From Candidatus Obscuribacterales bacterium (GTDB lineage Bacteria; Cyanobacteriota; Vampirovibrionia; Obscuribacterales; Obscuribacteraceae): a stretch of DNA of 64,000 bases. The position numbers and the translations under genes were made by a program. The notes under the pieces are model-generated. The model searched no databases. It was not told the origin of the DNA and saw only the letters and a program-made list of their open reading frames with translations. Positions 1-64,000 of this stretch are shown in pieces. Location: contig CBDDIJ010000002.1 in NCBI GenBank assembly GCA_965228855.1, positions 1,760,001 to 1,824,000 of the forward strand, read 5' to 3'. Each line of letters opens with the position of its first letter. Position 1 is the stretch's first letter.

Positions 1-765
1 CGGCTCGTCCTGCGCACCTTCAACGTAAGAAGCTGCGACGAATAGACCGAGTGGATCTTCCGAACCAGTGATTAGAAATGTCTCCGAGTTCGGCATGACG
101 AATATGTGCTGTCCCATAACCTCCAAGAAATCAAATGCGCTCGCCATCATGATTCGAGCAGCATCGTATCCATCGTTCCAGCTGGATTGATAGAGCTTGG
201 ATCCACTTTCATTGAGATCAGTCGCATAGAAGGCGAAGTGAGTTCTTAGCGCAAGTCGTTCGACGGATTCGAGGACTAGTTGATTGAAATCGACTCCCCA
301 TCTATCAAGGTTTAGTGAGGTAACCAGCTCGCGTGTGTCAGGTTTGTCGTGTTCTAAGGTGAGCGCAAACGAGCCGGCTATTTCACAGCAGGGAATCCAG
401 GCTTGCTCTGCAAACGCTCCCCACTTCCCGAGTCTCATTTCCAGATTTAGTTGTTCAACTGCCCACATGTCTTTGATATGCGGATATATTCGGTCACGCG
501 CTGCTTCGAAGGTTGGCATTTCACGTTCGAGTGAGCGCTGATGCATCGATACAATGTGGGCAAGAACGCTGTTCCGCTCTTCAATGCTTGTACTTTCACA
601 ATATTGATGGTAGAAGGTCGATAGGTTAATGCGCTGTGTGACTATGCCCAGGTCATTTTTAACGAAAAGCGCGAACTGCTCTTTATCATAGGTTGGGTGT
701 GCACCAAGCTGCGCAAGCTGTTGTGCCGCAACATTCGCAAACGCGTCTTCGTTTGATTGGTACAT
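1..765 (-). CDS. Hypothetical protein, DUF1444/YtpQ-like (runs off window start)
   Basis: Not in the ORF track. Manual translation from ATG at 765 (GGAG RBS upstream) is open to position 1: MYQSNEDAFANV...SWNDGYDAARIMM...FVMPNSETFLITGSED. The DGYDAARI motif resembles DUF1444-type proteins. Confidence 0.65.
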   Translation of the reverse strand, partial: MYQSNEDAFANVAAQQLAQLGAHPTYDKEQFALFVKNDLGIVTQRINLSTFYHQYCESTSIEERNSVLAHIVSMHQRSLEREMPTFEAARDRIYPHIKDMWAVEQLNLEMRLGKWGAFAEQAWIPCCEIAGSFALTLEHDKPDTRELVTSLNLDRWGVDFNQLVLESVERLALRTHFAFYATDLNESGSKLYQSSWNDGYDAARIMMASAFDFLEVMGQHIFVMPNSETFLITGSEDPLGLFVAASYVEGAQDEP

Positions 766-1012
766 CGGGAACTCTCCGACAATTCGATATCGTCCTTGAA
801 GGAGTATATATGACAAGTCGATAAGTAGCTCTCGTAAAATCACCACTGCTGTCGGTTGCTCAGTTCGTTTTGAGTCTCAACGTGGTAGTCGATGTGAATG
901 GAGTTGAATTGCGCAAATTCGTATGGCACCGCTGGCAGTGGCTGAGAAATGTGGAACCAGGGTGAGAATTCTCAAGCGGTTTGAACCCTGTGTGGGTAAA
1001 ATGTCCAATTCC

Positions 1013-2683
1013 TCAAATCAAACGGTCCTCGAAGAAAACACGAGTGTCCTCTTTCGGGTTCAAATGACTCAGCTTCACCTGAGAATCCGGCGTGCCTTTT
1101 GACGCCAGCTCTTTGCGTAGAGCCTCGTAACTACCGGGCTTTATCACTCTGATACCGGGCGGATCAAGGCGCAGCGAGCGGCGTTTGTCCGAATATTCGT
1201 GATTCACTTGCGAAAGTTCGCGGTCGAAGCTAGACGCCAGTTTCTCCAGAAAAGACGATGGGCAGGCAGCATCCGGGTTTTGCAATTCCAACCACAAACT
1301 ATAATGAGGTGTTGGATCGAATTGCGGGATCACCGTGAAGAAACGGGCTCCAAGACTGCACTCCGAAAGCGCACGAACGATGCTATCAGTGACCTGCAGC
1401 TCAGTAATTTTCTCACCGGAGAACGAGAAAACATTACCGCCACGATATTGAAATTCGATAAGAGGAGTTTCGTTGTGAAAACCGACTACTTTGACGACAT
1501 CCCGAATGTTGTATCGATACAATCCAGCGGATGTCGTGAGAAGGATGTAGTAGCTCTCGCCCAGTTCAAGCTGATGCGCGAGCTTAAAAGTCGGGTTGGT
1601 CGATTCTAATTCGGACACCGGGATGAACTCGTAAAAGTGCGATCTTATTGCAAGGGCCTGCTTGTCCGGCGACAGAAAAATGGTTCCTCGTCCCTCGCTT
1701 GCACCATATGTGATGTCACAGATAGGAGTTTCACCTAGCAACTCTTTCAAGCCTGGCAAATAGAAACTTGCTGCAGCTTTTGTCCAGCACGAAGACACAG
1801 CAAGCTCGGGCCAGACTTTCCACGGCACGCACTGATCGGACTCCACCAATTTGTCCAGCAGTCTGCCTTTCGTGCGGTCTCGATTGATGAGGGACGAAAT
1901 CTTGTCGAGGATCGCGCGTGGTACGGTGTCTGGCGCACGCAGTGTGCCATCGAAAAGATCGCGCGCTAATGAAGCACCATGCATCTTTAGACGACTACCG
2001 AGCAAGAAAATCGTGCTGGGATTAAGAGTGTAGAACGACGTAACCGGCTGAGCCAGAGCGGTTCTTAAAATGCAGTAGTAGCGGGTCTCGTAATCTTTAA
2101 GCGTAAACACATCATATGGAACAGAGAGAATCGATTGGCGAACCGGCTCCGGCTCCATTAAATAGAGGGCACCGGATATGGCGCCAAATGGTATCCCGCT
2201 AACGGTTCTGCCTTCTTCGGCAGGTGACGCAATAGTCAGAGCGCAACCATCGGCCAGTGCAGGAAAGTGCTGAAAGAGTTTGTAGCAGGAAACTTTAGAT
2301 GCTCTGCGAAACTCACTGATGTAGTCCTTCGTGATTGGAATCAGCTTGCGTTTATTAGTAGTGCCGCTGGTGGTAGCAAACATAAAAGGGTCTTGAGCCG
2401 TGAGAATCCCCTTTTCGCCCTGCACAAGGCGGTCGACGTACGGACGAAAGTACTCATAGTCGTTCGGCGGCAAAGCGCGACAATAGTCATCGTAATTCCG
2501 CACGGAATTGAAGCCGTGTTCTCGGCCGAACGCAGAGTTACGTCCACTTTGGATAATCTCGGAGAGTCGCGACAACTGAGCGCTCTTTGGATCTTTGCTG
2601 GCGGACTCGAACCGGCGCACTTCCTCGCCGGCAAGAGTCGTAAATGTTTTATAGATTAGCTTTCTTATCATTTGATCCGGCAT
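1013..2683 (-). CDS. GH3 auxin-responsive promoter family protein (acyl-adenylate-forming amido synthetase)
   Basis: Motifs ATTSGTT, YGASEG, FYEFIP, TTSAGLYRYNIRD, GEKITE. Start placed at ATG 2683 (track ORF extends to 2725). Confidence 0.92.
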   Translation of the reverse strand: MPDQMIRKLIYKTFTTLAGEEVRRFESASKDPKSAQLSRLSEIIQSGRNSAFGREHGFNSVRNYDDYCRALPPNDYEYFRPYVDRLVQGEKGILTAQDPFMFATTSGTTNKRKLIPITKDYISEFRRASKVSCYKLFQHFPALADGCALTIASPAEEGRTVSGIPFGAISGALYLMEPEPVRQSILSVPYDVFTLKDYETRYYCILRTALAQPVTSFYTLNPSTIFLLGSRLKMHGASLARDLFDGTLRAPDTVPRAILDKISSLINRDRTKGRLLDKLVESDQCVPWKVWPELAVSSCWTKAAASFYLPGLKELLGETPICDITYGASEGRGTIFLSPDKQALAIRSHFYEFIPVSELESTNPTFKLAHQLELGESYYILLTTSAGLYRYNIRDVVKVVGFHNETPLIEFQYRGGNVFSFSGEKITELQVTDSIVRALSECSLGARFFTVIPQFDPTPHYSLWLELQNPDAACPSSFLEKLASSFDRELSQVNHEYSDKRRSLRLDPPGIRVIKPGSYEALRKELASKGTPDSQVKLSHLNPKEDTRVFFEDRLI

Positions 2684-2878
2684 CTCAGCGACGAAAGCGA
2701 GTGCGCAAAATGAGAACTCGTGCAAACTTTGACAAAATAAGCACTGTATCAGTGACGCGGCGCCTGAGGGTGTGAATGAAAGAAATTAAACAGGGTTGTC
2801 ATTTAGGGCTTGATAAAATCAGGCTGTGAAATTCAAGCCGGATCGCTCGTCTGAAATGCGATCGGATTCGGGCTTTCT

Positions 2879-4411
2879 TTGGCCGCCAGGCGGTTACAGC
2901 GATTAATGACGACACGAGCGTTACCAAAACTCAATACCGGTTTCTACGCGCTGCAAGTGGCGCTGCTCATGTTCGCGTGTTTCACTATTACCATTTTCTA
3001 CACAATCGCCTGGGATGTGTTGCGCTCATACCCCTACGCCATCGAGTACGAGGGGCACATATTCTGGGCCTCGCATAGCCTTTCGCTCGGCAAAAACATC
3101 TATGACGCGGCCATGCTCTCCAACCAAAACTGGGGAGTGATTATCTACAATCCGCTCTACATCGTGATCGGTGCTTGCCTCGTGAAGATGCTGGGTCTGA
3201 GCTACGAGCCATTGAGATTGCTCACGATGGTTTCGACCCTCGCCGCATTCTCTGGCATTGTTGTCGTCCTGATTAATCACTGTAAATTGCGGCATTTCCA
3301 TGCCATCATCGCCCTTGCACTCTTCGCAAGCAGTTTACCGGTCTTTTACTGGTCCGGCGTCGCAAGAGTAGACATGCTCGGTTTAGCACTTTCCGTGTGG
3401 GGACTGGAAAGATTCCTGAGCGCGTGGAATAAGCGCGCGGTGACCGCATCATCAACCCCTCAGAGGCGATTCAACTGGTCGCTTGTCGCATCCATCCTGT
3501 TGTTGGTCGCAGCGTTCTTCACCAAGCAGCAGTATTTCGTATTTCCGGTTTCGATTGCGATTTTCTGTTTCCTAAATAGTCAAAGGAAGTTGGGAACTGT
3601 TGTCCTCGCGACCTGGGCTGTCAGCGTCGCGATGATTGTTGCTTTGATCCAACAAATAAGCGGCGGATATCTGGCTCACCTCGCCTACGCGAGCGGACTG
3701 CCCTGGGAATGGAGCACCATGAAGCAGTTTCTGCTTCCTTTTCTATCGGACTATAAAACCATCGCATCAATATCCGTGATAATTCTCGCCGGTTTCGTTT
3801 CTCGACGAAAGCACCCACACGAGGCTCTGGCAAAGGTTTTGCTTCTGATTTCCTTTGCGCTCTGCATGTACACGATGGGACTGCGCGCGGCTTACCACAA
3901 TCATCTTATTTGCACTGAAATCGCGCTTTATTGGCTCGCCGCAATCAGTTTGAGCAAGCTTTCCGGCGGTCCATCTCTTGCTGTGATTCTGGCACTCGTG
4001 TTGAGCTTGAACACCATGCAAATCTATTTTTCGGTGCTCTGGGAGAGGCTCAACATTCTTCCCCAAACGAGGCAATCACTGAAGCTATTCGAAGAGAATA
4101 ATTTCGCAGGCAAAACAATTCTATCGGAAGATCCAACCCTGCCGATGCTTGTCGGGGCGAAGCCTTCGATGATCGATGGAACAACGATCATGAACATGTC
4201 AGCAAAACATCCGGAGCAAATCCAGGCTTTAAGAGATGCCATTGCAGCCAAGCGCTTCAATGCGATCATCATAAACACAGCGGATGCGGAAAAACTAAAC
4301 CAAGAAATATGGACGGAGCCAATGGTCCGCCTCATAAAACAAAATTATCGGTTGGCAGGACGCACCGGCGGAAACGGATTACCGCAGAGCGTCTACTTCC
4401 CCGTTTACTGA
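2879..4411 (+). CDS. Multi-TM GT-C-type glycosyltransferase-like membrane protein (ArnT/PMT-like)
   Basis: Many TM helices, N-terminal loop EYEG, YNPLY, ARVDMLG and FFTKQ motifs, soluble C-terminal domain. Confidence 0.7.
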   Translation: MAARRLQRLMTTRALPKLNTGFYALQVALLMFACFTITIFYTIAWDVLRSYPYAIEYEGHIFWASHSLSLGKNIYDAAMLSNQNWGVIIYNPLYIVIGACLVKMLGLSYEPLRLLTMVSTLAAFSGIVVVLINHCKLRHFHAIIALALFASSLPVFYWSGVARVDMLGLALSVWGLERFLSAWNKRAVTASSTPQRRFNWSLVASILLLVAAFFTKQQYFVFPVSIAIFCFLNSQRKLGTVVLATWAVSVAMIVALIQQISGGYLAHLAYASGLPWEWSTMKQFLLPFLSDYKTIASISVIILAGFVSRRKHPHEALAKVLLLISFALCMYTMGLRAAYHNHLICTEIALYWLAAISLSKLSGGPSLAVILALVLSLNTMQIYFSVLWERLNILPQTRQSLKLFEENNFAGKTILSEDPTLPMLVGAKPSMIDGTTIMNMSAKHPEQIQALRDAIAAKRFNAIIINTADAEKLNQEIWTEPMVRLIKQNYRLAGRTGGNGLPQSVYFPVY

Positions 4412-4605
4412 CTGTTAGGATTGGAGCTGGAGTTGGAGCTTTGCTGACGTTGCTTCAACAGGATGAGCTGCGCTTGTTGTTCGCGCTCGGCTTCTGCACC
4501 ACCGCCGCCTTTGCCAGCGTTGGCGCTGTTTGCGAACGCTACGAGCATAGTAAATACAGCCAAGACGACAAGACCTGTAATTCTGCGCTGAGTTTTGGAC
4601 ATAGT
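4405..4605 (-). CDS. Small secreted hypothetical protein
   Basis: Signal-peptide-like N-terminus (MSKTQRRITGLVVLAV...ANA) and a low-complexity Q/S tail. Confidence 0.5.
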   Translation of the reverse strand, partial: TMSKTQRRITGLVVLAVFTMLVAFANSANAGKGGGGAEAEREQQAQLILLKQRQQSSNSSSNPNSQ

Positions 4606-4822
4606 CTCAAAAGACCTCAAGAAACTAACTAGTACAGTTGAAGTTTATATCTCAAATGCCGCGCCTGTTTCTATCCACCGTCGGATTAACTTTTGCACAC
4701 GCAGGCAATTCATAGGCTTTCTCGACCATCGAGAAAACTATTTGCAGCTTTATTTCACTTAGGAACTAGCACTCACAGGTTATATTATCCGCTGGATATA
4801 AATTATTGAATTCAAGTTTGCA

Positions 4823-5446
4823 ATGAGCAATATTGCCGCCGCGCCTCGAGAGAAAACTTCAACTGCAACCGTTGTCGGGCAAATTCATCGCCCTCAGCCC
4901 GGACGCAGATTTGTCGCGGCTTGGGCGTACGACTATCTCGTCTGTTTTTGGCTCGCTGTTTGGACGATCGAGATCTTAAAGGCGACACTCGGAAGCGCCG
5001 TCTCTGAGTTGCCACTATTGGTGGTGACATGCCTTTTTATGTTGGCAAGAGATTTTCCCTTCGAAGGACGCGGTTTTGGAAAGAATCTGCTTGGACTCAG
5101 GACGGTGGATGCCAGGACTGGCGACAAGCCGTCGCTGTTTCAATCGATAATCCGCAACAGCGTTCTCCTTGGTCCCTTCCTTCTTTACCAGGTAGTTCTT
5201 GGACTGCACAAAACCGTGTGGGCAGGTCAAACGACTGATCTATTGATGCTAGTGAAAGGCATCTGCTTATTGGCTGGCAGCGTGCTTCTTCTCCTCGAAG
5301 GTCTAAGTCTGCATCGTGGTCGTGGTCTGCGCATCGCAGACAAATTGGCAGGCACGAAGGTCGTGTTAACAGACAAGCCGCGTTTTCGAAATCCGGTTTC
5401 ACTTCCTCTTTTTGCTGCAGGAAACAATAGATCGCGCTCTGATTAA
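4823..5446 (+). CDS. RDD family membrane protein
   Basis: RRFVAAWAYD, GFGKNLLGLRTVD, SIIRN and RIADKLAGTKVV are typical RDD motifs. Confidence 0.88.
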   Translation: MSNIAAAPREKTSTATVVGQIHRPQPGRRFVAAWAYDYLVCFWLAVWTIEILKATLGSAVSELPLLVVTCLFMLARDFPFEGRGFGKNLLGLRTVDARTGDKPSLFQSIIRNSVLLGPFLLYQVVLGLHKTVWAGQTTDLLMLVKGICLLAGSVLLLLEGLSLHRGRGLRIADKLAGTKVVLTDKPRFRNPVSLPLFAAGNNRSRSD

Positions 5447-5461
5447 TCCTTCAGAGTATCT

Positions 5462-6946
5462 ATGGCTGGAACCATGTTCTCGATTTCGGAAGAGTCAATT
5501 AACAAACTAGAGAGAGTCGCAGAGCTTGTCTTTGCGATCGTTCTTGGAGCGATTTGCGTATCGCTCTTCAGCGATAACGTCTGGCGGGTCTTCCAATCTT
5601 CCGACACAGGATGGCTTGTGAGAACCGGTGAGTATGTGTTGAACCATGGACTGCCGGCAACTGATTTATTCAGCTGGACTCAGCCCGACAAGCCCTGGAT
5701 TCTCTATCAATGGTTTTTCGAGATGTGTCTCGGTTTCTTTTATAAGGTCGGTGGTTTGTGGCTCACTGGTCTCGTTGGTCTATTCGCCTTCTCGATCATC
5801 TATTTCTGGCTGTTGCCAATGTCAATGGCAAGTAAAGGAGTCAAGCCAGTTTTCATCGCAGGATTTTTGTGTCTTATACTCACTCCCTCCTGGTTCTGGC
5901 TTCGTCCGCAATTGTTTTCATTTCTTCTGATTGTCGTTTTCTCGGCGATATTAGAAGACTTCCGGCTCAACGGACTTAAGCGAACGCTCTGGCTATTGCC
6001 ACCACTGATGATACTGTGGGCGAATTCTCATTCGTTCTGGTTTATCGGCTTGATCCTGATCCTGTCTTACTTCGTTCACAATCTTTCCGAAAAAAGCAAC
6101 AGAGATCGACTGACGCTCTTGACCATCGCAGCTCTCAGTGCCGCCGCGGTTTTCATAAACCCATACGCGGGTGAGATTCTGCCCTACAATTTCGGGTTTG
6201 TCTCGCGCCCTGAAATCGCAGCAATTAAAGAGTTGCATCCAATTTTGCTCACTGAACCACTCGCTAATTTGCCGCTGCTGCTCTATTTCATCCTGACCTG
6301 GAGTGCGCTGATCGTCGGGCGGCTCCACGTCCCATCAGTGGGACTGTGGCTCTCTATTTCGGGAACGGTCGCCGCTCTATGCTGCTATAGATTCGCACCA
6401 CTGGGAGTGCTTCTCACCTGGCCTTATCTGAGCCTGGTGCTTTCGAACTGGAAGTTTACAAGTCGCGAAAATACCGAGGCTCCAGGCGGCAAAGGGCATG
6501 TTCCGGTCCTGACTGTGGCACCGATAGTGGTAGCAGCGCTGGTTTGTCTCGCGACATACAATTCGGTTTTTCCGTATAACAAAACAGTCTGGTTTACTCA
6601 CCAGTACAGCAATCAAGGCGCGATCGAGTTTCTAAAACAGCATCCGGAACTTGTTAAACAGATGTTCTGTGACGACGCGGCAGGTTGCAGCATGATCCTG
6701 GAAAACCTCGGACCGGTCTTCATTGACACGCGATTCGATTTCTACGGTCAAGATTTCTCAAACCAATATCGTCAGTGCCTGTACGCTCAACACGGGTGGC
6801 AGAAGCTGTTTCAGTTGTGGGGAATCAAATCAGCGTGTCTAAGGAACAGCGCGCCGCTGTGTTTTGAGCTGAAAAACTCTAAGCAGTGGAAATGCCTGTT
6901 CGACGACGGTCAATACTCTGTTTTTGTATTGGTCAAAACCGAATAG
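5462..6946 (+). CDS. Multi-TM GT-C-like membrane protein
   Basis: DTGWLVRTGEYV, DLFSWT, QWFFE, RPQLFS, LWANSH, INPY and FIDTRFDFYG pattern. Confidence 0.7.
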   Translation: MAGTMFSISEESINKLERVAELVFAIVLGAICVSLFSDNVWRVFQSSDTGWLVRTGEYVLNHGLPATDLFSWTQPDKPWILYQWFFEMCLGFFYKVGGLWLTGLVGLFAFSIIYFWLLPMSMASKGVKPVFIAGFLCLILTPSWFWLRPQLFSFLLIVVFSAILEDFRLNGLKRTLWLLPPLMILWANSHSFWFIGLILILSYFVHNLSEKSNRDRLTLLTIAALSAAAVFINPYAGEILPYNFGFVSRPEIAAIKELHPILLTEPLANLPLLLYFILTWSALIVGRLHVPSVGLWLSISGTVAALCCYRFAPLGVLLTWPYLSLVLSNWKFTSRENTEAPGGKGHVPVLTVAPIVVAALVCLATYNSVFPYNKTVWFTHQYSNQGAIEFLKQHPELVKQMFCDDAAGCSMILENLGPVFIDTRFDFYGQDFSNQYRQCLYAQHGWQKLFQLWGIKSACLRNSAPLCFELKNSKQWKCLFDDGQYSVFVLVKTE

Positions 6947-6960
6947 CGAATCGGTTTCGA

Positions 6961-8052
6961 TCAAGAATTTCGCCGCAAAATCGTGAAGCTCAAGCCGATC
7001 AAACATAAGACCGAGAGCGGTAGCCAGGCTGCAACCAGTGGATCCAGTCTGGAATTCTCGGATAGCGACAGGCAGATTTGCTGAAGAAGAAAAAACATCA
7101 CAACAAGAACGCCACCATAAACGAAGGAGACATTGAGACTCCTGCGTCTGCGGACGGTCATGAGCGGCAGCGCTGCTAAGACAAGAAAGAAGCAACTGGC
7201 GGGGTGGGAATAGCGCCTGTAGTACTGGGTTCGCAATTCTGCCGGTGCTTTTTTTCCGGACTTCTCAAAGCTGTCGATTTCTGCTCGCAGTTGACTGGTA
7301 GTCTTCTCGAGCGAGCTGGTCGGTCCCTGGGCGATGTAACTAGCAAGTTTAGCGTTGCTGCCGAATTTCATGCGTTGAAAGTTACCGCGGGTGATGAGAC
7401 CGTCTCCTTTGACGAAGTCAAAGAGGTTGCCATTTTCCAGAACCCACTGACCTTCCAGCCACGTCGCACGTTCCGCCCAGATGATGTTCATCTCTTTGTC
7501 GGAGGCTTTGTCCAAAAACAAAAGTCCTTTTACTTGTCGTCCATTAGGGCATCCAAACACCATCGTCTGGCTCATACGGTCATTGGCATCTTTGACTTGA
7601 ACAATCGGCTGTCCCACGAACGGCCTTTCTGCAGCGTAGATACCGAGAAGAACGAGTTTCTGTGACAAAAGCTTGTTCTGCGGCGCCACGTATTCATTCA
7701 TCCCATACGCCAGGAAAGACGCGGCCAGCCCCATCATCAGATATGGCACAACCAGCCTGCGTGTAGGTACGCCGGAGACCTGCAGAGCCAGGAATTCGGA
7801 ATCATTGTGCTGCCTTGCCAGGGTCACCAGCGTTGCGATCAAAACGCCGGCCGGCAGGCAATACGCAATGCCGGTGGGTAACTGCAGCATCATGATAGAT
7901 AGCACTGTATTTGGTGGCAGCCCGAACTGGTTGAGTAAGTCCATCACTCTTTGAAATTCAACCGTGCCGAAGAAAATTCCAATCACGCAGAGAGAGCCCA
8001 CAATGAGCACTTGCATTGCTTCGCCGATCAAATACCTGTCGAAGAGCTTCAT
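6961..8052 (-). CDS. LptF/LptG family LPS export permease
   Basis: MKLFDRYLI start, SEFLALQVSGV, 3+3 TM helices flanking a periplasmic domain, C-terminal PLVAAWLP. Confidence 0.9.
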   Translation of the reverse strand: MKLFDRYLIGEAMQVLIVGSLCVIGIFFGTVEFQRVMDLLNQFGLPPNTVLSIMMLQLPTGIAYCLPAGVLIATLVTLARQHNDSEFLALQVSGVPTRRLVVPYLMMGLAASFLAYGMNEYVAPQNKLLSQKLVLLGIYAAERPFVGQPIVQVKDANDRMSQTMVFGCPNGRQVKGLLFLDKASDKEMNIIWAERATWLEGQWVLENGNLFDFVKGDGLITRGNFQRMKFGSNAKLASYIAQGPTSSLEKTTSQLRAEIDSFEKSGKKAPAELRTQYYRRYSHPASCFFLVLAALPLMTVRRRRSLNVSFVYGGVLVVMFFLLQQICLSLSENSRLDPLVAAWLPLSVLCLIGLSFTILRRNS

Positions 8053-8062
8053 TTAGTTCCTG

Positions 8063-9733
8063 TCAAAAGGAGAGGCGGGTAAACGGAGTCGTATCGGTTT
8101 CCAGGGTGACCTCTGCACTGATATGCGCTGGTTTTTCGACAGGTGCATCGCACATCTTTCGACCGACTGAATCGAAGATTGCTGATGGACCAAGAAGTGT
8201 GGAGAAGACGAAGGCGCGATGATTCTCGACGGCACGCATGGTGCAAAACGCATGCATCTGGTCCATGAGAATACTCGGGTAAAACCACCCCATATTGCTG
8301 CAATCGACGAGCAATTGAGCCCCCGATTTTACGCTGTCAGTCGAGAGCTTGGGCAAAACGCATTCGAAGCACAACATAGAACCGATCTTCATGTCTGAGC
8401 AATCGAAGACAACGACTTTGCTATCAGGTGTGGTGTCAGTATATTTGTGATTGGGACCATACATGAGAAAGCCGATTGGGGTTTCCTTCACCCAATCGGG
8501 GGTGAACTCACCAAACGGAACCAGATAACGTTTGTGGTAGATTGGCTGACAAATCCTGCCCGTTCTGTCAAACGCGCACACTGAGTTGTACTCGCAACCC
8601 TTCTCATCGGTGTCCAGCAAACCGACTACCCATGTTTGATTTCGTTGAGGCGGAAACTTCGCAACCATATCGATAACATCGCGGTTCTTCGTGAAATTGG
8701 ATATGAGCGACCACTCCGGCCACACACACAAGCCGTCTTTCGGGCACTCTTCCGTTAGAGAAATATGCTTGTCCAGTATTTTGACTGAATCAACCTTGTG
8801 AATCACTGTCGACAAGCAGCCCTGCACAGCAGAGACTGTGTATTTCCTCGCGGTGGAATTCTTCTGGGTTTCCAGCCGCCAGATGCCAAAAATAGGCAGG
8901 GCAAAAATCAGTGAAAGGGCAACGGTCGTATTCAACAGCATCGACGCGATGCTGTTATAGGAGAACTCCTTGAGCGCTCGAATCCGGAAGCTCAATAAAC
9001 CCAGAAGGACTACATTAGCTAACACAATTACGGCACCGAGCCCGACGCCGCCGATTACCGAGGCAATCTGAATCAGCGCAGTCTGTTTGTACTGGCTGTA
9101 TTCCAGGGAAGCCCATGGAACGCCAAATAGCAGAGGCGAGTTGCACATCTTGTCAATCAAGACGTAGAGGAAAGGCACAACAACAAAGGCCGGAAAGTAC
9201 CACCGCCCCTGGTGGCAGGTAGGCAGCCAACCATTTCGCATCGGCACCGCACGCAAGACGCAGATGAAAATCGAAAAGAACAAGGCCTGCCAGGCAGACA
9301 TAGTAGTCCAGAAGAAAAATGATACGAAGGCTGGACACTGAGAAAACGGTCCCATCCCAAACTCCGGACGGAAGAACAAGTAAAAGTTCTGGTACACCAG
9401 AAAGTATGCCATCGCGAAAAACCAGCCGCGAACGCCGGCATACCACGGATCACGCGCAGTGACTGCGAGATAGAGAATGGGCATTAGCCCGAACCAGGCC
9501 AGATACGATTGTTCGAAGCCCGGAGCGGAAAGACCTAGAATCGCTCCCGACAAAAAGGCGACCGCCCGGTAGGGAAGTTCCTGACGAAAAGTGAGCGGAG
9601 TGTTAGTCCGACCCGAATCCGTCAATGAGAGAAGAGTAGAGAGCTTAGACATGTCATTATTTCGTGAAAAGAGACTAACGCATGTTTTAGACCTCGACAT
9701 TAATATGCGATTCATATTCCCATGAAATTTCAC
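8063..9733 (-). CDS. lnt: Apolipoprotein N-acyltransferase
   Basis: TM N-terminal domain plus CN-hydrolase triad motifs VWPE, YHKRYLVPFGE, LCFE, and MRAVEN. The true start may be ATG 9652. Confidence 0.92.
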   Translation of the reverse strand: MKFHGNMNRILMSRSKTCVSLFSRNNDMSKLSTLLSLTDSGRTNTPLTFRQELPYRAVAFLSGAILGLSAPGFEQSYLAWFGLMPILYLAVTARDPWYAGVRGWFFAMAYFLVYQNFYLFFRPEFGMGPFSQCPAFVSFFFWTTMSAWQALFFSIFICVLRAVPMRNGWLPTCHQGRWYFPAFVVVPFLYVLIDKMCNSPLLFGVPWASLEYSQYKQTALIQIASVIGGVGLGAVIVLANVVLLGLLSFRIRALKEFSYNSIASMLLNTTVALSLIFALPIFGIWRLETQKNSTARKYTVSAVQGCLSTVIHKVDSVKILDKHISLTEECPKDGLCVWPEWSLISNFTKNRDVIDMVAKFPPQRNQTWVVGLLDTDEKGCEYNSVCAFDRTGRICQPIYHKRYLVPFGEFTPDWVKETPIGFLMYGPNHKYTDTTPDSKVVVFDCSDMKIGSMLCFECVLPKLSTDSVKSGAQLLVDCSNMGWFYPSILMDQMHAFCTMRAVENHRAFVFSTLLGPSAIFDSVGRKMCDAPVEKPAHISAEVTLETDTTPFTRLSF

Positions 9734-9767
9734 ATATATAATTTCTCGGTTCGAAGTTTCGTCTGTC

Positions 9768-10534
9768 TTGAAGTCTATGGTCTTTCAGAGATTCGCTCGA
9801 AAAATACTGCTCACTCTTGTGGGAAACAGTCTCGTACTCTTTCTCGCGGGCGTCCCACAAGCGGACGCACGGGCCGCAACGCCGGTCGCAGCTTCAGCTG
9901 ACCAACGACTTGTGCGTGTTTACTTTCTCACAGGTGGTCCGGTCGACATCTTCAGCAGAGAGACTGCAAACAACATTCGAACCAAGATGGATACTTACTC
10001 GCAGAACCTGGCAATCCCAGCAAATTTCGAACGCCACTGGTTTGCGCACTGGCGCGGACTGTCAAAACGGATCGCCGGCTAAAAGGGCGAGATAAGATCG
10101 TCTTAATCGGACACAGCTGGGGAGCTGCCGGTGCCGTTCAAGTGGCACATCAGCTCAGGAAGAAAAATGTGCCAGTCGATTTGCTTGTAACCATCGACAC
10201 GGTTCCCATTCCCGGACTGTTAGGACACGCGCGCATACCAGACAACGTGCTCAGCAACTACAATTTCTACCAGGCAAGCGATTTGTTCGCCCACACCGCA
10301 CACAAAAATCATCGCAAAGACGATGGAACTGATACAGGCATCCACAATATTCAGGTCGTGATGGGAGCGGTTTATTCGCCGCACATGCGTATCGACGATC
10401 GCATCGAACCAATCATTTCGAGCATGGTCGGCATGCTCATGAAAGGCTGTATCGATAACGTCAGGCTGCCAGAGAAACTGGACAAGCAGCTCATCTGTGA
10501 CGTCACCAAAGAACTGGACCGTTATCCCAACTGA
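9768..10534 (+). pseudogene. Secreted alpha/beta hydrolase split by a 1-nt frameshift
   Basis: ORF 9768-10082 (signal peptide) stops at TAA 10080. The adjacent frame continues RLKGRDKIVLIGHSWGAAGAVQVAHQLRKKNVPVDLLVTIDTV into ORF 10142-10534, with a GHSWG nucleophile elbow. Confidence 0.75.
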
Positions 10535-11957
10535 TTCGAATTGCGACGGCGTTGCGATGAACCGCAGGAATATTTTGACATACAGCGTCAGGCGTAAGAC
10601 CGGTTTATCGGTGAGCATCGATTATCAAAGGCACAGCGTTGACGATGGAATTGAGCTTCCGTCCAGTCGCTCAATTGCGCCATGCGAAGGGCGTTTGGAA
10701 GAAAGCCTTTTAGAGATTGTTGTCCGAAATTTTGTTAGTGTCCTCGTGATTGTTGACTTGCTATTTTTGCTTTTGTGCAAGTCTGCGCTGGACAATGCTT
10801 TGTTTTTGACGTCGAAAGGGACTGTTTTTATCGACCTTGCGATACACCTCTGCATTCTTGGAGCCTATGTGTGTTTGTGTCGAATCAATTTGTCGTACGT
10901 GAAGAGACAGGACCCCATCTTGATTGGATTGATTTCAATCTTTGCTCTCTCGGTGCTTTCTTCGGTGCCGGCTGCGGTGTCGCTTGGTGTTGAGGAACTG
11001 CCGAATGCGATTCTGCACGCGCTGTTGGTTGTTAGCCCAGTAATCTCGTACGGTTATATTTGTCCGCGCATTTTGAATCGGCGCAATTTTATGGCGATCT
11101 TTGCTGCTGTTCTCCTGGTGTTCACTATGCATGCCCTTCTCACTGCAGGGCTGTGTATCACTGACACGACGGCGATTGCCGGCCGAGAAATCGTAAGCGA
11201 TGTTGGGCGCGCGCCGGCTTTTTTCGGTCATTTAGGAACGTTTGTTCCTGGACTATGTTGGAATCCTAACACTCTAGCTATTGCCTTGATGATGCTACCA
11301 GTAGTGGTGCCTATTGTTTTAGACGGCTGTAAGTCTTCCTGGTCTAGACTGAGCGCACGAGTCGCGATGATATTGATCAGCTGTCACTTATTGCTTACGT
11401 TTTCGAGGGCGGCAATTTTTAGCGTTTTGCTTTCTTTTGCGCTGTGGCCTCTGTTGTCTGCGTCGAGAAGTCGTCGGACCGTTTTTATGTCTATGTTGAC
11501 GATTGCTTTTCTTGGAATTTTTCTTGTGCAGCAAGCGCTCAATCTGACAAGCGATTCTTCTATGCTCGCGCGAATCGACATCTGGAAAAATGAGTGTGCG
11601 GGGATTGTGCTAAATCCGTGGGGGCAGGGTCTGCCGGCTTTGGGTGCGGAGCGTATGCCTCACAGTTTGATTCTGGGTAGTCTTCAGTACTTTGGCTTCC
11701 AGGGACTGTTCGCCTTCAGTCTGCTGCTTGGGTATCAATTGATCAAGTCAGCGAGAAGCGCCTTGCAAAGCTCGTCTTCGCGCCTCTTGCTTGTGTTTCT
11801 TGCAAGCGTTGTTATCGTTCATGGCACGTTCGAATACTTCATTGGTCATCCGTTGCTTTTTGCCAACTCTCTCTTCTGGATAATGCTTGGTTATTTGAAT
11901 CTGTTGCCGCTCGAGGACGCGAGGGGCTTGGCTCAGGTTGAGGCGCGGCGGGTTTGA
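10497..11957 (+). CDS. O-antigen ligase/polymerase-like (Wzy_C) membrane protein
   Basis: NPNTLA, LLTFSRAA, SSMLARIDIW, PWGQG and PHS motifs with about 12 TM helices. The true start is probably downstream of 10497. Confidence 0.8.
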   Translation: MTSPKNWTVIPTDSNCDGVAMNRRNILTYSVRRKTGLSVSIDYQRHSVDDGIELPSSRSIAPCEGRLEESLLEIVVRNFVSVLVIVDLLFLLLCKSALDNALFLTSKGTVFIDLAIHLCILGAYVCLCRINLSYVKRQDPILIGLISIFALSVLSSVPAAVSLGVEELPNAILHALLVVSPVISYGYICPRILNRRNFMAIFAAVLLVFTMHALLTAGLCITDTTAIAGREIVSDVGRAPAFFGHLGTFVPGLCWNPNTLAIALMMLPVVVPIVLDGCKSSWSRLSARVAMILISCHLLLTFSRAAIFSVLLSFALWPLLSASRSRRTVFMSMLTIAFLGIFLVQQALNLTSDSSMLARIDIWKNECAGIVLNPWGQGLPALGAERMPHSLILGSLQYFGFQGLFAFSLLLGYQLIKSARSALQSSSSRLLLVFLASVVIVHGTFEYFIGHPLLFANSLFWIMLGYLNLLPLEDARGLAQVEARRV

Positions 11958-11974
11958 ATATTTCTTTATCTCGT

Positions 11975-12370
11975 TCAGTCCCTGCGTTTGCCTAGGCTGA
12001 GTTCTACTGATACCGTATCCGGTGCGTCCGCTGGCAGTGCGTCAAGTGGCGATAACTTCTCGATAGTTTTAATCACAGCCTGGTCCTGCTTCGAGTTGCC
12101 GGACTTCTGTTTGAGCTCAAGCTTGGAGATTTCACCAGACTTGTTTATAACGAAACCAATAGTTGTATCGCGCTTTGACTTTTTCGGATACGACGTTTTA
12201 TTCCATTCGGTTTGAATCCGTTTGGTAAGTCGGTCAACATAACCGCTCCTGCCGATCGCGTCTGAAGGGCATGCTGTTGATTTCACCGTGCCCGCTGCGC
12301 TCTCCGCAAATGAGCCGGTTGGTGCCAGCATGAAGGCGATTAAGAAGAGCTGAATTGAAATTCGCAGCAT
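11975..12370 (-). CDS. Secreted TonB C-terminal domain protein
   Basis: Signal peptide plus YVDRLTKRIQTEW...FVINKSGEI...SGNSKQDQAV...PLDALP. Start ATG 12370. Confidence 0.82.
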   Translation of the reverse strand: MLRISIQLFLIAFMLAPTGSFAESAAGTVKSTACPSDAIGRSGYVDRLTKRIQTEWNKTSYPKKSKRDTTIGFVINKSGEISKLELKQKSGNSKQDQAVIKTIEKLSPLDALPADAPDTVSVELSLGKRRD

Positions 12371-12639
12371 GTTGTTCTCGTCCTCGATTCTATTATTCCC
12401 GTTATCCCGAAAACGGTTTTGAACCGTTACCACAGAAGTTTTGTGATTGATATCCCCCGAACGGGTTGAATTTGCGAGATCTAGATTGGAAGCGGTTTAT
12501 ATAATCGGTTAGAAAATTTTCGAGAAAACCATTTTGCACGGTTTGCGGGCATTGTTGTCACTCAAAACCGGCTGCTTTTGCTACAATCAGCGCTTCTCAA
12601 ATACTTACCGCGCTGCCAAAACAGCCAGGAGCGTTCGCC

Positions 12640-15600
12640 ATGTCTGACGGAAGATTCACCAGGGTTGTGTCTGCGAGCCTCGCTTGCTCGGTACTTCTCG
12701 TAAATCTGGGCTCTGCGACGCCATCCTGCGCGAAGTCATCGAAACAGTCGAAGGCGTCCAAAGCTTCGAAGGGCGCGAAGATTATTGAGACGAAAGTTGA
12801 AGAAACAGCCAAGCCGGCAGAGCCTGTTCCGGTCAAAAAAGTTATGGCTACTTCCTATTCGCTGGGCGGAACTGACCGCTACTTAACCATGCTCAGCACC
12901 GATAAGCCTATTTATCGTGCTGGCGACAAGCTTTATCTGCGTGGAGTTATGTTGAATTCTCTGAACAAACAACCTTTTCCTCGCTTTTCCGACTTGCGAT
13001 ATGGCGGTCACATTGAAATCCGAGGTCCCAAGGGGGAAATCATCGCGAGAGACAATGCACAGATACAGGACAGCGTGTGGAGTTACATTTGGGATGTTCC
13101 TCGCGGCGCGCTTGGCGGGGAGTACACCGCCTACCTCTCATTTGCGCAAGCTCCATTTGCGCCATCTGAGCGGAAGTTTGATGTTCGCGCTTTTCGAAAT
13201 ACGCGTTTGAAATCGCAGATAACCTTCGTTCGAGATGGATATGCGCCGGGTGAGAAAGTTTCAGCAGTTCTCGACGTTAAACGTGCTGAGGGCGGTATTC
13301 CCGCTTCAGCGAAAGTCATGGTGACTGCAACGATAGATGGTGTCGCGATGAACTGCGGCACGGCTTCCGTCGATAGTAACGGTCTATGTCAAGTCTCCTT
13401 CGATCTTCCGCATGAAATCGAACGCGGCGAAGGAACTTTAGCGCTGGTTATCTCCGATGGGGGCGTTGTCGAAACCGCCTCGAAGACGATTCCAATCCTG
13501 CTCAAAACCGTGGACTTGCAAATGTATCCTGAAGGCGGTGATTTGCTCGCTGGGCATAAAAACCGAGTTTACATCGAGGCGTCGCAAACAAACGGAAAGC
13601 CTGCCGATCTCGTCGGCAAAATCATGCTCGCAGGCACGAATGGTGAGGCACCACGGGAAGTGGCAGAGGTTAAAACTGAACACGAGGGACGTGGGCGGTT
13701 TGAGTTTACGCCTGAAGCTGGCAAGAAGTACTATCTAGCGGTTTCTCAACCAAGCGGTATAGCAAAAACTTTTCCGCTTCCAGAAGCGAAACTGACGGGC
13801 GCGACGATAACCACCGACCAGGATGTTTTTCGACGCGAACAACCAATTGTTTTGCATACAGATAGTTCTGAGAAGACTTACAAGGTAAGCCTTTATAAAC
13901 GCGAAGTGAAAATCGCCGATTATAAAGTCGACCTGCAGAATCAAGCAAAGGATGGTCAGCAACGCGTTCAGTTTAATTTGTCGGATGATATTGACGGTGT
14001 TTTGACTGCCACCATATGGAGTGCCGATGGTGAGCCGCTCGCGGAGCGGCTAATTTTTCGGGAGACGTCTTCTCCAATCAATATAAGCATTACTCCAGCG
14101 AAAAAATCTTATATTCCCGGTGAAACAGCAGAGCTGACGGTGAAGGCGACGGATGAAAACGGAAAACCGCTCTCAACGGTGGTTGGCTTGACGGTGTCTG
14201 ATGAAACTGTCATTGAGATGATCGACAAGCGGGAGCAATCACCGAACCTGGAGGTGATGTACTTCCTCGAGCCGGAGGTAAAGAATCTTGCTGATGCTCG
14301 CGTATATATGGATGCAAAAAATCCCAAAGCTCCATTAGCAACTGATCTGCTTTTGGGAACGCAGGGGTGGCGTCGATTTGCTTTGCTTGATGCAAAAGAT
14401 TTTGTCGCGAAAAATGGCAGCAAGGCTAAGCGCGTTTTGGGCGGTTGCCTGGGTCGACCAATTGGAAGCCGCATTGGCGAGGACGGCATACCTCTGCAGC
14501 CATCAACCTATCAGCGTGGACAACTTCAAACCCTGAACAGCATCGATAAATATACTTTCTTTCCCTCGGCTCCCGAACTTTCGGTGGAGCAGATGCGAGT
14601 TCCGGAGGAGATTGGTCGGGTTGAGGGACCACGTGATGTTAACCTCTTCCAAGTTGAGCCAACCGTGCTCGACGAACGTCACTTCACGACAGGTCGTGCT
14701 GAGCGCCATCAAAAGACTTCGCCGACTTTGCCTGAAGGCGCACCTATACCGGATTCTGACGGGCAAATTACTTTGCATGGATACAATCTGGCTGCGGGAG
14801 CAACGGGCCGCTCAGTGTATGTGCGAGAGTATTCGCATAAAGCGCGTCCCGGGAGGCAGCCAGGCGACCGAAACGATTTCACCGAGACTCTCTACTGGAA
14901 TTCCGGCGTGAGAACCGACTCCAAGACCGGCGAGGCGAAAGTTAAATTCGCTTTGAGCGATAACGTCACGACTTTCCGCGTAAGTGCGGATGCGTTCTCC
15001 GAGAGTGGTGGCATTGGTAGTACCAGCCTTGGCTTGCAATCGCAGCAGCCGTTTTACACGGAGGCGAAACTGCCGCTGGAAGTTACGGCTGGTGACAAGA
15101 TTTTAATTCCGGTTAACTTCGTTAACACCACTGATGGTGCATTATCTTCACCGGTCGCGACCATAGATATCAAAGGTCAAATGACTCAAAGCAGTTTCAA
15201 AAAGTTTGATACCGCTCTTGGTGCCGGCGAGCGGGCTCGTTTGATTGAAACTCTCACAATCGGCGACAAGATTGGCGATTCAACAATCACGGTCAGCACA
15301 AAGGCTGGTGACTTCCGTGACAAGGTAACGCGCAACCTGAAGGTTACGTCCAACGGTTTCCCGCGCGAACAAGGTTTCGCTGGAATAATCGAAGGCGGAA
15401 AGAGTGTCGTGAAAACTATCAATGTTCCAAGCTTCGTGCCGGGCAGTTTGACGGTCAAGGGTGTTGCGTATCCATCGCCGCTCGGTAATTTGACGGAGGC
15501 GCTTCAACGATTGATTCAGGAACCAAGTGGTTGCTTCGAGCAGACTTCATCTACGAGTTATCCGCTCACGATGGCTCAGCAGTACTTCCTGACGCACCAA

Positions 15601-16965
15601 AACGTGGACGCCAAATTCGTTGAGGATTCGCGCAAGAAATTGGATGCTGGCTATAAACTTCTGGTGAGCTTCTGGTGCCCGGACCGCGGCTACGAGTGGT
15701 TCGGTGAGAATCCGGGTCACGAGGCGCTGACCGCGTTTGGGCTGATGCACTTCAATGATATGAAGAAGGTGCGCGAAGTTGACAACGATATGATAGCGAC
15801 GACTCAGACTTGGCTCATGAAGCAGAAAGATGGACAGGGCGGTTTCAATCGGAAACGTCGCAGTCTGCACACGTGGGTTGAGGACAAGGAGTGCTCGGAC
15901 GGTTACATTGTGTGGGCGCTGCTCGAGTGCGGCCAGCCGGTCGCGTCGTTGAAGGATGAAATTGCGCGGCTGAAGAAGCAAGCTGAGTCGAGCAAGAATT
16001 CGTATGTGGTGGCACTGGCTGCGAATGCGTTGTACTTGGCTGGAGACAAAGCGGCTGCGAAAACTTTGATGGACCGTCTAGCTGCTAAACAGAAAACTGA
16101 TGGTAGCGTTGACGGTATCACGCAGAGCATCGTCGGTAGTGGCGGTGAGGCGTTGCAAGTTGAGGGAACGTCGCTCGCGACGCTTGCCTGGCTTCGTGAT
16201 AATGCCTACGCCGGAAACGTCAGCAAGAGCATCAAGTTCCTCGCGGACTCGTGCAAAGCCGGACGTTATGGTTCGACCCAAGCGACGGTGCTGGCGTTGC
16301 GATCTATTTTAGAGTACGACAAGAGTTGTGCGAAGAAACGCGAATTCGGAACCATCAGCGTATTTGTTGACGATAAACAAGTTGGCGAGCCGGTTGCGTT
16401 TAGTGACACCGCTCAAGATGTGCTCACTTTCCCAGACTTGGTCGGTTCGTTGACGCCAGGCGAGCATAAGGTGGAGTTGCGCATGAGCGGTGGCAATACG
16501 ATGCCGTACTCCGTCGCGTTAAACTACAGCGCGCTGACGCCGCAGTCGTCGGACGCATGCGCGGTCGATATCGCGGTAAAGATGTCGGATACGAAACTGT
16601 CTGAAGGCGAAGCTGCGGAAGCGTTGGTAACCGTGGAGAATAAGACTAAAGAGCTGATACCGAACCCGGTGGCGATTGTCGGCGTTCCTGGTGGTATGGA
16701 AGTTCGGCATGACCAGCTTAAGGAGTTGGTGAAAAAGGGCAAGATTGACGCCTATGAAGTGCGCGGCCGCGAGGTTGTGCTTTATTGGCGTGGTATCGCC
16801 GGTAATGCGGCGATGGAAGTGCCGGTGAGCTTGATTGCGGCGGTGCCAGGTACGTATACTGCGCCGGCGAGCCGGGCGTATCTGTATTACACGGATGAGC
16901 ACAAGTGTTGGATTGATGGAGCGAAGGTTGAGATTACGCCGAAAGTGCAGGTGGCAGCTCGTTGA
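12640..16965 (+). CDS. Alpha-2-macroglobulin family protein with thioester motif
   Basis: MG2 motif TDKPIYRAGD, FTETLYW, thioester PSGCFEQ, STQATV, C-terminal PASRAYLYY; signal peptide. Confidence 0.93.
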   Translation: MSDGRFTRVVSASLACSVLLVNLGSATPSCAKSSKQSKASKASKGAKIIETKVEETAKPAEPVPVKKVMATSYSLGGTDRYLTMLSTDKPIYRAGDKLYLRGVMLNSLNKQPFPRFSDLRYGGHIEIRGPKGEIIARDNAQIQDSVWSYIWDVPRGALGGEYTAYLSFAQAPFAPSERKFDVRAFRNTRLKSQITFVRDGYAPGEKVSAVLDVKRAEGGIPASAKVMVTATIDGVAMNCGTASVDSNGLCQVSFDLPHEIERGEGTLALVISDGGVVETASKTIPILLKTVDLQMYPEGGDLLAGHKNRVYIEASQTNGKPADLVGKIMLAGTNGEAPREVAEVKTEHEGRGRFEFTPEAGKKYYLAVSQPSGIAKTFPLPEAKLTGATITTDQDVFRREQPIVLHTDSSEKTYKVSLYKREVKIADYKVDLQNQAKDGQQRVQFNLSDDIDGVLTATIWSADGEPLAERLIFRETSSPINISITPAKKSYIPGETAELTVKATDENGKPLSTVVGLTVSDETVIEMIDKREQSPNLEVMYFLEPEVKNLADARVYMDAKNPKAPLATDLLLGTQGWRRFALLDAKDFVAKNGSKAKRVLGGCLGRPIGSRIGEDGIPLQPSTYQRGQLQTLNSIDKYTFFPSAPELSVEQMRVPEEIGRVEGPRDVNLFQVEPTVLDERHFTTGRAERHQKTSPTLPEGAPIPDSDGQITLHGYNLAAGATGRSVYVREYSHKARPGRQPGDRNDFTETLYWNSGVRTDSKTGEAKVKFALSDNVTTFRVSADAFSESGGIGSTSLGLQSQQPFYTEAKLPLEVTAGDKILIPVNFVNTTDGALSSPVATIDIKGQMTQSSFKKFDTALGAGERARLIETLTIGDKIGDSTITVSTKAGDFRDKVTRNLKVTSNGFPREQGFAGIIEGGKSVVKTINVPSFVPGSLTVKGVAYPSPLGNLTEALQRLIQEPSGCFEQTSSTSYPLTMAQQYFLTHQNVDAKFVEDSRKKLDAGYKLLVSFWCPDRGYEWFGENPGHEALTAFGLMHFNDMKKVREVDNDMIATTQTWLMKQKDGQGGFNRKRRSLHTWVEDKECSDGYIVWALLECGQPVASLKDEIARLKKQAESSKNSYVVALAANALYLAGDKAAAKTLMDRLAAKQKTDGSVDGITQSIVGSGGEALQVEGTSLATLAWLRDNAYAGNVSKSIKFLADSCKAGRYGSTQATVLALRSILEYDKSCAKKREFGTISVFVDDKQVGEPVAFSDTAQDVLTFPDLVGSLTPGEHKVELRMSGGNTMPYSVALNYSALTPQSSDACAVDIAVKMSDTKLSEGEAAEALVTVENKTKELIPNPVAIVGVPGGMEVRHDQLKELVKKGKIDAYEVRGREVVLYWRGIAGNAAMEVPVSLIAAVPGTYTAPASRAYLYYTDEHKCWIDGAKVEITPKVQVAAR

Positions 16966-16989
16966 TCGATAATCGTTAGGAGACGTACC

Positions 16990-17337
16990 ATGCAACTGAG
17001 GAAGAGTGCGCGGGCTTTTTGTAAATTAAGCATGATATGTGAGTGCTGCTTGGTTCTTGGTTTGGTAGCGACCTTCACCTGCAGTTGGTCCTCAGCGCCG
17101 GGTACACCGGCAGAGTTATTGCTTCGTTGTATCGACGGACACGAAAACGTTTTTCAAGTTGAGAAGTACCGCCTGGGAATTACGGAGAATGGGTTGAATG
17201 TCCCTTTACCGAATTCTCTGGACGGGGCTTCGGTACCGAAGATCATGCTGAAGTTCGATGGCGCCGGCGAAGTCAAGTCCGTTGGAAACTTTTCCTCTTC
17301 AAGCGTCCATCGAATATCCTTGACGGTGAACAGCTGA
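16990..17337 (+). CDS. Hypothetical protein (possible remnant)
   Basis: AGGAG RBS upstream of ATG; no recognisable domain. Confidence 0.35.
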   Translation: MQLRKSARAFCKLSMICECCLVLGLVATFTCSWSSAPGTPAELLLRCIDGHENVFQVEKYRLGITENGLNVPLPNSLDGASVPKIMLKFDGAGEVKSVGNFSSSSVHRISLTVNS

Positions 17338-17416
17338 GTCTGTGTTACGACCGACGCCTTTGAATGAACCAGGAAATTTAAAAGTAAATGTCTAGCGTTG
17401 AAGGAAGTACATTTGT

Positions 17417-18352
17417 ATGCCTATAGCGAATGCAGGAACACTTATCGAGAATGTTGTTTTAATCGAGTCGCTTCGAGTTCTGTGCGATGAGGCCGTCAGT
17501 GACTCGTCCTCAATCGAATTTATAAATAGTTTTACAATGGCTCCTCGGAGCCCGTGGACTGAACGATTGTATGCTGGTCCATTGAAGCTGGCTCGTCGTC
17601 AGATGATCGAAGCAAACTTTGATTCCACAGATGTGTCTGGTGAATTTTGTCAAGTGTATGCGCGGAGCTGTCTTGCTTTGTCCTATGAGGGACCAAGTGG
17701 TGCTCTCTTAGCAGCGATTTTATTGAGTCTGAAAAAAAAGCGGGCCCGCTTTTGGCTTAACGATAGCGGATTTTATCAATCATCCGCGAACACCGGAAAT
17801 CACAATATTGACTCAATCGCTGCTGAAGTATTGCCAAACGACCTTCAACCGCGGCTGGACTTGGTGTGTTCGGCGACTCCTTATCCGACAAGCCTCGTTG
17901 AGTTAAAACTTGAGCTTTCAAAATGGAGACAAAGTTCCAATGGTCGGCAGTTTAGAATAGGCTACTTGGACCCCAACAGATATTGTGCCGGTGGTGCCCG
18001 ACATACGGCTGCGACCTCTTCAGCAGACCACTGTGAGTGGCTGGAGATGCTAAATGTCGATTTACCGTCAGTAGTTATGTCCGTGCATTTTTCAGCAAAT
18101 TGCAATCAGCCGCTGTTAAGAAAGGAACTTCAGTATCTATACAAAGACGCCTCGGAAAGAGGCTACGTGTCAAACACGTTTTCAAACAGCTATTTAACTA
18201 CGACAATCTCGATTAACTCAAATGACTCGAAGCTGAGCTCACTGGAAATCATGAACCGAGCTTGCTCGAATATTCTCAGCGCCTGGGACCGTTGGCGAAC
18301 CGTTAGCGGACAAGGAAAAATGGCTTTGACCTCTAGGCGATACGATACTTAG
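17417..18352 (+). CDS. Hypothetical protein, possibly a divergent RlmJ-like SAM-dependent methyltransferase
   Basis: 311-aa ORF with RBS. Motif order NAGT..., FINSF, YEGPS, YLDPNRY loosely parallels RlmJ. Confidence 0.5.
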   Translation: MPIANAGTLIENVVLIESLRVLCDEAVSDSSSIEFINSFTMAPRSPWTERLYAGPLKLARRQMIEANFDSTDVSGEFCQVYARSCLALSYEGPSGALLAAILLSLKKKRARFWLNDSGFYQSSANTGNHNIDSIAAEVLPNDLQPRLDLVCSATPYPTSLVELKLELSKWRQSSNGRQFRIGYLDPNRYCAGGARHTAATSSADHCEWLEMLNVDLPSVVMSVHFSANCNQPLLRKELQYLYKDASERGYVSNTFSNSYLTTTISINSNDSKLSSLEIMNRACSNILSAWDRWRTVSGQGKMALTSRRYDT

Positions 18353-18385
18353 CTTTCTGTTGCCACCGCATGTAGCGCCAGAACC

Positions 18386-19861
18386 TTATTCGCTGTCGTT
18401 AATCAATGACAGCGCTTCGTTCGCAACCTCTTGAACCGCAGGATCGGTATAGTCTAAATCAGATATGAACTTCCGGCATTTGTCTTCAGACGTTTTTGCC
18501 GCCACTAGAAGCGTAGATATCGCCTGCTGCTTTTTGCCCTGCTTTGCAAATACGACCGCGAGATTTCCCCAAGCTATAGTCTTCATCGGTTCAAGTCTGA
18601 TCGCTTGCTGGAAGTGTCGTTGCGCATCCTCGTACATAAGCGCGTTAAGTTCTGCTAAACCCAAATTGTTGAAATATTTTGGATTCGTCGAATTTAGTTT
18701 CACAGCTTCTTTGAGCAGAGCAACTGCCTTAATGTTGTTACCCTTGCGAAGCTCTCCAAGACCTTTATCATTGGCGCTAATCGACTCTGGTGTGTTCGGC
18801 AAATTTCGAGGTTGCCGAGTCAAAAGGGTATTCAAACCGGATGAGACAGCAGCATCTTTGGAATCCATTTGGTCTTTTATGATTGCATCAATTTGATTGT
18901 ATTCCGCGGAAATGTTCGTGGTGCTAGCGGCGCTGATGTTGGCACTGGCATTCTCTTCTGAAAGTGCATCCGCAGACGATGAGCTATCGAGCGTTGAAGT
19001 ATCGTCGGGCGGAGATGGAATCGATGCTGAATCTGATCTCTGATTATAGGAGCTAATTTCCTCATCGCCATCCCAGTCATGCCCTTCAGGGCTTGCCGTT
19101 TGATGCTCTGCTGTTGGCGATGCGGGCTTAGTATTTTCGGAGTATTTTGTGATAAGTGTTGCTACTGCGGCTGTGCCCATACCGATAAAACAGAAGGCTG
19201 CAACGATGATGATTGCGGTGGTGTAATCAGTGTTCGAAGGTAATTCGATCTGACCTCTGAAATCTGCTGACCTCCCGTAATAATCATCTCCAAGTTGCTG
19301 AAGTAGCGCCAATCGAGCCTTGTCGTTGGAATTGCAGACTTGAGATGGCAACAGGAACAGGTCCATAAAAGATCCGAGGAAAAGAACGATGCCAAAAAAG
19401 ATCGCTGCAGGAATGCCGACGATTGTTAGCACTAGCAGCCAGCTGCCGAGTCCGCCAGCTAGGTAGGCTAAACCCCAACCGGTCTCTCGAATATAAAACT
19501 TGTGGCCTCCAACGAACCAAGTCAGCAGCAAAAGAAGATAAGCTACTCCGACACCTCGGGTGATGCGCGTACTTTCGGCTTGATAGGCTAGTGCGTACTC
19601 AGTCGGTAGGAGTGATACGGCTCTCGCGAAATTTCGATTCTGAATCGCGGAGTTAAATTGAATTTGCTTAGATTGGTCTTCCTTTTGAACGCTCGTGGTC
19701 TCTTCAGCAAATAGTTTGATGTCCGATAGTCTGGGCTCTACAGGTCTTGCAATGTTTTGCTCGCGATCACAATAGCGGCAAACCTTCGCGTTTTTTCTGA
19801 TCGGTTCCGCGCAGAAGTTGCACTCCTTGTGGTCGTCATCGGTTTGCTGTTTATCTTCCAT
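18386..19861 (-). CDS. Zinc-ribbon + TM2 + TPR membrane protein
   Basis: CNFCAEPI..AKVCRYC, TM2 motif (AYLLLL..GGHKFY), Ser-rich linker, C-terminal TPRs. Confidence 0.85.
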   Translation of the reverse strand: MEDKQQTDDDHKECNFCAEPIRKNAKVCRYCDREQNIARPVEPRLSDIKLFAEETTSVQKEDQSKQIQFNSAIQNRNFARAVSLLPTEYALAYQAESTRITRGVGVAYLLLLLTWFVGGHKFYIRETGWGLAYLAGGLGSWLLVLTIVGIPAAIFFGIVLFLGSFMDLFLLPSQVCNSNDKARLALLQQLGDDYYGRSADFRGQIELPSNTDYTTAIIIVAAFCFIGMGTAAVATLITKYSENTKPASPTAEHQTASPEGHDWDGDEEISSYNQRSDSASIPSPPDDTSTLDSSSSADALSEENASANISAASTTNISAEYNQIDAIIKDQMDSKDAAVSSGLNTLLTRQPRNLPNTPESISANDKGLGELRKGNNIKAVALLKEAVKLNSTNPKYFNNLGLAELNALMYEDAQRHFQQAIRLEPMKTIAWGNLAVVFAKQGKKQQAISTLLVAAKTSEDKCRKFISDLDYTDPAVQEVANEALSLINDSE

Positions 19862-20253
19862 TAACGCTCCGAGTCTTCTCGCGAGTATGCTGCCTCGCAG
19901 CCTGGCAATATCGGTTGTACTAAATAATGACTACAGAAGTCACTTTGTAGGAAGCGCCAGATCTTTGTTCCACTCTTTCAGCCTCTCTGAACTCGTTCTT
20001 ACGAATGAGTTTTAAAACCTTTTACCGTGGAATGCGTCGATTTAGCGACCAGCAAAATTAGACGCACTCTTGAAGTATCGCAGAAATTAATCGTCTGATA
20101 CCACAGCCTGGTCTAGAGTTTATCTTCGACGGAAGACAAAAAAACAACCCGATTGGGTGATATGTTTTTGTTGCGCGTTGTGGTAGATCAATTACTTGGC
20201 AGTTCGCGTCGGAGTAATTTAGAACCTTCGATCGCTTAACAACGTGCCTTTGT

Positions 20254-21273
20254 GTGGAGAAACACATGGGACCGAACAAACAATTCTATTGCACACTGCA
20301 AGGTGTGTCTATCGACGGCGCGTGTCTCGGCGGGTCACCGTTCGGGCAACCAAAATATTTTCGCCGTGATTCAACCTTCGTGCTTATTTTGGCTGTGATG
20401 GCGTTATCGGTTTTCGTGAATGACATAGTCAATTCACCCGCGATGGCCGGTTTTGGTAGAAACGTCCCCGTCGCTTTGGATGTTCAAAACCCTCCGGGCG
20501 ACAACCTCTATTTTACTGTGAAACCGTATATGGTGGCAGTTCGGCAGCGCATTCAGCAGGCTTGGCGACCGAATGTTTTGAGTCCATCTTATCGAACCAA
20601 AATTCAGTTTCAAATAAATCACGAAGGACAGATATTTGCTCCGCAACTCGTTTCATCTTCCGGAAACGAAAAATTCGATCAAAGAGCGATGAGTGCCGTT
20701 CTCGCATGTTCGCCGTTTCAACCTATTCCGATAGAGACGCTGATAATTACAGCAGCATTTGATAATCGCTATCTAACACCGGCCGAGCTTGATCAAAATG
20801 TTCAGCGTTACCGTTTCTTTCGGCAGCAACAGTTGGTGAGGGAGCAGCTACAGCCAACCTACTATCAATCGAACTTAGCGCAGCAAAACAACAGGTACGT
20901 GGAGCAAAATTATGGCGCGCAAATTCCGATATCTTCGAATCGCCAGCCACCGCAAGCTGAGCTGATGGATCCAGCTACCGATGGAGAGCTCAGGGGCGCT
21001 CCTCAGAATAAAGTTGATTCTGTTCCTGACGGTGGTGTGTATCAACCCGGTCGTGGCACCTCAGACGAAGCAAATAAATTCGCTTATTCAGAGCCGAAGA
21101 CAAAATCTGAGCTAGTAGCTCTCTCTCCAGATGAGCTAGAAAATTACAAAACCTGGTTCAACAACGAATGGTCGAAAGAGCCCCCGGAAAGACGCTTTTA
21201 TTTTTTGACTGGCTTGAAGTATTCGTCGACACCAGTGAAGCGAGTTGTCGTGAAAGGAAGAAAGCCAAAGTGA
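20254..21273 (+). CDS. TonB C-terminal domain-containing secreted protein
   Basis: YMVAVRQRIQQAW...FQINHEGQI...SSGNEKFDQRAMSAV...PFQPIP. Confidence 0.8.
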   Translation: MEKHMGPNKQFYCTLQGVSIDGACLGGSPFGQPKYFRRDSTFVLILAVMALSVFVNDIVNSPAMAGFGRNVPVALDVQNPPGDNLYFTVKPYMVAVRQRIQQAWRPNVLSPSYRTKIQFQINHEGQIFAPQLVSSSGNEKFDQRAMSAVLACSPFQPIPIETLIITAAFDNRYLTPAELDQNVQRYRFFRQQQLVREQLQPTYYQSNLAQQNNRYVEQNYGAQIPISSNRQPPQAELMDPATDGELRGAPQNKVDSVPDGGVYQPGRGTSDEANKFAYSEPKTKSELVALSPDELENYKTWFNNEWSKEPPERRFYFLTGLKYSSTPVKRVVVKGRKPK

Positions 21274-22097
21274 AGTCGACTAATGCCTCGCAGAAATTTT
21301 TAAATGTCTTTATTGTAAGTTCGATCTATTCAATGTGCTGTGCCCCTGCACTGTCACAAATGATGCTTACGGGAGGAATCGAGCATGCTGAAAAACTCAC
21401 TCCTGCTGCGAATGAGTTCGCTCCCGGTAAACCGCTCGCGGACCCGAAGCAAGTTGTGAATAAAACAGCAGGTGAGTGGTACACCATTCCCAATTGGTTG
21501 ACGGGGACTTGGAGCACGATTCAGCAAGTCAAAATCAAGTCCTTCAATGAGGAGACCGGAAATTCCGACGAGAAACCTGTAGTAGAACGTGGTCGAGAGA
21601 AAGAAACTTTCGGCTTTCAGCTGGACAAACAACATAACTATTGGACCAGCGGAAAAAGCGTTGAGCCGATTAAATCCAAGATCGAAAAGTCGATCGTTGA
21701 TGATGACGGCAAAACAAAAATCGTCACGAAGATTGAGTACAAGTTTCGAAGAAATGAGATTGTCTCATGCGAGGGAAACAAGGTTGTTTTGAAAACGACC
21801 GATGTCGTAGTGTCTACGAACCCGGACACCAAGAGAATTGAGGACACGAATCAAGTTGAATCAATTCGGACGTTCGTTCTGATGGACGACAAACTGTTGG
21901 CGGTTCGATCAGATGTCCAGCACTATGATCGCTTGGGCTTCCCGAAGGAGCGCAGCGTTCTCGCGGAGTTTCGAGCGAAGGATGCTGACTTCAAAGTCGT
22001 AAACGAAGTTGATGGCGTTAGTTTGTTTGCGTCATTCAAAGATTTTCTTCAAAAGCATGGCCAGTTAAACCTTGCTCCGGAGAAAGTTAACCAATGA
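21270..22097 (+). CDS. Secreted hypothetical protein
   Basis: GTG at 21270 overlaps the upstream TGA; signal peptide; LTGGIEH and WYTIPNWLTGTW motifs. Confidence 0.7.
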   Translation: MKSTNASQKFLNVFIVSSIYSMCCAPALSQMMLTGGIEHAEKLTPAANEFAPGKPLADPKQVVNKTAGEWYTIPNWLTGTWSTIQQVKIKSFNEETGNSDEKPVVERGREKETFGFQLDKQHNYWTSGKSVEPIKSKIEKSIVDDDGKTKIVTKIEYKFRRNEIVSCEGNKVVLKTTDVVVSTNPDTKRIEDTNQVESIRTFVLMDDKLLAVRSDVQHYDRLGFPKERSVLAEFRAKDADFKVVNEVDGVSLFASFKDFLQKHGQLNLAPEKVNQ

Positions 22098-23086
22098 ATG
22101 TTTTCAAAGTAACTCTAAGTCAAGCAGTGACGCTTGCGGCGTTAACTCTGTTCGTTTTTGGAGGAAGCGCATTTGCGAAGATTGATTCGATTGCCGAAGC
22201 GTATGCCAGCCAGGCAAGTAGAAGTTTGGGGCGCGGAGAAGTCTGGAATGCAATTAGACTTTATCAACAAGCTCTCGAACAGGAAATGAAGGACGACAAC
22301 GACGAGCTCTATATCGCGAAACTTCACAACGATTTGGGTGAATGCTACCGTCGGCTCGCCGATGATAAATATCAAAGGCAGATGTCCGGATTGAGTCCTG
22401 ATGACTGCTTAGCCAATGCCGAAAATTATTTGAAACAAGCGCTTGAGATAAAGGAAGCGACTTCCCGCGATAGAACTGATTTTTTATATATCGCTCTAAG
22501 TTTGGAGAATCTGGCGCTGGTATATTCCGCCCGAAACAATTTGTCCGAGGCAGAGGCGCTTTTGCGGAAAGCGCTGTACATCCGGGAAACCAAAGAGGGG
22601 CCGGATAGTCAAAATAGCGCGAGCACGCATTTGTATCTTGGCGACATTTTGACCAAAAATTCTTATTTCCACGAAGCTGAAAAGAATTACTCCAAAGCGA
22701 TTGCGATATACAGAAAGAAGGAAGCGGCCGATGCGCCGATTGTAGGTGTTTGCAATCAACGGCTGGCAGTGATGTTTTACCAATGGAACAAACTTGCTCG
22801 TGCTGGAGAACAATACGATTTAGCGCTTAACTCATTTAAAAAACATTTGCCATCAACGAGTAGAAATTTAGAGAAATTGAAGGCGGAGTTACCAAACATC
22901 GGGATCGAATCATACGGGCAAGCTCTTCGGGAGCTCAAGCAGAATTCGGATAAGAAGCCGGTGGTTCCTAGGGATGTGCAGATCTCGCTGATGAAGAACA
23001 TTCGAGCAGCTGCTCGCAGAACGGATAAAGCTGAGGACGTGAAGTACTTTGATAAAAAGCTCAGAGAATTGGGAGTTCAAAGCTGA
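22094..23086 (+). CDS. Secreted TPR protein
   Basis: Signal peptide and kinesin-light-chain-like TPRs (SLENLALVY...AEALLRKAL). ATGA overlap with the upstream gene. Confidence 0.85.
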   Translation: MNVFKVTLSQAVTLAALTLFVFGGSAFAKIDSIAEAYASQASRSLGRGEVWNAIRLYQQALEQEMKDDNDELYIAKLHNDLGECYRRLADDKYQRQMSGLSPDDCLANAENYLKQALEIKEATSRDRTDFLYIALSLENLALVYSARNNLSEAEALLRKALYIRETKEGPDSQNSASTHLYLGDILTKNSYFHEAEKNYSKAIAIYRKKEAADAPIVGVCNQRLAVMFYQWNKLARAGEQYDLALNSFKKHLPSTSRNLEKLKAELPNIGIESYGQALRELKQNSDKKPVVPRDVQISLMKNIRAAARRTDKAEDVKYFDKKLRELGVQS

Positions 23087-24027
23087 TGAATGAGCGCGTC
23101 AAAATCTTATTGCTTGTTGGAATGTTGGCAGTTTTTCTTATGGTGCTGTTCCCTCCATGGCAAGGCGCGTCCTACTCGATGATATTTTCGCCACCATCGC
23201 CGAGCAGTGAAATCGATTTCAATCGGCTTGGAATTCAGTTTGTACTGGTTGGTATCGCATGTGGTGCGCTTTGGCTCGCTTTGCCATCTGCGGATAACGG
23301 CTTGAGCGAACCTGATTCGACCGATTCGTCGAAGTCCAAGTTTGGAAAACACAGAGTCTTGATAGTTTCGACGGTCATTATGCTGTCAATCATTCTGCCG
23401 ATCGCATGGGGCTTAGTTCAGGACTATCAAAAACGTGTCGCTGCGGAGAGAGCTGCTAAGGAGGCTCAGCGACGATTCGAACTAGCAGCGCAGCTCGAGA
23501 GGCAGAGGCTAAAACTTTTAGCAGAAGAGGGCTATCGAAGGGACGAAGAAAACCGCCGCATAGCTCAGGCGAAAGTGGAATTTCTAGCCGAGCAGCAAAG
23601 GTTGCGCGAGGAACAAGCACAGGCTGAGGCTCAGGAACGTGAGGCTCAAATGCAGCAGCAAGTAAGAGCTCGCAGAGCCCAACTTGCGAAACTAGCCACG
23701 CCAAAAACGTGGAAAGTTGGTGGGCGGCAGATTGCACGAGTAAAACCGATCTTGCACACCTATTGGAAGGACGGACAACTTTACTATTGTCTGGAATTGA
23801 AGGGTGCGGCTGATGCGCTGGAATATGCGATGAGCACAAATCCTTCTGTGACTGTTTCACTTCAGCAAGCGGGCGGAGTGAGTCAATTTTCCTTCGCCTT
23901 TCCTCTGCATGCGATGGGACAAAAGAGATCGAAATCTGGTGCGATGGTTGGACTAATTAGTGCGCCAGCAAACGCCGTTCTCGCAGAAGAAATTTACAAC
24001 GAAATTCTTCAAGCGAAAATGGACTAA
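23086..24027 (+). CDS. Membrane-anchored coiled-coil hypothetical protein
   Basis: LFPPW N-terminal motif, 3 TM helices, E/R/Q-rich coiled coil; translationally coupled to the upstream gene. Confidence 0.72.
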   Translation: MNERVKILLLVGMLAVFLMVLFPPWQGASYSMIFSPPSPSSEIDFNRLGIQFVLVGIACGALWLALPSADNGLSEPDSTDSSKSKFGKHRVLIVSTVIMLSIILPIAWGLVQDYQKRVAAERAAKEAQRRFELAAQLERQRLKLLAEEGYRRDEENRRIAQAKVEFLAEQQRLREEQAQAEAQEREAQMQQQVRARRAQLAKLATPKTWKVGGRQIARVKPILHTYWKDGQLYYCLELKGAADALEYAMSTNPSVTVSLQQAGGVSQFSFAFPLHAMGQKRSKSGAMVGLISAPANAVLAEEIYNEILQAKMD

Positions 24028-24052
24028 CGCACCCCTTATACACCACACCGTA

Positions 24053-25876
24053 ATGTCAGACGAAAAATCATTTATCGATATATGGAGCTCCAGAAAGCTT
24101 TTGCTGACTTGGAAGTCCATTCGCCGCGATTTAAAATCGGTTGAGGCTCGCGACACTTTGGATTTCTTAGAGTTTGATTTTTTCTTGGATGAAAATATAA
24201 AGGTGTTGCGGAAGTCAATTCTCGCTGGGACCTATCAACCGACCGTACCGAATTTGTTTGAATTAGCAAAGGGCAGAGGGTCGTTTCGCACTATTTCGCT
24301 GCTCATACCGGAGGACATTCTGGTTTTTAAGCACTTAGTTGACCACGTCTACTCAAAAGCTAGTAGAGCTGAGCCGCGAGGAGTGTTCTTTTCGCGGTCA
24401 CAGAAGCCAGTTCCGGTCGGTCCAACGCTGAACTCGTTGAATTCCGTTGAAGCTGTCGCGTATGAGTCCGGCTGGAACTTGTGGGTCCGGTACCAGCAGT
24501 ACCGGACGCGGACCATGATAAATGCCATCCGGCCGATTCTTGTGGTTACAGACATCACAAATTTTTTTGAGTCCATTCAGCATGACATGCTTTTGGAATA
24601 TCTTTCTCCGTTTTCTCTGCCACGAAAGGCTGTTGGATTATTGGGTCGGTTTCTCGAAATCTTTAAACCTGCATGTGGATTTTCCCCAACTCCGAGAGTC
24701 GGCCTGGTTGTTGACCAGCATTACTGCTCCAGGGCGTTGGGTCACATCTTCCTGTTTGAGCATGATCTTCGGCTTTCCAAAGCCGTTGGGCTCGATCATT
24801 ATGTCCGTTGGATGGATGACCAGAATGTTGCCGTCGGATCCTTAACAGAAGCCCGTCGACTAGGGAGGACGCTAACCGAATCATTATCCCAACAACGCCT
24901 CGTATTGAACGCCGCCAAGACAAAATTTTTAAATCCGTCGGAGATAGTTCAACACTTTCATCTCGATGCCAATGACGAACTCGACAAGCTCGATGCTTCG
25001 CTCAAAAGTGGCCAACCAAGCAAAGCCGATAGGTTGCAGCTGTACCTATCCTGGCGGCAAGCTAGGAAATTGAGAGGAATTGGCAATTGGGACAAGGTCG
25101 TAAAAAGATTTTACGGCTATGCTGGAAGATTGCGTATGAGCTTTCTGAGACCTATGGCATTCAATCATTTGGTTCAATTTCCATTGCAAGCAGACCGCAT
25201 CTTTGACTACTTCATAGCGCTTCGAGATTTCGACGGTTTACTGGAATTGATGAGTAACTATGTGTCGACCGGAGAAAGTATCTACGAAAGTGTTGAGACC
25301 GCTTTCTTCGAGATCTTGCTTTGCAATAATATTCCCAATAGTTATCGCTCCATCTACAGGAATTTTGCTCTCCAGTGGCTTCAAAATCCGACCATGGGCT
25401 CTGGTCGACCACACTCGAGGGGCTCAGCGGCGTTATGTCTTTTCTGGCTCGGCGACAAAAGGTCCGCCACCTCAATTCGGAAAGTCCTCTTGCAAAATAT
25501 AAATCTTTATCCAGGCACGACTCTTCGCAGCTTGCTAGCTTCCTACATAGCGTTGGACCCCTCCAAGATCAACGACGGTGTAGCTATCGCGGCAAGTCAT
25601 GGTGGTTCCGAACTCGCCCTACTTGCCAAGTTTGTTCAGCGTTTGCAGAATGACTTGAATGTTTCCTGCTCACTTCCAGCTGTTGATCAACAGTTTCGAT
25701 ATATGAATCAGTCCAAGCTTTACGAAGCTCGAACGTGGATTCGCTTAGAAATTTTGGCATTGGCTGGTTCACCAGACGTGCTCAAATGGCTGCGTCTTCA
25801 AAAGAAAAGGATTTTGAAAAAAACATTAGGCGATTGTGAGATGCGAGTGTTTAAACGGTGGCAAGGGCGCGTGTGA
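24053..25876 (+). CDS. Reverse transcriptase, UG/Abi (defence-associated) type, with long alpha-helical C-terminus
   Basis: RT motifs K..GSFRTI, VVTDITNFFESIQH, GLVVDQHYCSRALGHIFL, YVRWMDD (WMDD at 24809-24820) and LVLNAAKT, then about 300 aa of helical tail. No maturase/HNH domain. Start ATG 24053 gives 607 aa. Confidence 0.9.
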   Translation: MSDEKSFIDIWSSRKLLLTWKSIRRDLKSVEARDTLDFLEFDFFLDENIKVLRKSILAGTYQPTVPNLFELAKGRGSFRTISLLIPEDILVFKHLVDHVYSKASRAEPRGVFFSRSQKPVPVGPTLNSLNSVEAVAYESGWNLWVRYQQYRTRTMINAIRPILVVTDITNFFESIQHDMLLEYLSPFSLPRKAVGLLGRFLEIFKPACGFSPTPRVGLVVDQHYCSRALGHIFLFEHDLRLSKAVGLDHYVRWMDDQNVAVGSLTEARRLGRTLTESLSQQRLVLNAAKTKFLNPSEIVQHFHLDANDELDKLDASLKSGQPSKADRLQLYLSWRQARKLRGIGNWDKVVKRFYGYAGRLRMSFLRPMAFNHLVQFPLQADRIFDYFIALRDFDGLLELMSNYVSTGESIYESVETAFFEILLCNNIPNSYRSIYRNFALQWLQNPTMGSGRPHSRGSAALCLFWLGDKRSATSIRKVLLQNINLYPGTTLRSLLASYIALDPSKINDGVAIAASHGGSELALLAKFVQRLQNDLNVSCSLPAVDQQFRYMNQSKLYEARTWIRLEILALAGSPDVLKWLRLQKKRILKKTLGDCEMRVFKRWQGRV

Positions 25877-25914
25877 GCAATGTTATGCGTTTGCGCTGTG
25901 CTAGTCGAGGGGCT

Positions 25915-26240
25915 CTGGAAGATGACTTTGGTTACACCTATTTGGCAAAGAATTCCAGCACTGACTGTCTCCGCAATGCTAACATGCGAAATGGTACTAA
26001 ATAGGGTGGCATTTCAAAATAGGCGTAAACGGCAGGATACTTCGATTCTGGTGTCGCGATGCGGGGGGCAGAACCAGTCGACCAAAATTCTTTTGATTGA
26101 CAGTGCTCAATCAGCTATTCGATGATAAGAGGCTCGTTTGCTTTTTGCCAAAAATGTGTCTGCGTTAAAATCGCCAACCGCATTGGATAATGGTAATCAG
26201 AGTTTTTTACCCTTGCATAATGGTGCAAGCCCGTGTTTTT
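25915..26240 (+). ncRNA. Candidate structured ncRNA downstream of the RT (strand assumed)
   Basis: Stems found by eye: ctggaa/ttccag 25915-25958; gaaatg/catttc 25988-26015; tcga-ctggt/accag-tcga 26042-26081; tgattga/tcaatca 26094-26113; long-range tttggcaaa 25941-49 / tttgccaaa 26144-52; cttgca/tgcaag 26212-26229. Confidence 0.45.
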
Positions 26241-26320
26241 GAACGCTGAGCCAGCACCTTCTTCGCGCAAATATTGCTGCGACGCCCAATCCTCGTGCTT
26301 TTAAAGTGAGTGTCTCGTCA

Positions 26321-27814
26321 TCACCGCGTGTAGGCCTTCGTGCCGCTAGCAAGATTGTTCGCCGTTGAGCTGCTGCCGTCAGCACCATACCAGGCCGTTC
26401 TCATCAAGTTGGTTGGATTTTTTGTTGAAAAGCTAAAGTGATACTTATACGCCTCGATTGGAAGTACGACGACGGTCCCTTCACCTTTACCCTTTCGCTG
26501 GAAGTGCACGAAACCGCTGACCGAGTTTCCGGGTTTGATTGTGTTGCCTTTCAGTGCCTCACGGATTATTTCTGCGCCGTTCGCTTGAGCGTTTGCTATC
26601 GATGCCTGTGAATTTGCGCGCGTAATCGCAGCTTGCTGAGCCGCACGCGCTTGCGCTGCATAATCAGGCGAGCTGATGGTTGTAGTTCCGCTTCCGTAAT
26701 AGGTTCCGTATCCGCCGCGTCCGTAAAAACTGCCACTGGTGTTTGTGTAGGCGTACGTGTTGACTCTCTGCATGGCGGCGCCAGCTTGCCCCAGTGCACT
26801 GCCGAAGTTCGCCCAAGCGGCTCCCGTTCTAGCGCTTCGCTCGAGCTTATTCGCGATTAGATACGGATCTTCATATTTGAGTTCGCGCTTTGATTTTTTT
26901 CCGACTAAACCAGCGGTGAATTTGCTTGGATCGATTTCGACAGTTTTGTCGCCATCGTTTCGGATCGAAATCAACACTTTTGTTTTGCGGTCGGTGTCGA
27001 AAAGCGATGCCGAAATCCGCAGACTGGCACCACGGATGGTTTCAACGTACACGCCGTCTGTTATATCCTTTTCGCAGTCTGGCTGGTCTTCAAGCCAGAA
27101 GAAAGAATTTGGATTAGGTTTAACTTCCGCAGTCAAATGTCCAGCGATCATTATCGTTGTTGGAGCGACTTCTTGCCGCGCCTCGACTTCCAATTTAAAC
27201 TCAGGCGGAAGCGCAACTTGATCTGCTTTTTCTTGATGAATCTCGCAAACCAAGTTACCTAATTCGTCTTGAACAGGAGGCTTCGCAGAGGACGAAGGGT
27301 TCAGCTCCGTCGGGCTTGCTTTTGCAATTGCAGATGGTGGTATTGTGTCTGGTGGCGTAAGCGAAGTCGCGGACGCGACAGGAACAGCAGCAGTTGTAGC
27401 CGCGCGCCCTGCTGGTGTCGTTGAAGTAGTTTGCAGCTTTGCCAAATTTGCTGCTATTTGTTTGGTTCGCATTCCTAGTGGGTCGTCATCTGGCATTGAG
27501 GCGCTGCACAGAGCTAATGCTTGGACACAAAAGGTGTTGGCCTTCTCCAGCGCGTTCATGCGAATTGCGGTATCGGCGAGATTATTCAGCGCTACGATCT
27601 TTAATCGCTCGCTTTTTCCAGACTCGTCGCACTCTGCTAGCGCGGTTTCAAACATCCTGATCGCGCGATTAAAATTGTTATTGGCTCGTGCCTGAAATCC
27701 TTCTCTTGTTGCCGCATCGTATAGCGACTCGGCCCTGCTGGGCTGCGCGAATGAAGCAGCCGCGAACACTGCTGCGACACTAACAAAGGTTTTTGCACTG
27801 CACTTTCTCAACAT
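26321..27814 (-). CDS. Secreted TPR-containing protein
   Basis: Signal peptide from ATG ~27814, N-terminal TPRs, P/T/A linker, G/Y/T-rich segment. The track ORF extends to 27940. Confidence 0.75.
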   Translation of the reverse strand: MLRKCSAKTFVSVAAVFAAASFAQPSRAESLYDAATREGFQARANNNFNRAIRMFETALAECDESGKSERLKIVALNNLADTAIRMNALEKANTFCVQALALCSASMPDDDPLGMRTKQIAANLAKLQTTSTTPAGRAATTAAVPVASATSLTPPDTIPPSAIAKASPTELNPSSSAKPPVQDELGNLVCEIHQEKADQVALPPEFKLEVEARQEVAPTTIMIAGHLTAEVKPNPNSFFWLEDQPDCEKDITDGVYVETIRGASLRISASLFDTDRKTKVLISIRNDGDKTVEIDPSKFTAGLVGKKSKRELKYEDPYLIANKLERSARTGAAWANFGSALGQAGAAMQRVNTYAYTNTSGSFYGRGGYGTYYGSGTTTISSPDYAAQARAAQQAAITRANSQASIANAQANGAEIIREALKGNTIKPGNSVSGFVHFQRKGKGEGTVVVLPIEAYKYHFSFSTKNPTNLMRTAWYGADGSSSTANNLASGTKAYTR

Positions 27815-28494
27815 AATTTGTACCGATAGATCGACGCGGCAGAAATCGAACAGTTGTGAAGCCCGGCATCGCAAGCCGAGCGCTTTCCGTTTTCGCTGAA
27901 AGAAACTGCGCGACCGGAAAAGGAGTCGATGCGCATACACCGATTATAGGTTTCGCATTGATCTTTCGAGAATAATTTGAATCTAATGAACGTTGCTAGA
28001 CGAAGAACATATTGAGCTCATGCGCTTGGAGTTGCATTGCCTCAATTCGTTGAACAAATTCATCAGCCGTTTGGGTGATATTTATTTGGCGAATTGTATG
28101 TTATTACGTTGAGTTACCGGCAAGTATCACCGGCGTCATACAAACTTTAGAACGAGTATGGAGAGCCGGCTCAGTTGTTCGCCTTGAGGAGACCGACGTA
28201 TTGTTGTGAGTGCTGTGTTCCGCACTTGAGCGCGTGTCGGGCGCTTACTTATGTGCTGATGACAGTTGTTATGCATGCCTCAGAAACTATCGAAATCAAC
28301 ATGTGCATGAACGTCTATGGAGGGGGAATAGTGCATGAGTATCTGTCTAACTTGATTTTCAAATCAAGTAAAGCGGGAACTCCGTTATCAGAGGAGCCAT
28401 TGGTGTTTCTATAGCCTATTAGAAAAAACTAGTAATTGCGCAGATTTGGAACCACACGTTTGAAGCCGTTGGTAAAGGCCAGGAGGGAGAAATT

Positions 28495-30285
28495 TTGTCA
28501 CAAGAAATACCGCAACAACGGGATGGCAAAACTGATACCGATCGATTGCGCGGATTCTGCGAGGAAAATTTCCTTGCTCGTTTACTCTGTGGATACTTTG
28601 GAACACGCACTCGGCGGAGACCGGTTTATGTTGCTACTTTGGAACAGACCATTGCAAGGGCTTGTAAGGAAAAAAATAAGCGACCGCCACGTCACTCCGA
28701 CGTCGTCAAGGCATTAAAAGGAATCGAAAAGATTTCGGCAGAGTCTGGAATTTTTGGAGAGTACGTCGAAGGGCGCCACGGTCACAAGTCGCGATTCGAG
28801 TTTACGGACGAGCTAATTGCGTTTGGTAATTCTCTCGAAAAGGAAGCGATCGACTTTGACTCTGAGCCAGCTGGGATTGTATCGGATGAAGAGGAGTTTG
28901 AACTGAGCGACATCGTCGAGGATGTTGAGGTGGAGCAAAAGTACGCAGGTCAGCAAACGTATCCAGAGCTTGAGACGACGGAAAATGAGCTAGAAGAAAA
29001 CGTTGCTGATGATCGACCCGTAACCAGTCAGCCGAACGATTGGAATGTAGAAACTCTCAGAGGAAAGTTTGATCGCGGATACATCGAATTGCAACCGGAA
29101 TATCAACGTGAATTCGTCTGGGAGTTAAAGCCTGAATTACCTTCCCGTCTAATTGAATCGATTTTACTGGAAATACCAATTCCTCCGATTTACTTCGGAA
29201 AAATTGCGAATGGAAAGCTTGAATTGATCGACGGCCAACAACGTCTGACTACCCTCATCCGTTTCGTGAAAAATGAATTCCAGCTTTCGAAATTGGAACG
29301 TTTAAGCAGTCTTAACGGGAAGATGTTTAGGGACTTGGAAGAGTCCACCCAATCGAAAATTTTGGATACATCAATACGAAGCGTTGTCATCGATACCGGT
29401 ACGAATGACAGTCTTCGCTACGAGATTTTTGAACGATTCAATCGAGGATCGGTTGCGCTGAATCAACAAGAACTTCGAAACTGTGTATACAGAGGAAAAT
29501 TCAATGACTTGCTGCGAAAATTGGTAGAAGATTCGATTTGGAGAAAAGTGAAGGGCACAGACAAGCCAGATCCGCGGTTTATCGAAAGAGAAATGATTCT
29601 CAGACTTTTTGCACTGCATAGCCGGCTCGATTATTTTGCGGGAAATTTGAAACAGTTTTTGAACGACTATATGAAACTGCATGCGCCGAAGGATGAGGAA
29701 ACACTTCTACTTCAAGAAAACATGTTCCACCAAATGATGCAGAATGTCTTTGCAGTTTTTGGCCAAAACTCTGCACGCATATATGTGACAGGAGAGGAAG
29801 GTGGTAAGACGGTCTCTGGAAGCTGGAATCCAAAGTTCTCAATTTCGGCGCTGGACATTCAAGCGTCAGCTCTTTTTGGTCAGCCGCGAGAACGTGTTCA
29901 AGCTGCAGCTGATCAGATTCGCGAAGCGTACATTCTCTTTCTTCTGACAAATGAAAATATCCGTGAAGCTATTTCCGGACACACCGCAAGCACCAAAGCA
30001 ACGAAGTTAAGATGGACAGCCTTTAAAGGACAAGTTGCTGAGATACTTAACGGCACGAAGGTTGAACCCCGCTTCTTCAGCTTCGAATTTAGAAAGGAAC
30101 TCTATGCCAAGGATTCGATGTGTCAGCTGTGTCGAAACCCGATTTACGATTTTGATGAGGCGGCAGTCGATCATATCGTGCCTTACGCGAAATCGGGAAG
30201 GACAATTAGAGAAAACGCGCAGATAGCTCACAGGTGGTGTAATTCGAAAAAATGCAAGAATGATTCAATAAATTTTGAAGCGTAA
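28495..30285 (+). CDS. DUF262 (GmrS-like) + HNH endonuclease with an extra N-terminal domain
   Basis: PEYQREFVW, LIESILLEIPIPPIY, IDGQQRLTT, IFERFNRG; C-terminal CQLC...VDHIVPY..SG....NAQIAHRWCNSKK. Confidence 0.9.
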   Translation: MSQEIPQQRDGKTDTDRLRGFCEENFLARLLCGYFGTRTRRRPVYVATLEQTIARACKEKNKRPPRHSDVVKALKGIEKISAESGIFGEYVEGRHGHKSRFEFTDELIAFGNSLEKEAIDFDSEPAGIVSDEEEFELSDIVEDVEVEQKYAGQQTYPELETTENELEENVADDRPVTSQPNDWNVETLRGKFDRGYIELQPEYQREFVWELKPELPSRLIESILLEIPIPPIYFGKIANGKLELIDGQQRLTTLIRFVKNEFQLSKLERLSSLNGKMFRDLEESTQSKILDTSIRSVVIDTGTNDSLRYEIFERFNRGSVALNQQELRNCVYRGKFNDLLRKLVEDSIWRKVKGTDKPDPRFIEREMILRLFALHSRLDYFAGNLKQFLNDYMKLHAPKDEETLLLQENMFHQMMQNVFAVFGQNSARIYVTGEEGGKTVSGSWNPKFSISALDIQASALFGQPRERVQAAADQIREAYILFLLTNENIREAISGHTASTKATKLRWTAFKGQVAEILNGTKVEPRFFSFEFRKELYAKDSMCQLCRNPIYDFDEAAVDHIVPYAKSGRTIRENAQIAHRWCNSKKCKNDSINFEA

Positions 30286-30334
30286 CGACAAGTAATTGCT
30301 CCAGTCTCAAGATTTCCGATGGTTCATCAAAGAT

Positions 30335-31621
30335 ATGAAAACTAGATCTGAGTTCAGTTTAGCAACTAAACGAAGTTTGGCTAACGCTGCTAACAATCAG
30401 TGCAGTTATCTGAATTGTCCAATGAGAACGAGTGGTCCAGATCTGGGTTCCGGAGGTTCGCTTCGTCTGGGAAAAGCCGCGCATATTTACAGCGCTTCGC
30501 CTTGTGGTCCCCGTGGTCAAGGCGGCTTGAGTCGCGAAGAGTTAAAGCATCATCAAAATGGAATTTGGCTTTGTGCTGATCACGCAACGTTGATAGACGA
30601 GAACAATGGAGTTGGTCATCCGGCAGCAAAGCTATTTAGTTACAAACGATTGCACGAGCACCGTGTGCAGAAGGAAATATTAGGCACTTGCAAAGCAATC
30701 GGCTGGATTGATGAAATCGAGCTCGTTCACACGCCTTTATTCGAGCCAGGTTCGAAAATTCGGCTTGGGAAGTTAAGTTTGGTCTTCGGTAATAATAGTT
30801 TAGGAAAGTCTACTTTAGCGAAATTTCTGGGCAGCTACTTTGACGTCGAAATGCTCGGGCAGTGGAAAAAAGATCAGAATGCTCCCCTGGAATTTAGGAT
30901 GAACTATTACTGCCCCGATCCTGTCACTGTAGGCTTTTCGAAACAAAAAGGCTTGGCTGGGCGATACGAAATCGGAGGCGAATTTTTCTCAAAAAACCCA
31001 GTTCACTGCAGAATAATTTTGGTACCGGAGTTTTCTGAGGATTTTAATGGGTCTGCGATAGCACACATCTCGCACATACTTGATTTACCGGAATGGGAAA
31101 TTGTAAGTCTGATTGAATCAGCAAATTCGTTTCCCTTCTCGAATTTGAAGAATTACCAGGTCTCAAAACCTACAAAGCACGGGAGCTTCGATGAACTTTC
31201 GGTTCATGCCTATGAAGAGAACTTCTCCGTCGTCTTCCGCAATCTCTCGACGACGGAGAAGCAATTTGCAATTATGGATCTTGCAACAGCACTTGCAAGA
31301 AAAACTTCTATTTATCAACCAACTCTCCTTTTTCTTGACTGTAACTTAATAAGCAACGAGGAGGTGTTCAGAAGATTCGAATCGCTTTTGCTCGCGCGAG
31401 AAAACCAATTTCAAACGATTTTGACAGCTCGCTTAAATGGCATCGATCTAGCTGATGTCCAATGGCGAGGCTGGGAGGTTGTTCGCTTGTATCGAGAATC
31501 GTCTGGGTTGACGAAGATATCACAAGACCCCAAGATGAAAGTAGCACCTGAAATACTGAAATTGACTCCCCGCAGGCCGGGTAATTGGAGTGAAAGGAAA
31601 TTGAGTATCGACGACGTTTAG
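30335..31621 (+). CDS. HNH-like nuclease domain fused to a P-loop/ABC-type ATPase
   Basis: CSYLNC...AAHIYSASPCGPRG...NGIWLCADHATLID; Walker A GNNSLGKST; LSTTEKQ signature-like motif; LLFLD Walker B. Confidence 0.75.
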   Translation: MKTRSEFSLATKRSLANAANNQCSYLNCPMRTSGPDLGSGGSLRLGKAAHIYSASPCGPRGQGGLSREELKHHQNGIWLCADHATLIDENNGVGHPAAKLFSYKRLHEHRVQKEILGTCKAIGWIDEIELVHTPLFEPGSKIRLGKLSLVFGNNSLGKSTLAKFLGSYFDVEMLGQWKKDQNAPLEFRMNYYCPDPVTVGFSKQKGLAGRYEIGGEFFSKNPVHCRIILVPEFSEDFNGSAIAHISHILDLPEWEIVSLIESANSFPFSNLKNYQVSKPTKHGSFDELSVHAYEENFSVVFRNLSTTEKQFAIMDLATALARKTSIYQPTLLFLDCNLISNEEVFRRFESLLLARENQFQTILTARLNGIDLADVQWRGWEVVRLYRESSGLTKISQDPKMKVAPEILKLTPRRPGNWSERKLSIDDV

Positions 31622-31694
31622 AAATTGCGGATTGTGAAAGCTCACATCTGCCCCTTCTTCTACGACGCACAGAGCTAGTTACGTGAGGCGCGCG

Positions 31695-34238
31695 ATGCGA
31701 TACAGGCTGGATGAATTAGGATGGCACCAATTCGAAAATCTATGCCAATCCCTTCTTAAAGCGAAATTTGGTGACGCGATTGAGTCTTGGGGAGGAAGCC
31801 GAGATATAGGCAGAGACGCCTATTGTTCTAGGCCAATTGAGCTGGTCAAGGGAGTGTCTTCCGCTGCTCCGCTCGTGTTTCAAGTGAAGTTTGTTAACGC
31901 TGCGAATTCCGCCGGTGCGAATTGGAATAGCTTATTGAATTCAGCTGTCCGAAAAGAATGTGCCCTGCTCAAAGCGAAAAGGGAACAGCGCATGGTGGAA
32001 GAGATTAAGGAATACATTCTCATTTCGAATGGCGTCTACACGCCAGAACTTCGAGCTGAAGTCTGCGGCATCATTAAACAGTCGTTGCCTCATGCGAATG
32101 TCACCGCATTCGGTGGCAACGACGTTTGTGATTGGTTAGATGACCGTCCAAATATTCGTTGGTCGTTTCCCCAGCTCGTCAGCCTCCGAGATATCGAACT
32201 GCTTCTCGCAGATCGGGTGCGATTTTCAGTGCATAAGTTGGTCTTGGAACGAAGTTCCATTCAACTGGAGTTGGCTCGAAGTCAAGCCGCGGCTTTTGTG
32301 CCCACGAAAACATATTTTAAGGCACTTAATGTGTTGAGGAGTCATAAATTTTTAGTTCTCAGCGGGCCGCCAGAGGTTGGCAAGACTACGATTGCGCGAA
32401 TGATAGGGCTGAATGCGCACTATCTCGGTTGGCAATGCTATGAGGTTCACAGCCCAGACGAAATGCTCACGATTATTGAGAGAAATTCCCGGAGTGGAGC
32501 CGGTAGCGAGGAGAAGATTCCGCCTCAACTATTCATTGCTGATGATGCATTTGGTACCACTGAATACGACGAGGATTTCGCGCGAGATTGGACAAAGGAT
32601 CTGGACAAGGTTATTGGAGTCCTTGATTCGAGGCACTTAATGATCTGGACATCACGCTCCGCGCCGTTAGCCCACGCACTGGAGTATCTTCGGTTGCAAG
32701 GACCCGCAGAGCGCTTCCCGGATCCTGCGAAAGTCGTAGTCGATTCTAGCGACCTCGTGCTGGAAGAAAAAGCGCTCATTCTTTATAGGCACGCCAAATA
32801 CGCAAACTTGGAAGACCAAGCCAGACAGATTCTGCGGACTCATGCCTATACGATTGTTAGCGACGAACATTTTACTCCCGAGCGGATCAGGCGATTTGTT
32901 CACACTGACCTTGGAACCATCACTGGAACTGTTGGTATTGAAGAGCATAAGGTTGAATCTGCGATTGCTCGCCAACTGAGAGATCCAACAAAATCGATGC
33001 GTCAGTCTTTCAGAAGTCTCAGTGAGTACCGACAAAGGTTCTTGGTTTCTCTTCTAGACTGTGCTTCTCATGCGGTTGTGCCACAAGATGCTTACGACGC
33101 GTTTTTGCGAATCTTCGGAGATGTCGTAGACAAGCGCCCGCCTCTAATTGCAGAAGACCTTGATGAACAATTCATCAGATTGGTTCGAGGACCGAAACAT
33201 GGCTCCCGATCTGAACTTGTCTATGAATGGGTGCATCCAAGTTGGCGAGACTTGTTAATCGATCACTTGGTGGATCATCGATTGACTCGGCAGCGTTTTT
33301 TAGGACGCTGTTCCGTTTCTGGTATCGCACTTTCCCTTTCTTCGGCGGGTGGTGCCGCTGGTCGTCGGAGTTTTCCGCTGGTTATTGAAGATTCTGATTG
33401 GAATTGTCTGACGTCGAATGTTTCCGCTTTAGTCCCCAATTTAAAGGCTAAAGATCTTGAAAGGCTTCTGTTTATTGTCAGTGCGGCGTTTAAGCATTCT
33501 TCTCAAGGCGATGAGCAGGAGAGACGACTATTCGAGCTCGCATCAGCTTGTATTCATGCGTCGTCTCTCGCGTGGGCACAGAGGCGAGCCTATGCGACAA
33601 CAAATGCGCTTCGGTCATATTATTCGATTTGCAGATCGACGAAGATCACGTTGGATCCTGGATTAAGCGGAATCTGGACGGAAGTATTTTTTGACTTGGT
33701 TGAACTGGTCATTGAGGGTACTGATTTCGAAGTTCTAACCGATGAGCTGGGTTCGATCGCTGAATATATTCGACTGACACAGGATGAGAGTCCTCAGTTC
33801 TTCGATCGGATCGTAGCAGGTGGTAAAGCTCAAAGGGAAATCCTTGATCTGGCGTTGGACGTCTTTGAGGACGAGGCGGAATCTGAGTATGAGTCTTGGG
33901 GCCGCGACAACGATACCAGAGAGTCATGCAAAGTTCGCTTCAAGAAATCTGTAAAGGATCTTGAGACTATCGCACGACTAGCTCCTGAATTTTCTGAAAA
34001 GATTTCCAAATCCAAGAAAAGATGTGTTGCTTACATCCAGGACATCGAGGAGCAAGAAGCTGAAGAAGAGGAGGAAGAACGGAAAAACACGGACGAACAG
34101 TTTTTTGATGACGACGATAGCGAAGATGTTTTTTTTCAGCGTGGATCAAATAGGATCACAGCGGCTATACAGAAGCCGGTCGTTCAGGAACAGCTTCCTC
34201 CCCAGCGAATCGTCTCGGATTTGTTCGAGGATTTGTAG
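31695..34238 (+). CDS. Restriction-endonuclease-fold domain + STAND-type (nSTAND3-like) NTPase
   Basis: FENLCQSLL...GGSRDIGRDAY...FQVKF (PD-(D/E)xK type); Walker A GPPEVGKTT; LFIADDAFG; WTSR; helical and acidic C-terminus. Confidence 0.8.
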   Translation: MRYRLDELGWHQFENLCQSLLKAKFGDAIESWGGSRDIGRDAYCSRPIELVKGVSSAAPLVFQVKFVNAANSAGANWNSLLNSAVRKECALLKAKREQRMVEEIKEYILISNGVYTPELRAEVCGIIKQSLPHANVTAFGGNDVCDWLDDRPNIRWSFPQLVSLRDIELLLADRVRFSVHKLVLERSSIQLELARSQAAAFVPTKTYFKALNVLRSHKFLVLSGPPEVGKTTIARMIGLNAHYLGWQCYEVHSPDEMLTIIERNSRSGAGSEEKIPPQLFIADDAFGTTEYDEDFARDWTKDLDKVIGVLDSRHLMIWTSRSAPLAHALEYLRLQGPAERFPDPAKVVVDSSDLVLEEKALILYRHAKYANLEDQARQILRTHAYTIVSDEHFTPERIRRFVHTDLGTITGTVGIEEHKVESAIARQLRDPTKSMRQSFRSLSEYRQRFLVSLLDCASHAVVPQDAYDAFLRIFGDVVDKRPPLIAEDLDEQFIRLVRGPKHGSRSELVYEWVHPSWRDLLIDHLVDHRLTRQRFLGRCSVSGIALSLSSAGGAAGRRSFPLVIEDSDWNCLTSNVSALVPNLKAKDLERLLFIVSAAFKHSSQGDEQERRLFELASACIHASSLAWAQRRAYATTNALRSYYSICRSTKITLDPGLSGIWTEVFFDLVELVIEGTDFEVLTDELGSIAEYIRLTQDESPQFFDRIVAGGKAQREILDLALDVFEDEAESEYESWGRDNDTRESCKVRFKKSVKDLETIARLAPEFSEKISKSKKRCVAYIQDIEEQEAEEEEEERKNTDEQFFDDDDSEDVFFQRGSNRITAAIQKPVVQEQLPPQRIVSDLFEDL

Positions 34239-34346
34239 ACGATTGGCGCGCATTGCATCATCAAAAATCGAACTATCTGACGTAAATTGCCTCATTTAAA
34301 ATCGAACCCTTACAACCTCCCTCGGGACTAGAAGGGTTCATCAAAA

Positions 34347-34709
34347 ATGAGTTTGAGTTCGAGAAAAGAATTGTTGGAGCGCATTCAGAGCGTATATGCA
34401 CAGAGTTCGTATAAGGAGAAGAACCAGGTGCTGACTGCGTTTGTGCAGGCGACTGGCTACCGAAGAAAATATGCAATCACTCTGCTCAATCAGACTAAGG
34501 AACTGAAGCAGCAGAAGCGCGCTGACGTCGCGACTCGAAAGAAAATTTACGGCGAGGAAGTTCTCCAGGCGATTTTAACGGTTTGGCGTGCGGCCAACGA
34601 AACCTGTCCTAAACGGCTCATCCCATTTTTGCCGAAGTCTGTCGAGTCGCTGGAAAAGCACGGACATCTATCACTGACCGCAATTTCTCTTGACGCCAAT
34701 CATGTTTAG
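34347..34709 (+). pseudogene. Truncated transposase (N-terminal part of an rve/integrase-core IS family)
   Basis: SRKELL...Y...EK..VL.AFV.ATGYRRKYAI.LL...YG...VW.A...CPKRL.PFLP is the typical N-terminus. The catalytic DDE domain is absent. Confidence 0.75.
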
Positions 34710-34838
34710 CTTGGCGATAAAACTGTTCAATACAACAGTGCTTAGAAACGCTGGTCCTATCACAATACGAGGGTGAGTCCGGAACTTTAATGCGTAGAGT
34801 TCGGTATAATTTAGTTGCTGCCTGTGAGGTCACGCTCG

Positions 34839-36212
34839 ATGTCAGACAAACCGCTCAAAAGTCGCGGCGAAAGAGTGGATAAAGAATCGAAGCTAGAACA
34901 GCCGGCAGATGTCGCGCAGGCGAGAACTTCTGACGGTGTGACGTTACAGTCTCTGCGTGATAAAAACGAGAACGTTTGGCGAAGCGAAGGCGGGCTATTT
35001 GCCATCGTTGATAGCGAGAAAACTATTGCGAAGCAAAAGGCTAGTCCGTCAGATGTTCAATCGGTGAGTCCATCAACCGCAAATGAATGGAAAGCATTTT
35101 CAACTCTCAGTATTGAACAACGAGAAAAAATCATCCAGGCGTTCGCGGACGGATCGAAGGTCGGACAGAGCGAATATACAGAACAGATTCAAGCGGTTTC
35201 TGAATCTATACCTAAAGGTTTCTACAACGTCGGAAAGTCGGTTTTAGACAGTTTCTTCGCGGTTGGACAATTCGTCTACGACGTTTATTTTAACAAGCCT
35301 GCAGCCGAAAAAACTGGCGCACAGGTCGGGGAGTCAATCGGCAAAGCGATTATTGGCGGTCTAAAGCTCGGTGAGTTTTTAAGAGAGTACGCGGTCAGCG
35401 TTCAACAAACTGGTGATTACAACAAACCAGTTTCTGATTTTGTCACCGTTGTTGATGGAATGAACCGATGCTGGAATCGCATGCCGCTGGCGACGCGCAC
35501 GGAGAGAGTTAGTGAACTCCTTGCCGGTTTATCTCTCGCTGGTGTTGGCGCCGAGCGACTCACAAAGTCTGGCAGCATTCTTCAATTTTTTGACGAGCTT
35601 ACGGATCTGTCGACGGTCGCGAAGACTGGCAAAGTTGATTCGGCGCAAAAGATCAAAAACTTCTTTTCGAAACTCGCTGATGAAAGTCGGCACGAAATTA
35701 AACATCCGATTCAGACTAATGAACTCTCTCCCGATGAGCTTCTGCTTGCGTTGGCTGGTAGCAAGGGCAAACCGCCGTGGAATGTTTTTAAGCTGCGCAA
35801 ATCTGCTGATGTTGTGCAACAGGTGCACGATCAATCCTGCGTTTCTGCGGTCGGGGAAATGCTCTCCGGTGGAAAAATTAAACAGTCGAGTCTGATTGAA
35901 AAATTGGGAACTGAGAAAGTGGATGCGCGTAGGCTTGCGCCCGAGCTTGGAGGCGAGTGGGAAGGTCATTACGTCGGCGTGCTTTCCGATGCGCAAGTTC
36001 GAGATATTTGCAAATTCGGACCGTTTGGTGCGACATTGAAGGCCTTTGGAGCTGATGCGCATATGGTTGTAGTTGATGGTTTGTCCAAACAGGGACGCTT
36101 GCTTATTCGCGATCCGGCTCACGGACACCGATATGAAATGACTGTTGACGATTTTTCGGAACTTTGCCAGGCCGTCGTAAGCCGAGCGAAACTAACAGGG
36201 AGAAAGGCATGA
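34839..36212 (+). CDS. Polymorphic-toxin-like protein with a C-terminal papain/C39-like cysteine peptidase
   Basis: QQVHDQSCVSAVGEML (Cys), HMVVVDG (His), IRDP (Asp); helical pre-toxin middle region. Confidence 0.7.
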   Translation: MSDKPLKSRGERVDKESKLEQPADVAQARTSDGVTLQSLRDKNENVWRSEGGLFAIVDSEKTIAKQKASPSDVQSVSPSTANEWKAFSTLSIEQREKIIQAFADGSKVGQSEYTEQIQAVSESIPKGFYNVGKSVLDSFFAVGQFVYDVYFNKPAAEKTGAQVGESIGKAIIGGLKLGEFLREYAVSVQQTGDYNKPVSDFVTVVDGMNRCWNRMPLATRTERVSELLAGLSLAGVGAERLTKSGSILQFFDELTDLSTVAKTGKVDSAQKIKNFFSKLADESRHEIKHPIQTNELSPDELLLALAGSKGKPPWNVFKLRKSADVVQQVHDQSCVSAVGEMLSGGKIKQSSLIEKLGTEKVDARRLAPELGGEWEGHYVGVLSDAQVRDICKFGPFGATLKAFGADAHMVVVDGLSKQGRLLIRDPAHGHRYEMTVDDFSELCQAVVSRAKLTGRKA

Positions 36213-36703
36213 AGCCAGTTGCTTTATTCGTATCCGGCGATGACGAGTACACGATGCAGTTCGAAGAAAACGGCGAACGCTCGTTCTGTGCGTTGAGTTT
36301 AAAAGACGAGTCGTTTCAGTTTGAGCAGAACTGCACTTCTACAGAGGCCGAGAAGGAATTGGTGTTGGCGTGCGTCGAAGCGTTTCACGAGTCGCGTCGC
36401 ACGCTTTTTGAAAACTCGGAACCGATGGTTTCGGTAGTTAGCGGCAATCCAGTAGTGAGTACCAAAAAGAGTTTGAGTCCGAAGCGGTTTGAGGTAGGAA
36501 AGGAACTTAGCGAGTTTCGTGCGGACATCGATTGTGAGGGGCGTCCAACAAGTTACGATTTTAAAGTGGTCGATAACGGCGTCTACATTGGTATCGATGG
36601 CGATGAGAATTTTTGGCGAGACATTGGGGGTGAGCTGAATACGGCGAAGCCGCTGTTCAAGGCACTTACCGCGTTCTATAAATTGCGATGTGGGCAGTTA
36701 TAG
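36209..36703 (+). CDS. Putative immunity protein
   Basis: ATGA overlap with the toxin stop; acidic; two internal repeats each ending A..F...R. Confidence 0.6.
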   Translation: MKPVALFVSGDDEYTMQFEENGERSFCALSLKDESFQFEQNCTSTEAEKELVLACVEAFHESRRTLFENSEPMVSVVSGNPVVSTKKSLSPKRFEVGKELSEFRADIDCEGRPTSYDFKVVDNGVYIGIDGDENFWRDIGGELNTAKPLFKALTAFYKLRCGQL

Positions 36704-36807
36704 GTTCGATATGTCTTAAAAGGACGAACTGTTCGACAAGATGTGCAGCTGTTCTGAGGTCGAATACCGTGAACCGGAGTCGTAAAACGACCATCCACTG
36801 AGCTCGA

Positions 36808-39800
36808 TCAATTCGACTCCGCCCGCACGTTGCTGCCGGTGGTGATGACGATGTCACCGGCGCCTTGATCGTTGAAGTAAACGCTTCGTTTTATTGCAGT
36901 AATCGAAGCGGGACCGACGGGCACCACGCCGCCGGGACCGAATCTAACTTTGCCGCCGCGTTCTTCATTGACTGTAAGGAACGTCGTCGGTGCATTATTT
37001 GCGTTCGTCTTTTGGAGCTTGCCGATTGCGATAATTATGTCTTTGCTTTTGCCGGAAGTTTCGACTTGGTCGCCAAGGATAATATCGCCATTTGTGGTGT
37101 CAGTGTTTAAAAGCGAAACTCCACCATTCTGCGCCTTGAGCGGACCCGAGACAGTCAGTGTTCCGCCATTGGCGGTCAATGTTATCGAACCCCTTTCCGT
37201 GGTCGCTCCGTTGACGTTGAGTCCTTGAGCGGCGCTCAAGGTCAAACTTTTTGCGACTGCAGTGTTCTGCAATTCTATTTCACCGTTATAAACGCTGGTC
37301 ACTTTGGCCGCACCGCCAGTAGTGCTTAGTTCGAGAATTGGCGCGTTTACGAAGAAATCTTTTCGGCCGATGTCGCGCGATTCGGTTTTGAGCGTAATGG
37401 AGTTCGATGCGCTCAGCACCGCATTCTTAGGGATCTCTATAGAATTTTTTCCGTAAGTTCGGAGTGCCAGGTCGCCAACGATCAATGAGGATGGGTCGGC
37501 AATTTCGATGGCACCCAGGGTGTTCTCTACAAATACCTTGCCCACCGTTAAGGTTCCAACAACTGCGTTGGTTGGAGTTCTGCTATTACCGACAGTCGCC
37601 AGTGAAGTGATCGTGAATGGAGTTTTACTTTCAGTGTGAATATTCAAGGCGCCGGCAGCCAAATCCTCATAAATTAGAACCTCCCCTGGTCTGCCACCGC
37701 TGGAGTTGGCCGTCAGGTTTATTGTGTCAGTCAGACCGACCCTCAGCCCGCCCGCGTCGACTACCAAACTTCCGACCGCCGACAGGTTCACAACGCCGCC
37801 ATCGGAGCTCGATAGTGGCATGAACGTTTTTGCCTCGATGTAGAGGTCAGCGCCGCCGCTGTTGCTAACGAATAAATTTCCCGGTGAAGAGAAATTGATC
37901 GTTCCTGCGCGTCTAAGTCCATTCGCAATCAGCTGCAAAGGTCCGAAGGACGTGGATATTAATGGAGCGTTTATCGTGATTGACCCGCCGAGATCGGACA
38001 CTTCATACGCGTATAACGAATTTCCCGTCAGCGATATCGAGCCTTCCGTTTGAATATTCAAAAGATGGGGCTGAATCCCTCCGATCGTGATTGGAGCGGT
38101 CTTGTTCCGGATGTCTACCGAAAAAGCATCAAGGTGGAAAATGCTGATCGGTCCGTTCGTCAGCTCTCCCCCTCGAAAACTTATGAAGCCGGGACCTGTT
38201 GATTCTCCGTTCCTGTAATAAACCAAACCAAGAGTATTCGCAACACCGGCCCGAATAGAGGCATCACCGCCAAGTGGCAATTCCCAAGAACTGGCTGTGA
38301 CGTAGCTGGTGAGATTTATTCCTTCGGGAGCGGTGATCGAAATGGTGCCTCCTTGCCCCGATATCGCATTCGAATCAATGTTACCAGTCAAGATGATAGT
38401 TCCAGTGGCAGCAATTGAAACATCACCCGCGTTGCCACCAGCAGCGGTGCTGCTGGTGTTGTAGAAACCAGAACCATAAATATTTCCAACGCGAGAAGAA
38501 AGGCTGACGTTAAACAGTTGAGACGTTTGAATTTGGCCGGAGCCCGCGCCGGAGAGGTCGTATCCAGCAAGTATTGTCAGGCTGCCGCCATCGCCTGTCG
38601 AACTCGAAAGGTCAATGTGATAATAGCTAAGGTCGACATTGTCGCGCGCTGCAATCACCAGGTCTCGTCCACTGAAGACTAGGTTGTTCTTCAGGACAAC
38701 ATCGCCATCAGGATTGATAATCGCGGTTCCGGCGAAAGCCAAGTTGTTGCCCGTGATGTTTCCGTTGCCTTGCTGAATCCAGGTTCCGGCGCCTATAGTC
38801 ACGTTGTTGGCACCGACGAAAAGCGATCCGTTTGCAGAAATAAGCTCAGCTGTCGAATCCAATTCAACGTCTCCGGACAGATTCATCGTGCCTTCCAAAA
38901 TCAAATCGCCGCCGGTGAATGCGGCCAATCTGATTGCAGGAGGCGAACTTGGTGAACCGGGTGGTCCCGGCAGAGGCGATGTCGCAGTGAGACTTCCGCC
39001 GATGCCACCATCGACCCAGAGTTCATCGCGTGGCGAACTAATATTGATTGATGCCGCCGTCAAATTGTTTCCGTTAGCTGAAAATCTGCGAGTGGCTATG
39101 TTCACGGTGCCGGTTGTGTTGATGCCGCCTAGATATGAAACACCTTCCAGCACGGAACCATCAAGAGAAAGTCTCAAACTCTGTGTTGGGCCGATTGACC
39201 CGAGTTTGAGTGGTGACAAACCGTTGTTGAAGATGATGGTGCCCTCTCCCTGGCCTATTAGAGTGCCGACGCCGTTTCCAACCGACAAATCGGCATCACG
39301 TGGATTTGAGCCCACCAGGTTAATCGTCAATGTGCCATCAGCTGGTGTGAACATTCGTCCAAGCGTTTGCGAAATTCCGTTTGGTGCGGACAGCGTGATA
39401 TCTTGTGCCATCAGATTAGAACCAAGCGCAATTGAGTTTTCCGCGGCAATCGTGATTGAACCTTGTGCGGTCGTTGTCTCGTATAGGTTCGAGAAGTTGA
39501 CAGCGTTTATTTGAATGTTCGCCGCGGACTTCAACGCACCTTGAAGCACAACGTCACCAATGACGGTGCCGGTGTCCAACCCGCCACTTAAAACTGCGCC
39601 TGTGGTGCTATCGATTGCGAACGGTCCGACGACCTGCGGCTGGCTGGCGTGGATTATTATCGAGCCGGTTCCGGTCGTTGTACCAACCGTCGTATCAACC
39701 CGGCCCAGTTGCATGCCACCACCGGCGATGAACGTTATAGTTCCGTTGGGTTGACCGTCACCTACGGCAATGATCGAAGAATTGAATGGCAGATTGATCT

Positions 39801-41460
39801 GCCCGGTGTTTGGAGCGGATGCGAATGCAGCCAAGGTTACGTTTCCGGCAGGCCCATTTCCAGATGCTAGAATGACTGGTGCCGCCCCTGTCGCACCGAT
39901 GTTGCCACCTGAGGCTGATGCACCGGTGACCTCGATGTTACCGGAGTTGACTGTGAATGCAGCTCCGGCAATCAACATTATGTTTCCAGCGCCGGTGACA
40001 TTGCTGTTTGTGATTAGGACCGCATTATCCAGAATTATGTCTTGCCCTGACACCACTGTTAGTGGCGCACCGCCTGTAACTTGTTCGCCGCCGAGAATCA
40101 CGGTGTTGGTGTTTGAGATCAGTGGGTCGCCCGATGTTTGTAGCGCCTGGATGTTTAACACATCTGTTTGAGCGTTGATGATCGCAGTGCCTGCGCGAGC
40201 CCGCACTTCACCAGTCAATTTGTTTACGTTGACGCTTAAATCGCCGTCGCCAGCATTCAGCTGCACCTGTGACGACAACCAGTCGCCGCCTTTTACTGTC
40301 GTGCTAAACTTCTCGCTGTAGTCTTCGGCGCGAACTCGAATGGAACCCTGAAGCGCACTGATTGTTCCACCCGAATTATCGATCGCAATGTTTGACGGCA
40401 GCGAACAGTCAAAATTTATGTTGCCCGAAACCGCATCCAGTGCACCGCTGTTCGTAACCGATGGCGCGTCGATATTCAGGCTTTGACCTCTGACGGTGCC
40501 GAGATTCTGGAGATTCGTCCCGGCGCTTATCGACAGATTTCCGGAACTGCTGATCAATCCCTCATTGCGAAAATTTCGTTCTGCTCGCAAATGGAGGTCC
40601 ATTGGTCTTGAGGAGGCGCTGGTTTCGATTGATGCGCCGGCACCATTGGTGATATCACGCGCAAAGATGTCGACGCGGTTGTTTCCAGAGTGGTTGCTCT
40701 CAGCAATTATGTTTCCAAGATTCGTAAGGTCTCCGGTAAGCCGGAAATCCGATTGCCGACTAAAGTCGCCGGAAGCTAGAACGCTTGTCGGTACGACTAA
40801 CGACTTTGCATGAATATCGCGACCGCCATCATCGATGGAGCTGAGCGCGAAGGAACCTCCTATTGCTCTACCGGATGAATCGAGGTCTAAGGATTGCGAG
40901 CCGTTGTCAATCACTTGCTGCAGGGCAATGTACTCGGCAGCGGAAACCGTAGAGCCGCTCGATAATTCTCTTTGCTCACCGCCGACATAAATTTTGTAGG
41001 ATGACTTGTCAGAGAACAAGGTGTCGCCAAGTGTGATGCCGCGCTCGTTTGACGTCAGGTCAAGCTCCAAGCCGCGAGTGATTGACCGTGCCGTTCCATT
41101 GGCGGCGACAAAAGTGGATTGAGTTTCGGCTAGGCGGTTGAAAGAAGACTCTTGGAGCCGATTGAGTCGAGGAATGTTGTTGATAAGATGCTGCGCCGCG
41201 GCTCGGTGAGCCGCCGGATTCTGCATCGGCGGAGTTTGCCGGGCTGTAGATTCTGGCCTAGCTAAACGGAATAGCTGTCGAAGTTCCCGCCTGGAAAGGT
41301 CAGGGTTCGCCGCTTGCATGCTGCGCATCGAGTTTTGCGGACCTCGATGCGAATGTTGGTCCGGACTCGCAAACGAAGGCGCCGCTAGGAGTAATGAACC
41401 GGCGCAGGCTATGACATGACTTGCGGTGGTGCGCCTGATTTTGATGAAATTGGCTCGCAT
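36808..41460 (-). CDS. Large secreted beta-helix / filamentous-haemagglutinin-like exoprotein
   Basis: 1550 aa, signal peptide, G/N/S/T/I-rich repeats (GNITL.A), GDP motif. Paralogous to 46589-49657. Confidence 0.8.
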   Translation of the reverse strand: MRANFIKIRRTTASHVIACAGSLLLAAPSFASPDQHSHRGPQNSMRSMQAANPDLSRRELRQLFRLARPESTARQTPPMQNPAAHRAAAQHLINNIPRLNRLQESSFNRLAETQSTFVAANGTARSITRGLELDLTSNERGITLGDTLFSDKSSYKIYVGGEQRELSSGSTVSAAEYIALQQVIDNGSQSLDLDSSGRAIGGSFALSSIDDGGRDIHAKSLVVPTSVLASGDFSRQSDFRLTGDLTNLGNIIAESNHSGNNRVDIFARDITNGAGASIETSASSRPMDLHLRAERNFRNEGLISSSGNLSISAGTNLQNLGTVRGQSLNIDAPSVTNSGALDAVSGNINFDCSLPSNIAIDNSGGTISALQGSIRVRAEDYSEKFSTTVKGGDWLSSQVQLNAGDGDLSVNVNKLTGEVRARAGTAIINAQTDVLNIQALQTSGDPLISNTNTVILGGEQVTGGAPLTVVSGQDIILDNAVLITNSNVTGAGNIMLIAGAAFTVNSGNIEVTGASASGGNIGATGAAPVILASGNGPAGNVTLAAFASAPNTGQINLPFNSSIIAVGDGQPNGTITFIAGGGMQLGRVDTTVGTTTGTGSIIIHASQPQVVGPFAIDSTTGAVLSGGLDTGTVIGDVVLQGALKSAANIQINAVNFSNLYETTTAQGSITIAAENSIALGSNLMAQDITLSAPNGISQTLGRMFTPADGTLTINLVGSNPRDADLSVGNGVGTLIGQGEGTIIFNNGLSPLKLGSIGPTQSLRLSLDGSVLEGVSYLGGINTTGTVNIATRRFSANGNNLTAASINISSPRDELWVDGGIGGSLTATSPLPGPPGSPSSPPAIRLAAFTGGDLILEGTMNLSGDVELDSTAELISANGSLFVGANNVTIGAGTWIQQGNGNITGNNLAFAGTAIINPDGDVVLKNNLVFSGRDLVIAARDNVDLSYYHIDLSSSTGDGGSLTILAGYDLSGAGSGQIQTSQLFNVSLSSRVGNIYGSGFYNTSSTAAGGNAGDVSIAATGTIILTGNIDSNAISGQGGTISITAPEGINLTSYVTASSWELPLGGDASIRAGVANTLGLVYYRNGESTGPGFISFRGGELTNGPISIFHLDAFSVDIRNKTAPITIGGIQPHLLNIQTEGSISLTGNSLYAYEVSDLGGSITINAPLISTSFGPLQLIANGLRRAGTINFSSPGNLFVSNSGGADLYIEAKTFMPLSSSDGGVVNLSAVGSLVVDAGGLRVGLTDTINLTANSSGGRPGEVLIYEDLAAGALNIHTESKTPFTITSLATVGNSRTPTNAVVGTLTVGKVFVENTLGAIEIADPSSLIVGDLALRTYGKNSIEIPKNAVLSASNSITLKTESRDIGRKDFFVNAPILELSTTGGAAKVTSVYNGEIELQNTAVAKSLTLSAAQGLNVNGATTERGSITLTANGGTLTVSGPLKAQNGGVSLLNTDTTNGDIILGDQVETSGKSKDIIIAIGKLQKTNANNAPTTFLTVNEERGGKVRFGPGGVVPVGPASITAIKRSVYFNDQGAGDIVITTGSNVRAESN

Positions 41461-41610
41461 TGCTCTTTCAACTATTACTGAAGAAGCGATAGAGTTTACA
41501 AGAAGTAGGCGTGAATGTCTATCTTTGAGCCTTTCTGTCGCATCGCATCCGTATCAGGATAACCGCATCGTGCAAGACTTTCGCGCACTATTCGCCGATA
41601 GCAGATTGGC

Positions 41611-41979
41611 TTAAGCGCTGGACTTGTCCTGCTTCTCCTCAACCCACTCACCGTTTATAAACCGCATTACGATCTGATTGGCATCACCTGGTTTCTTCAG
41701 TCCGTGTTTATTGCACAGTTCCTAGTAGTCCGCATCACCCGGCATTATGTGTGCCCATCCATCAGATACGGCATAATCTTTCTGTGTCCAGTAGTGCACC
41801 ACAAGCATGCTCTCATCATTGAGATATGCTGTTTCTCGGCTTGTCCCTTCGAGTTTGCCTGACGCAGCCGTATTCTCTTCGAACTCCTCATCAGGCACGA
41901 ATGGCCCTCGCAAAAAATTTTCAAGGATTTTTTCTCCAGCGGTTTTTGGCTCATCATCAGTTGAATTAGACATGGACAT
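41611..41979 (-). pseudogene. Paralog of 46031-46402 interrupted by an in-frame TAG
   Basis: ...MPGDADY*ELCNKHGLKKPGDANQIVMRFINGEWV aligns across the stop (41722-24) with RPGDSDYDKFLRHHGSLTPGKTHTLVRRIVDGNWI. Confidence 0.75.
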
Positions 41980-42263
41980 TCTCCTTCATGAATTTCCTTA
42001 GAGGTCTAATCTGGTCCAGCGACCTCGCATAGCTTCGATTGTGGCGATGGGGGAACGATTAGGAATTCTGAAATTAGTGAGTCTTGCTTCTGAGTTAATC
42101 TCTAGAACGTACTTAGAAAAGACATTCGTTCAATTGTTTCCGAAGTGGGAATGAGAAGCAATCATTGCGTAATAGTTATGGCAGATTTGTGCGCATCAAC
42201 CGTTCGTCGCGGATGGGAACAACCGGGTTGCCAGATACTAATGCTTGGCGTTATTGTTCAGAT

Positions 42264-42680
42264 ATGAAAAGGGTCATCGTTTCGCTACTTCTACTTTTTC
42301 TAGGTACCAGTGCCTTCTGCACGGTCCATGCTCAGGGTCTGATAGGCGCCCCGAACTGCCCCCGCAGGGCGTCTCAGCCGGTGCCATGGATACAAGGCAA
42401 GTCGGACTCAGAGCGGTGGTCCAACTTTCAGGCGGTTCAGACGTCACTTATAGGGATGACTTACGAGCAAGTCAATAAGGCGCTCGGAGAGGGAAAACCC
42501 TTTCTAAAGTCGGACCAATTTACGCTAGAGGCACAGACCGCGCAGGAACGCAGTTGTCTACTGTATCAAATTGCGGAAACCAAAATTCCTGGGAAGTCTG
42601 GAAACAAGGCTCCGGTAGAGCTGACAATTGTATTCAAAGATAACGTTGTGCAGTCCTTCATAGTTGAAGCAGATTATTAA
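42264..42680 (+). CDS. Small secreted protein (SmpA/BamE- or BLIP-like fold), paralog family member 1
   Basis: Signal peptide; AQGL.G...GKSDSERW...LIGMT..QV...LG...YQ...F motif shared with 50147 and 52178. Confidence 0.7.
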   Translation: MKRVIVSLLLLFLGTSAFCTVHAQGLIGAPNCPRRASQPVPWIQGKSDSERWSNFQAVQTSLIGMTYEQVNKALGEGKPFLKSDQFTLEAQTAQERSCLLYQIAETKIPGKSGNKAPVELTIVFKDNVVQSFIVEADY

Positions 42681-42820
42681 TCCTTGATGCAACGCATCTT
42701 AATCGGTCTTGAACGGTTCTTGATTGTCGATTTTAAGTCCGCTGCACCCGCATGCTCAAAAAATTAATAGAGGCTCTGTCAAGAATGAGCTCGCCGGTAT
42801 CGAGATCCTATCAATAAAAT

Positions 42821-43301
42821 CTACACTTTAAGCCTTTGTACCCGTTTTAGCGCTTTCTCGACACAGTCTTTGATTGTTGGAATTTGCAAATCATCACCCG
42901 TAGTGGCAATAGAAATCATCAGGCGAATGACGATTAAACCGTCACGTACTGTGCACCAAACATGCAGATAGTTTTCTTCACCCTCCTCAATTTGATGTTC
43001 GGGAGTTATTACACAAAGATTCTCATCAGCAATATCAAGCGCGATAAAGGTTTCAACTCTAGCTAATCGATGTTTTTTCATCTTGCATAAATGCTTCGGC
43101 ATTATCGAGTTCTCCGAATTGCGCGATTAGCTCCTCAAGCGCTTGTAGGTCCTTCCCCTCATCGAAAACGTAGGATACGAGCCCTCGACAGCGAGCCCCT
43201 CTAGTCCTGAAGTCGAACAAGCTCAATAGTGAGTTTGTTCCTGTCTTCTTGATTATCGTGTAGCCGGGGAAATCTTCCTCGTTTAAGAAGAGATCGCTCA
43301 T
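42821..43301 (-). pseudogene. Putative immunity gene split by a frameshift in an A6 run
   Basis: ORFs 43059-43301 and 42821-43102 overlap. Removing one base from the T6 at 43073-43078 joins ...AFMQDEK to HRLARVETF... Confidence 0.5.
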
Positions 43302-43600
43302 TTTTTAGCCTCCAGACTTCTCATTGCTTGTTTCCATCTCGGCAACTCCTTCATCATAAACTCTACTGATTTCGGAAAGTGATTGATTCGAAATTTGCTC
43401 AGGTAGGATGAGGTTCGTAAGCCCGAAATATGAGCGTACATGTCTGAAAAGACTTCATCCGGCAAATCGTCCCTATCCTTTAGTTGTTCAGGTGTGAGCC
43501 CTTTGCCTTTCAACCAATTGGAATCTTGCGCCGCTTTCAAGCCCGTGTCATTTAACCCAAGTTTCCAAACGAGCGAACCTTCTCCGCTGCTCATCACCAA
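43298..43600 (-). pseudogene. Orphan toxin C-terminal fragment (metallopeptidase-like tail)
   Basis: EVFSDMYA...HFPKSVEFM resembles the C-terminal part of zincin toxin domains. Its stop overlaps the downstream ATG (ATGA). No convincing start. Confidence 0.4.
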
Positions 43601-43723
43601 TCGATGGAGGTATGAAAGGATCTTCGCGAGTTTCGTGCGGACATGTCTTCGAAATGTTTAAGACCACGGAGCTCTGAAAGCCGCTAAGATCTTGAGAATC
43701 ACCACAAACTGCAGGTCTGTTTC

Positions 43724-45802
43724 ATGAATAAGAAGCCGCCCCATCTTCGCGCCGTTCCTGGTTCAAAATCGACTTTGAAAGATAAGCCGCAGCTTGAGCC
43801 TGAACCCAAAGTTGTCTCGCTCGACGACCTCCCTGTGCTCGAGGAGGAGATTGACTACTTCCACGGAATGGCGCTGGAGTTTCGCATGGCGCAGAGCATG
43901 ACCGACATGTCTGTTGCTGGAAGTGAGTTGGGCAAGATACAAGGTCTTTTCGAGGATGCGTTATCGCAGCTCGAGCGGGTCGGTGTTCTTCTGGACGCGG
44001 TCAGTGAGATGGGGCCGAATCAGAAACAACGGGCGCAGATCGAGCGCCATCGAGCAAAATTGGCGGAGACGCAAGCAATTGTGAACGGCACACTGACTCG
44101 CGTTCGCGATGATATTAAGAGTTCCATGAGCATGCCGGCTGCGAACGCATCGCCGTCCGGTTCCCTCAGTTCACTTGAGTTGGGAAGAGGAGTCAGTAAC
44201 GTTCAGTTGCCATCAATGGGCGGCGGGCTTGATATGCAAAGAGCCGTGATCCAGCCACCCACAAATGCCATCGCAGGCGGTATCAGGCGAAACGAGTTAT
44301 CTACGACGAGGATATCAGCGGAGAGCGCGAGTGAGGAGTTTGCGCGACTAATGCGCGACCGAGATTTTAAATCGATGGAGGAGATGCAGGCGTTTTTAAC
44401 CAAAATATCAGCGTTTAGAAACTCAAAAATAGTTGCTGAGAGGCTTAATTCCGAGCATGACGATGATCCGGAACTAACGCGTCGAATGCAGAATGCGATT
44501 GCGCCTTATGTCAAAGACTTTCCCGAAATTGCGAAGATTGTCGAGGCCTCGAATGCTTCGTTAACCAAAACAGAGCAGGCTCAATGCATTATGTACGACG
44601 CCTGGGGCGCCCGCGGTGCGGAGCGAGTTCGGCTGGCGAAAGAAGCACTCAAGAAAGATAAAAAATGTGTTGACGCCCACGTTTTGCTCGGCCAGGAGAG
44701 TGCCAAGACCATTGAGGAGGCGCACGATCTGTTTTTGAAAGCGGATGATCTTGGAGAAAAAGCGATTAGCGGACAAACCATCGGTCCCGATCAGTGGTGG
44801 GCTGATTTAAAAACGCGTCCACTGCTGCGAGCGAAGATGGAGCTTGGCTCGACCCTCTGGCTTCTGGGCGAGCGTGAGGATGCGCTCGATTACCTTCGCG
44901 AAGTCCTCCGGTTGAATCCTACAGATAATCAGGGGGCTCGGTACCGATTGGTTTATTTCCTCATCTCCGAAAAGCTCTTCGACGAGGCGAAGGAGTTGAC
45001 CAATCAATTTGCGGCTGACGGCGCCTCAACGTGGAAGTACGCGAAAGCACTGTTGGATTTTAACTTGTACAAAAACAGTTTAAGAGCGAAACAATCAATG
45101 CGCGATGCAATCGCATTTAATGACTTCGCGCCTAGATATTTCCTCGGCCACGAGGGGTTTCCAGAAGAGATGCCTGCATATGTAGGTTTTGGTACGCCGG
45201 GCGAGGCCGTTGAGTGTGCTGTGCTTGGCATTGAACATTGGCGCACCACTGATGGTGCTATGGAGTGGATGCGCACATGTGCCGACGAGATCAGTGTTTT
45301 TAGTAAACAACAGGCGTTTAAGCTTTGGAAAACCTCCAATGAATCTGCGAAACGCTACGCGTATGACGACAAATTCTCGAAGGCCAAAGGTCAGTTCCTT
45401 TACGCGCTGAAACACGCCGAGAAGCTGGGTGATGAGCTGCTAATTAGCATTGCCTTGAAGGACTTGTGCGAAGTGCTCGCTAATAACTTATCTGAAATCA
45501 AGAAGGCCGACGAGCCTTACTTTGTTCGCAGTTTAGAACTGGCTGAGCAAACTGTCGGCGTCGATGATCCTCGATACATCGGTCCATTGTTTGACTACGG
45601 CTGCTTTAAATTTGCCATGAGTCTCCATAACGACGCGGAAAAATATTTGACTGATGCGATGAGTCTGGCTGAAAAACTGAACGACGATGAAGCGCTACCG
45701 GCTATTTATTGGCTCCTCGGTGAAGTTTATGACGCGAAGGGCGAATTCGCTAAATCGAGGCGCTTCAAGGCGCTCGCTCAGGAGCTCTATGAAGATGAGT
45801 GA
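43724..45802 (+). CDS. TPR protein with an ST7-like 'NP.DNQGARY' domain
   Basis: CVDAHVLLG, TRPLLRA, LRLNPTDNQGARY, WRTTDGAMEW and C-terminal TPRs. Confidence 0.75.
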   Translation: MNKKPPHLRAVPGSKSTLKDKPQLEPEPKVVSLDDLPVLEEEIDYFHGMALEFRMAQSMTDMSVAGSELGKIQGLFEDALSQLERVGVLLDAVSEMGPNQKQRAQIERHRAKLAETQAIVNGTLTRVRDDIKSSMSMPAANASPSGSLSSLELGRGVSNVQLPSMGGGLDMQRAVIQPPTNAIAGGIRRNELSTTRISAESASEEFARLMRDRDFKSMEEMQAFLTKISAFRNSKIVAERLNSEHDDDPELTRRMQNAIAPYVKDFPEIAKIVEASNASLTKTEQAQCIMYDAWGARGAERVRLAKEALKKDKKCVDAHVLLGQESAKTIEEAHDLFLKADDLGEKAISGQTIGPDQWWADLKTRPLLRAKMELGSTLWLLGEREDALDYLREVLRLNPTDNQGARYRLVYFLISEKLFDEAKELTNQFAADGASTWKYAKALLDFNLYKNSLRAKQSMRDAIAFNDFAPRYFLGHEGFPEEMPAYVGFGTPGEAVECAVLGIEHWRTTDGAMEWMRTCADEISVFSKQQAFKLWKTSNESAKRYAYDDKFSKAKGQFLYALKHAEKLGDELLISIALKDLCEVLANNLSEIKKADEPYFVRSLELAEQTVGVDDPRYIGPLFDYGCFKFAMSLHNDAEKYLTDAMSLAEKLNDDEALPAIYWLLGEVYDAKGEFAKSRRFKALAQELYEDE

Positions 45803-46030
45803 GGACGCGATGTAAGGCGTGATTAATAATAATCTTGCTGTCTGAATTTTAAGCTGCTGCCGGGCGGATGCCTATGGAACTGACCGTTGGAAATCGAACT
45901 GAATGGATTGGCTAAAACTCATAGCGGAATGAAGTGGTGGCAAAATCGCTTCGACTATATGAGTGCTTGGTCTACGGTCTTACTTTTTGTCTATATGCTG
46001 GTCCGCCTGAGGCAGTCGTTCTCATGGTCA

Positions 46031-46402
46031 TTAGCTATTCGGATCGCTAGGCTGAATAACCGCATCGGATTCTGGCAACAGAATCCAGTTTCCATCAACT
46101 ATCCTGCGAACGAGGGTGTGTGTCTTTCCTGGTGTCAACGAACCGTGGTGGCGCAGGAACTTATCGTAATCGGAATCTCCAGGTCGTGACTCTGAAGAGC
46201 CATCAGCTATGCCACCACCTATGAGGTACTGTGTGCTTACGATCATCAAGCTGCCATCCTCCTTCATCGTGACCGTCTCTAGCCATTTGCCTTCCATGGC
46301 TTTTCTCGCGGCTTCGTTAGCTGCCTTCTCTTCATCAGATGAGTCGGGTTGCTTGGCTGCCCAGTCAAGAAATTTGTTCAAGCCATGTTTGTCGTGAGTC
46401 AT
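46031..46402 (-). CDS. Hypothetical protein (PGDxDY family)
   Basis: GAGGAAG RBS; paralog of 41611-41979. Confidence 0.7.
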   Translation of the reverse strand: MTHDKHGLNKFLDWAAKQPDSSDEEKAANEAARKAMEGKWLETVTMKEDGSLMIVSTQYLIGGGIADGSSESRPGDSDYDKFLRHHGSLTPGKTHTLVRRIVDGNWILLPESDAVIQPSDPNS

Positions 46403-46588
46403 GTTACTTCCTCTTCATGAAGAATTCGAGCACAGACGAATCCCCCGCTTCATCAGCGTTTCGGTTTCCATAACGACTTGTGCGGTGGGGGGATGATAAG
46501 GTATAGAGTATTTGACGTTATATTGGTTTGTGTCAATAATGTTATACGTAAACTGCTGCCTGGTTATCCCTGCCGCCCATCCGCAACA

Positions 46589-49500
46589 CTACTGATTCGC
46601 CACAATCAATACGTTGCCACCGAATGTGATGGCACCCTTTTTAAGCCCATTGTTGATCGAAACCGTTTTCGTCGCACCATTGATTGTGTTGGTTGGTCCC
46701 TTTGCCTTGATAGCTTCTCCAGTAAGAGACGTAGAGCCCATCACCGTAACGTTCGCAATTGGCTGTGGCATAAGTGAGACGCTATTCGGACCAAGCGAAA
46801 TGACGATGTTATCAGCGTTGACTCCAGCAGTTCTAACAATTGAATTTGTTTCAAACCCAATCTTGCCCTTGGCGCCGGTGTTGAGTAGCGACAGGCTCTG
46901 ATAGGCAGTGATGGTGCCGTTTGCGGTCAAAGTACCATTGTCGGTTTGAACAGAAATGTCTTTCGCGAAGAACTGGTTGAAGCCACTTCCATCTAACACC
47001 ACTGATCCCTTAGCGACTACATCAAGAGTTTGTGCCAAGTCGACGTTCGCCACGGTCAATGGCTTGGTGCTGTTGCTCTGAATGAAGGCAGAACCGGCAC
47101 CGCCAGCAGCTTGCACTGAGAGAGCCGTGACTCCCGCGGGAACCACAAAGCGGTCAAGGGAGGTTCCGATGCTGCCCTGCGCGATGAGGCTCAATGAGGG
47201 CGTCGTAACTGTACCCTGAAACGATGAATTCAGTATTCCTGAAGCGTATGAAGTCGCCTGCAGAAATTGGGAAGCTGTAACATCGCCAAAAGTGAATTGG
47301 GCGGCGTTGATAAGGACACCCTTGCTAACAATCGCAGTGTTTGATGTGTCAATAGTTTTGAACTCCGCATTTACCAGCAAGGCGCCTCCACTGTACCAGC
47401 CGAATGTTGAACCTAAACTACCGTTGCCGAAAACAGTCACGATGGCAAGACCTCCAGCATTGAGGTCCAGCATGGATGTGATGAGTCTTAGCGGGGCAGT
47501 GGCGGTGCCTATGCTGTTTCCTGCGCGCAGAACGGTCGAGCCTGTTGAGTTTATTTCATAGTTATCGAGAACTTTTATGTCGTGACCAGCTTGGAAAAAT
47601 GCGTCCGCAGACGTGGTCACTGTATTGTTGAGAAGAACATCGTTGCCGGCCATGACGCTGAGCGTGCCGCGTAGATCAACGGTCCCGTTAATTTGAAGGC
47701 TGGCTTTTTTGTTGACCTTATCTGCCTTGAGAAACGCCGTGCTTGTTCTTACGCCATTTTGATCGTAAACGATAAGTGCTTTCTTCTCGCTCCCGATGAT
47801 CGATCTTGTCATCAGCGTGATATCGGCATTGTTTCCGGTGCCTTCATCAGCCCAGATTTTCCCAACCTTCAGTGGAATACCATCAGGAGCCTTTGTGCCC
47901 GCCGCGATAAGCGAGATGTTTCCATTCTTGCCAGTACCCCAACCGTTGGTGTTGATGGTGGCGTCTGTAGTATCAATCATTCCGGCAGCGATACCATCGG
48001 CTCCCTTTCCATCAAAAGCAAACATCTGTAGATCGCCACTGTCTCCGTTGAAAGGAGCGCCCGGGGATACAGTCCAAACGTTAGAGCCGGAGCCAAGAAT
48101 TATGCTACCTCCGGTCTTTGAAGATTTTCCTGTTAGGGAAACCGTTCCAGATGCTCCCGCAGTATTGCCACCATTTAGTTCTGATCTGTTTTCACCACCG
48201 GAATTGGTGAACGCCGCTCCAGCAATGAATGTGATGTCAAAACCGTCAGTCGCGTTGCCGGCTCGCACAAAGACCCCGTCTGCGGTTGTCACATTGCCGC
48301 TTGCCACAACTACAAGGTTCTCAGCGACGGTTAGATCGCCGTCAATGACGATACTACCAGCGGTGTTGAAAAATGTTGGATCGCCAGTTAAGCAAACTTC
48401 GCCAAGCCGCATCAAGTCAGTAGATGCAACGACGTGCGCAGCATTGCCGGTTTGAGAAATTTTACCGGTAAGTTCACCAACATTGGTGTAAGCGGTGCCT
48501 TGCCCGGCATGCATGTTGTATGTTTTGCTGAATAAATCGCCGCCCGTTATGTAGGAGTTCTGCGATCCGTTGTAAGAGGAATCTCTGAGGTTGATCGCAC
48601 CGCTGAGTGCGCTAATGGTGCCGCGACGGTTGTTGACCTGGAGGACCGCATCTGGCGCTCCATTGAGATTCACGTTGCCGCTTGCGGATGATATCGTGCC
48701 ACGATTGTTGACGTTGGCTGCGCCGAGGTCTACATTGGTGGCGGCGCTTATGGTTCCTGAGTTACTGAGGGCACCACTTGCGGTGAGCATCAAAGCGCCG
48801 GATGAGTTTATCGTGCCGGAGTTGATTAGAGTTCCAGACGCATCAAGTGTGAGATCAACATTGGATGTAATGGTTGCGTTTTTGAAGTTGTTTATGTCGT
48901 CAGCGCGAATTGCACCACTTCTCGCGTTGCTGTTTCCTGAAACCGCCGAAACCGTTCCATAGTTGCTCAGATCGCCAAGCAACCTGAAGTCTGAACCTTT
49001 AGAAAAGTCACCGATGGTGGTGACATTGCTGGCGTTGACATAATTCGCCGCACGCAGCTTGTCGCTGTTCGAAGTTATGGAATCAAGCTCAACAGAACCA
49101 CCGCTCGCGCGGCCGGATTGATCGACAGTCAATGTTTGGGTGCCGCCTGAGAGGATTTGTTTGACGGCCAAGTATTCTGCCGGCGTTACATGGGATCCGG
49201 CTTCAACGGTTTTGGTGCCATTTCCCGTTTTGATTTGAACCGAACTGCCATCGACGAAAAGATTTTTTCCGAGGACTATGTTTTGAGCATTGGAAGTGAG
49301 GTCGAGATCGAGGCCGTTTTTTAACCGGATGGAGTTGCCGAGATCGTTGGTTTGTCTGGTGTGTGAACTCAGGCGCCGGTCGATCTGAGTTGTGAAATCA
49401 ATGTTCGGAGTGAACGATTCGATGGTTTGAACCCTGGCGTGCTCCAGCCTGCCACCAGCTTTAGCGCTGTCCGCGATTCGACTCTCGCGAAACAGTTGCC

Positions 49501-49657
49501 GCGCCGCGTGCCTGTCCACACCAAGATTTTGTTCTCTAAACTCTTTGAAGTTGACTCGATCCTCGCCGCGTCCGGCAGCGGTGGCGGCGGTCGCGCAAAC
49601 GGTTCCAGTTAGAATCGAGAGTGAAAGAGCCAAAACAAACTGTTTAGAGCGATTCAT
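46589..49657 (-). CDS. Large secreted beta-helix / filamentous-haemagglutinin-like exoprotein
   Basis: 1022 aa, signal peptide. Shares GLDLDLTS, AEYLAV.Q, GDFS..SDFRL.GDL.N.G and GDP motifs with 36808-41460. Confidence 0.8.
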   Translation of the reverse strand: MNRSKQFVLALSLSILTGTVCATAATAAGRGEDRVNFKEFREQNLGVDRHAARQLFRESRIADSAKAGGRLEHARVQTIESFTPNIDFTTQIDRRLSSHTRQTNDLGNSIRLKNGLDLDLTSNAQNIVLGKNLFVDGSSVQIKTGNGTKTVEAGSHVTPAEYLAVKQILSGGTQTLTVDQSGRASGGSVELDSITSNSDKLRAANYVNASNVTTIGDFSKGSDFRLLGDLSNYGTVSAVSGNSNARSGAIRADDINNFKNATITSNVDLTLDASGTLINSGTINSSGALMLTASGALSNSGTISAATNVDLGAANVNNRGTISSASGNVNLNGAPDAVLQVNNRRGTISALSGAINLRDSSYNGSQNSYITGGDLFSKTYNMHAGQGTAYTNVGELTGKISQTGNAAHVVASTDLMRLGEVCLTGDPTFFNTAGSIVIDGDLTVAENLVVVASGNVTTADGVFVRAGNATDGFDITFIAGAAFTNSGGENRSELNGGNTAGASGTVSLTGKSSKTGGSIILGSGSNVWTVSPGAPFNGDSGDLQMFAFDGKGADGIAAGMIDTTDATINTNGWGTGKNGNISLIAAGTKAPDGIPLKVGKIWADEGTGNNADITLMTRSIIGSEKKALIVYDQNGVRTSTAFLKADKVNKKASLQINGTVDLRGTLSVMAGNDVLLNNTVTTSADAFFQAGHDIKVLDNYEINSTGSTVLRAGNSIGTATAPLRLITSMLDLNAGGLAIVTVFGNGSLGSTFGWYSGGALLVNAEFKTIDTSNTAIVSKGVLINAAQFTFGDVTASQFLQATSYASGILNSSFQGTVTTPSLSLIAQGSIGTSLDRFVVPAGVTALSVQAAGGAGSAFIQSNSTKPLTVANVDLAQTLDVVAKGSVVLDGSGFNQFFAKDISVQTDNGTLTANGTITAYQSLSLLNTGAKGKIGFETNSIVRTAGVNADNIVISLGPNSVSLMPQPIANVTVMGSTSLTGEAIKAKGPTNTINGATKTVSINNGLKKGAITFGGNVLIVANQ

Positions 49658-49756
49658 TTATTCAACCTCATTAGTTGCCATTGGTCGGTCGGTCCGTCCT
49701 TACTTACGCGAATGTAAGAGAGTACTACAAATGCGGGTGATCCGGGTGAACAAAGG
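49405..49756. repeat. ~350-bp direct repeat, copy 1 (5' end and upstream region of the exoprotein gene)
   Basis: Aligns by eye with 51693-52039, with scattered substitutions and small indels. Confidence 0.92.
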
Positions 49757-49803
49757 GACTATTGCGCATCACTCGTTTTTCCGAATCTTCTATACTGGTG
49801 GTC

Positions 49804-50103
49804 ATGGATGGCATCAAAGCGGGCAATGAGCCGATTGCAGAAAGGAAGAGCCGGAAATGGCGTATTGGCGCCGTCTTCAGCTTTGTATTGCCTTTTTTGA
49901 TTTTTGGTTTTCTGGCTGAACAGTGGATACTGGATAGAGGTGCTGAAGAAGCGGAAAGATGGTCGCACCTGGTTAAACCCACGCCTGTTCCGATGTCAGA
50001 ACAAGTCTTGCCATTTGTTCTCTGGTTTGTTGTGCCGGGTTTGATCGCAGGGCTGGTTGGGCTTCTTTTGTACTACCTGTTCACCCGTTGCCGTTCTTAT
50101 TGA
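49804..50103 (+). CDS. Small two-TM membrane protein
   Basis: Two hydrophobic helices; probable start ATG ~49804. Confidence 0.5.
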   Translation: MDGIKAGNEPIAERKSRKWRIGAVFSFVLPFLIFGFLAEQWILDRGAEEAERWSHLVKPTPVPMSEQVLPFVLWFVVPGLIAGLVGLLLYYLFTRCRSY

Positions 50104-50146
50104 GCCAATCTAGCCATCGTTGAATGTTTCCTACGTGAGGAGATGT

Positions 50147-50548
50147 ATGAAATATTTTCTTGCAGCATCGTTCTGTCTTGTTGCGCTTTGCCCGTTGGTT
50201 CAAGCTCAGGGCCTGGCTGGTACCGAAGGACTGACTCTGTGTCCGCGTAGTGCACTATCTGCGGGCAAATCAGCAGGAGGCCCGCTTTTGCCTGGCAAAT
50301 CAGACGCAGAACGTTGGCGTCTCGTTCAAAGCAACCTCCAGTCCTTGATTGGAAAAGACAAGGCTGAAATTAAAAAACTGTTCGGCAAGGAAGGTGGCAG
50401 GGGGTTGGAAAAAGACGAGCTCGTTTACCAGGTCACGGCGGCGTCGCAACGTAAACCTGGTGGACTACATTGCATTGACTTGTCCTTGCATTTCGATGAG
50501 AAAGGTTTAGTGCACAGGTTTTCGCTCGCGCGCGTAACGTGGCTCTAG
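50147..50548 (+). CDS. Small secreted protein, paralog family member 2
   Basis: GAGGAG RBS; AQGLAG...GKSDAERW...LIGK...LVYQ motif. Confidence 0.7.
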   Translation: MKYFLAASFCLVALCPLVQAQGLAGTEGLTLCPRSALSAGKSAGGPLLPGKSDAERWRLVQSNLQSLIGKDKAEIKKLFGKEGGRGLEKDELVYQVTAASQRKPGGLHCIDLSLHFDEKGLVHRFSLARVTWL

Positions 50549-51020
50549 AAAATCCTTCATTGTGTCCATCTTTGCTTTCACAGCGGGGTCTGCCTTATAT
50601 CGCTGCAGAATATCTGCGTGAGCCGCTCGCCAGTTTATTCTGAACCGGTCATAACTTGATCTGTACTACTCTTCATATGCTCCGATCTGCGTATCTGCAT
50701 TCAAACATCGAAACAATGGAGGAAGCAACAGCAATCCTCTGCAATCTCCTCAATGCTCCGTTAAAGAATGGACGAAATGGTTGTAAAAAGAAAGCACGAG
50801 CTTCGAGTGGTCGCGTAACGGGACTATGGCCGCATCGGAAGGTACACGACCTTGCGGACACTTTGAAAGTCAGAAATCAGCAAAATTCGATGCATTTCAA
50901 ATGCGATGCAAACTTTGGTGTCTCAGAAACAACTGTCGCTTATGCTGCCTGATCATGTTGGTACCACATCCGGTGCACCGGTTGTTGATGGACATTGCGG
51001 GGTTATCCTTTTCTCTAGGC

Positions 51021-51078
51021 TGGTGGTCGAGGTGGGACTTGAACCCACACGTATTGCTACACTATTTCCTAAGTCTAG
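51021..51078 (-). other. 3' fragment of tRNA-Leu(TAG); att-site remnant
   Basis: Reverse complement ctagacTTAGgaaatag-tgtagcaatac-gtgtgggTTCAAgtcccac-ctcgaccACCA gives anticodon arm, long variable arm, T-arm and CCA. No 5' acceptor strand or D-arm upstream. Confidence 0.75.
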
Positions 51079-51239
51079 GGACTGAAGATGTCTAAGAAAG
51101 GCTTAATCCTGCTTTCAGCAAACCAGTCCTTGGATCCTCGCTTCTTCGATCGCCATAGTTTGGAATTTCGGAGTATACCTTTTGTGCAGCACTATTGGAA
51201 CGAGCGTGCCCTTTTGAGCACGAAGGCGAGGTAGGCAGA

Positions 51240-51689
51240 ATGCGTCGAATACAACCGCAATCGATTATTTGCGAGAGCCCGGATCATTACTCCGTTCTCT
51301 TCAAGAAGACCGATACTCTAGTCGACTATACATTCTCCATCGAGCGGACCGGAGAAACTGGCGTGTTGAATTGCGACCAGCGCGAGTTCTTTTTTGAGAC
51401 TCATGATGACCCAGCAACAAGTTCTCTATTGAAAGCAATCGATTTGTTTGGTGAATTTCGACAACGTGATTCCGGGACATCAGTGCTAAAGTCAATCTCA
51501 GCGGTTTCAGGAAGTCAAAACTCATACGGCGTTGTCGTTCAGACCAAAGACGGGGATGTCGAATTCATTTTCGCAGTTGAAGACCAAGACTTGCCAACTC
51601 TTGTGAGCGCAAATTACGCTTCCGAAATCAGCAGCAGCGATTGCATAAAAGAAATGATCGCTCTTTTTCACCAAGCCAGGAACTCTTAG
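51240..51689 (+). CDS. Orphan immunity-like protein, similar to 36209-36703
   Basis: GAGG RBS; two internal repeats (Y.V.F...V.Y.F.I/V ... A..LF...R), like 36209. Confidence 0.55.
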   Translation: MRRIQPQSIICESPDHYSVLFKKTDTLVDYTFSIERTGETGVLNCDQREFFFETHDDPATSSLLKAIDLFGEFRQRDSGTSVLKSISAVSGSQNSYGVVVQTKDGDVEFIFAVEDQDLPTLVSANYASEISSSDCIKEMIALFHQARNS

Positions 51690-51692
51690 TAC

Positions 51693-52039
51693 TCGGAGTT
51701 ATCGATTCGATGCTTTGAACCCTGGCGTGCTCCAGCTTGCCACCAGCATTGGTGCTGTCCGATCGTCGACTCTCCTGAAATAGTTGCCGCGCCGCATGCC
51801 TGTCCAAACCAAGATTTTGTTCTCTAAACTCCTTGAAGTTGACTCGATCTTCGCCGCGTCCGCCGGCGGTGGCGGCGGTCGCGCAAACGGTTCCAGTTAG
51901 AATCGAGAGTGAAAAAGCCAAAACAAACTGTTAAGAGCGATTCACTTATTCAACCTCATTAGTGCCATTGGTCGGTCGGTCCATACTTACGCGAATGTAA
52001 GAGAGTACTACAAATGCGGGTGATCCGGGTGAACAAAGG
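51693..52039. repeat. ~350-bp direct repeat, copy 2 (truncated pseudogene of the 49657 exoprotein)
   Basis: Start ATG changed to GTG, codon 5 AAA changed to TAA; homology ends after about 84 codons. Confidence 0.9.
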
Positions 52040-52177
52040 AAGAACGGGAGAGCCTGATGTGCCGAGTGGACTGGGTGGGCATAACCGGCTTGCAAATTCA
52101 GCGTCTGGATGAGAATCTGAGACAGTAGATAGGTGGTAGGGGCTTCTCTGGTCTAGTCCACACAGGGAGTGTTCAAT

Positions 52178-52567
52178 ATGAAATCGAGGATGCACTTCTT
52201 CGCCACGGCACTTGTTATTGCTGGTATCGCGTTTTTTGCAGATTCGCCAATCAATGCGCAAGGACTGAAGGGCGCTCAAATGCCCAAGAAGATTCTTGGA
52301 CGCCTGACCTACATCAAAGGAAAAAATGACCAAGAGCGGTGGAGAACTTTTCTTGACGCTCAACCGAAGCTCATAGGGATGTCCCTTAAGGAGGTGGAAA
52401 AGCGCTTTGGGGAAGAGCCAATATGTGAGCGCGATCTGAGCGCAATAGAATACGGCTTAACAGAAGAACCAGTCAAATCAGGCGTAAAAGACAATCGCTG
52501 GCTTCATGTCACGATATTTTTTCGCAATGGCATCGCGTGGAAGTATGTTGTAGAAGCCGTCAAATAG
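52178..52567 (+). CDS. Small secreted protein, paralog family member 3
   Basis: AQGLKG...GKNDQERW..F...Q..LIGMS..EV...FG...EYG motif. Confidence 0.7.
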   Translation: MKSRMHFFATALVIAGIAFFADSPINAQGLKGAQMPKKILGRLTYIKGKNDQERWRTFLDAQPKLIGMSLKEVEKRFGEEPICERDLSAIEYGLTEEPVKSGVKDNRWLHVTIFFRNGIAWKYVVEAVK

Positions 52568-53827
52568 CTATATGTCACTGCGTTTGTGTCCCGAATGAAC
52601 CCATTGTTTTATATAGTGTTCAACTGCCGGTTTGTTTCTTTGGAAGTTTGAAGCGTACGAATTGTAGAAGCTTGCGTAGTGCTCACCATAAGGTTTTGCG
52701 TTTTTACTTGCAGGTTTAGCAGTTCGCAGAAACTCAAGCAATCCTTGTTCGCCATTTTGGATTGCATACTGTCGGGTTTCAATAAAATCTCTTTGCCCGT
52801 TATCGGCTCGGTAGTAGAAAAATTTGGCGGGTTCGCCGTTCTTGTACAGTTCTTGCTGCACTTTGGCTTCTGTTAACATCGAAGCTGCTTCGCCTCGCAT
52901 GAAGATGTCTTCAAATTCTTTAGGGCTTACGATTCCATGATCGTAGAGTTTCGACAAGAACTGGTGAGTTGCATGAAACCCCTCATGGGCGAAGTTTTCC
53001 GTTTGCTTTTTCGCCGAATCTTGCGGTCTGATTATTATCGTGCTTGCCAGCTCATCATATTCAGTATTATCTGCTCGCGAGTCGAATTTGATGTGTATTT
53101 TGTCCGCCCATGGACAGTCGTTTAATCTGTCGACGACCTCCTCTAGAGTTTTGGATTTGCCAGGATTGCCATCTTTCAAAGTCTTCGAACGTTCATAAGC
53201 ATCTATGAATGGTGTTTTGTAGTATTCCAAGACTTGCTTCAGAGGCAGATTGTCGCCGTCTTTCGGAACCAAATTGTTCAGCTCGGTTCTATTTAGATAG
53301 TCATCGCGCAGTGCTAACTTCTCTGTTGATCGCGTGTTGAAATCGCCGCGAACTTCATCAGGTTGTTGTGTTGTTTCGATAATCGGAGCGCTCGGTGTTG
53401 TGTTTGATGCGGCGAGAATTTGTTCTTTGGAATTCTCCGATTTCTGAGCGGCAGCCAGAGCCTCTCTCGCCTTACGCTCGATGTACTCAATGGAAAAAAT
53501 TCCTTGCGCCTGCTCATCAGAGCCGATTGCCTTGAGCCCTTCTACAAAGGAAGGATTTGGATCGATCGAGATTTTCTGGGAGCGCTCCCTCGGTCTTTCC
53601 TGTTTTTTGCCTTTGTCGAGAGCCGTTAAGTCACCTTCGATGCTGAAGCTCTCGTGAAGTGCGGGCATAATTTCCGATGGATGTTTATCGTCCTTATGAG
53701 TCGCCGCAAAGGCTTTGTCGTGCACCTTCTGGTTCGGCTTGCTGGAGATAACGCTGTCCTGTTTTGTTGCGTCGGACGGCGGTTGGATTTTTGGCGCTTC
53801 TAACTTTTGCTCTGTTTCGTCAGTCAT
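52568..53827 (-). CDS. Toxin/effector-like protein with a C-terminal HExxH zinc metallopeptidase
   Basis: ENFAHEGFHATHQ followed by a third ligand in GEAASM; disordered acidic N-terminus without a signal peptide. Confidence 0.7.
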   Translation of the reverse strand: MTDETEQKLEAPKIQPPSDATKQDSVISSKPNQKVHDKAFAATHKDDKHPSEIMPALHESFSIEGDLTALDKGKKQERPRERSQKISIDPNPSFVEGLKAIGSDEQAQGIFSIEYIERKAREALAAAQKSENSKEQILAASNTTPSAPIIETTQQPDEVRGDFNTRSTEKLALRDDYLNRTELNNLVPKDGDNLPLKQVLEYYKTPFIDAYERSKTLKDGNPGKSKTLEEVVDRLNDCPWADKIHIKFDSRADNTEYDELASTIIIRPQDSAKKQTENFAHEGFHATHQFLSKLYDHGIVSPKEFEDIFMRGEAASMLTEAKVQQELYKNGEPAKFFYYRADNGQRDFIETRQYAIQNGEQGLLEFLRTAKPASKNAKPYGEHYASFYNSYASNFQRNKPAVEHYIKQWVHSGHKRSDI

Positions 53828-54217
53828 AACAGGCGCTCGCCGGAATTCCTGTCCATTATAAGCGACAGGCAAAGGTGATCAGTCGCCGTAGCGGCAAGGA
53901 ACAGTAGGGGTGGACTTTCAGGATACGAAAAAAGGGCAAACGCAGCTTAGGACATTTGCTTCCCTCGAATCTATCATCTCTAAGACCAGAGGTATCCGTT
54001 GGTTTCCCCTGGACGGCGCCTTCGCGGACCTGGGTTATAGAGTTGAGAACGCGGTCTCCGAGCCCATTCCATGCATCACAATCTATCAACAGAGTTTTGT
54101 TTTCTTCAGAATTGGCGGAGAGCTCTTTAATTCCTGGAGAGGCGCTTAGGTTGTTCAAAAACACCAACAATGAAAAAATCGGCTTGCCTCAACAGGCTGC
54201 CGACTCTTCAACGGAAT

Positions 54218-54264
54218 TGGTTGCGGGGGTAAGATTTGAACTTACGACCTTTGGGTTATGAGCC
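54218..54264 (-). other. 3' half of initiator tRNA-Met; att site of the integrative element
   Basis: Reverse complement ggctCATaacccaaaggtcgtaagTTCAAatcttacccccgcaACCA matches tRNA-fMet from the anticodon arm to CCA. The 5' half is absent. It lies 170 bp from the integrase. Confidence 0.88.
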
Positions 54265-54391
54265 AAAATTTGATGACTTTGACTGGAGTTCCGAACTCAT
54301 AACGAAACCCTCCGACTCTGCGCCCCATTGGGGCTTTCGGGATTTAATCTGGTTGACCGGATTTGACCACTCCGGCCGATTTATAATGGAT

Positions 54392-54414
54392 TTGCATTAG
54401 GCATTGCATTAGGC
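54392..54414. repeat. Tandem 11-bp direct repeat TTGCATTAGGC, probable integrase arm-binding sites
   Basis: Copies at 54392-54402 and 54404-54414, between the att core and the integrase start. Confidence 0.55.
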
Positions 54415-54435
54415 GTTTGGTTTTGGGTAGGAACG

Positions 54436-55782
54436 ATGGCAGAAAGCGAAAAAACGGGCAAGAAGTTCACAGCGAAGGCAATTCGGGCATTTGAGTGCCC
54501 CGCCCATTTGAAGCAGCATTACTTTTTCGTGCTTCCCGACGTTCATCTTTACGTTTCCGTCGGGAGGGGCGGGAAAAAGGCGTTCTGTTTCCGTATATAT
54601 GAATCAAAAGAGCGCCGTTGGCGCACCCTGGATTTGAATTGTAAGTTCGAAGATAAACTCCCGGACGCGCTATTACGGGACGTCATGCTCGAAGCGCAAT
54701 CAAGAGCGGCTGAACTTACCGCACGTCTAAATCGCGGTGAAAACGTTTTTGATCAGACACGCAAAGAATCCCCGGTTAGCCTTCAGGAGCTGTTCGATCA
54801 TTATAAGGAGCACCACCTTGAGAAAAGAGGAAAGCGCGTTCTAGACAACGAGAATAACTTCAAACGTTGGTTCGCCAAGAAGAATCTGGCCAAGAAAAAA
54901 GCGAATGAGTTTTCCCACGAGGACGCAGCGCGACTTCACTCGTCAATGGAGGAAACGCCGGGTAGTGCAAACCGCGCTGTGCAGCTTGGTCGCGCGATGT
55001 ACAACTTTGGCATCAAAACTCATTTTATTTCGCGTACAGATAATCCTTTTGCCGGAGTCTCGTTGTACCGGGAGAACGAGCGAGACAGAGTGCTGTCAGA
55101 CGAAGAGGCGGCTAAACTTTTGAACGAGCTTGAAGCTATACCCGCGATTCATTCGAGAGAACGGACATTACGCGACTTCATTCTGCTCTCCCTTTTGACA
55201 GGCGCGCGTAAGTCAAATGTAATGACAATGCGCTGGGAGGAAGTCGATCTAAAGAACGCTACCTGGAGCATCCCAGCAGAGAAAACGAAAACTCTGCGCG
55301 CACAAATAATTCCGCTCGGTGAGACTGAGAACGAGGTGCTCACCGACCGTAAAAGGCTGCTCAAAAATTCTGCGGAGATTGAGCGCGATTGCCCCTGGGT
55401 CTTCCCGGGAAAAGGAGCCGCCGGACATATGGTTGATCCAGGCAACGCCTGGGAATCACTTCGCAAAAGGCTTGGGATGAGCGACCTCTGGATTCACGAT
55501 TTGCGCAGAAGCTTGGCATCGTCAATGGCCAATACAGGCGCAGACGTTTCGGTTGTCAGGGCTGCCCTCAACCACACCGACACACGAACCACGCTAAAGG
55601 CATACATTCGTACGAGCCAGCAAGTACAACTGGAAGCAAGGCAGAGGGCGCAAGGGGCTTGGTTTGAGGCTGCGAAGCGCCAAAAAGAGGCTCCCGAGGA
55701 TTCAGCCTCGGAAGAATCTAGAAACAAGCCTGCACAACGCAAGCCGAAGTCAAAACGCAACCCCGTCAAGCAAAAGTCCTAA
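54436..55782 (+). CDS. int: Tyrosine recombinase/integrase (P4-like with arm-binding N-terminal domain)
   Basis: TGARKSNV (R), KTK, HDLRR (HxxR), LNH, AY (catalytic Tyr). Confidence 0.93.
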   Translation: MAESEKTGKKFTAKAIRAFECPAHLKQHYFFVLPDVHLYVSVGRGGKKAFCFRIYESKERRWRTLDLNCKFEDKLPDALLRDVMLEAQSRAAELTARLNRGENVFDQTRKESPVSLQELFDHYKEHHLEKRGKRVLDNENNFKRWFAKKNLAKKKANEFSHEDAARLHSSMEETPGSANRAVQLGRAMYNFGIKTHFISRTDNPFAGVSLYRENERDRVLSDEEAAKLLNELEAIPAIHSRERTLRDFILLSLLTGARKSNVMTMRWEEVDLKNATWSIPAEKTKTLRAQIIPLGETENEVLTDRKRLLKNSAEIERDCPWVFPGKGAAGHMVDPGNAWESLRKRLGMSDLWIHDLRRSLASSMANTGADVSVVRAALNHTDTRTTLKAYIRTSQQVQLEARQRAQGAWFEAAKRQKEAPEDSASEESRNKPAQRKPKSKRNPVKQKS

Positions 55783-55919
55783 GCCTTAGGTCTCAGATAA
55801 GCTAAAAGCTACTTACCAAACCCGCTAGGGCTCATCAGATGAGACTTCCGGGGATAACCTACCTCTGCCACAACAGGAGCGACCCGTTCCTATATAATAA
55901 GTTTGCCCCGCATGAAAAA

Positions 55920-55976
55920 TGGTTTGGGCTAAACCAAAAATAGTTAGTTGCAAACTAAATTGCTTTGGTGTATAAC
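55920..55976 (+). promoter_or_regulatory. Sigma70-like promoter with overlapping palindromic operator(s)
   Basis: TTGCAA(55948)-N17-TATAAC(55971). Palindrome TTAGTT-gca-AACTAA 55944-58 lies over the -35 box; a second inverted repeat TGGTTT-gggct-AAACCA is at 55920-36. Confidence 0.6.
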
Positions 55977-56007
55977 TAAAGCATCGGGTTATGCAAGGAA
56001 CGCCATC

Positions 56008-56277
56008 GTGAGCAAATCAACAAAGCACATGCAAGGACGGATGTCTCAAAGAGCTATCAAATCAGAGCTGGTTCAACTGACCCAACAGTACGGGCATCAG
56101 GACGGGGACAAAGTTGTCCTCACGAAGAAGTCCCTAATCATGCTCCAAAGCGAGCTGGACGCTCTGAAAAAGACCGTTCAAGAAGCATTGAAAAAGGGCG
56201 GAGTTGTAGTGGTGGAGTCTGGTGACACCATGATTACAACTTACCGGCTCGACAGCTACAAGCGGATGGCCAGCTAA
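56008..56277 (+). CDS. DUF4258-like small protein
   Basis: GTG start with AAGGA RBS; TKHMQGRMSQRAI...YG...VVVV.SGDTMITTY. Confidence 0.7.
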   Translation: MSKSTKHMQGRMSQRAIKSELVQLTQQYGHQDGDKVVLTKKSLIMLQSELDALKKTVQEALKKGGVVVVESGDTMITTYRLDSYKRMAS

Positions 56278-58151
56278 TGCAACTTGAACAACAGTTTTTA
56301 GACATCGGCACAATAAAGCAAGAGGCAATCATCAACCAGCTTCTGAACAGCTTGGGCCGCGAGCTTGCTGCTCATGATTCGGTAAGTGCACTTTGTCTTC
56401 TACTAAGCTGGGCCAAGTTAAGTGCCGACAGATTTTTGACTGGCGACTTGAACTTGACCACGATCATCAATAGCCCAAAACCGCCTTCTCGTGAGGATCT
56501 GCAAAGACTTCTTGGAAAGATTGCGTCGAAGCTTGAAGATCAGAACCCGAATATATTTATCACCGAAAGTTGGATTGCTGGCAGAGTGCATCCACAAACT
56601 TTTTGGAATACATTGCATCTAATTGCAGACTTGGCCTTGATTGACGAAAGCACCGATTTCGAGACATTTTTTTTCGCCCTCATCAAAGTGCTGCAGGCTA
56701 ACAGCACTAAAGAGATGGGAGAAAGTCTAATACCACTTGAACTCGCGGACCTGCTGGTCCGACTCTCCGTCGGCACTGGAACTAAATCGCTCTATTGCAC
56801 GCACAGCGCAGCTGGCACGCCTGCCATCTTGGCCGCGAAAAACAAAATTTCCGTGCACGGAGAACAGCGGCGTGCCGATGTGCTGCTGCTGACCGCAAAC
56901 ATTCTCTGTAGCAGCAAGATTCAGATTCGTGTATCAGACCCCCTGCATTCCCCGAGCTGGGTTATGGGTGGAGAACTTATTGAGTTTGACGCTGCCATCT
57001 CGTGTCCACCCTTCGGCGTTCGATACGATCTCAACGTTGAGACTGATCAGTTCGTTCGATTTCCCGAGAAGTCTCTGACCTCCGAAGTGCTAGAAATCAG
57101 ACACTGCCTCGCACAAAGCAAGTCGACAGTGGCGGCATTAGTTCCTATGGCTTTGCTGATGCGCACCGCAGGTGGTGAGCGCGATTTTCGAAGAAGCATA
57201 ATAGATTCTGGTCTTCTACGAGCAGTGATAAGCCTGCCGCCGGGCGTTTTGCTTAACACTAACATTCCAACTGCCATTATCTTGTTAGACAAAACGAAAA
57301 GTGCCGAGCCAATTCTGTTCGTTGATTTAACAGGGCTAGATCGATTTATCGTTTCGAGCAAACGCGGAAGTCGAGCCTGGCTAAAGAACGTCGACCAACT
57401 GGCAGATGAAGTTTTGGGCAATACCGAAAGTGTTTACGCTCGCCTGGTAGATGGCAGCGGAGAAACAATCGCTGCTAACGAATATAGCCTCGATCCGGGC
57501 CGCTACGTTCTTTCGGAAGACGAACAGCGTTTTACGGAGTACATGGCAAAACAGAAAACAGTGCCGTTAAAGTCCCTGTGCGACATAATCCGTTGCCAGC
57601 TTGTCGAAGATCCGAAGCGCAAGGCTGCCAGACAATTTCGTGAGGTTACCGTCAGCGACATTGAACAATCAGGCTTGCTCCGAACGCCATACAAAATTGT
57701 ATCGGCAAGCGATGTTACCGAAAAGTTCGCCGCGAAGCAGCGCCTCTTCCCTGGCGATGTTCTTTTGTCTGTCAAAGGGAGTGTGGGGCAAGTGGCGTAC
57801 GTAACTCAGGAAGTTGGCCCTGACTGGATTGCCAGCCAAAACTTTGTAATTTTGAGAGTTGACAATGGTCCTATCAGCCCGGAGGTCTTGTTCCGGTATT
57901 TGCGTTCTGAAATAGGAAAACGCTTGCTTAAAATGTCCGCAGGCGGTTCCACCATCCCGCTCCTGAGCACAAAGGCGGTTGAGCACCTCGAAGTGATAGT
58001 ACCATCACGGCAAGAACAAGCCGCGGTCGAAGCAATGCACGAGAACGCGCTGCGAATACATACAGAGATTGGTCAACTTTTACAGGAAGTATCAGAACTG
58101 GAAGGCTCAAAGTGGAGTTTGTCGGAAGTTTCAGGAGGTGGCCATGAATAG
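56277..58151 (+). CDS. HsdM-like N6-methyltransferase fused to an HsdS-like target recognition domain; catalytic motifs degenerate
   Basis: SCPPFG in place of NPPF and CTHSAAGT in place of DPACGTG; RAVISLPPG; C-terminal GDVLLSVKGSVG...GSTIPLLS...L.VIVPS.QEQ. Confidence 0.85.
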   Translation: MQLEQQFLDIGTIKQEAIINQLLNSLGRELAAHDSVSALCLLLSWAKLSADRFLTGDLNLTTIINSPKPPSREDLQRLLGKIASKLEDQNPNIFITESWIAGRVHPQTFWNTLHLIADLALIDESTDFETFFFALIKVLQANSTKEMGESLIPLELADLLVRLSVGTGTKSLYCTHSAAGTPAILAAKNKISVHGEQRRADVLLLTANILCSSKIQIRVSDPLHSPSWVMGGELIEFDAAISCPPFGVRYDLNVETDQFVRFPEKSLTSEVLEIRHCLAQSKSTVAALVPMALLMRTAGGERDFRRSIIDSGLLRAVISLPPGVLLNTNIPTAIILLDKTKSAEPILFVDLTGLDRFIVSSKRGSRAWLKNVDQLADEVLGNTESVYARLVDGSGETIAANEYSLDPGRYVLSEDEQRFTEYMAKQKTVPLKSLCDIIRCQLVEDPKRKAARQFREVTVSDIEQSGLLRTPYKIVSASDVTEKFAAKQRLFPGDVLLSVKGSVGQVAYVTQEVGPDWIASQNFVILRVDNGPISPEVLFRYLRSEIGKRLLKMSAGGSTIPLLSTKAVEHLEVIVPSRQEQAAVEAMHENALRIHTEIGQLLQEVSELEGSKWSLSEVSGGGHE

Positions 58152-58217
58152 CGCGGACCACCGTCACGGGTATACCTTATCTGAGGCCACTTTTGTATCG
58201 CCCGCAGGAGGCTCAAA

Positions 58218-61200
58218 GTGACAACGGATCAAACGACAAGCACGACTACAAGTAATTTCGCCTTCCTCGAAAGCAAATGGCCTGACCTAGCCAGCCTGGC
58301 GAAGTTCGCCGAGGAATACGCACACACTGATCCGGCATCGAGCCAGGTAAAAGTTCGCATTTTTGCAGAACGCATTGTGGATATTTTGTACTACGAGCTT
58401 GGCTTGAGAAAGCCGATAGACGCCAACTTCCGCGATTTGCTGGATACAGCAGATTTTAAGCGCGCCATGCCCAGACAAATTATCGACTTCTTGCATTACG
58501 TCAGAAAAGAAGGCAATAAGGGCGCACATGAAGCTAAAGGCGCTGCATCAACGCAAGCCTGCTTGCGGCTTTTGGAAAATGTGCACAAGCTTTCGGTTTG
58601 GTTTTATGCCACTGTCACAAAACAGAAAGTCAGTTTGCCTCCATACCAGGCAATACAAAAACCCAAGTCAGCAGCCGATTTGCAGGCAGAACTGAAAGCG
58701 CGCGAGAAGAGAATAAAAGAACTTGAGGAGCTGCAAGAGAAGCAGCGGAGCGAGCATCCTAAAGCACCAGCAACGGAAGAGTCTCTGAAGAAGACACTTG
58801 CTCAATCAACAGCCGAAGCAGATACGCTCGGACTGACAGAAGCCGAGACGCGCAAGCAATTGATCGACAGCCTGCTCGTCGATGCTGGTTGGACGCTGCT
58901 CGACAAGGTTTCGGATTACGATCCAATATCGGGCAAACCTCAGTGCATCCGCGAGTATCCGGTAAAGCATCAGCCTACGCCGTCGGGTGATGGTTCCGTC
59001 GATTACGTGTTAATGGGCGCTGATGGCAAGCCTATCGGCGTTATCGAAGCGAAGAGAACCGCTCACGATCCAGCAAAAGGCAAAACAAAAGCCGAAGAAT
59101 ACGCCAATGGAATCGAGAAAATGACTGGGCAGCGCCCGTTCATCTATTACACCAACGGCCATGAAATCCATTTCTGGGACGACCATCCGGTTGTTGGATA
59201 CCCACCCCGAAGAGTCTGGGGCTTCCACGACCTGGAGAAGCTTCAGTATTTGCTGTTTCAGCGCAAGAACAGACAGAAGCTCTCGACTATCAAGCTGAAG
59301 ACATCCATTGCCGAGCGGGATTATCAACTTGAGTGCATACGCCGCGTGTATGAGTGCTTTGAAGATCGCAACCATCGCAAAGCTTTGATTGTGATGGCCA
59401 CAGGCACCGGCAAAACAAGAACAGCCATGTCGCTGATCGACGGACTAATGCGCGCCAACTGGGTGAAGCGAGTCCTGTTCCTTGTAGACCGTGTTGAGTT
59501 GCAAAATCAGGCGGAAGAAGAAGGATTCAAGGAGCACTTGCCAGACTTGTCCATTGTGAAAGTTAGCAGTGCCACTAAAAAAGATAAAGATTCGCGGGTG
59601 TACTTAGCCACTTACAACGCGATGATGAATGCCTATAGTCAGTTCAACATAGGCTTTTTCGATTTGATTGTTGCTGACGAATCACACCGCACGATCTACA
59701 AGTACTACCGCGAAATCTTTCAGTACTTTGATGCTTTTCAGATCGGTCTGACGGCAACGCCGGTGGATTACGTAACACGAAACACATACCGCTTCTTCGA
59801 GTGCGAGGATCGTGACCCGACGTTCTATTTCTCACTTACAGAAGCTATTGAACACAAGCCACCATATTTGGTGAACTACGAAGTCGATAATAAGACCTCG
59901 CAGTTCCTTCAGAGCGGCATTCGTTACGACGATCTAACCGAAGAACAGCGCGCACAGCTCGAAGAGCAAGACGAGGATGCGCAAAGCTTCGACTACAGTC
60001 GAGACGAAGTAGACAGTCTGATCATGAATAAAGAAACGAATCGCATGATCATCCGCAACCTCATGGAAAACGGCATACGGAATGCCGATGGTACACGGCC
60101 AGGCAAGACTATTATCTTCGCCCGCAAACACGATCATGGAAAGCTCCTTGAGGAGGAATTCAACGACATGTACCCGCAGTATCGGGGTAAAGTCGCAAAG
60201 TTGATCGACTATATGGATGATCGCAAAGAGGAGCTGATAAAGGGCTTCAAGGGCAAAAAGAAAGAGTTCAAGGATCTCGATATTGCGATATCCGTGGACA
60301 TGCTTGACACAGGCATCGACGTGCCAGAGGTAGTAAACCTGGTGTTTGCCAAACCTGTTTACTCAAAGATCAAATTCTGGCAGATGATTGGCCGCGGCAC
60401 GCGTCTGCGCAAGGAGTTATTCGGTCCAGGAAAAGACAAAACTCATTTCCTTATCTTCGATCCCTGGAGAAACTTCGAATTCTTCGGCGTCAACCCAGAA
60501 GGTATCGTACGTGACAGTGAAAGCCGTTCTGTGCCTGAACGCCTCTTCTCAGTGCGCCTAGAGCTGCTTCAAGCTATCGAGCAATCCAATGCATCGAGCA
60601 CCCAAGTAAGTCCATTCACGACGCCCCTGGTCGATCTCATCCGGCAAGATGTAAGAGCTTTGCCGAGGGATTCCGTCAGCGTTCGGGAGCGGTGGCAGGA
60701 CATGGAGCGCGTCGGTAAAGACAAATTCTGGAACGAGCGGAATGATGATTTCTACACCGTCCTCGAAAACAATGTGCGCCCACTGATGCGTTGGCGAGAT
60801 ATCCAGGGTGAGGCGGATGCTATGGCATTCGACATCAAGGTCACGCGCTTGCAGTTGTGCCTCATTGAAGGCGATACAGACGGTTTCGCAAAAGCCCAGG
60901 ATAAGGTTCTGGAAGACATCGAGCGCCTGCGCACGAACTTGAACCAGGTCAAACAAGAGCTGGACCTGATCGAGGCTGTGCAAAAAGCAAGCTGGTGGCG
61001 TGACGTCACAGTCGAAAAGCTCGAAGAGATGCGGCTTCGGCTGCGCGGGCTGATGAAGTATCGGTCGGTTAACCGCGTGCGCTCAAAAGCGATCGATATT
61101 ATTGATTACGCGGTGCCTGGTACTGCAAGCCCGCGAGTTGCAGAACAAGGGCTTGAGGCATATCGCGTCCGCGTGGTCCAGGTCCTTCATGATCTGACCG

Positions 61201-61619
61201 CAACCAATTTGACCTTGCAGAAAATTCGCCGGAAGCTGGCTGTAACCGAGGCGGACCTGGTCGCCCTCCAGTCCCTCATTCTTGAGCGCGTTCCAGGCTT
61301 GAAGCAAGATGAGCTTGAAAAGCTGTTTCCAACGGAAGCAAGTTCGCTCGACAGGTTGATTCGTTCCATTGTTGGCATGGATGAACTAACTGTGCGAGTC
61401 GCTTTCGAACGTTTTAGAACTGCGCATTCGAACTTGAAGGCGAACCAGCTTCAATTCTTGTCGCTTGTGGAGCAGGAAATCATAAAGAGCGGAGGACTTG
61501 AAGTTGCTCGCCTATACGAGCAGCCTTTTACAAGCATCCACACCTTGGGTCTGGAAGGTGTATTCAAACAACAGGAAGCTGACGAACTGGTCGCACTCAT
61601 TGATGAATTAGTTGGATAG
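58218..61619 (+). CDS. hsdR: Type I restriction enzyme R subunit (EcoEI/EcoAI-like, DUF4145 N-terminus)
   Basis: VDY...IEAKR, MATGTGKT, DESHR, GLTATP, MLDTGIDVP, QMIGRGTRL, LYEQPFT. Confidence 0.95.
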   Translation: MTTDQTTSTTTSNFAFLESKWPDLASLAKFAEEYAHTDPASSQVKVRIFAERIVDILYYELGLRKPIDANFRDLLDTADFKRAMPRQIIDFLHYVRKEGNKGAHEAKGAASTQACLRLLENVHKLSVWFYATVTKQKVSLPPYQAIQKPKSAADLQAELKAREKRIKELEELQEKQRSEHPKAPATEESLKKTLAQSTAEADTLGLTEAETRKQLIDSLLVDAGWTLLDKVSDYDPISGKPQCIREYPVKHQPTPSGDGSVDYVLMGADGKPIGVIEAKRTAHDPAKGKTKAEEYANGIEKMTGQRPFIYYTNGHEIHFWDDHPVVGYPPRRVWGFHDLEKLQYLLFQRKNRQKLSTIKLKTSIAERDYQLECIRRVYECFEDRNHRKALIVMATGTGKTRTAMSLIDGLMRANWVKRVLFLVDRVELQNQAEEEGFKEHLPDLSIVKVSSATKKDKDSRVYLATYNAMMNAYSQFNIGFFDLIVADESHRTIYKYYREIFQYFDAFQIGLTATPVDYVTRNTYRFFECEDRDPTFYFSLTEAIEHKPPYLVNYEVDNKTSQFLQSGIRYDDLTEEQRAQLEEQDEDAQSFDYSRDEVDSLIMNKETNRMIIRNLMENGIRNADGTRPGKTIIFARKHDHGKLLEEEFNDMYPQYRGKVAKLIDYMDDRKEELIKGFKGKKKEFKDLDIAISVDMLDTGIDVPEVVNLVFAKPVYSKIKFWQMIGRGTRLRKELFGPGKDKTHFLIFDPWRNFEFFGVNPEGIVRDSESRSVPERLFSVRLELLQAIEQSNASSTQVSPFTTPLVDLIRQDVRALPRDSVSVRERWQDMERVGKDKFWNERNDDFYTVLENNVRPLMRWRDIQGEADAMAFDIKVTRLQLCLIEGDTDGFAKAQDKVLEDIERLRTNLNQVKQELDLIEAVQKASWWRDVTVEKLEEMRLRLRGLMKYRSVNRVRSKAIDIIDYAVPGTASPRVAEQGLEAYRVRVVQVLHDLTATNLTLQKIRRKLAVTEADLVALQSLILERVPGLKQDELEKLFPTEASSLDRLIRSIVGMDELTVRVAFERFRTAHSNLKANQLQFLSLVEQEIIKSGGLEVARLYEQPFTSIHTLGLEGVFKQQEADELVALIDELVG

Positions 61620-61629
61620 AGGAGGAAAA

Positions 61630-63351
61630 ATGCTGGTCGGAAAAACAAGGAATGACGTGGATAGGCTTTGGGACGCTTTTCACAGTGGTGGCATTACAAA
61701 TCCTGTCAGTGTAATCGAACAAATAAACTATCTCCTATTCATCAGGAGGTTGGATGATATCGAATCCCGAGCAGAACGACTGGCAACCAGAACCGGCGAA
61801 GCCACCAGACGGATATTTGACAAAAACCAGCAAGAGTTGCGGTGGTCAAGTTTCAAACAACTAAAGCCAGAAATGATGCTCACGTTGGTTCAGGAAAAGG
61901 TATTTCCCTTTATCAAAAGTCTGGGTGCAAGCAACGGAGAGGGACAATCGAACCTCACAACGTTTTCGAAAACGTTGTCTGATGCCGTCTTTCTGATTCC
62001 TAAGGCTAGCCTGTTGTCTTCTGCAGTAGAACTTATTTCTGGACTGGATCTCGATAACGCAGACACTGCTGGCGATCTCTATGAGTATTTGCTGTCGAAG
62101 CTAGCAACTTCTGGAATTAACGGTCAGTTTCGGACGCCCCGGCACATCATACGGATGATGGTTGAGCTGATGGACCCGGACATTGTTGAGCGCATTTGCG
62201 ATCCGGCTTGCGGAACAGCTGGATTTTTATTCACAGCTCTACAGTACATTTTGGAAAAATATACAAGTCCAAAGATGGTCCAGGTCGAAGAGGACGGAAC
62301 ACGGCACGGCTTCATTGGCGACTTGATGAGTCCTGAGCAAAGGAAAAAGTTCGAGCGAGATACCTTCTTCGGTTTTGATTTTGACGCTACTATGCTCCGG
62401 GTAGCATCCATGAATATGTGGCTGCACGGTATCGAAGCTCCCAGTATTTCGTACGCTGATACGCTGTCGAAGAGCTTTGAGCAGGAATCTTGTTACGACC
62501 TGATTCTGGCGAATCCTCCTTTTAAGGGAAAGTTGGACTATGGTGATTGTAGTCCAAGCTTGCTTTCTGAAGTCAAAACGAAAAACACTGAGCTATTGTT
62601 TCTGATACTCGCTTTGCGGTTACTGGATATCGGCGGGCGTGCGGCGATCATCGTTCCGGACGGAGTATTGTTTAATTCCAGCAATGCGCATCTCACTGTA
62701 AGAAAACAGCTAGTTGAAGATCATCAGCTTGAAGGTGTGATCAGCATGCCTAGCGGTATTTTCAAACCTTATGCAGGGGTTTCAACTGCCGTGCTTATTT
62801 TCTCGAAAGGTGGCCAAACCGATAAAGTTTGGTTCTATGACATGGAACACGACGGCTACAGTCTCGATGATAAACGGCAAAAATTAGATCAAAATGACAT
62901 TCCAGATATCATCGCATGCTGGAAACACAGGCATGACCAGGCGTTCGATCGCGATCGGCAATCCAGGATGACAGCGTTAACCGAAGAAATGGCGCCATTG
63001 AAGCGGGAGCGGCTGGAACATCAACAAGGAATCGATCAACTGGTTTTTGACAGCGTCATTGCTGCAGGAGATGCTCTGAAAAACACAGAGCTAGGAAAGC
63101 AGAAATCAGAACTTGAGAAGCTTGACGAGCGAATCCATCTTCTACAGCGTGAGTTCAATCAATTGAGTCGACAATTTTGGGTGACCAAAACCCGCATCGT
63201 TGACAATGATTTTGATCTGCGCGCTAGCCAATATCGACGAATTGAACGGGACGAAATCTATTTTCCGGAAGCATCCACGATATTTGATCGGTTGCAGCGG
63301 CTGCAAACCGCCACTGATGCGCAGTTGAAGAAAGTAGAGGCGCTGATATGA
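61630..63351 (+). CDS. hsdM: Type I RM methyltransferase subunit
   Basis: GQFRTPRHII, DPACGTAGFL, ANPPF, IVPDGVLF; GAGGAGG RBS. Confidence 0.95.
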   Translation: MLVGKTRNDVDRLWDAFHSGGITNPVSVIEQINYLLFIRRLDDIESRAERLATRTGEATRRIFDKNQQELRWSSFKQLKPEMMLTLVQEKVFPFIKSLGASNGEGQSNLTTFSKTLSDAVFLIPKASLLSSAVELISGLDLDNADTAGDLYEYLLSKLATSGINGQFRTPRHIIRMMVELMDPDIVERICDPACGTAGFLFTALQYILEKYTSPKMVQVEEDGTRHGFIGDLMSPEQRKKFERDTFFGFDFDATMLRVASMNMWLHGIEAPSISYADTLSKSFEQESCYDLILANPPFKGKLDYGDCSPSLLSEVKTKNTELLFLILALRLLDIGGRAAIIVPDGVLFNSSNAHLTVRKQLVEDHQLEGVISMPSGIFKPYAGVSTAVLIFSKGGQTDKVWFYDMEHDGYSLDDKRQKLDQNDIPDIIACWKHRHDQAFDRDRQSRMTALTEEMAPLKRERLEHQQGIDQLVFDSVIAAGDALKNTELGKQKSELEKLDERIHLLQREFNQLSRQFWVTKTRIVDNDFDLRASQYRRIERDEIYFPEASTIFDRLQRLQTATDAQLKKVEALI

Positions 63352-64000
63352 GTAAAAGTACAGTCAAGCTCTCCGATATAGCAGCCGTATTTAACGGAAA
63401 GACGCCCTCGACCAACGAACAACGAAACACCGGTCATCCCGTTCTTAAAATCAAAGACGTGACAGAACTTGGTCAGTTCACCGGGCGATTCGAGTCCTTC
63501 ATCGACCTGGGACTCGCTGCGGGCTTGCGAGACAAACAACTGGAAGACGGAGATACGTTGATTCTTAACGCAGCTCATCATGCAGATTATGTTGGTTCTA
63601 AAACCTATTTTGCTGATCGGGCCGTTAGAGGCGCTGTACCTACTGGCGAATGGTTGGTAGTTCGCGGTCACGACGCAAATGTTCGGAAGAGATACCTATT
63701 CTATTGGCTCAATTCGACGCCAATCCGCAGGCAGATTCGGCAGCTGGTCAAGGGAATTCATCTGTATCCAACTGACGTCGAAGAGTTGGAATTCGTCGTG
63801 CCAACATTAGAGAAGCAGGACCAGATCGTGGATGCGTTGGATAACGTTGGGTGCTTGCTCAAGTTGAGAAGAACGGCTACTGAAGCCACTGAAAAACTGT
63901 CTATTGCAATATTCCTCAAAATGTTTGGCGACCCGCTTAAGAATCCACATGGTTGGACTTCTCACAAACTGGGTTCTCTTGGCGAGCTAGACCGGGGAAG
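63348..64000 (+). CDS. hsdS: Type I RM specificity subunit (partial, runs off window)
   Basis: Not in the ORF track. ATGA overlap with hsdM; MSKSTVKLSDIAAVFNGKTPS...VPTLEKQDQIV...IFLKMFGDPLKNPHGW. Confidence 0.9.
   Translation, partial: MSKSTVKLSDIAAVFNGKTPSTNEQRNTGHPVLKIKDVTELGQFTGRFESFIDLGLAAGLRDKQLEDGDTLILNAAHHADYVGSKTYFADRAVRGAVPTGEWLVVRGHDANVRKRYLFYWLNSTPIRRQIRQLVKGIHLYPTDVEELEFVVPTLEKQDQIVDALDNVGCLLKLRRTATEATEKLSIAIFLKMFGDPLKNPHGWTSHKLGSLGELDRG

Follow-up and report, generated by a model that had tools for sequence, protein, structure and literature searches.

Does a stand-alone reverse transcriptase (RT) in the genome of a Candidatus Obscuribacterales bacterium copy an RNA encoded right beside it? 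Or could it dispense with a template altogether? An earlier note on this DNA combined the RT and the non-coding region behind it into a candidate RT plus ncRNA defence system. We followed up this reading across the window, that is, the whole stretch of 64,000 nucleotides analysed, and in homologous loci of other genomes. The RNA partner is not supported, given the Class 1 placement of the RT, a downstream gap that is neither unusually structured nor conserved, and the many intact homologs that leave no room for an RNA. We consider it probable that the gene encodes a stand-alone UG13a-type RT joined to an alpha-helical repeat (aRep) domain, which likely makes single-stranded DNA (ssDNA) without a template, primed on a tyrosine, in abortive defence, and that the gap is most likely an ordinary one.

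An intact gene with two domains

The RT gene, of the UG13a type of Class 1 UG/Abi RTs, spans positions 24053 to 25876 of the plus strand. Its open reading frame translates into 607 residues without an internal stop, and RVT_1 is the sole domain found in it by Pfam search, which confirms the stand-alone enzyme described earlier. The gene starts 25 nt after the stop codon of its upstream neighbour, and 444 nt separate its 3' end from the stop, at 26321, of a convergent TPR gene; both distances agree with the 25 bp and about 440 bp first given. The RT domain (fingers and palm, aa 1-301; 24053 to 24955, plus strand) carries the catalytic residues D167, D255 and D256. A predicted model (pLDDT 91.4) is helical over the C-terminal half (aa 304-607; 24962 to 25873, plus strand), in line with the roughly 300 aa of helical C-terminus noted from the sequence. 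This predicted aRep domain forms a HEAT-like solenoid and aligns with the C-lobes of DRT6, DRT4 and AbiK, and with HEAT solenoids. The gene is intact, its three catalytic aspartates are present, and its group is indicated by profile and tree; the RT plus solenoid fold is predicted.

Assignment to UG13a

To which group of RTs does the enzyme belong? Among the PADLOC models, RT_UG13a ranks first by score (235.5 bits, E 3.7e-70, aa 5-541), with UG21 second at 110.8 bits, and it is also the best model for all 21 homologs scanned. Members of the RT's own branch score 235-305 bits with this model, against 573-716 for L149 and three others of L149's branch. L149 is a plasmid protein that agrees with WP_012976231.1, a published UG13a row, over 28 visible residues. 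A FastTree phylogeny of RT domains was built from 71 rows and 293 columns. Its rows were drawn from an alignment of 178 sequences, from which the six closest and then every third were taken, and seven further ones were added. In this tree, which is anchored by one verified published UG13a reference and has no UG19-21 rows, the RT's branch (40 rows, FastTree support 0.975) is sister to that of L149 (19 rows, 0.998), with a joint support of 0.991. The earlier note could assign no named class and suggested PADLOC and a phylogeny as the check; the profile places the RT in UG13a, and the tree, anchored by that single verified reference, is compatible with this.

The RT's branch is marked by AKxxGxFR in the fingers, which occurs in none of the 65 published UG13a rows compared (74 are published). 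Three published rows resemble, by motif, a more basal group of our tree, so that the RT's branch would nest inside UG13a. Taken together with the tree, these likenesses and the absent fingers motif suggest that the RT most likely represents a sub-branch of UG13a that the 2022 sampling missed. None of the NCBIfam profiles for DRT, retron or group II enzymes came near its cut-off (Drt2, 15.4 bits against 390; Drt4, 18 against 450; TIGR04416, 43.6 against 300; retron St85, 16.4 against 235), and neither group II intron, retron nor RT-Cas1 features were found, with RVT_1 the only Pfam match and no Rfam match in the window. UG13a is one of the UG/Abi groups described in 2022 by Mestre et al. (PMC9226505); in its accessible parts, that study defines Class 1 UG/Abi enzymes by an RT joined to alpha-helical repeats, describes ncRNAs for UG2, UG8, UG27 and UG28, and grades UG13a as 'inconclusive' for defence. 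We found no experimentally tested UG13a member in the literature searched.

Neighbouring genes

What company does the RT keep? Directly upstream lies a four-gene block (20254 to 24027, plus strand) that encodes a TonB_C protein, an unknown 309-aa protein, a TPR protein and a membrane protein with a coiled coil. Three or four of these genes occur in five other genomes of the family, and the RT adjoins them in only one (G088). Within the family the block is patchy (loci L130, L141, L142, L143 and L144): a search recovered its TPR gene in 4 of 103, in addition to G088 (L130). Elsewhere the block leads into other cargo, some of it defence-type (an NsnB/AriA-like ATPase). The block is context and no required partner of the RT; possibly it marks a variable island. 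The G+C content is 47% over 17.4-36.7 kb, against 53% for the contig, and the distribution of the RT is patchy (3 of 401 genomes of the class). Within the class, six genomes that belong to one family (L154-L159) contain long DRT2-like RTs, with open frames of 482-577 aa, just below the Drt2 cut-off.

Further downstream, Pfam and PADLOC identify a defence cluster (28495 to 34238, plus strand), which begins 2.6 kb from the RT, as first reported. Its first gene (28495-30285) combines GmrSD_N and a C-terminal HNH domain with an extra N-terminal region, and its best PADLOC match is NsnA (E 3.7e-76). The second (30296-31621) joins a CBASS-effector-like HNH domain to an ATPase-like region that is not SAVED, PADLOC matching aa 15-146 only. 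The third (31683-34238) consists of a REase-like N-terminus, an nSTAND3 NTPase and a helical tail (PADLOC PDC-S73, E 2e-22). Behind the cluster, a 120-aa frame without a useful Pfam match (34347-34709) is, by its likeness, presumably a truncated transposase. It is followed by a protein of 465 aa whose C-terminus holds a papain-like domain (a weak match to Peptidase_C70) and whose gene overlaps one for 179 aa (34815-36703), a pair whose layout we infer to be that of a polymorphic toxin and its immunity protein. Near the end of the window, a phage integrase precedes a type I restriction-modification (R-M) cluster of an MTase-specificity fusion, HsdR and HsdM (54436-63351). On the other side of the RT, a 311-aa protein (17417-18352) matches nothing in Pfam, PADLOC or NCBIfam.

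For a wider comparison, 125 loci from two collection scans, together with two family genomes, were reduced to 97 near-full-length and then 86 distinct loci, of which 79 carry an intact RT and seven a broken one. No partner gene recurs: the 483 neighbouring ORFs of the 86 loci fall into 436 clusters, the largest covering five loci and being of R-M type. Nearest neighbours were scanned in 76 loci, the rest being the RT locus itself, a near-duplicate, or loci whose contig offers no neighbour of 130 aa. By raw tally, 13 of the 76 have an R-M-family gene next to the RT, always on the RT's strand and upstream in 11; in 12 more this place is taken by another defence-type gene (TIR, STAND/AAA, Schlafen, SIR2, HNH, Cap4, KAP, TRADD-TM, SMC/LmuB-like or PD-T7-3-like), and in 51 by neither kind. 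Both closest relatives adjoin defence-type genes, a PD-T7-3-like gene that directly follows the RT in G088 and an LmuB-like ATPase in G222. The latter locus (L131, G222:C63) carries its RT together with the SMC/LmuB-like ATPase between a resolvase fragment, an IS, two integrase-like genes and a transposase-ATPase-like pair, and reads like mobile cargo.

Could the RT be an accessory, a back-up guard of neighbouring restriction or defence systems that is inert alone, or even serve a non-defence role such as repair? The R-M neighbours counted above point in this direction, as does a homolog situated within a type I R-M operon (L014). Yet the RT studied here stands behind the TonB/TPR/membrane block with no R-M gene adjoining, R-M types differ between loci, and most loci have none; we therefore regard such a role as unlikely. 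A single-gene defence enzyme remains our preferred reading: the UG/Abi identity and defence role that the earlier note proposed are borne out as probable by the UG13a profile, the RT plus aRep fold and the defence-type neighbours.

Active-site motifs and candidate residues

Are the unusual motifs singled out from the sequence peculiar to this enzyme? WMDD indeed stands in place of YxDD (aa 253-256; 24809 to 24820, plus strand), and GLVVDQ in place of GxPQG (aa 217-222), the latter forming with the near-invariant Arg227 a stretch at 24701 to 24733 of the same strand. WMDD is found in 139 of 178 full-length homologs, its tryptophan in 160, and D167, D238, D255, D256 and K289 are invariant among them. 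GLVVDQ aligns to the GTPQG of group II RTs, and the branch consensus at this motif 4 is GLPVDE. Asp occupies position 221 in 38 of the 39 nearest homologs and in 62 of the next 72; the 67 most distant have Gln at position 220 in 50 cases. Arg227 is conserved in 174 of 178. WMDD is the family norm and the altered motif 4 a trait of the branch, neither being an oddity of this copy.

Which residue might serve as primer? By analogy, Tyr137 (24461 to 24463, plus strand) is the first candidate. It sits within the flexible palm insertion, in a loop that the model predicts with low confidence (pLDDT 59-74 over aa 111-150). Among the 178 homologs, position 137 is Tyr in 148, Ser in 10, Phe in 4, a gap in 13 and another residue in 3, and direct swaps from DPY to DPS are found at this site. 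Tyr386, more variable within the RT's own branch in the homolog alignment, would be the second candidate.

In canonical RTs, the PQG motif lines the template, and we take the positions of Asp221 and Arg227 to be those where such enzymes leave space for it. Could the RT copy an RNA supplied in trans, by the host, by a phage or from elsewhere in the genome? We hold this to be quite improbable: thumb and maturase are absent, the predicted model has a solenoid after the palm, and PQG is replaced by PVD followed by the near-invariant arginine. There is even less reason to believe that the RT is inactive or in decay and travels as cargo with a mobile island. Seven of the 86 homologous loci are broken, and the RT locus is unmatched in seven same-genus genomes (23.0-27.9 kb finds no real match there), but its frame is open over the full length, and all catalytic and most family-invariant residues, judged against the 178 homologs, are retained. 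An active enzyme that needs no RNA remains the favoured reading.

The gap behind the RT

The non-coding region of 444 nt between the convergent genes (25877 to 26320) was described in the earlier note as densely structured. It holds no ORF of at least 100 aa and a few small hairpins of 7-8 bp (for instance, at 26212-26229). Folded as a whole, it stays at the level of dinucleotide shuffles (z -0.93 on the plus and +0.55 on the minus strand). When windows of 100 nt were tested on either strand, 40 tests in all, the best two gave z -3.2 and -3.0. Twenty-one size-matched gaps from elsewhere on the contig were put through one fixed protocol together with this one; its minimum z of -2.34 is undercut by 18 of them and its mean z by 19. 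The dense structure is not confirmed by this comparison, and Rfam has no match in the gap.

Is the region conserved? Among the 86 distinct homologous loci, no flanking DNA common to the RT locus was detected, no downstream k-mer rose above shuffles across loci, and the comparison of homologous loci that had been proposed as a check left the gap unmatched in every one. We then set 80 UG13a-type loci (six broken ones left out, the frameshifted G088 copy kept) against 31 DRT2 loci as a control. In that G088 copy (L130, 7438-7445), a T run lacks one base and the resulting frameshift breaks the RT in two, which may be a long-read error, decay or phase variation. Measured between crude ORF calls of at least 120 aa, the downstream gap of UG13a-type loci is at least 250 nt in 24 of 75 and below 100 nt in 33 of 75, and the upstream gap in 22 and 35 of 75. 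For DRT2, the corresponding numbers are 29/31 and 1/31 upstream, its RNA side, and 10/29 and 13/29 on the other side, which both UG13a-type flanks resemble. At 45-60% RT identity (best BLAST stretch; kin pairs are non-independent), flank matches were found in 0 of 743 UG13a-type pairs on either side, against 6 of 32 on the DRT2 RNA side; at 60-80%, in 0 of 133 downstream and 1 of 134 upstream, against 1 of 1.

Neighbours were checked with Pfam against false ORFs, and a confirmed gene lies only 7-70 nt downstream of the RT in 11 of the 79 intact homologs; six of these genes are convergent, so their gap lengths are exact. In L014 (944-2785), an intact UG13a-type RT is inserted into the type I R-M operon without a spacer, overlapping hsdS by 4 nt and followed by hsdM 10 nt on. 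A resolvase fragment begins about 165 nt downstream of the G222 relative (56% identity), and in the G088 relative (52%) the next ORF begins at the stop of the RT or 60 nt later.

That the gap is transcribed into an ncRNA which templates an unusual cDNA, as in DRT2, DRT3 or DRT9, is scarcely credible on these grounds: 444 ORF-free nucleotides directly behind the RT, some hairpins and two windows of z about -3 speak for it, and a fast-changing RNA could escape blastn since the closest relatives are merely 52-56% identical and even the DRT2 control was detected in so few pairs at 45-60%, but the gap folds less stably than most control gaps, shares no DNA with homologous loci, is too short or occupied by a gene in many of them and has no Class 2 RT adjoining. 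Most likely, the gap is simply the ordinary space that separates two convergent genes.

A probable mechanism and its significance

How might the RT work without an RNA? The studied Class 1 enzymes, according to the accessible text of the reports, make DNA without a nucleic-acid template and often prime on a tyrosine (PMC13174585, 10.64898/2026.02.16.706125, PMC12783706), and we infer a template-free, protein-primed mechanism for our RT by analogy with them. As far as its text is available, the report on DRT4 describes an enzyme that primes on Tyr125, a residue of a long loop between fingers and palm, that responds to phage ssDNA-binding proteins or to raised dNTPs as triggers, and that can also cut RNA (10.64898/2026.10.27.754916). 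On the model of AbiK, DRT4, DRT6 and DRT3b, the RT would form an oligomer and may be activated by a phage ssDNA-binding protein or by raised dNTPs. It would prime on its own tyrosine, with Tyr137 ahead of Tyr386 as candidate, and synthesize ssDNA that stays attached to the protein; host arrest would then stop the spread of the phage by abortive infection. A group II-like RT core and an incomplete association with defence genes count against this mechanism.

A bolder version, which we find possible yet rather doubtful, makes the sub-branch a new single-gene defence RT in which Trp253, PVD with Asp221, and the near-invariant Arg227 would act in place of the template and set a defined DNA sequence not seen so far, with the Tyr or Ser of the palm loop as primer. 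It draws on the position of Asp221 and Arg227 at the canonical template space, and on the precedent of DRT3b, which writes CA repeats via E22 and R241.

Several recently studied Class 1 UG/Abi RTs differ in the chemistry by which they write DNA, with random ssDNA, poly-dT and protein-templated CA repeats as products. With the failure of the RNA-partner idea, the value of our RT is that of a good candidate within a catalogued group, UG13a. Some interest stays with the apparently unsampled sub-branch, in which PVD stands in place of PQG and Arg227 is near-invariant, since it might determine the sequence of the DNA that is made. The RT and about 80 intact relatives lend themselves to tests with a single gene, in which the residues to mutate can already be named.

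Relation to known systems

Which known systems does the enzyme resemble? When the predicted model was compared with RT structures, both domains were aligned, among the matches listed, only by DRT6, DRT4/UG15, AbiK, AbiA and Abi-P2 (367-458 residues, reaching aa 528-578), whereas the alignments of DRT2, DRT9 and group II RTs end at aa 298-381. The ncRNA-templated Class 2 systems DRT2 and DRT9 share only the RT core fold, to about aa 300-350. Our RT differs from DRT2, DRT9 and DRT10 by its fusion to aRep, and the UG13a-type loci, compared with the DRT2 control, do not have their constant non-coding flank with a conserved RNA. DRT3b (UG8) is likewise a Class 1 RT with aRep, and its E22 and R241 gate nucleotides, a task that conserved charges around the active site of our RT could also perform. 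DRT3 differs in its second, Class 2 RT and downstream ncRNA; the RT locus has neither, no second RT was found among the window neighbours or the scanned neighbours of the 76 loci, and P0001 gave one match in its genome in this test.

AbiK, AbiA and Abi-P2 also consist of a thumbless RT followed by alpha-repeats, but are only 8-14% identical to our RT over the 367-458 aligned residues, with the priming tyrosine elsewhere in each; no HEPN domain was detected in the RT in this comparison. DRT6 (UG12) and DRT4 (UG15) are single-gene Class 1 systems with the same two-lobe RT plus helical fold over 418-436 residues, although they are 13-14% identical and carry YxDD, in contrast to WMDD. The long fingers-palm loop of the RT, with a conserved tyrosine about 30 residues before the first catalytic aspartate, recalls Tyr125 of DRT4; of these two, a hexamer, an ssDNA product and RNase activity are demonstrated for DRT4 only. 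The core of UG13a, with 573-716 bits for four members against 235 for the RT, differs in the score and in motif 4, where distant relatives have PQ and the RT's branch PVD(E). UG13a is nonetheless the group with which the RT agrees in its best profile (aa 5-541), its length of about 600 aa, its RT plus aRep architecture, the W-x-DD motif, its placement in the tree, and its organization as a single gene without a fixed partner.
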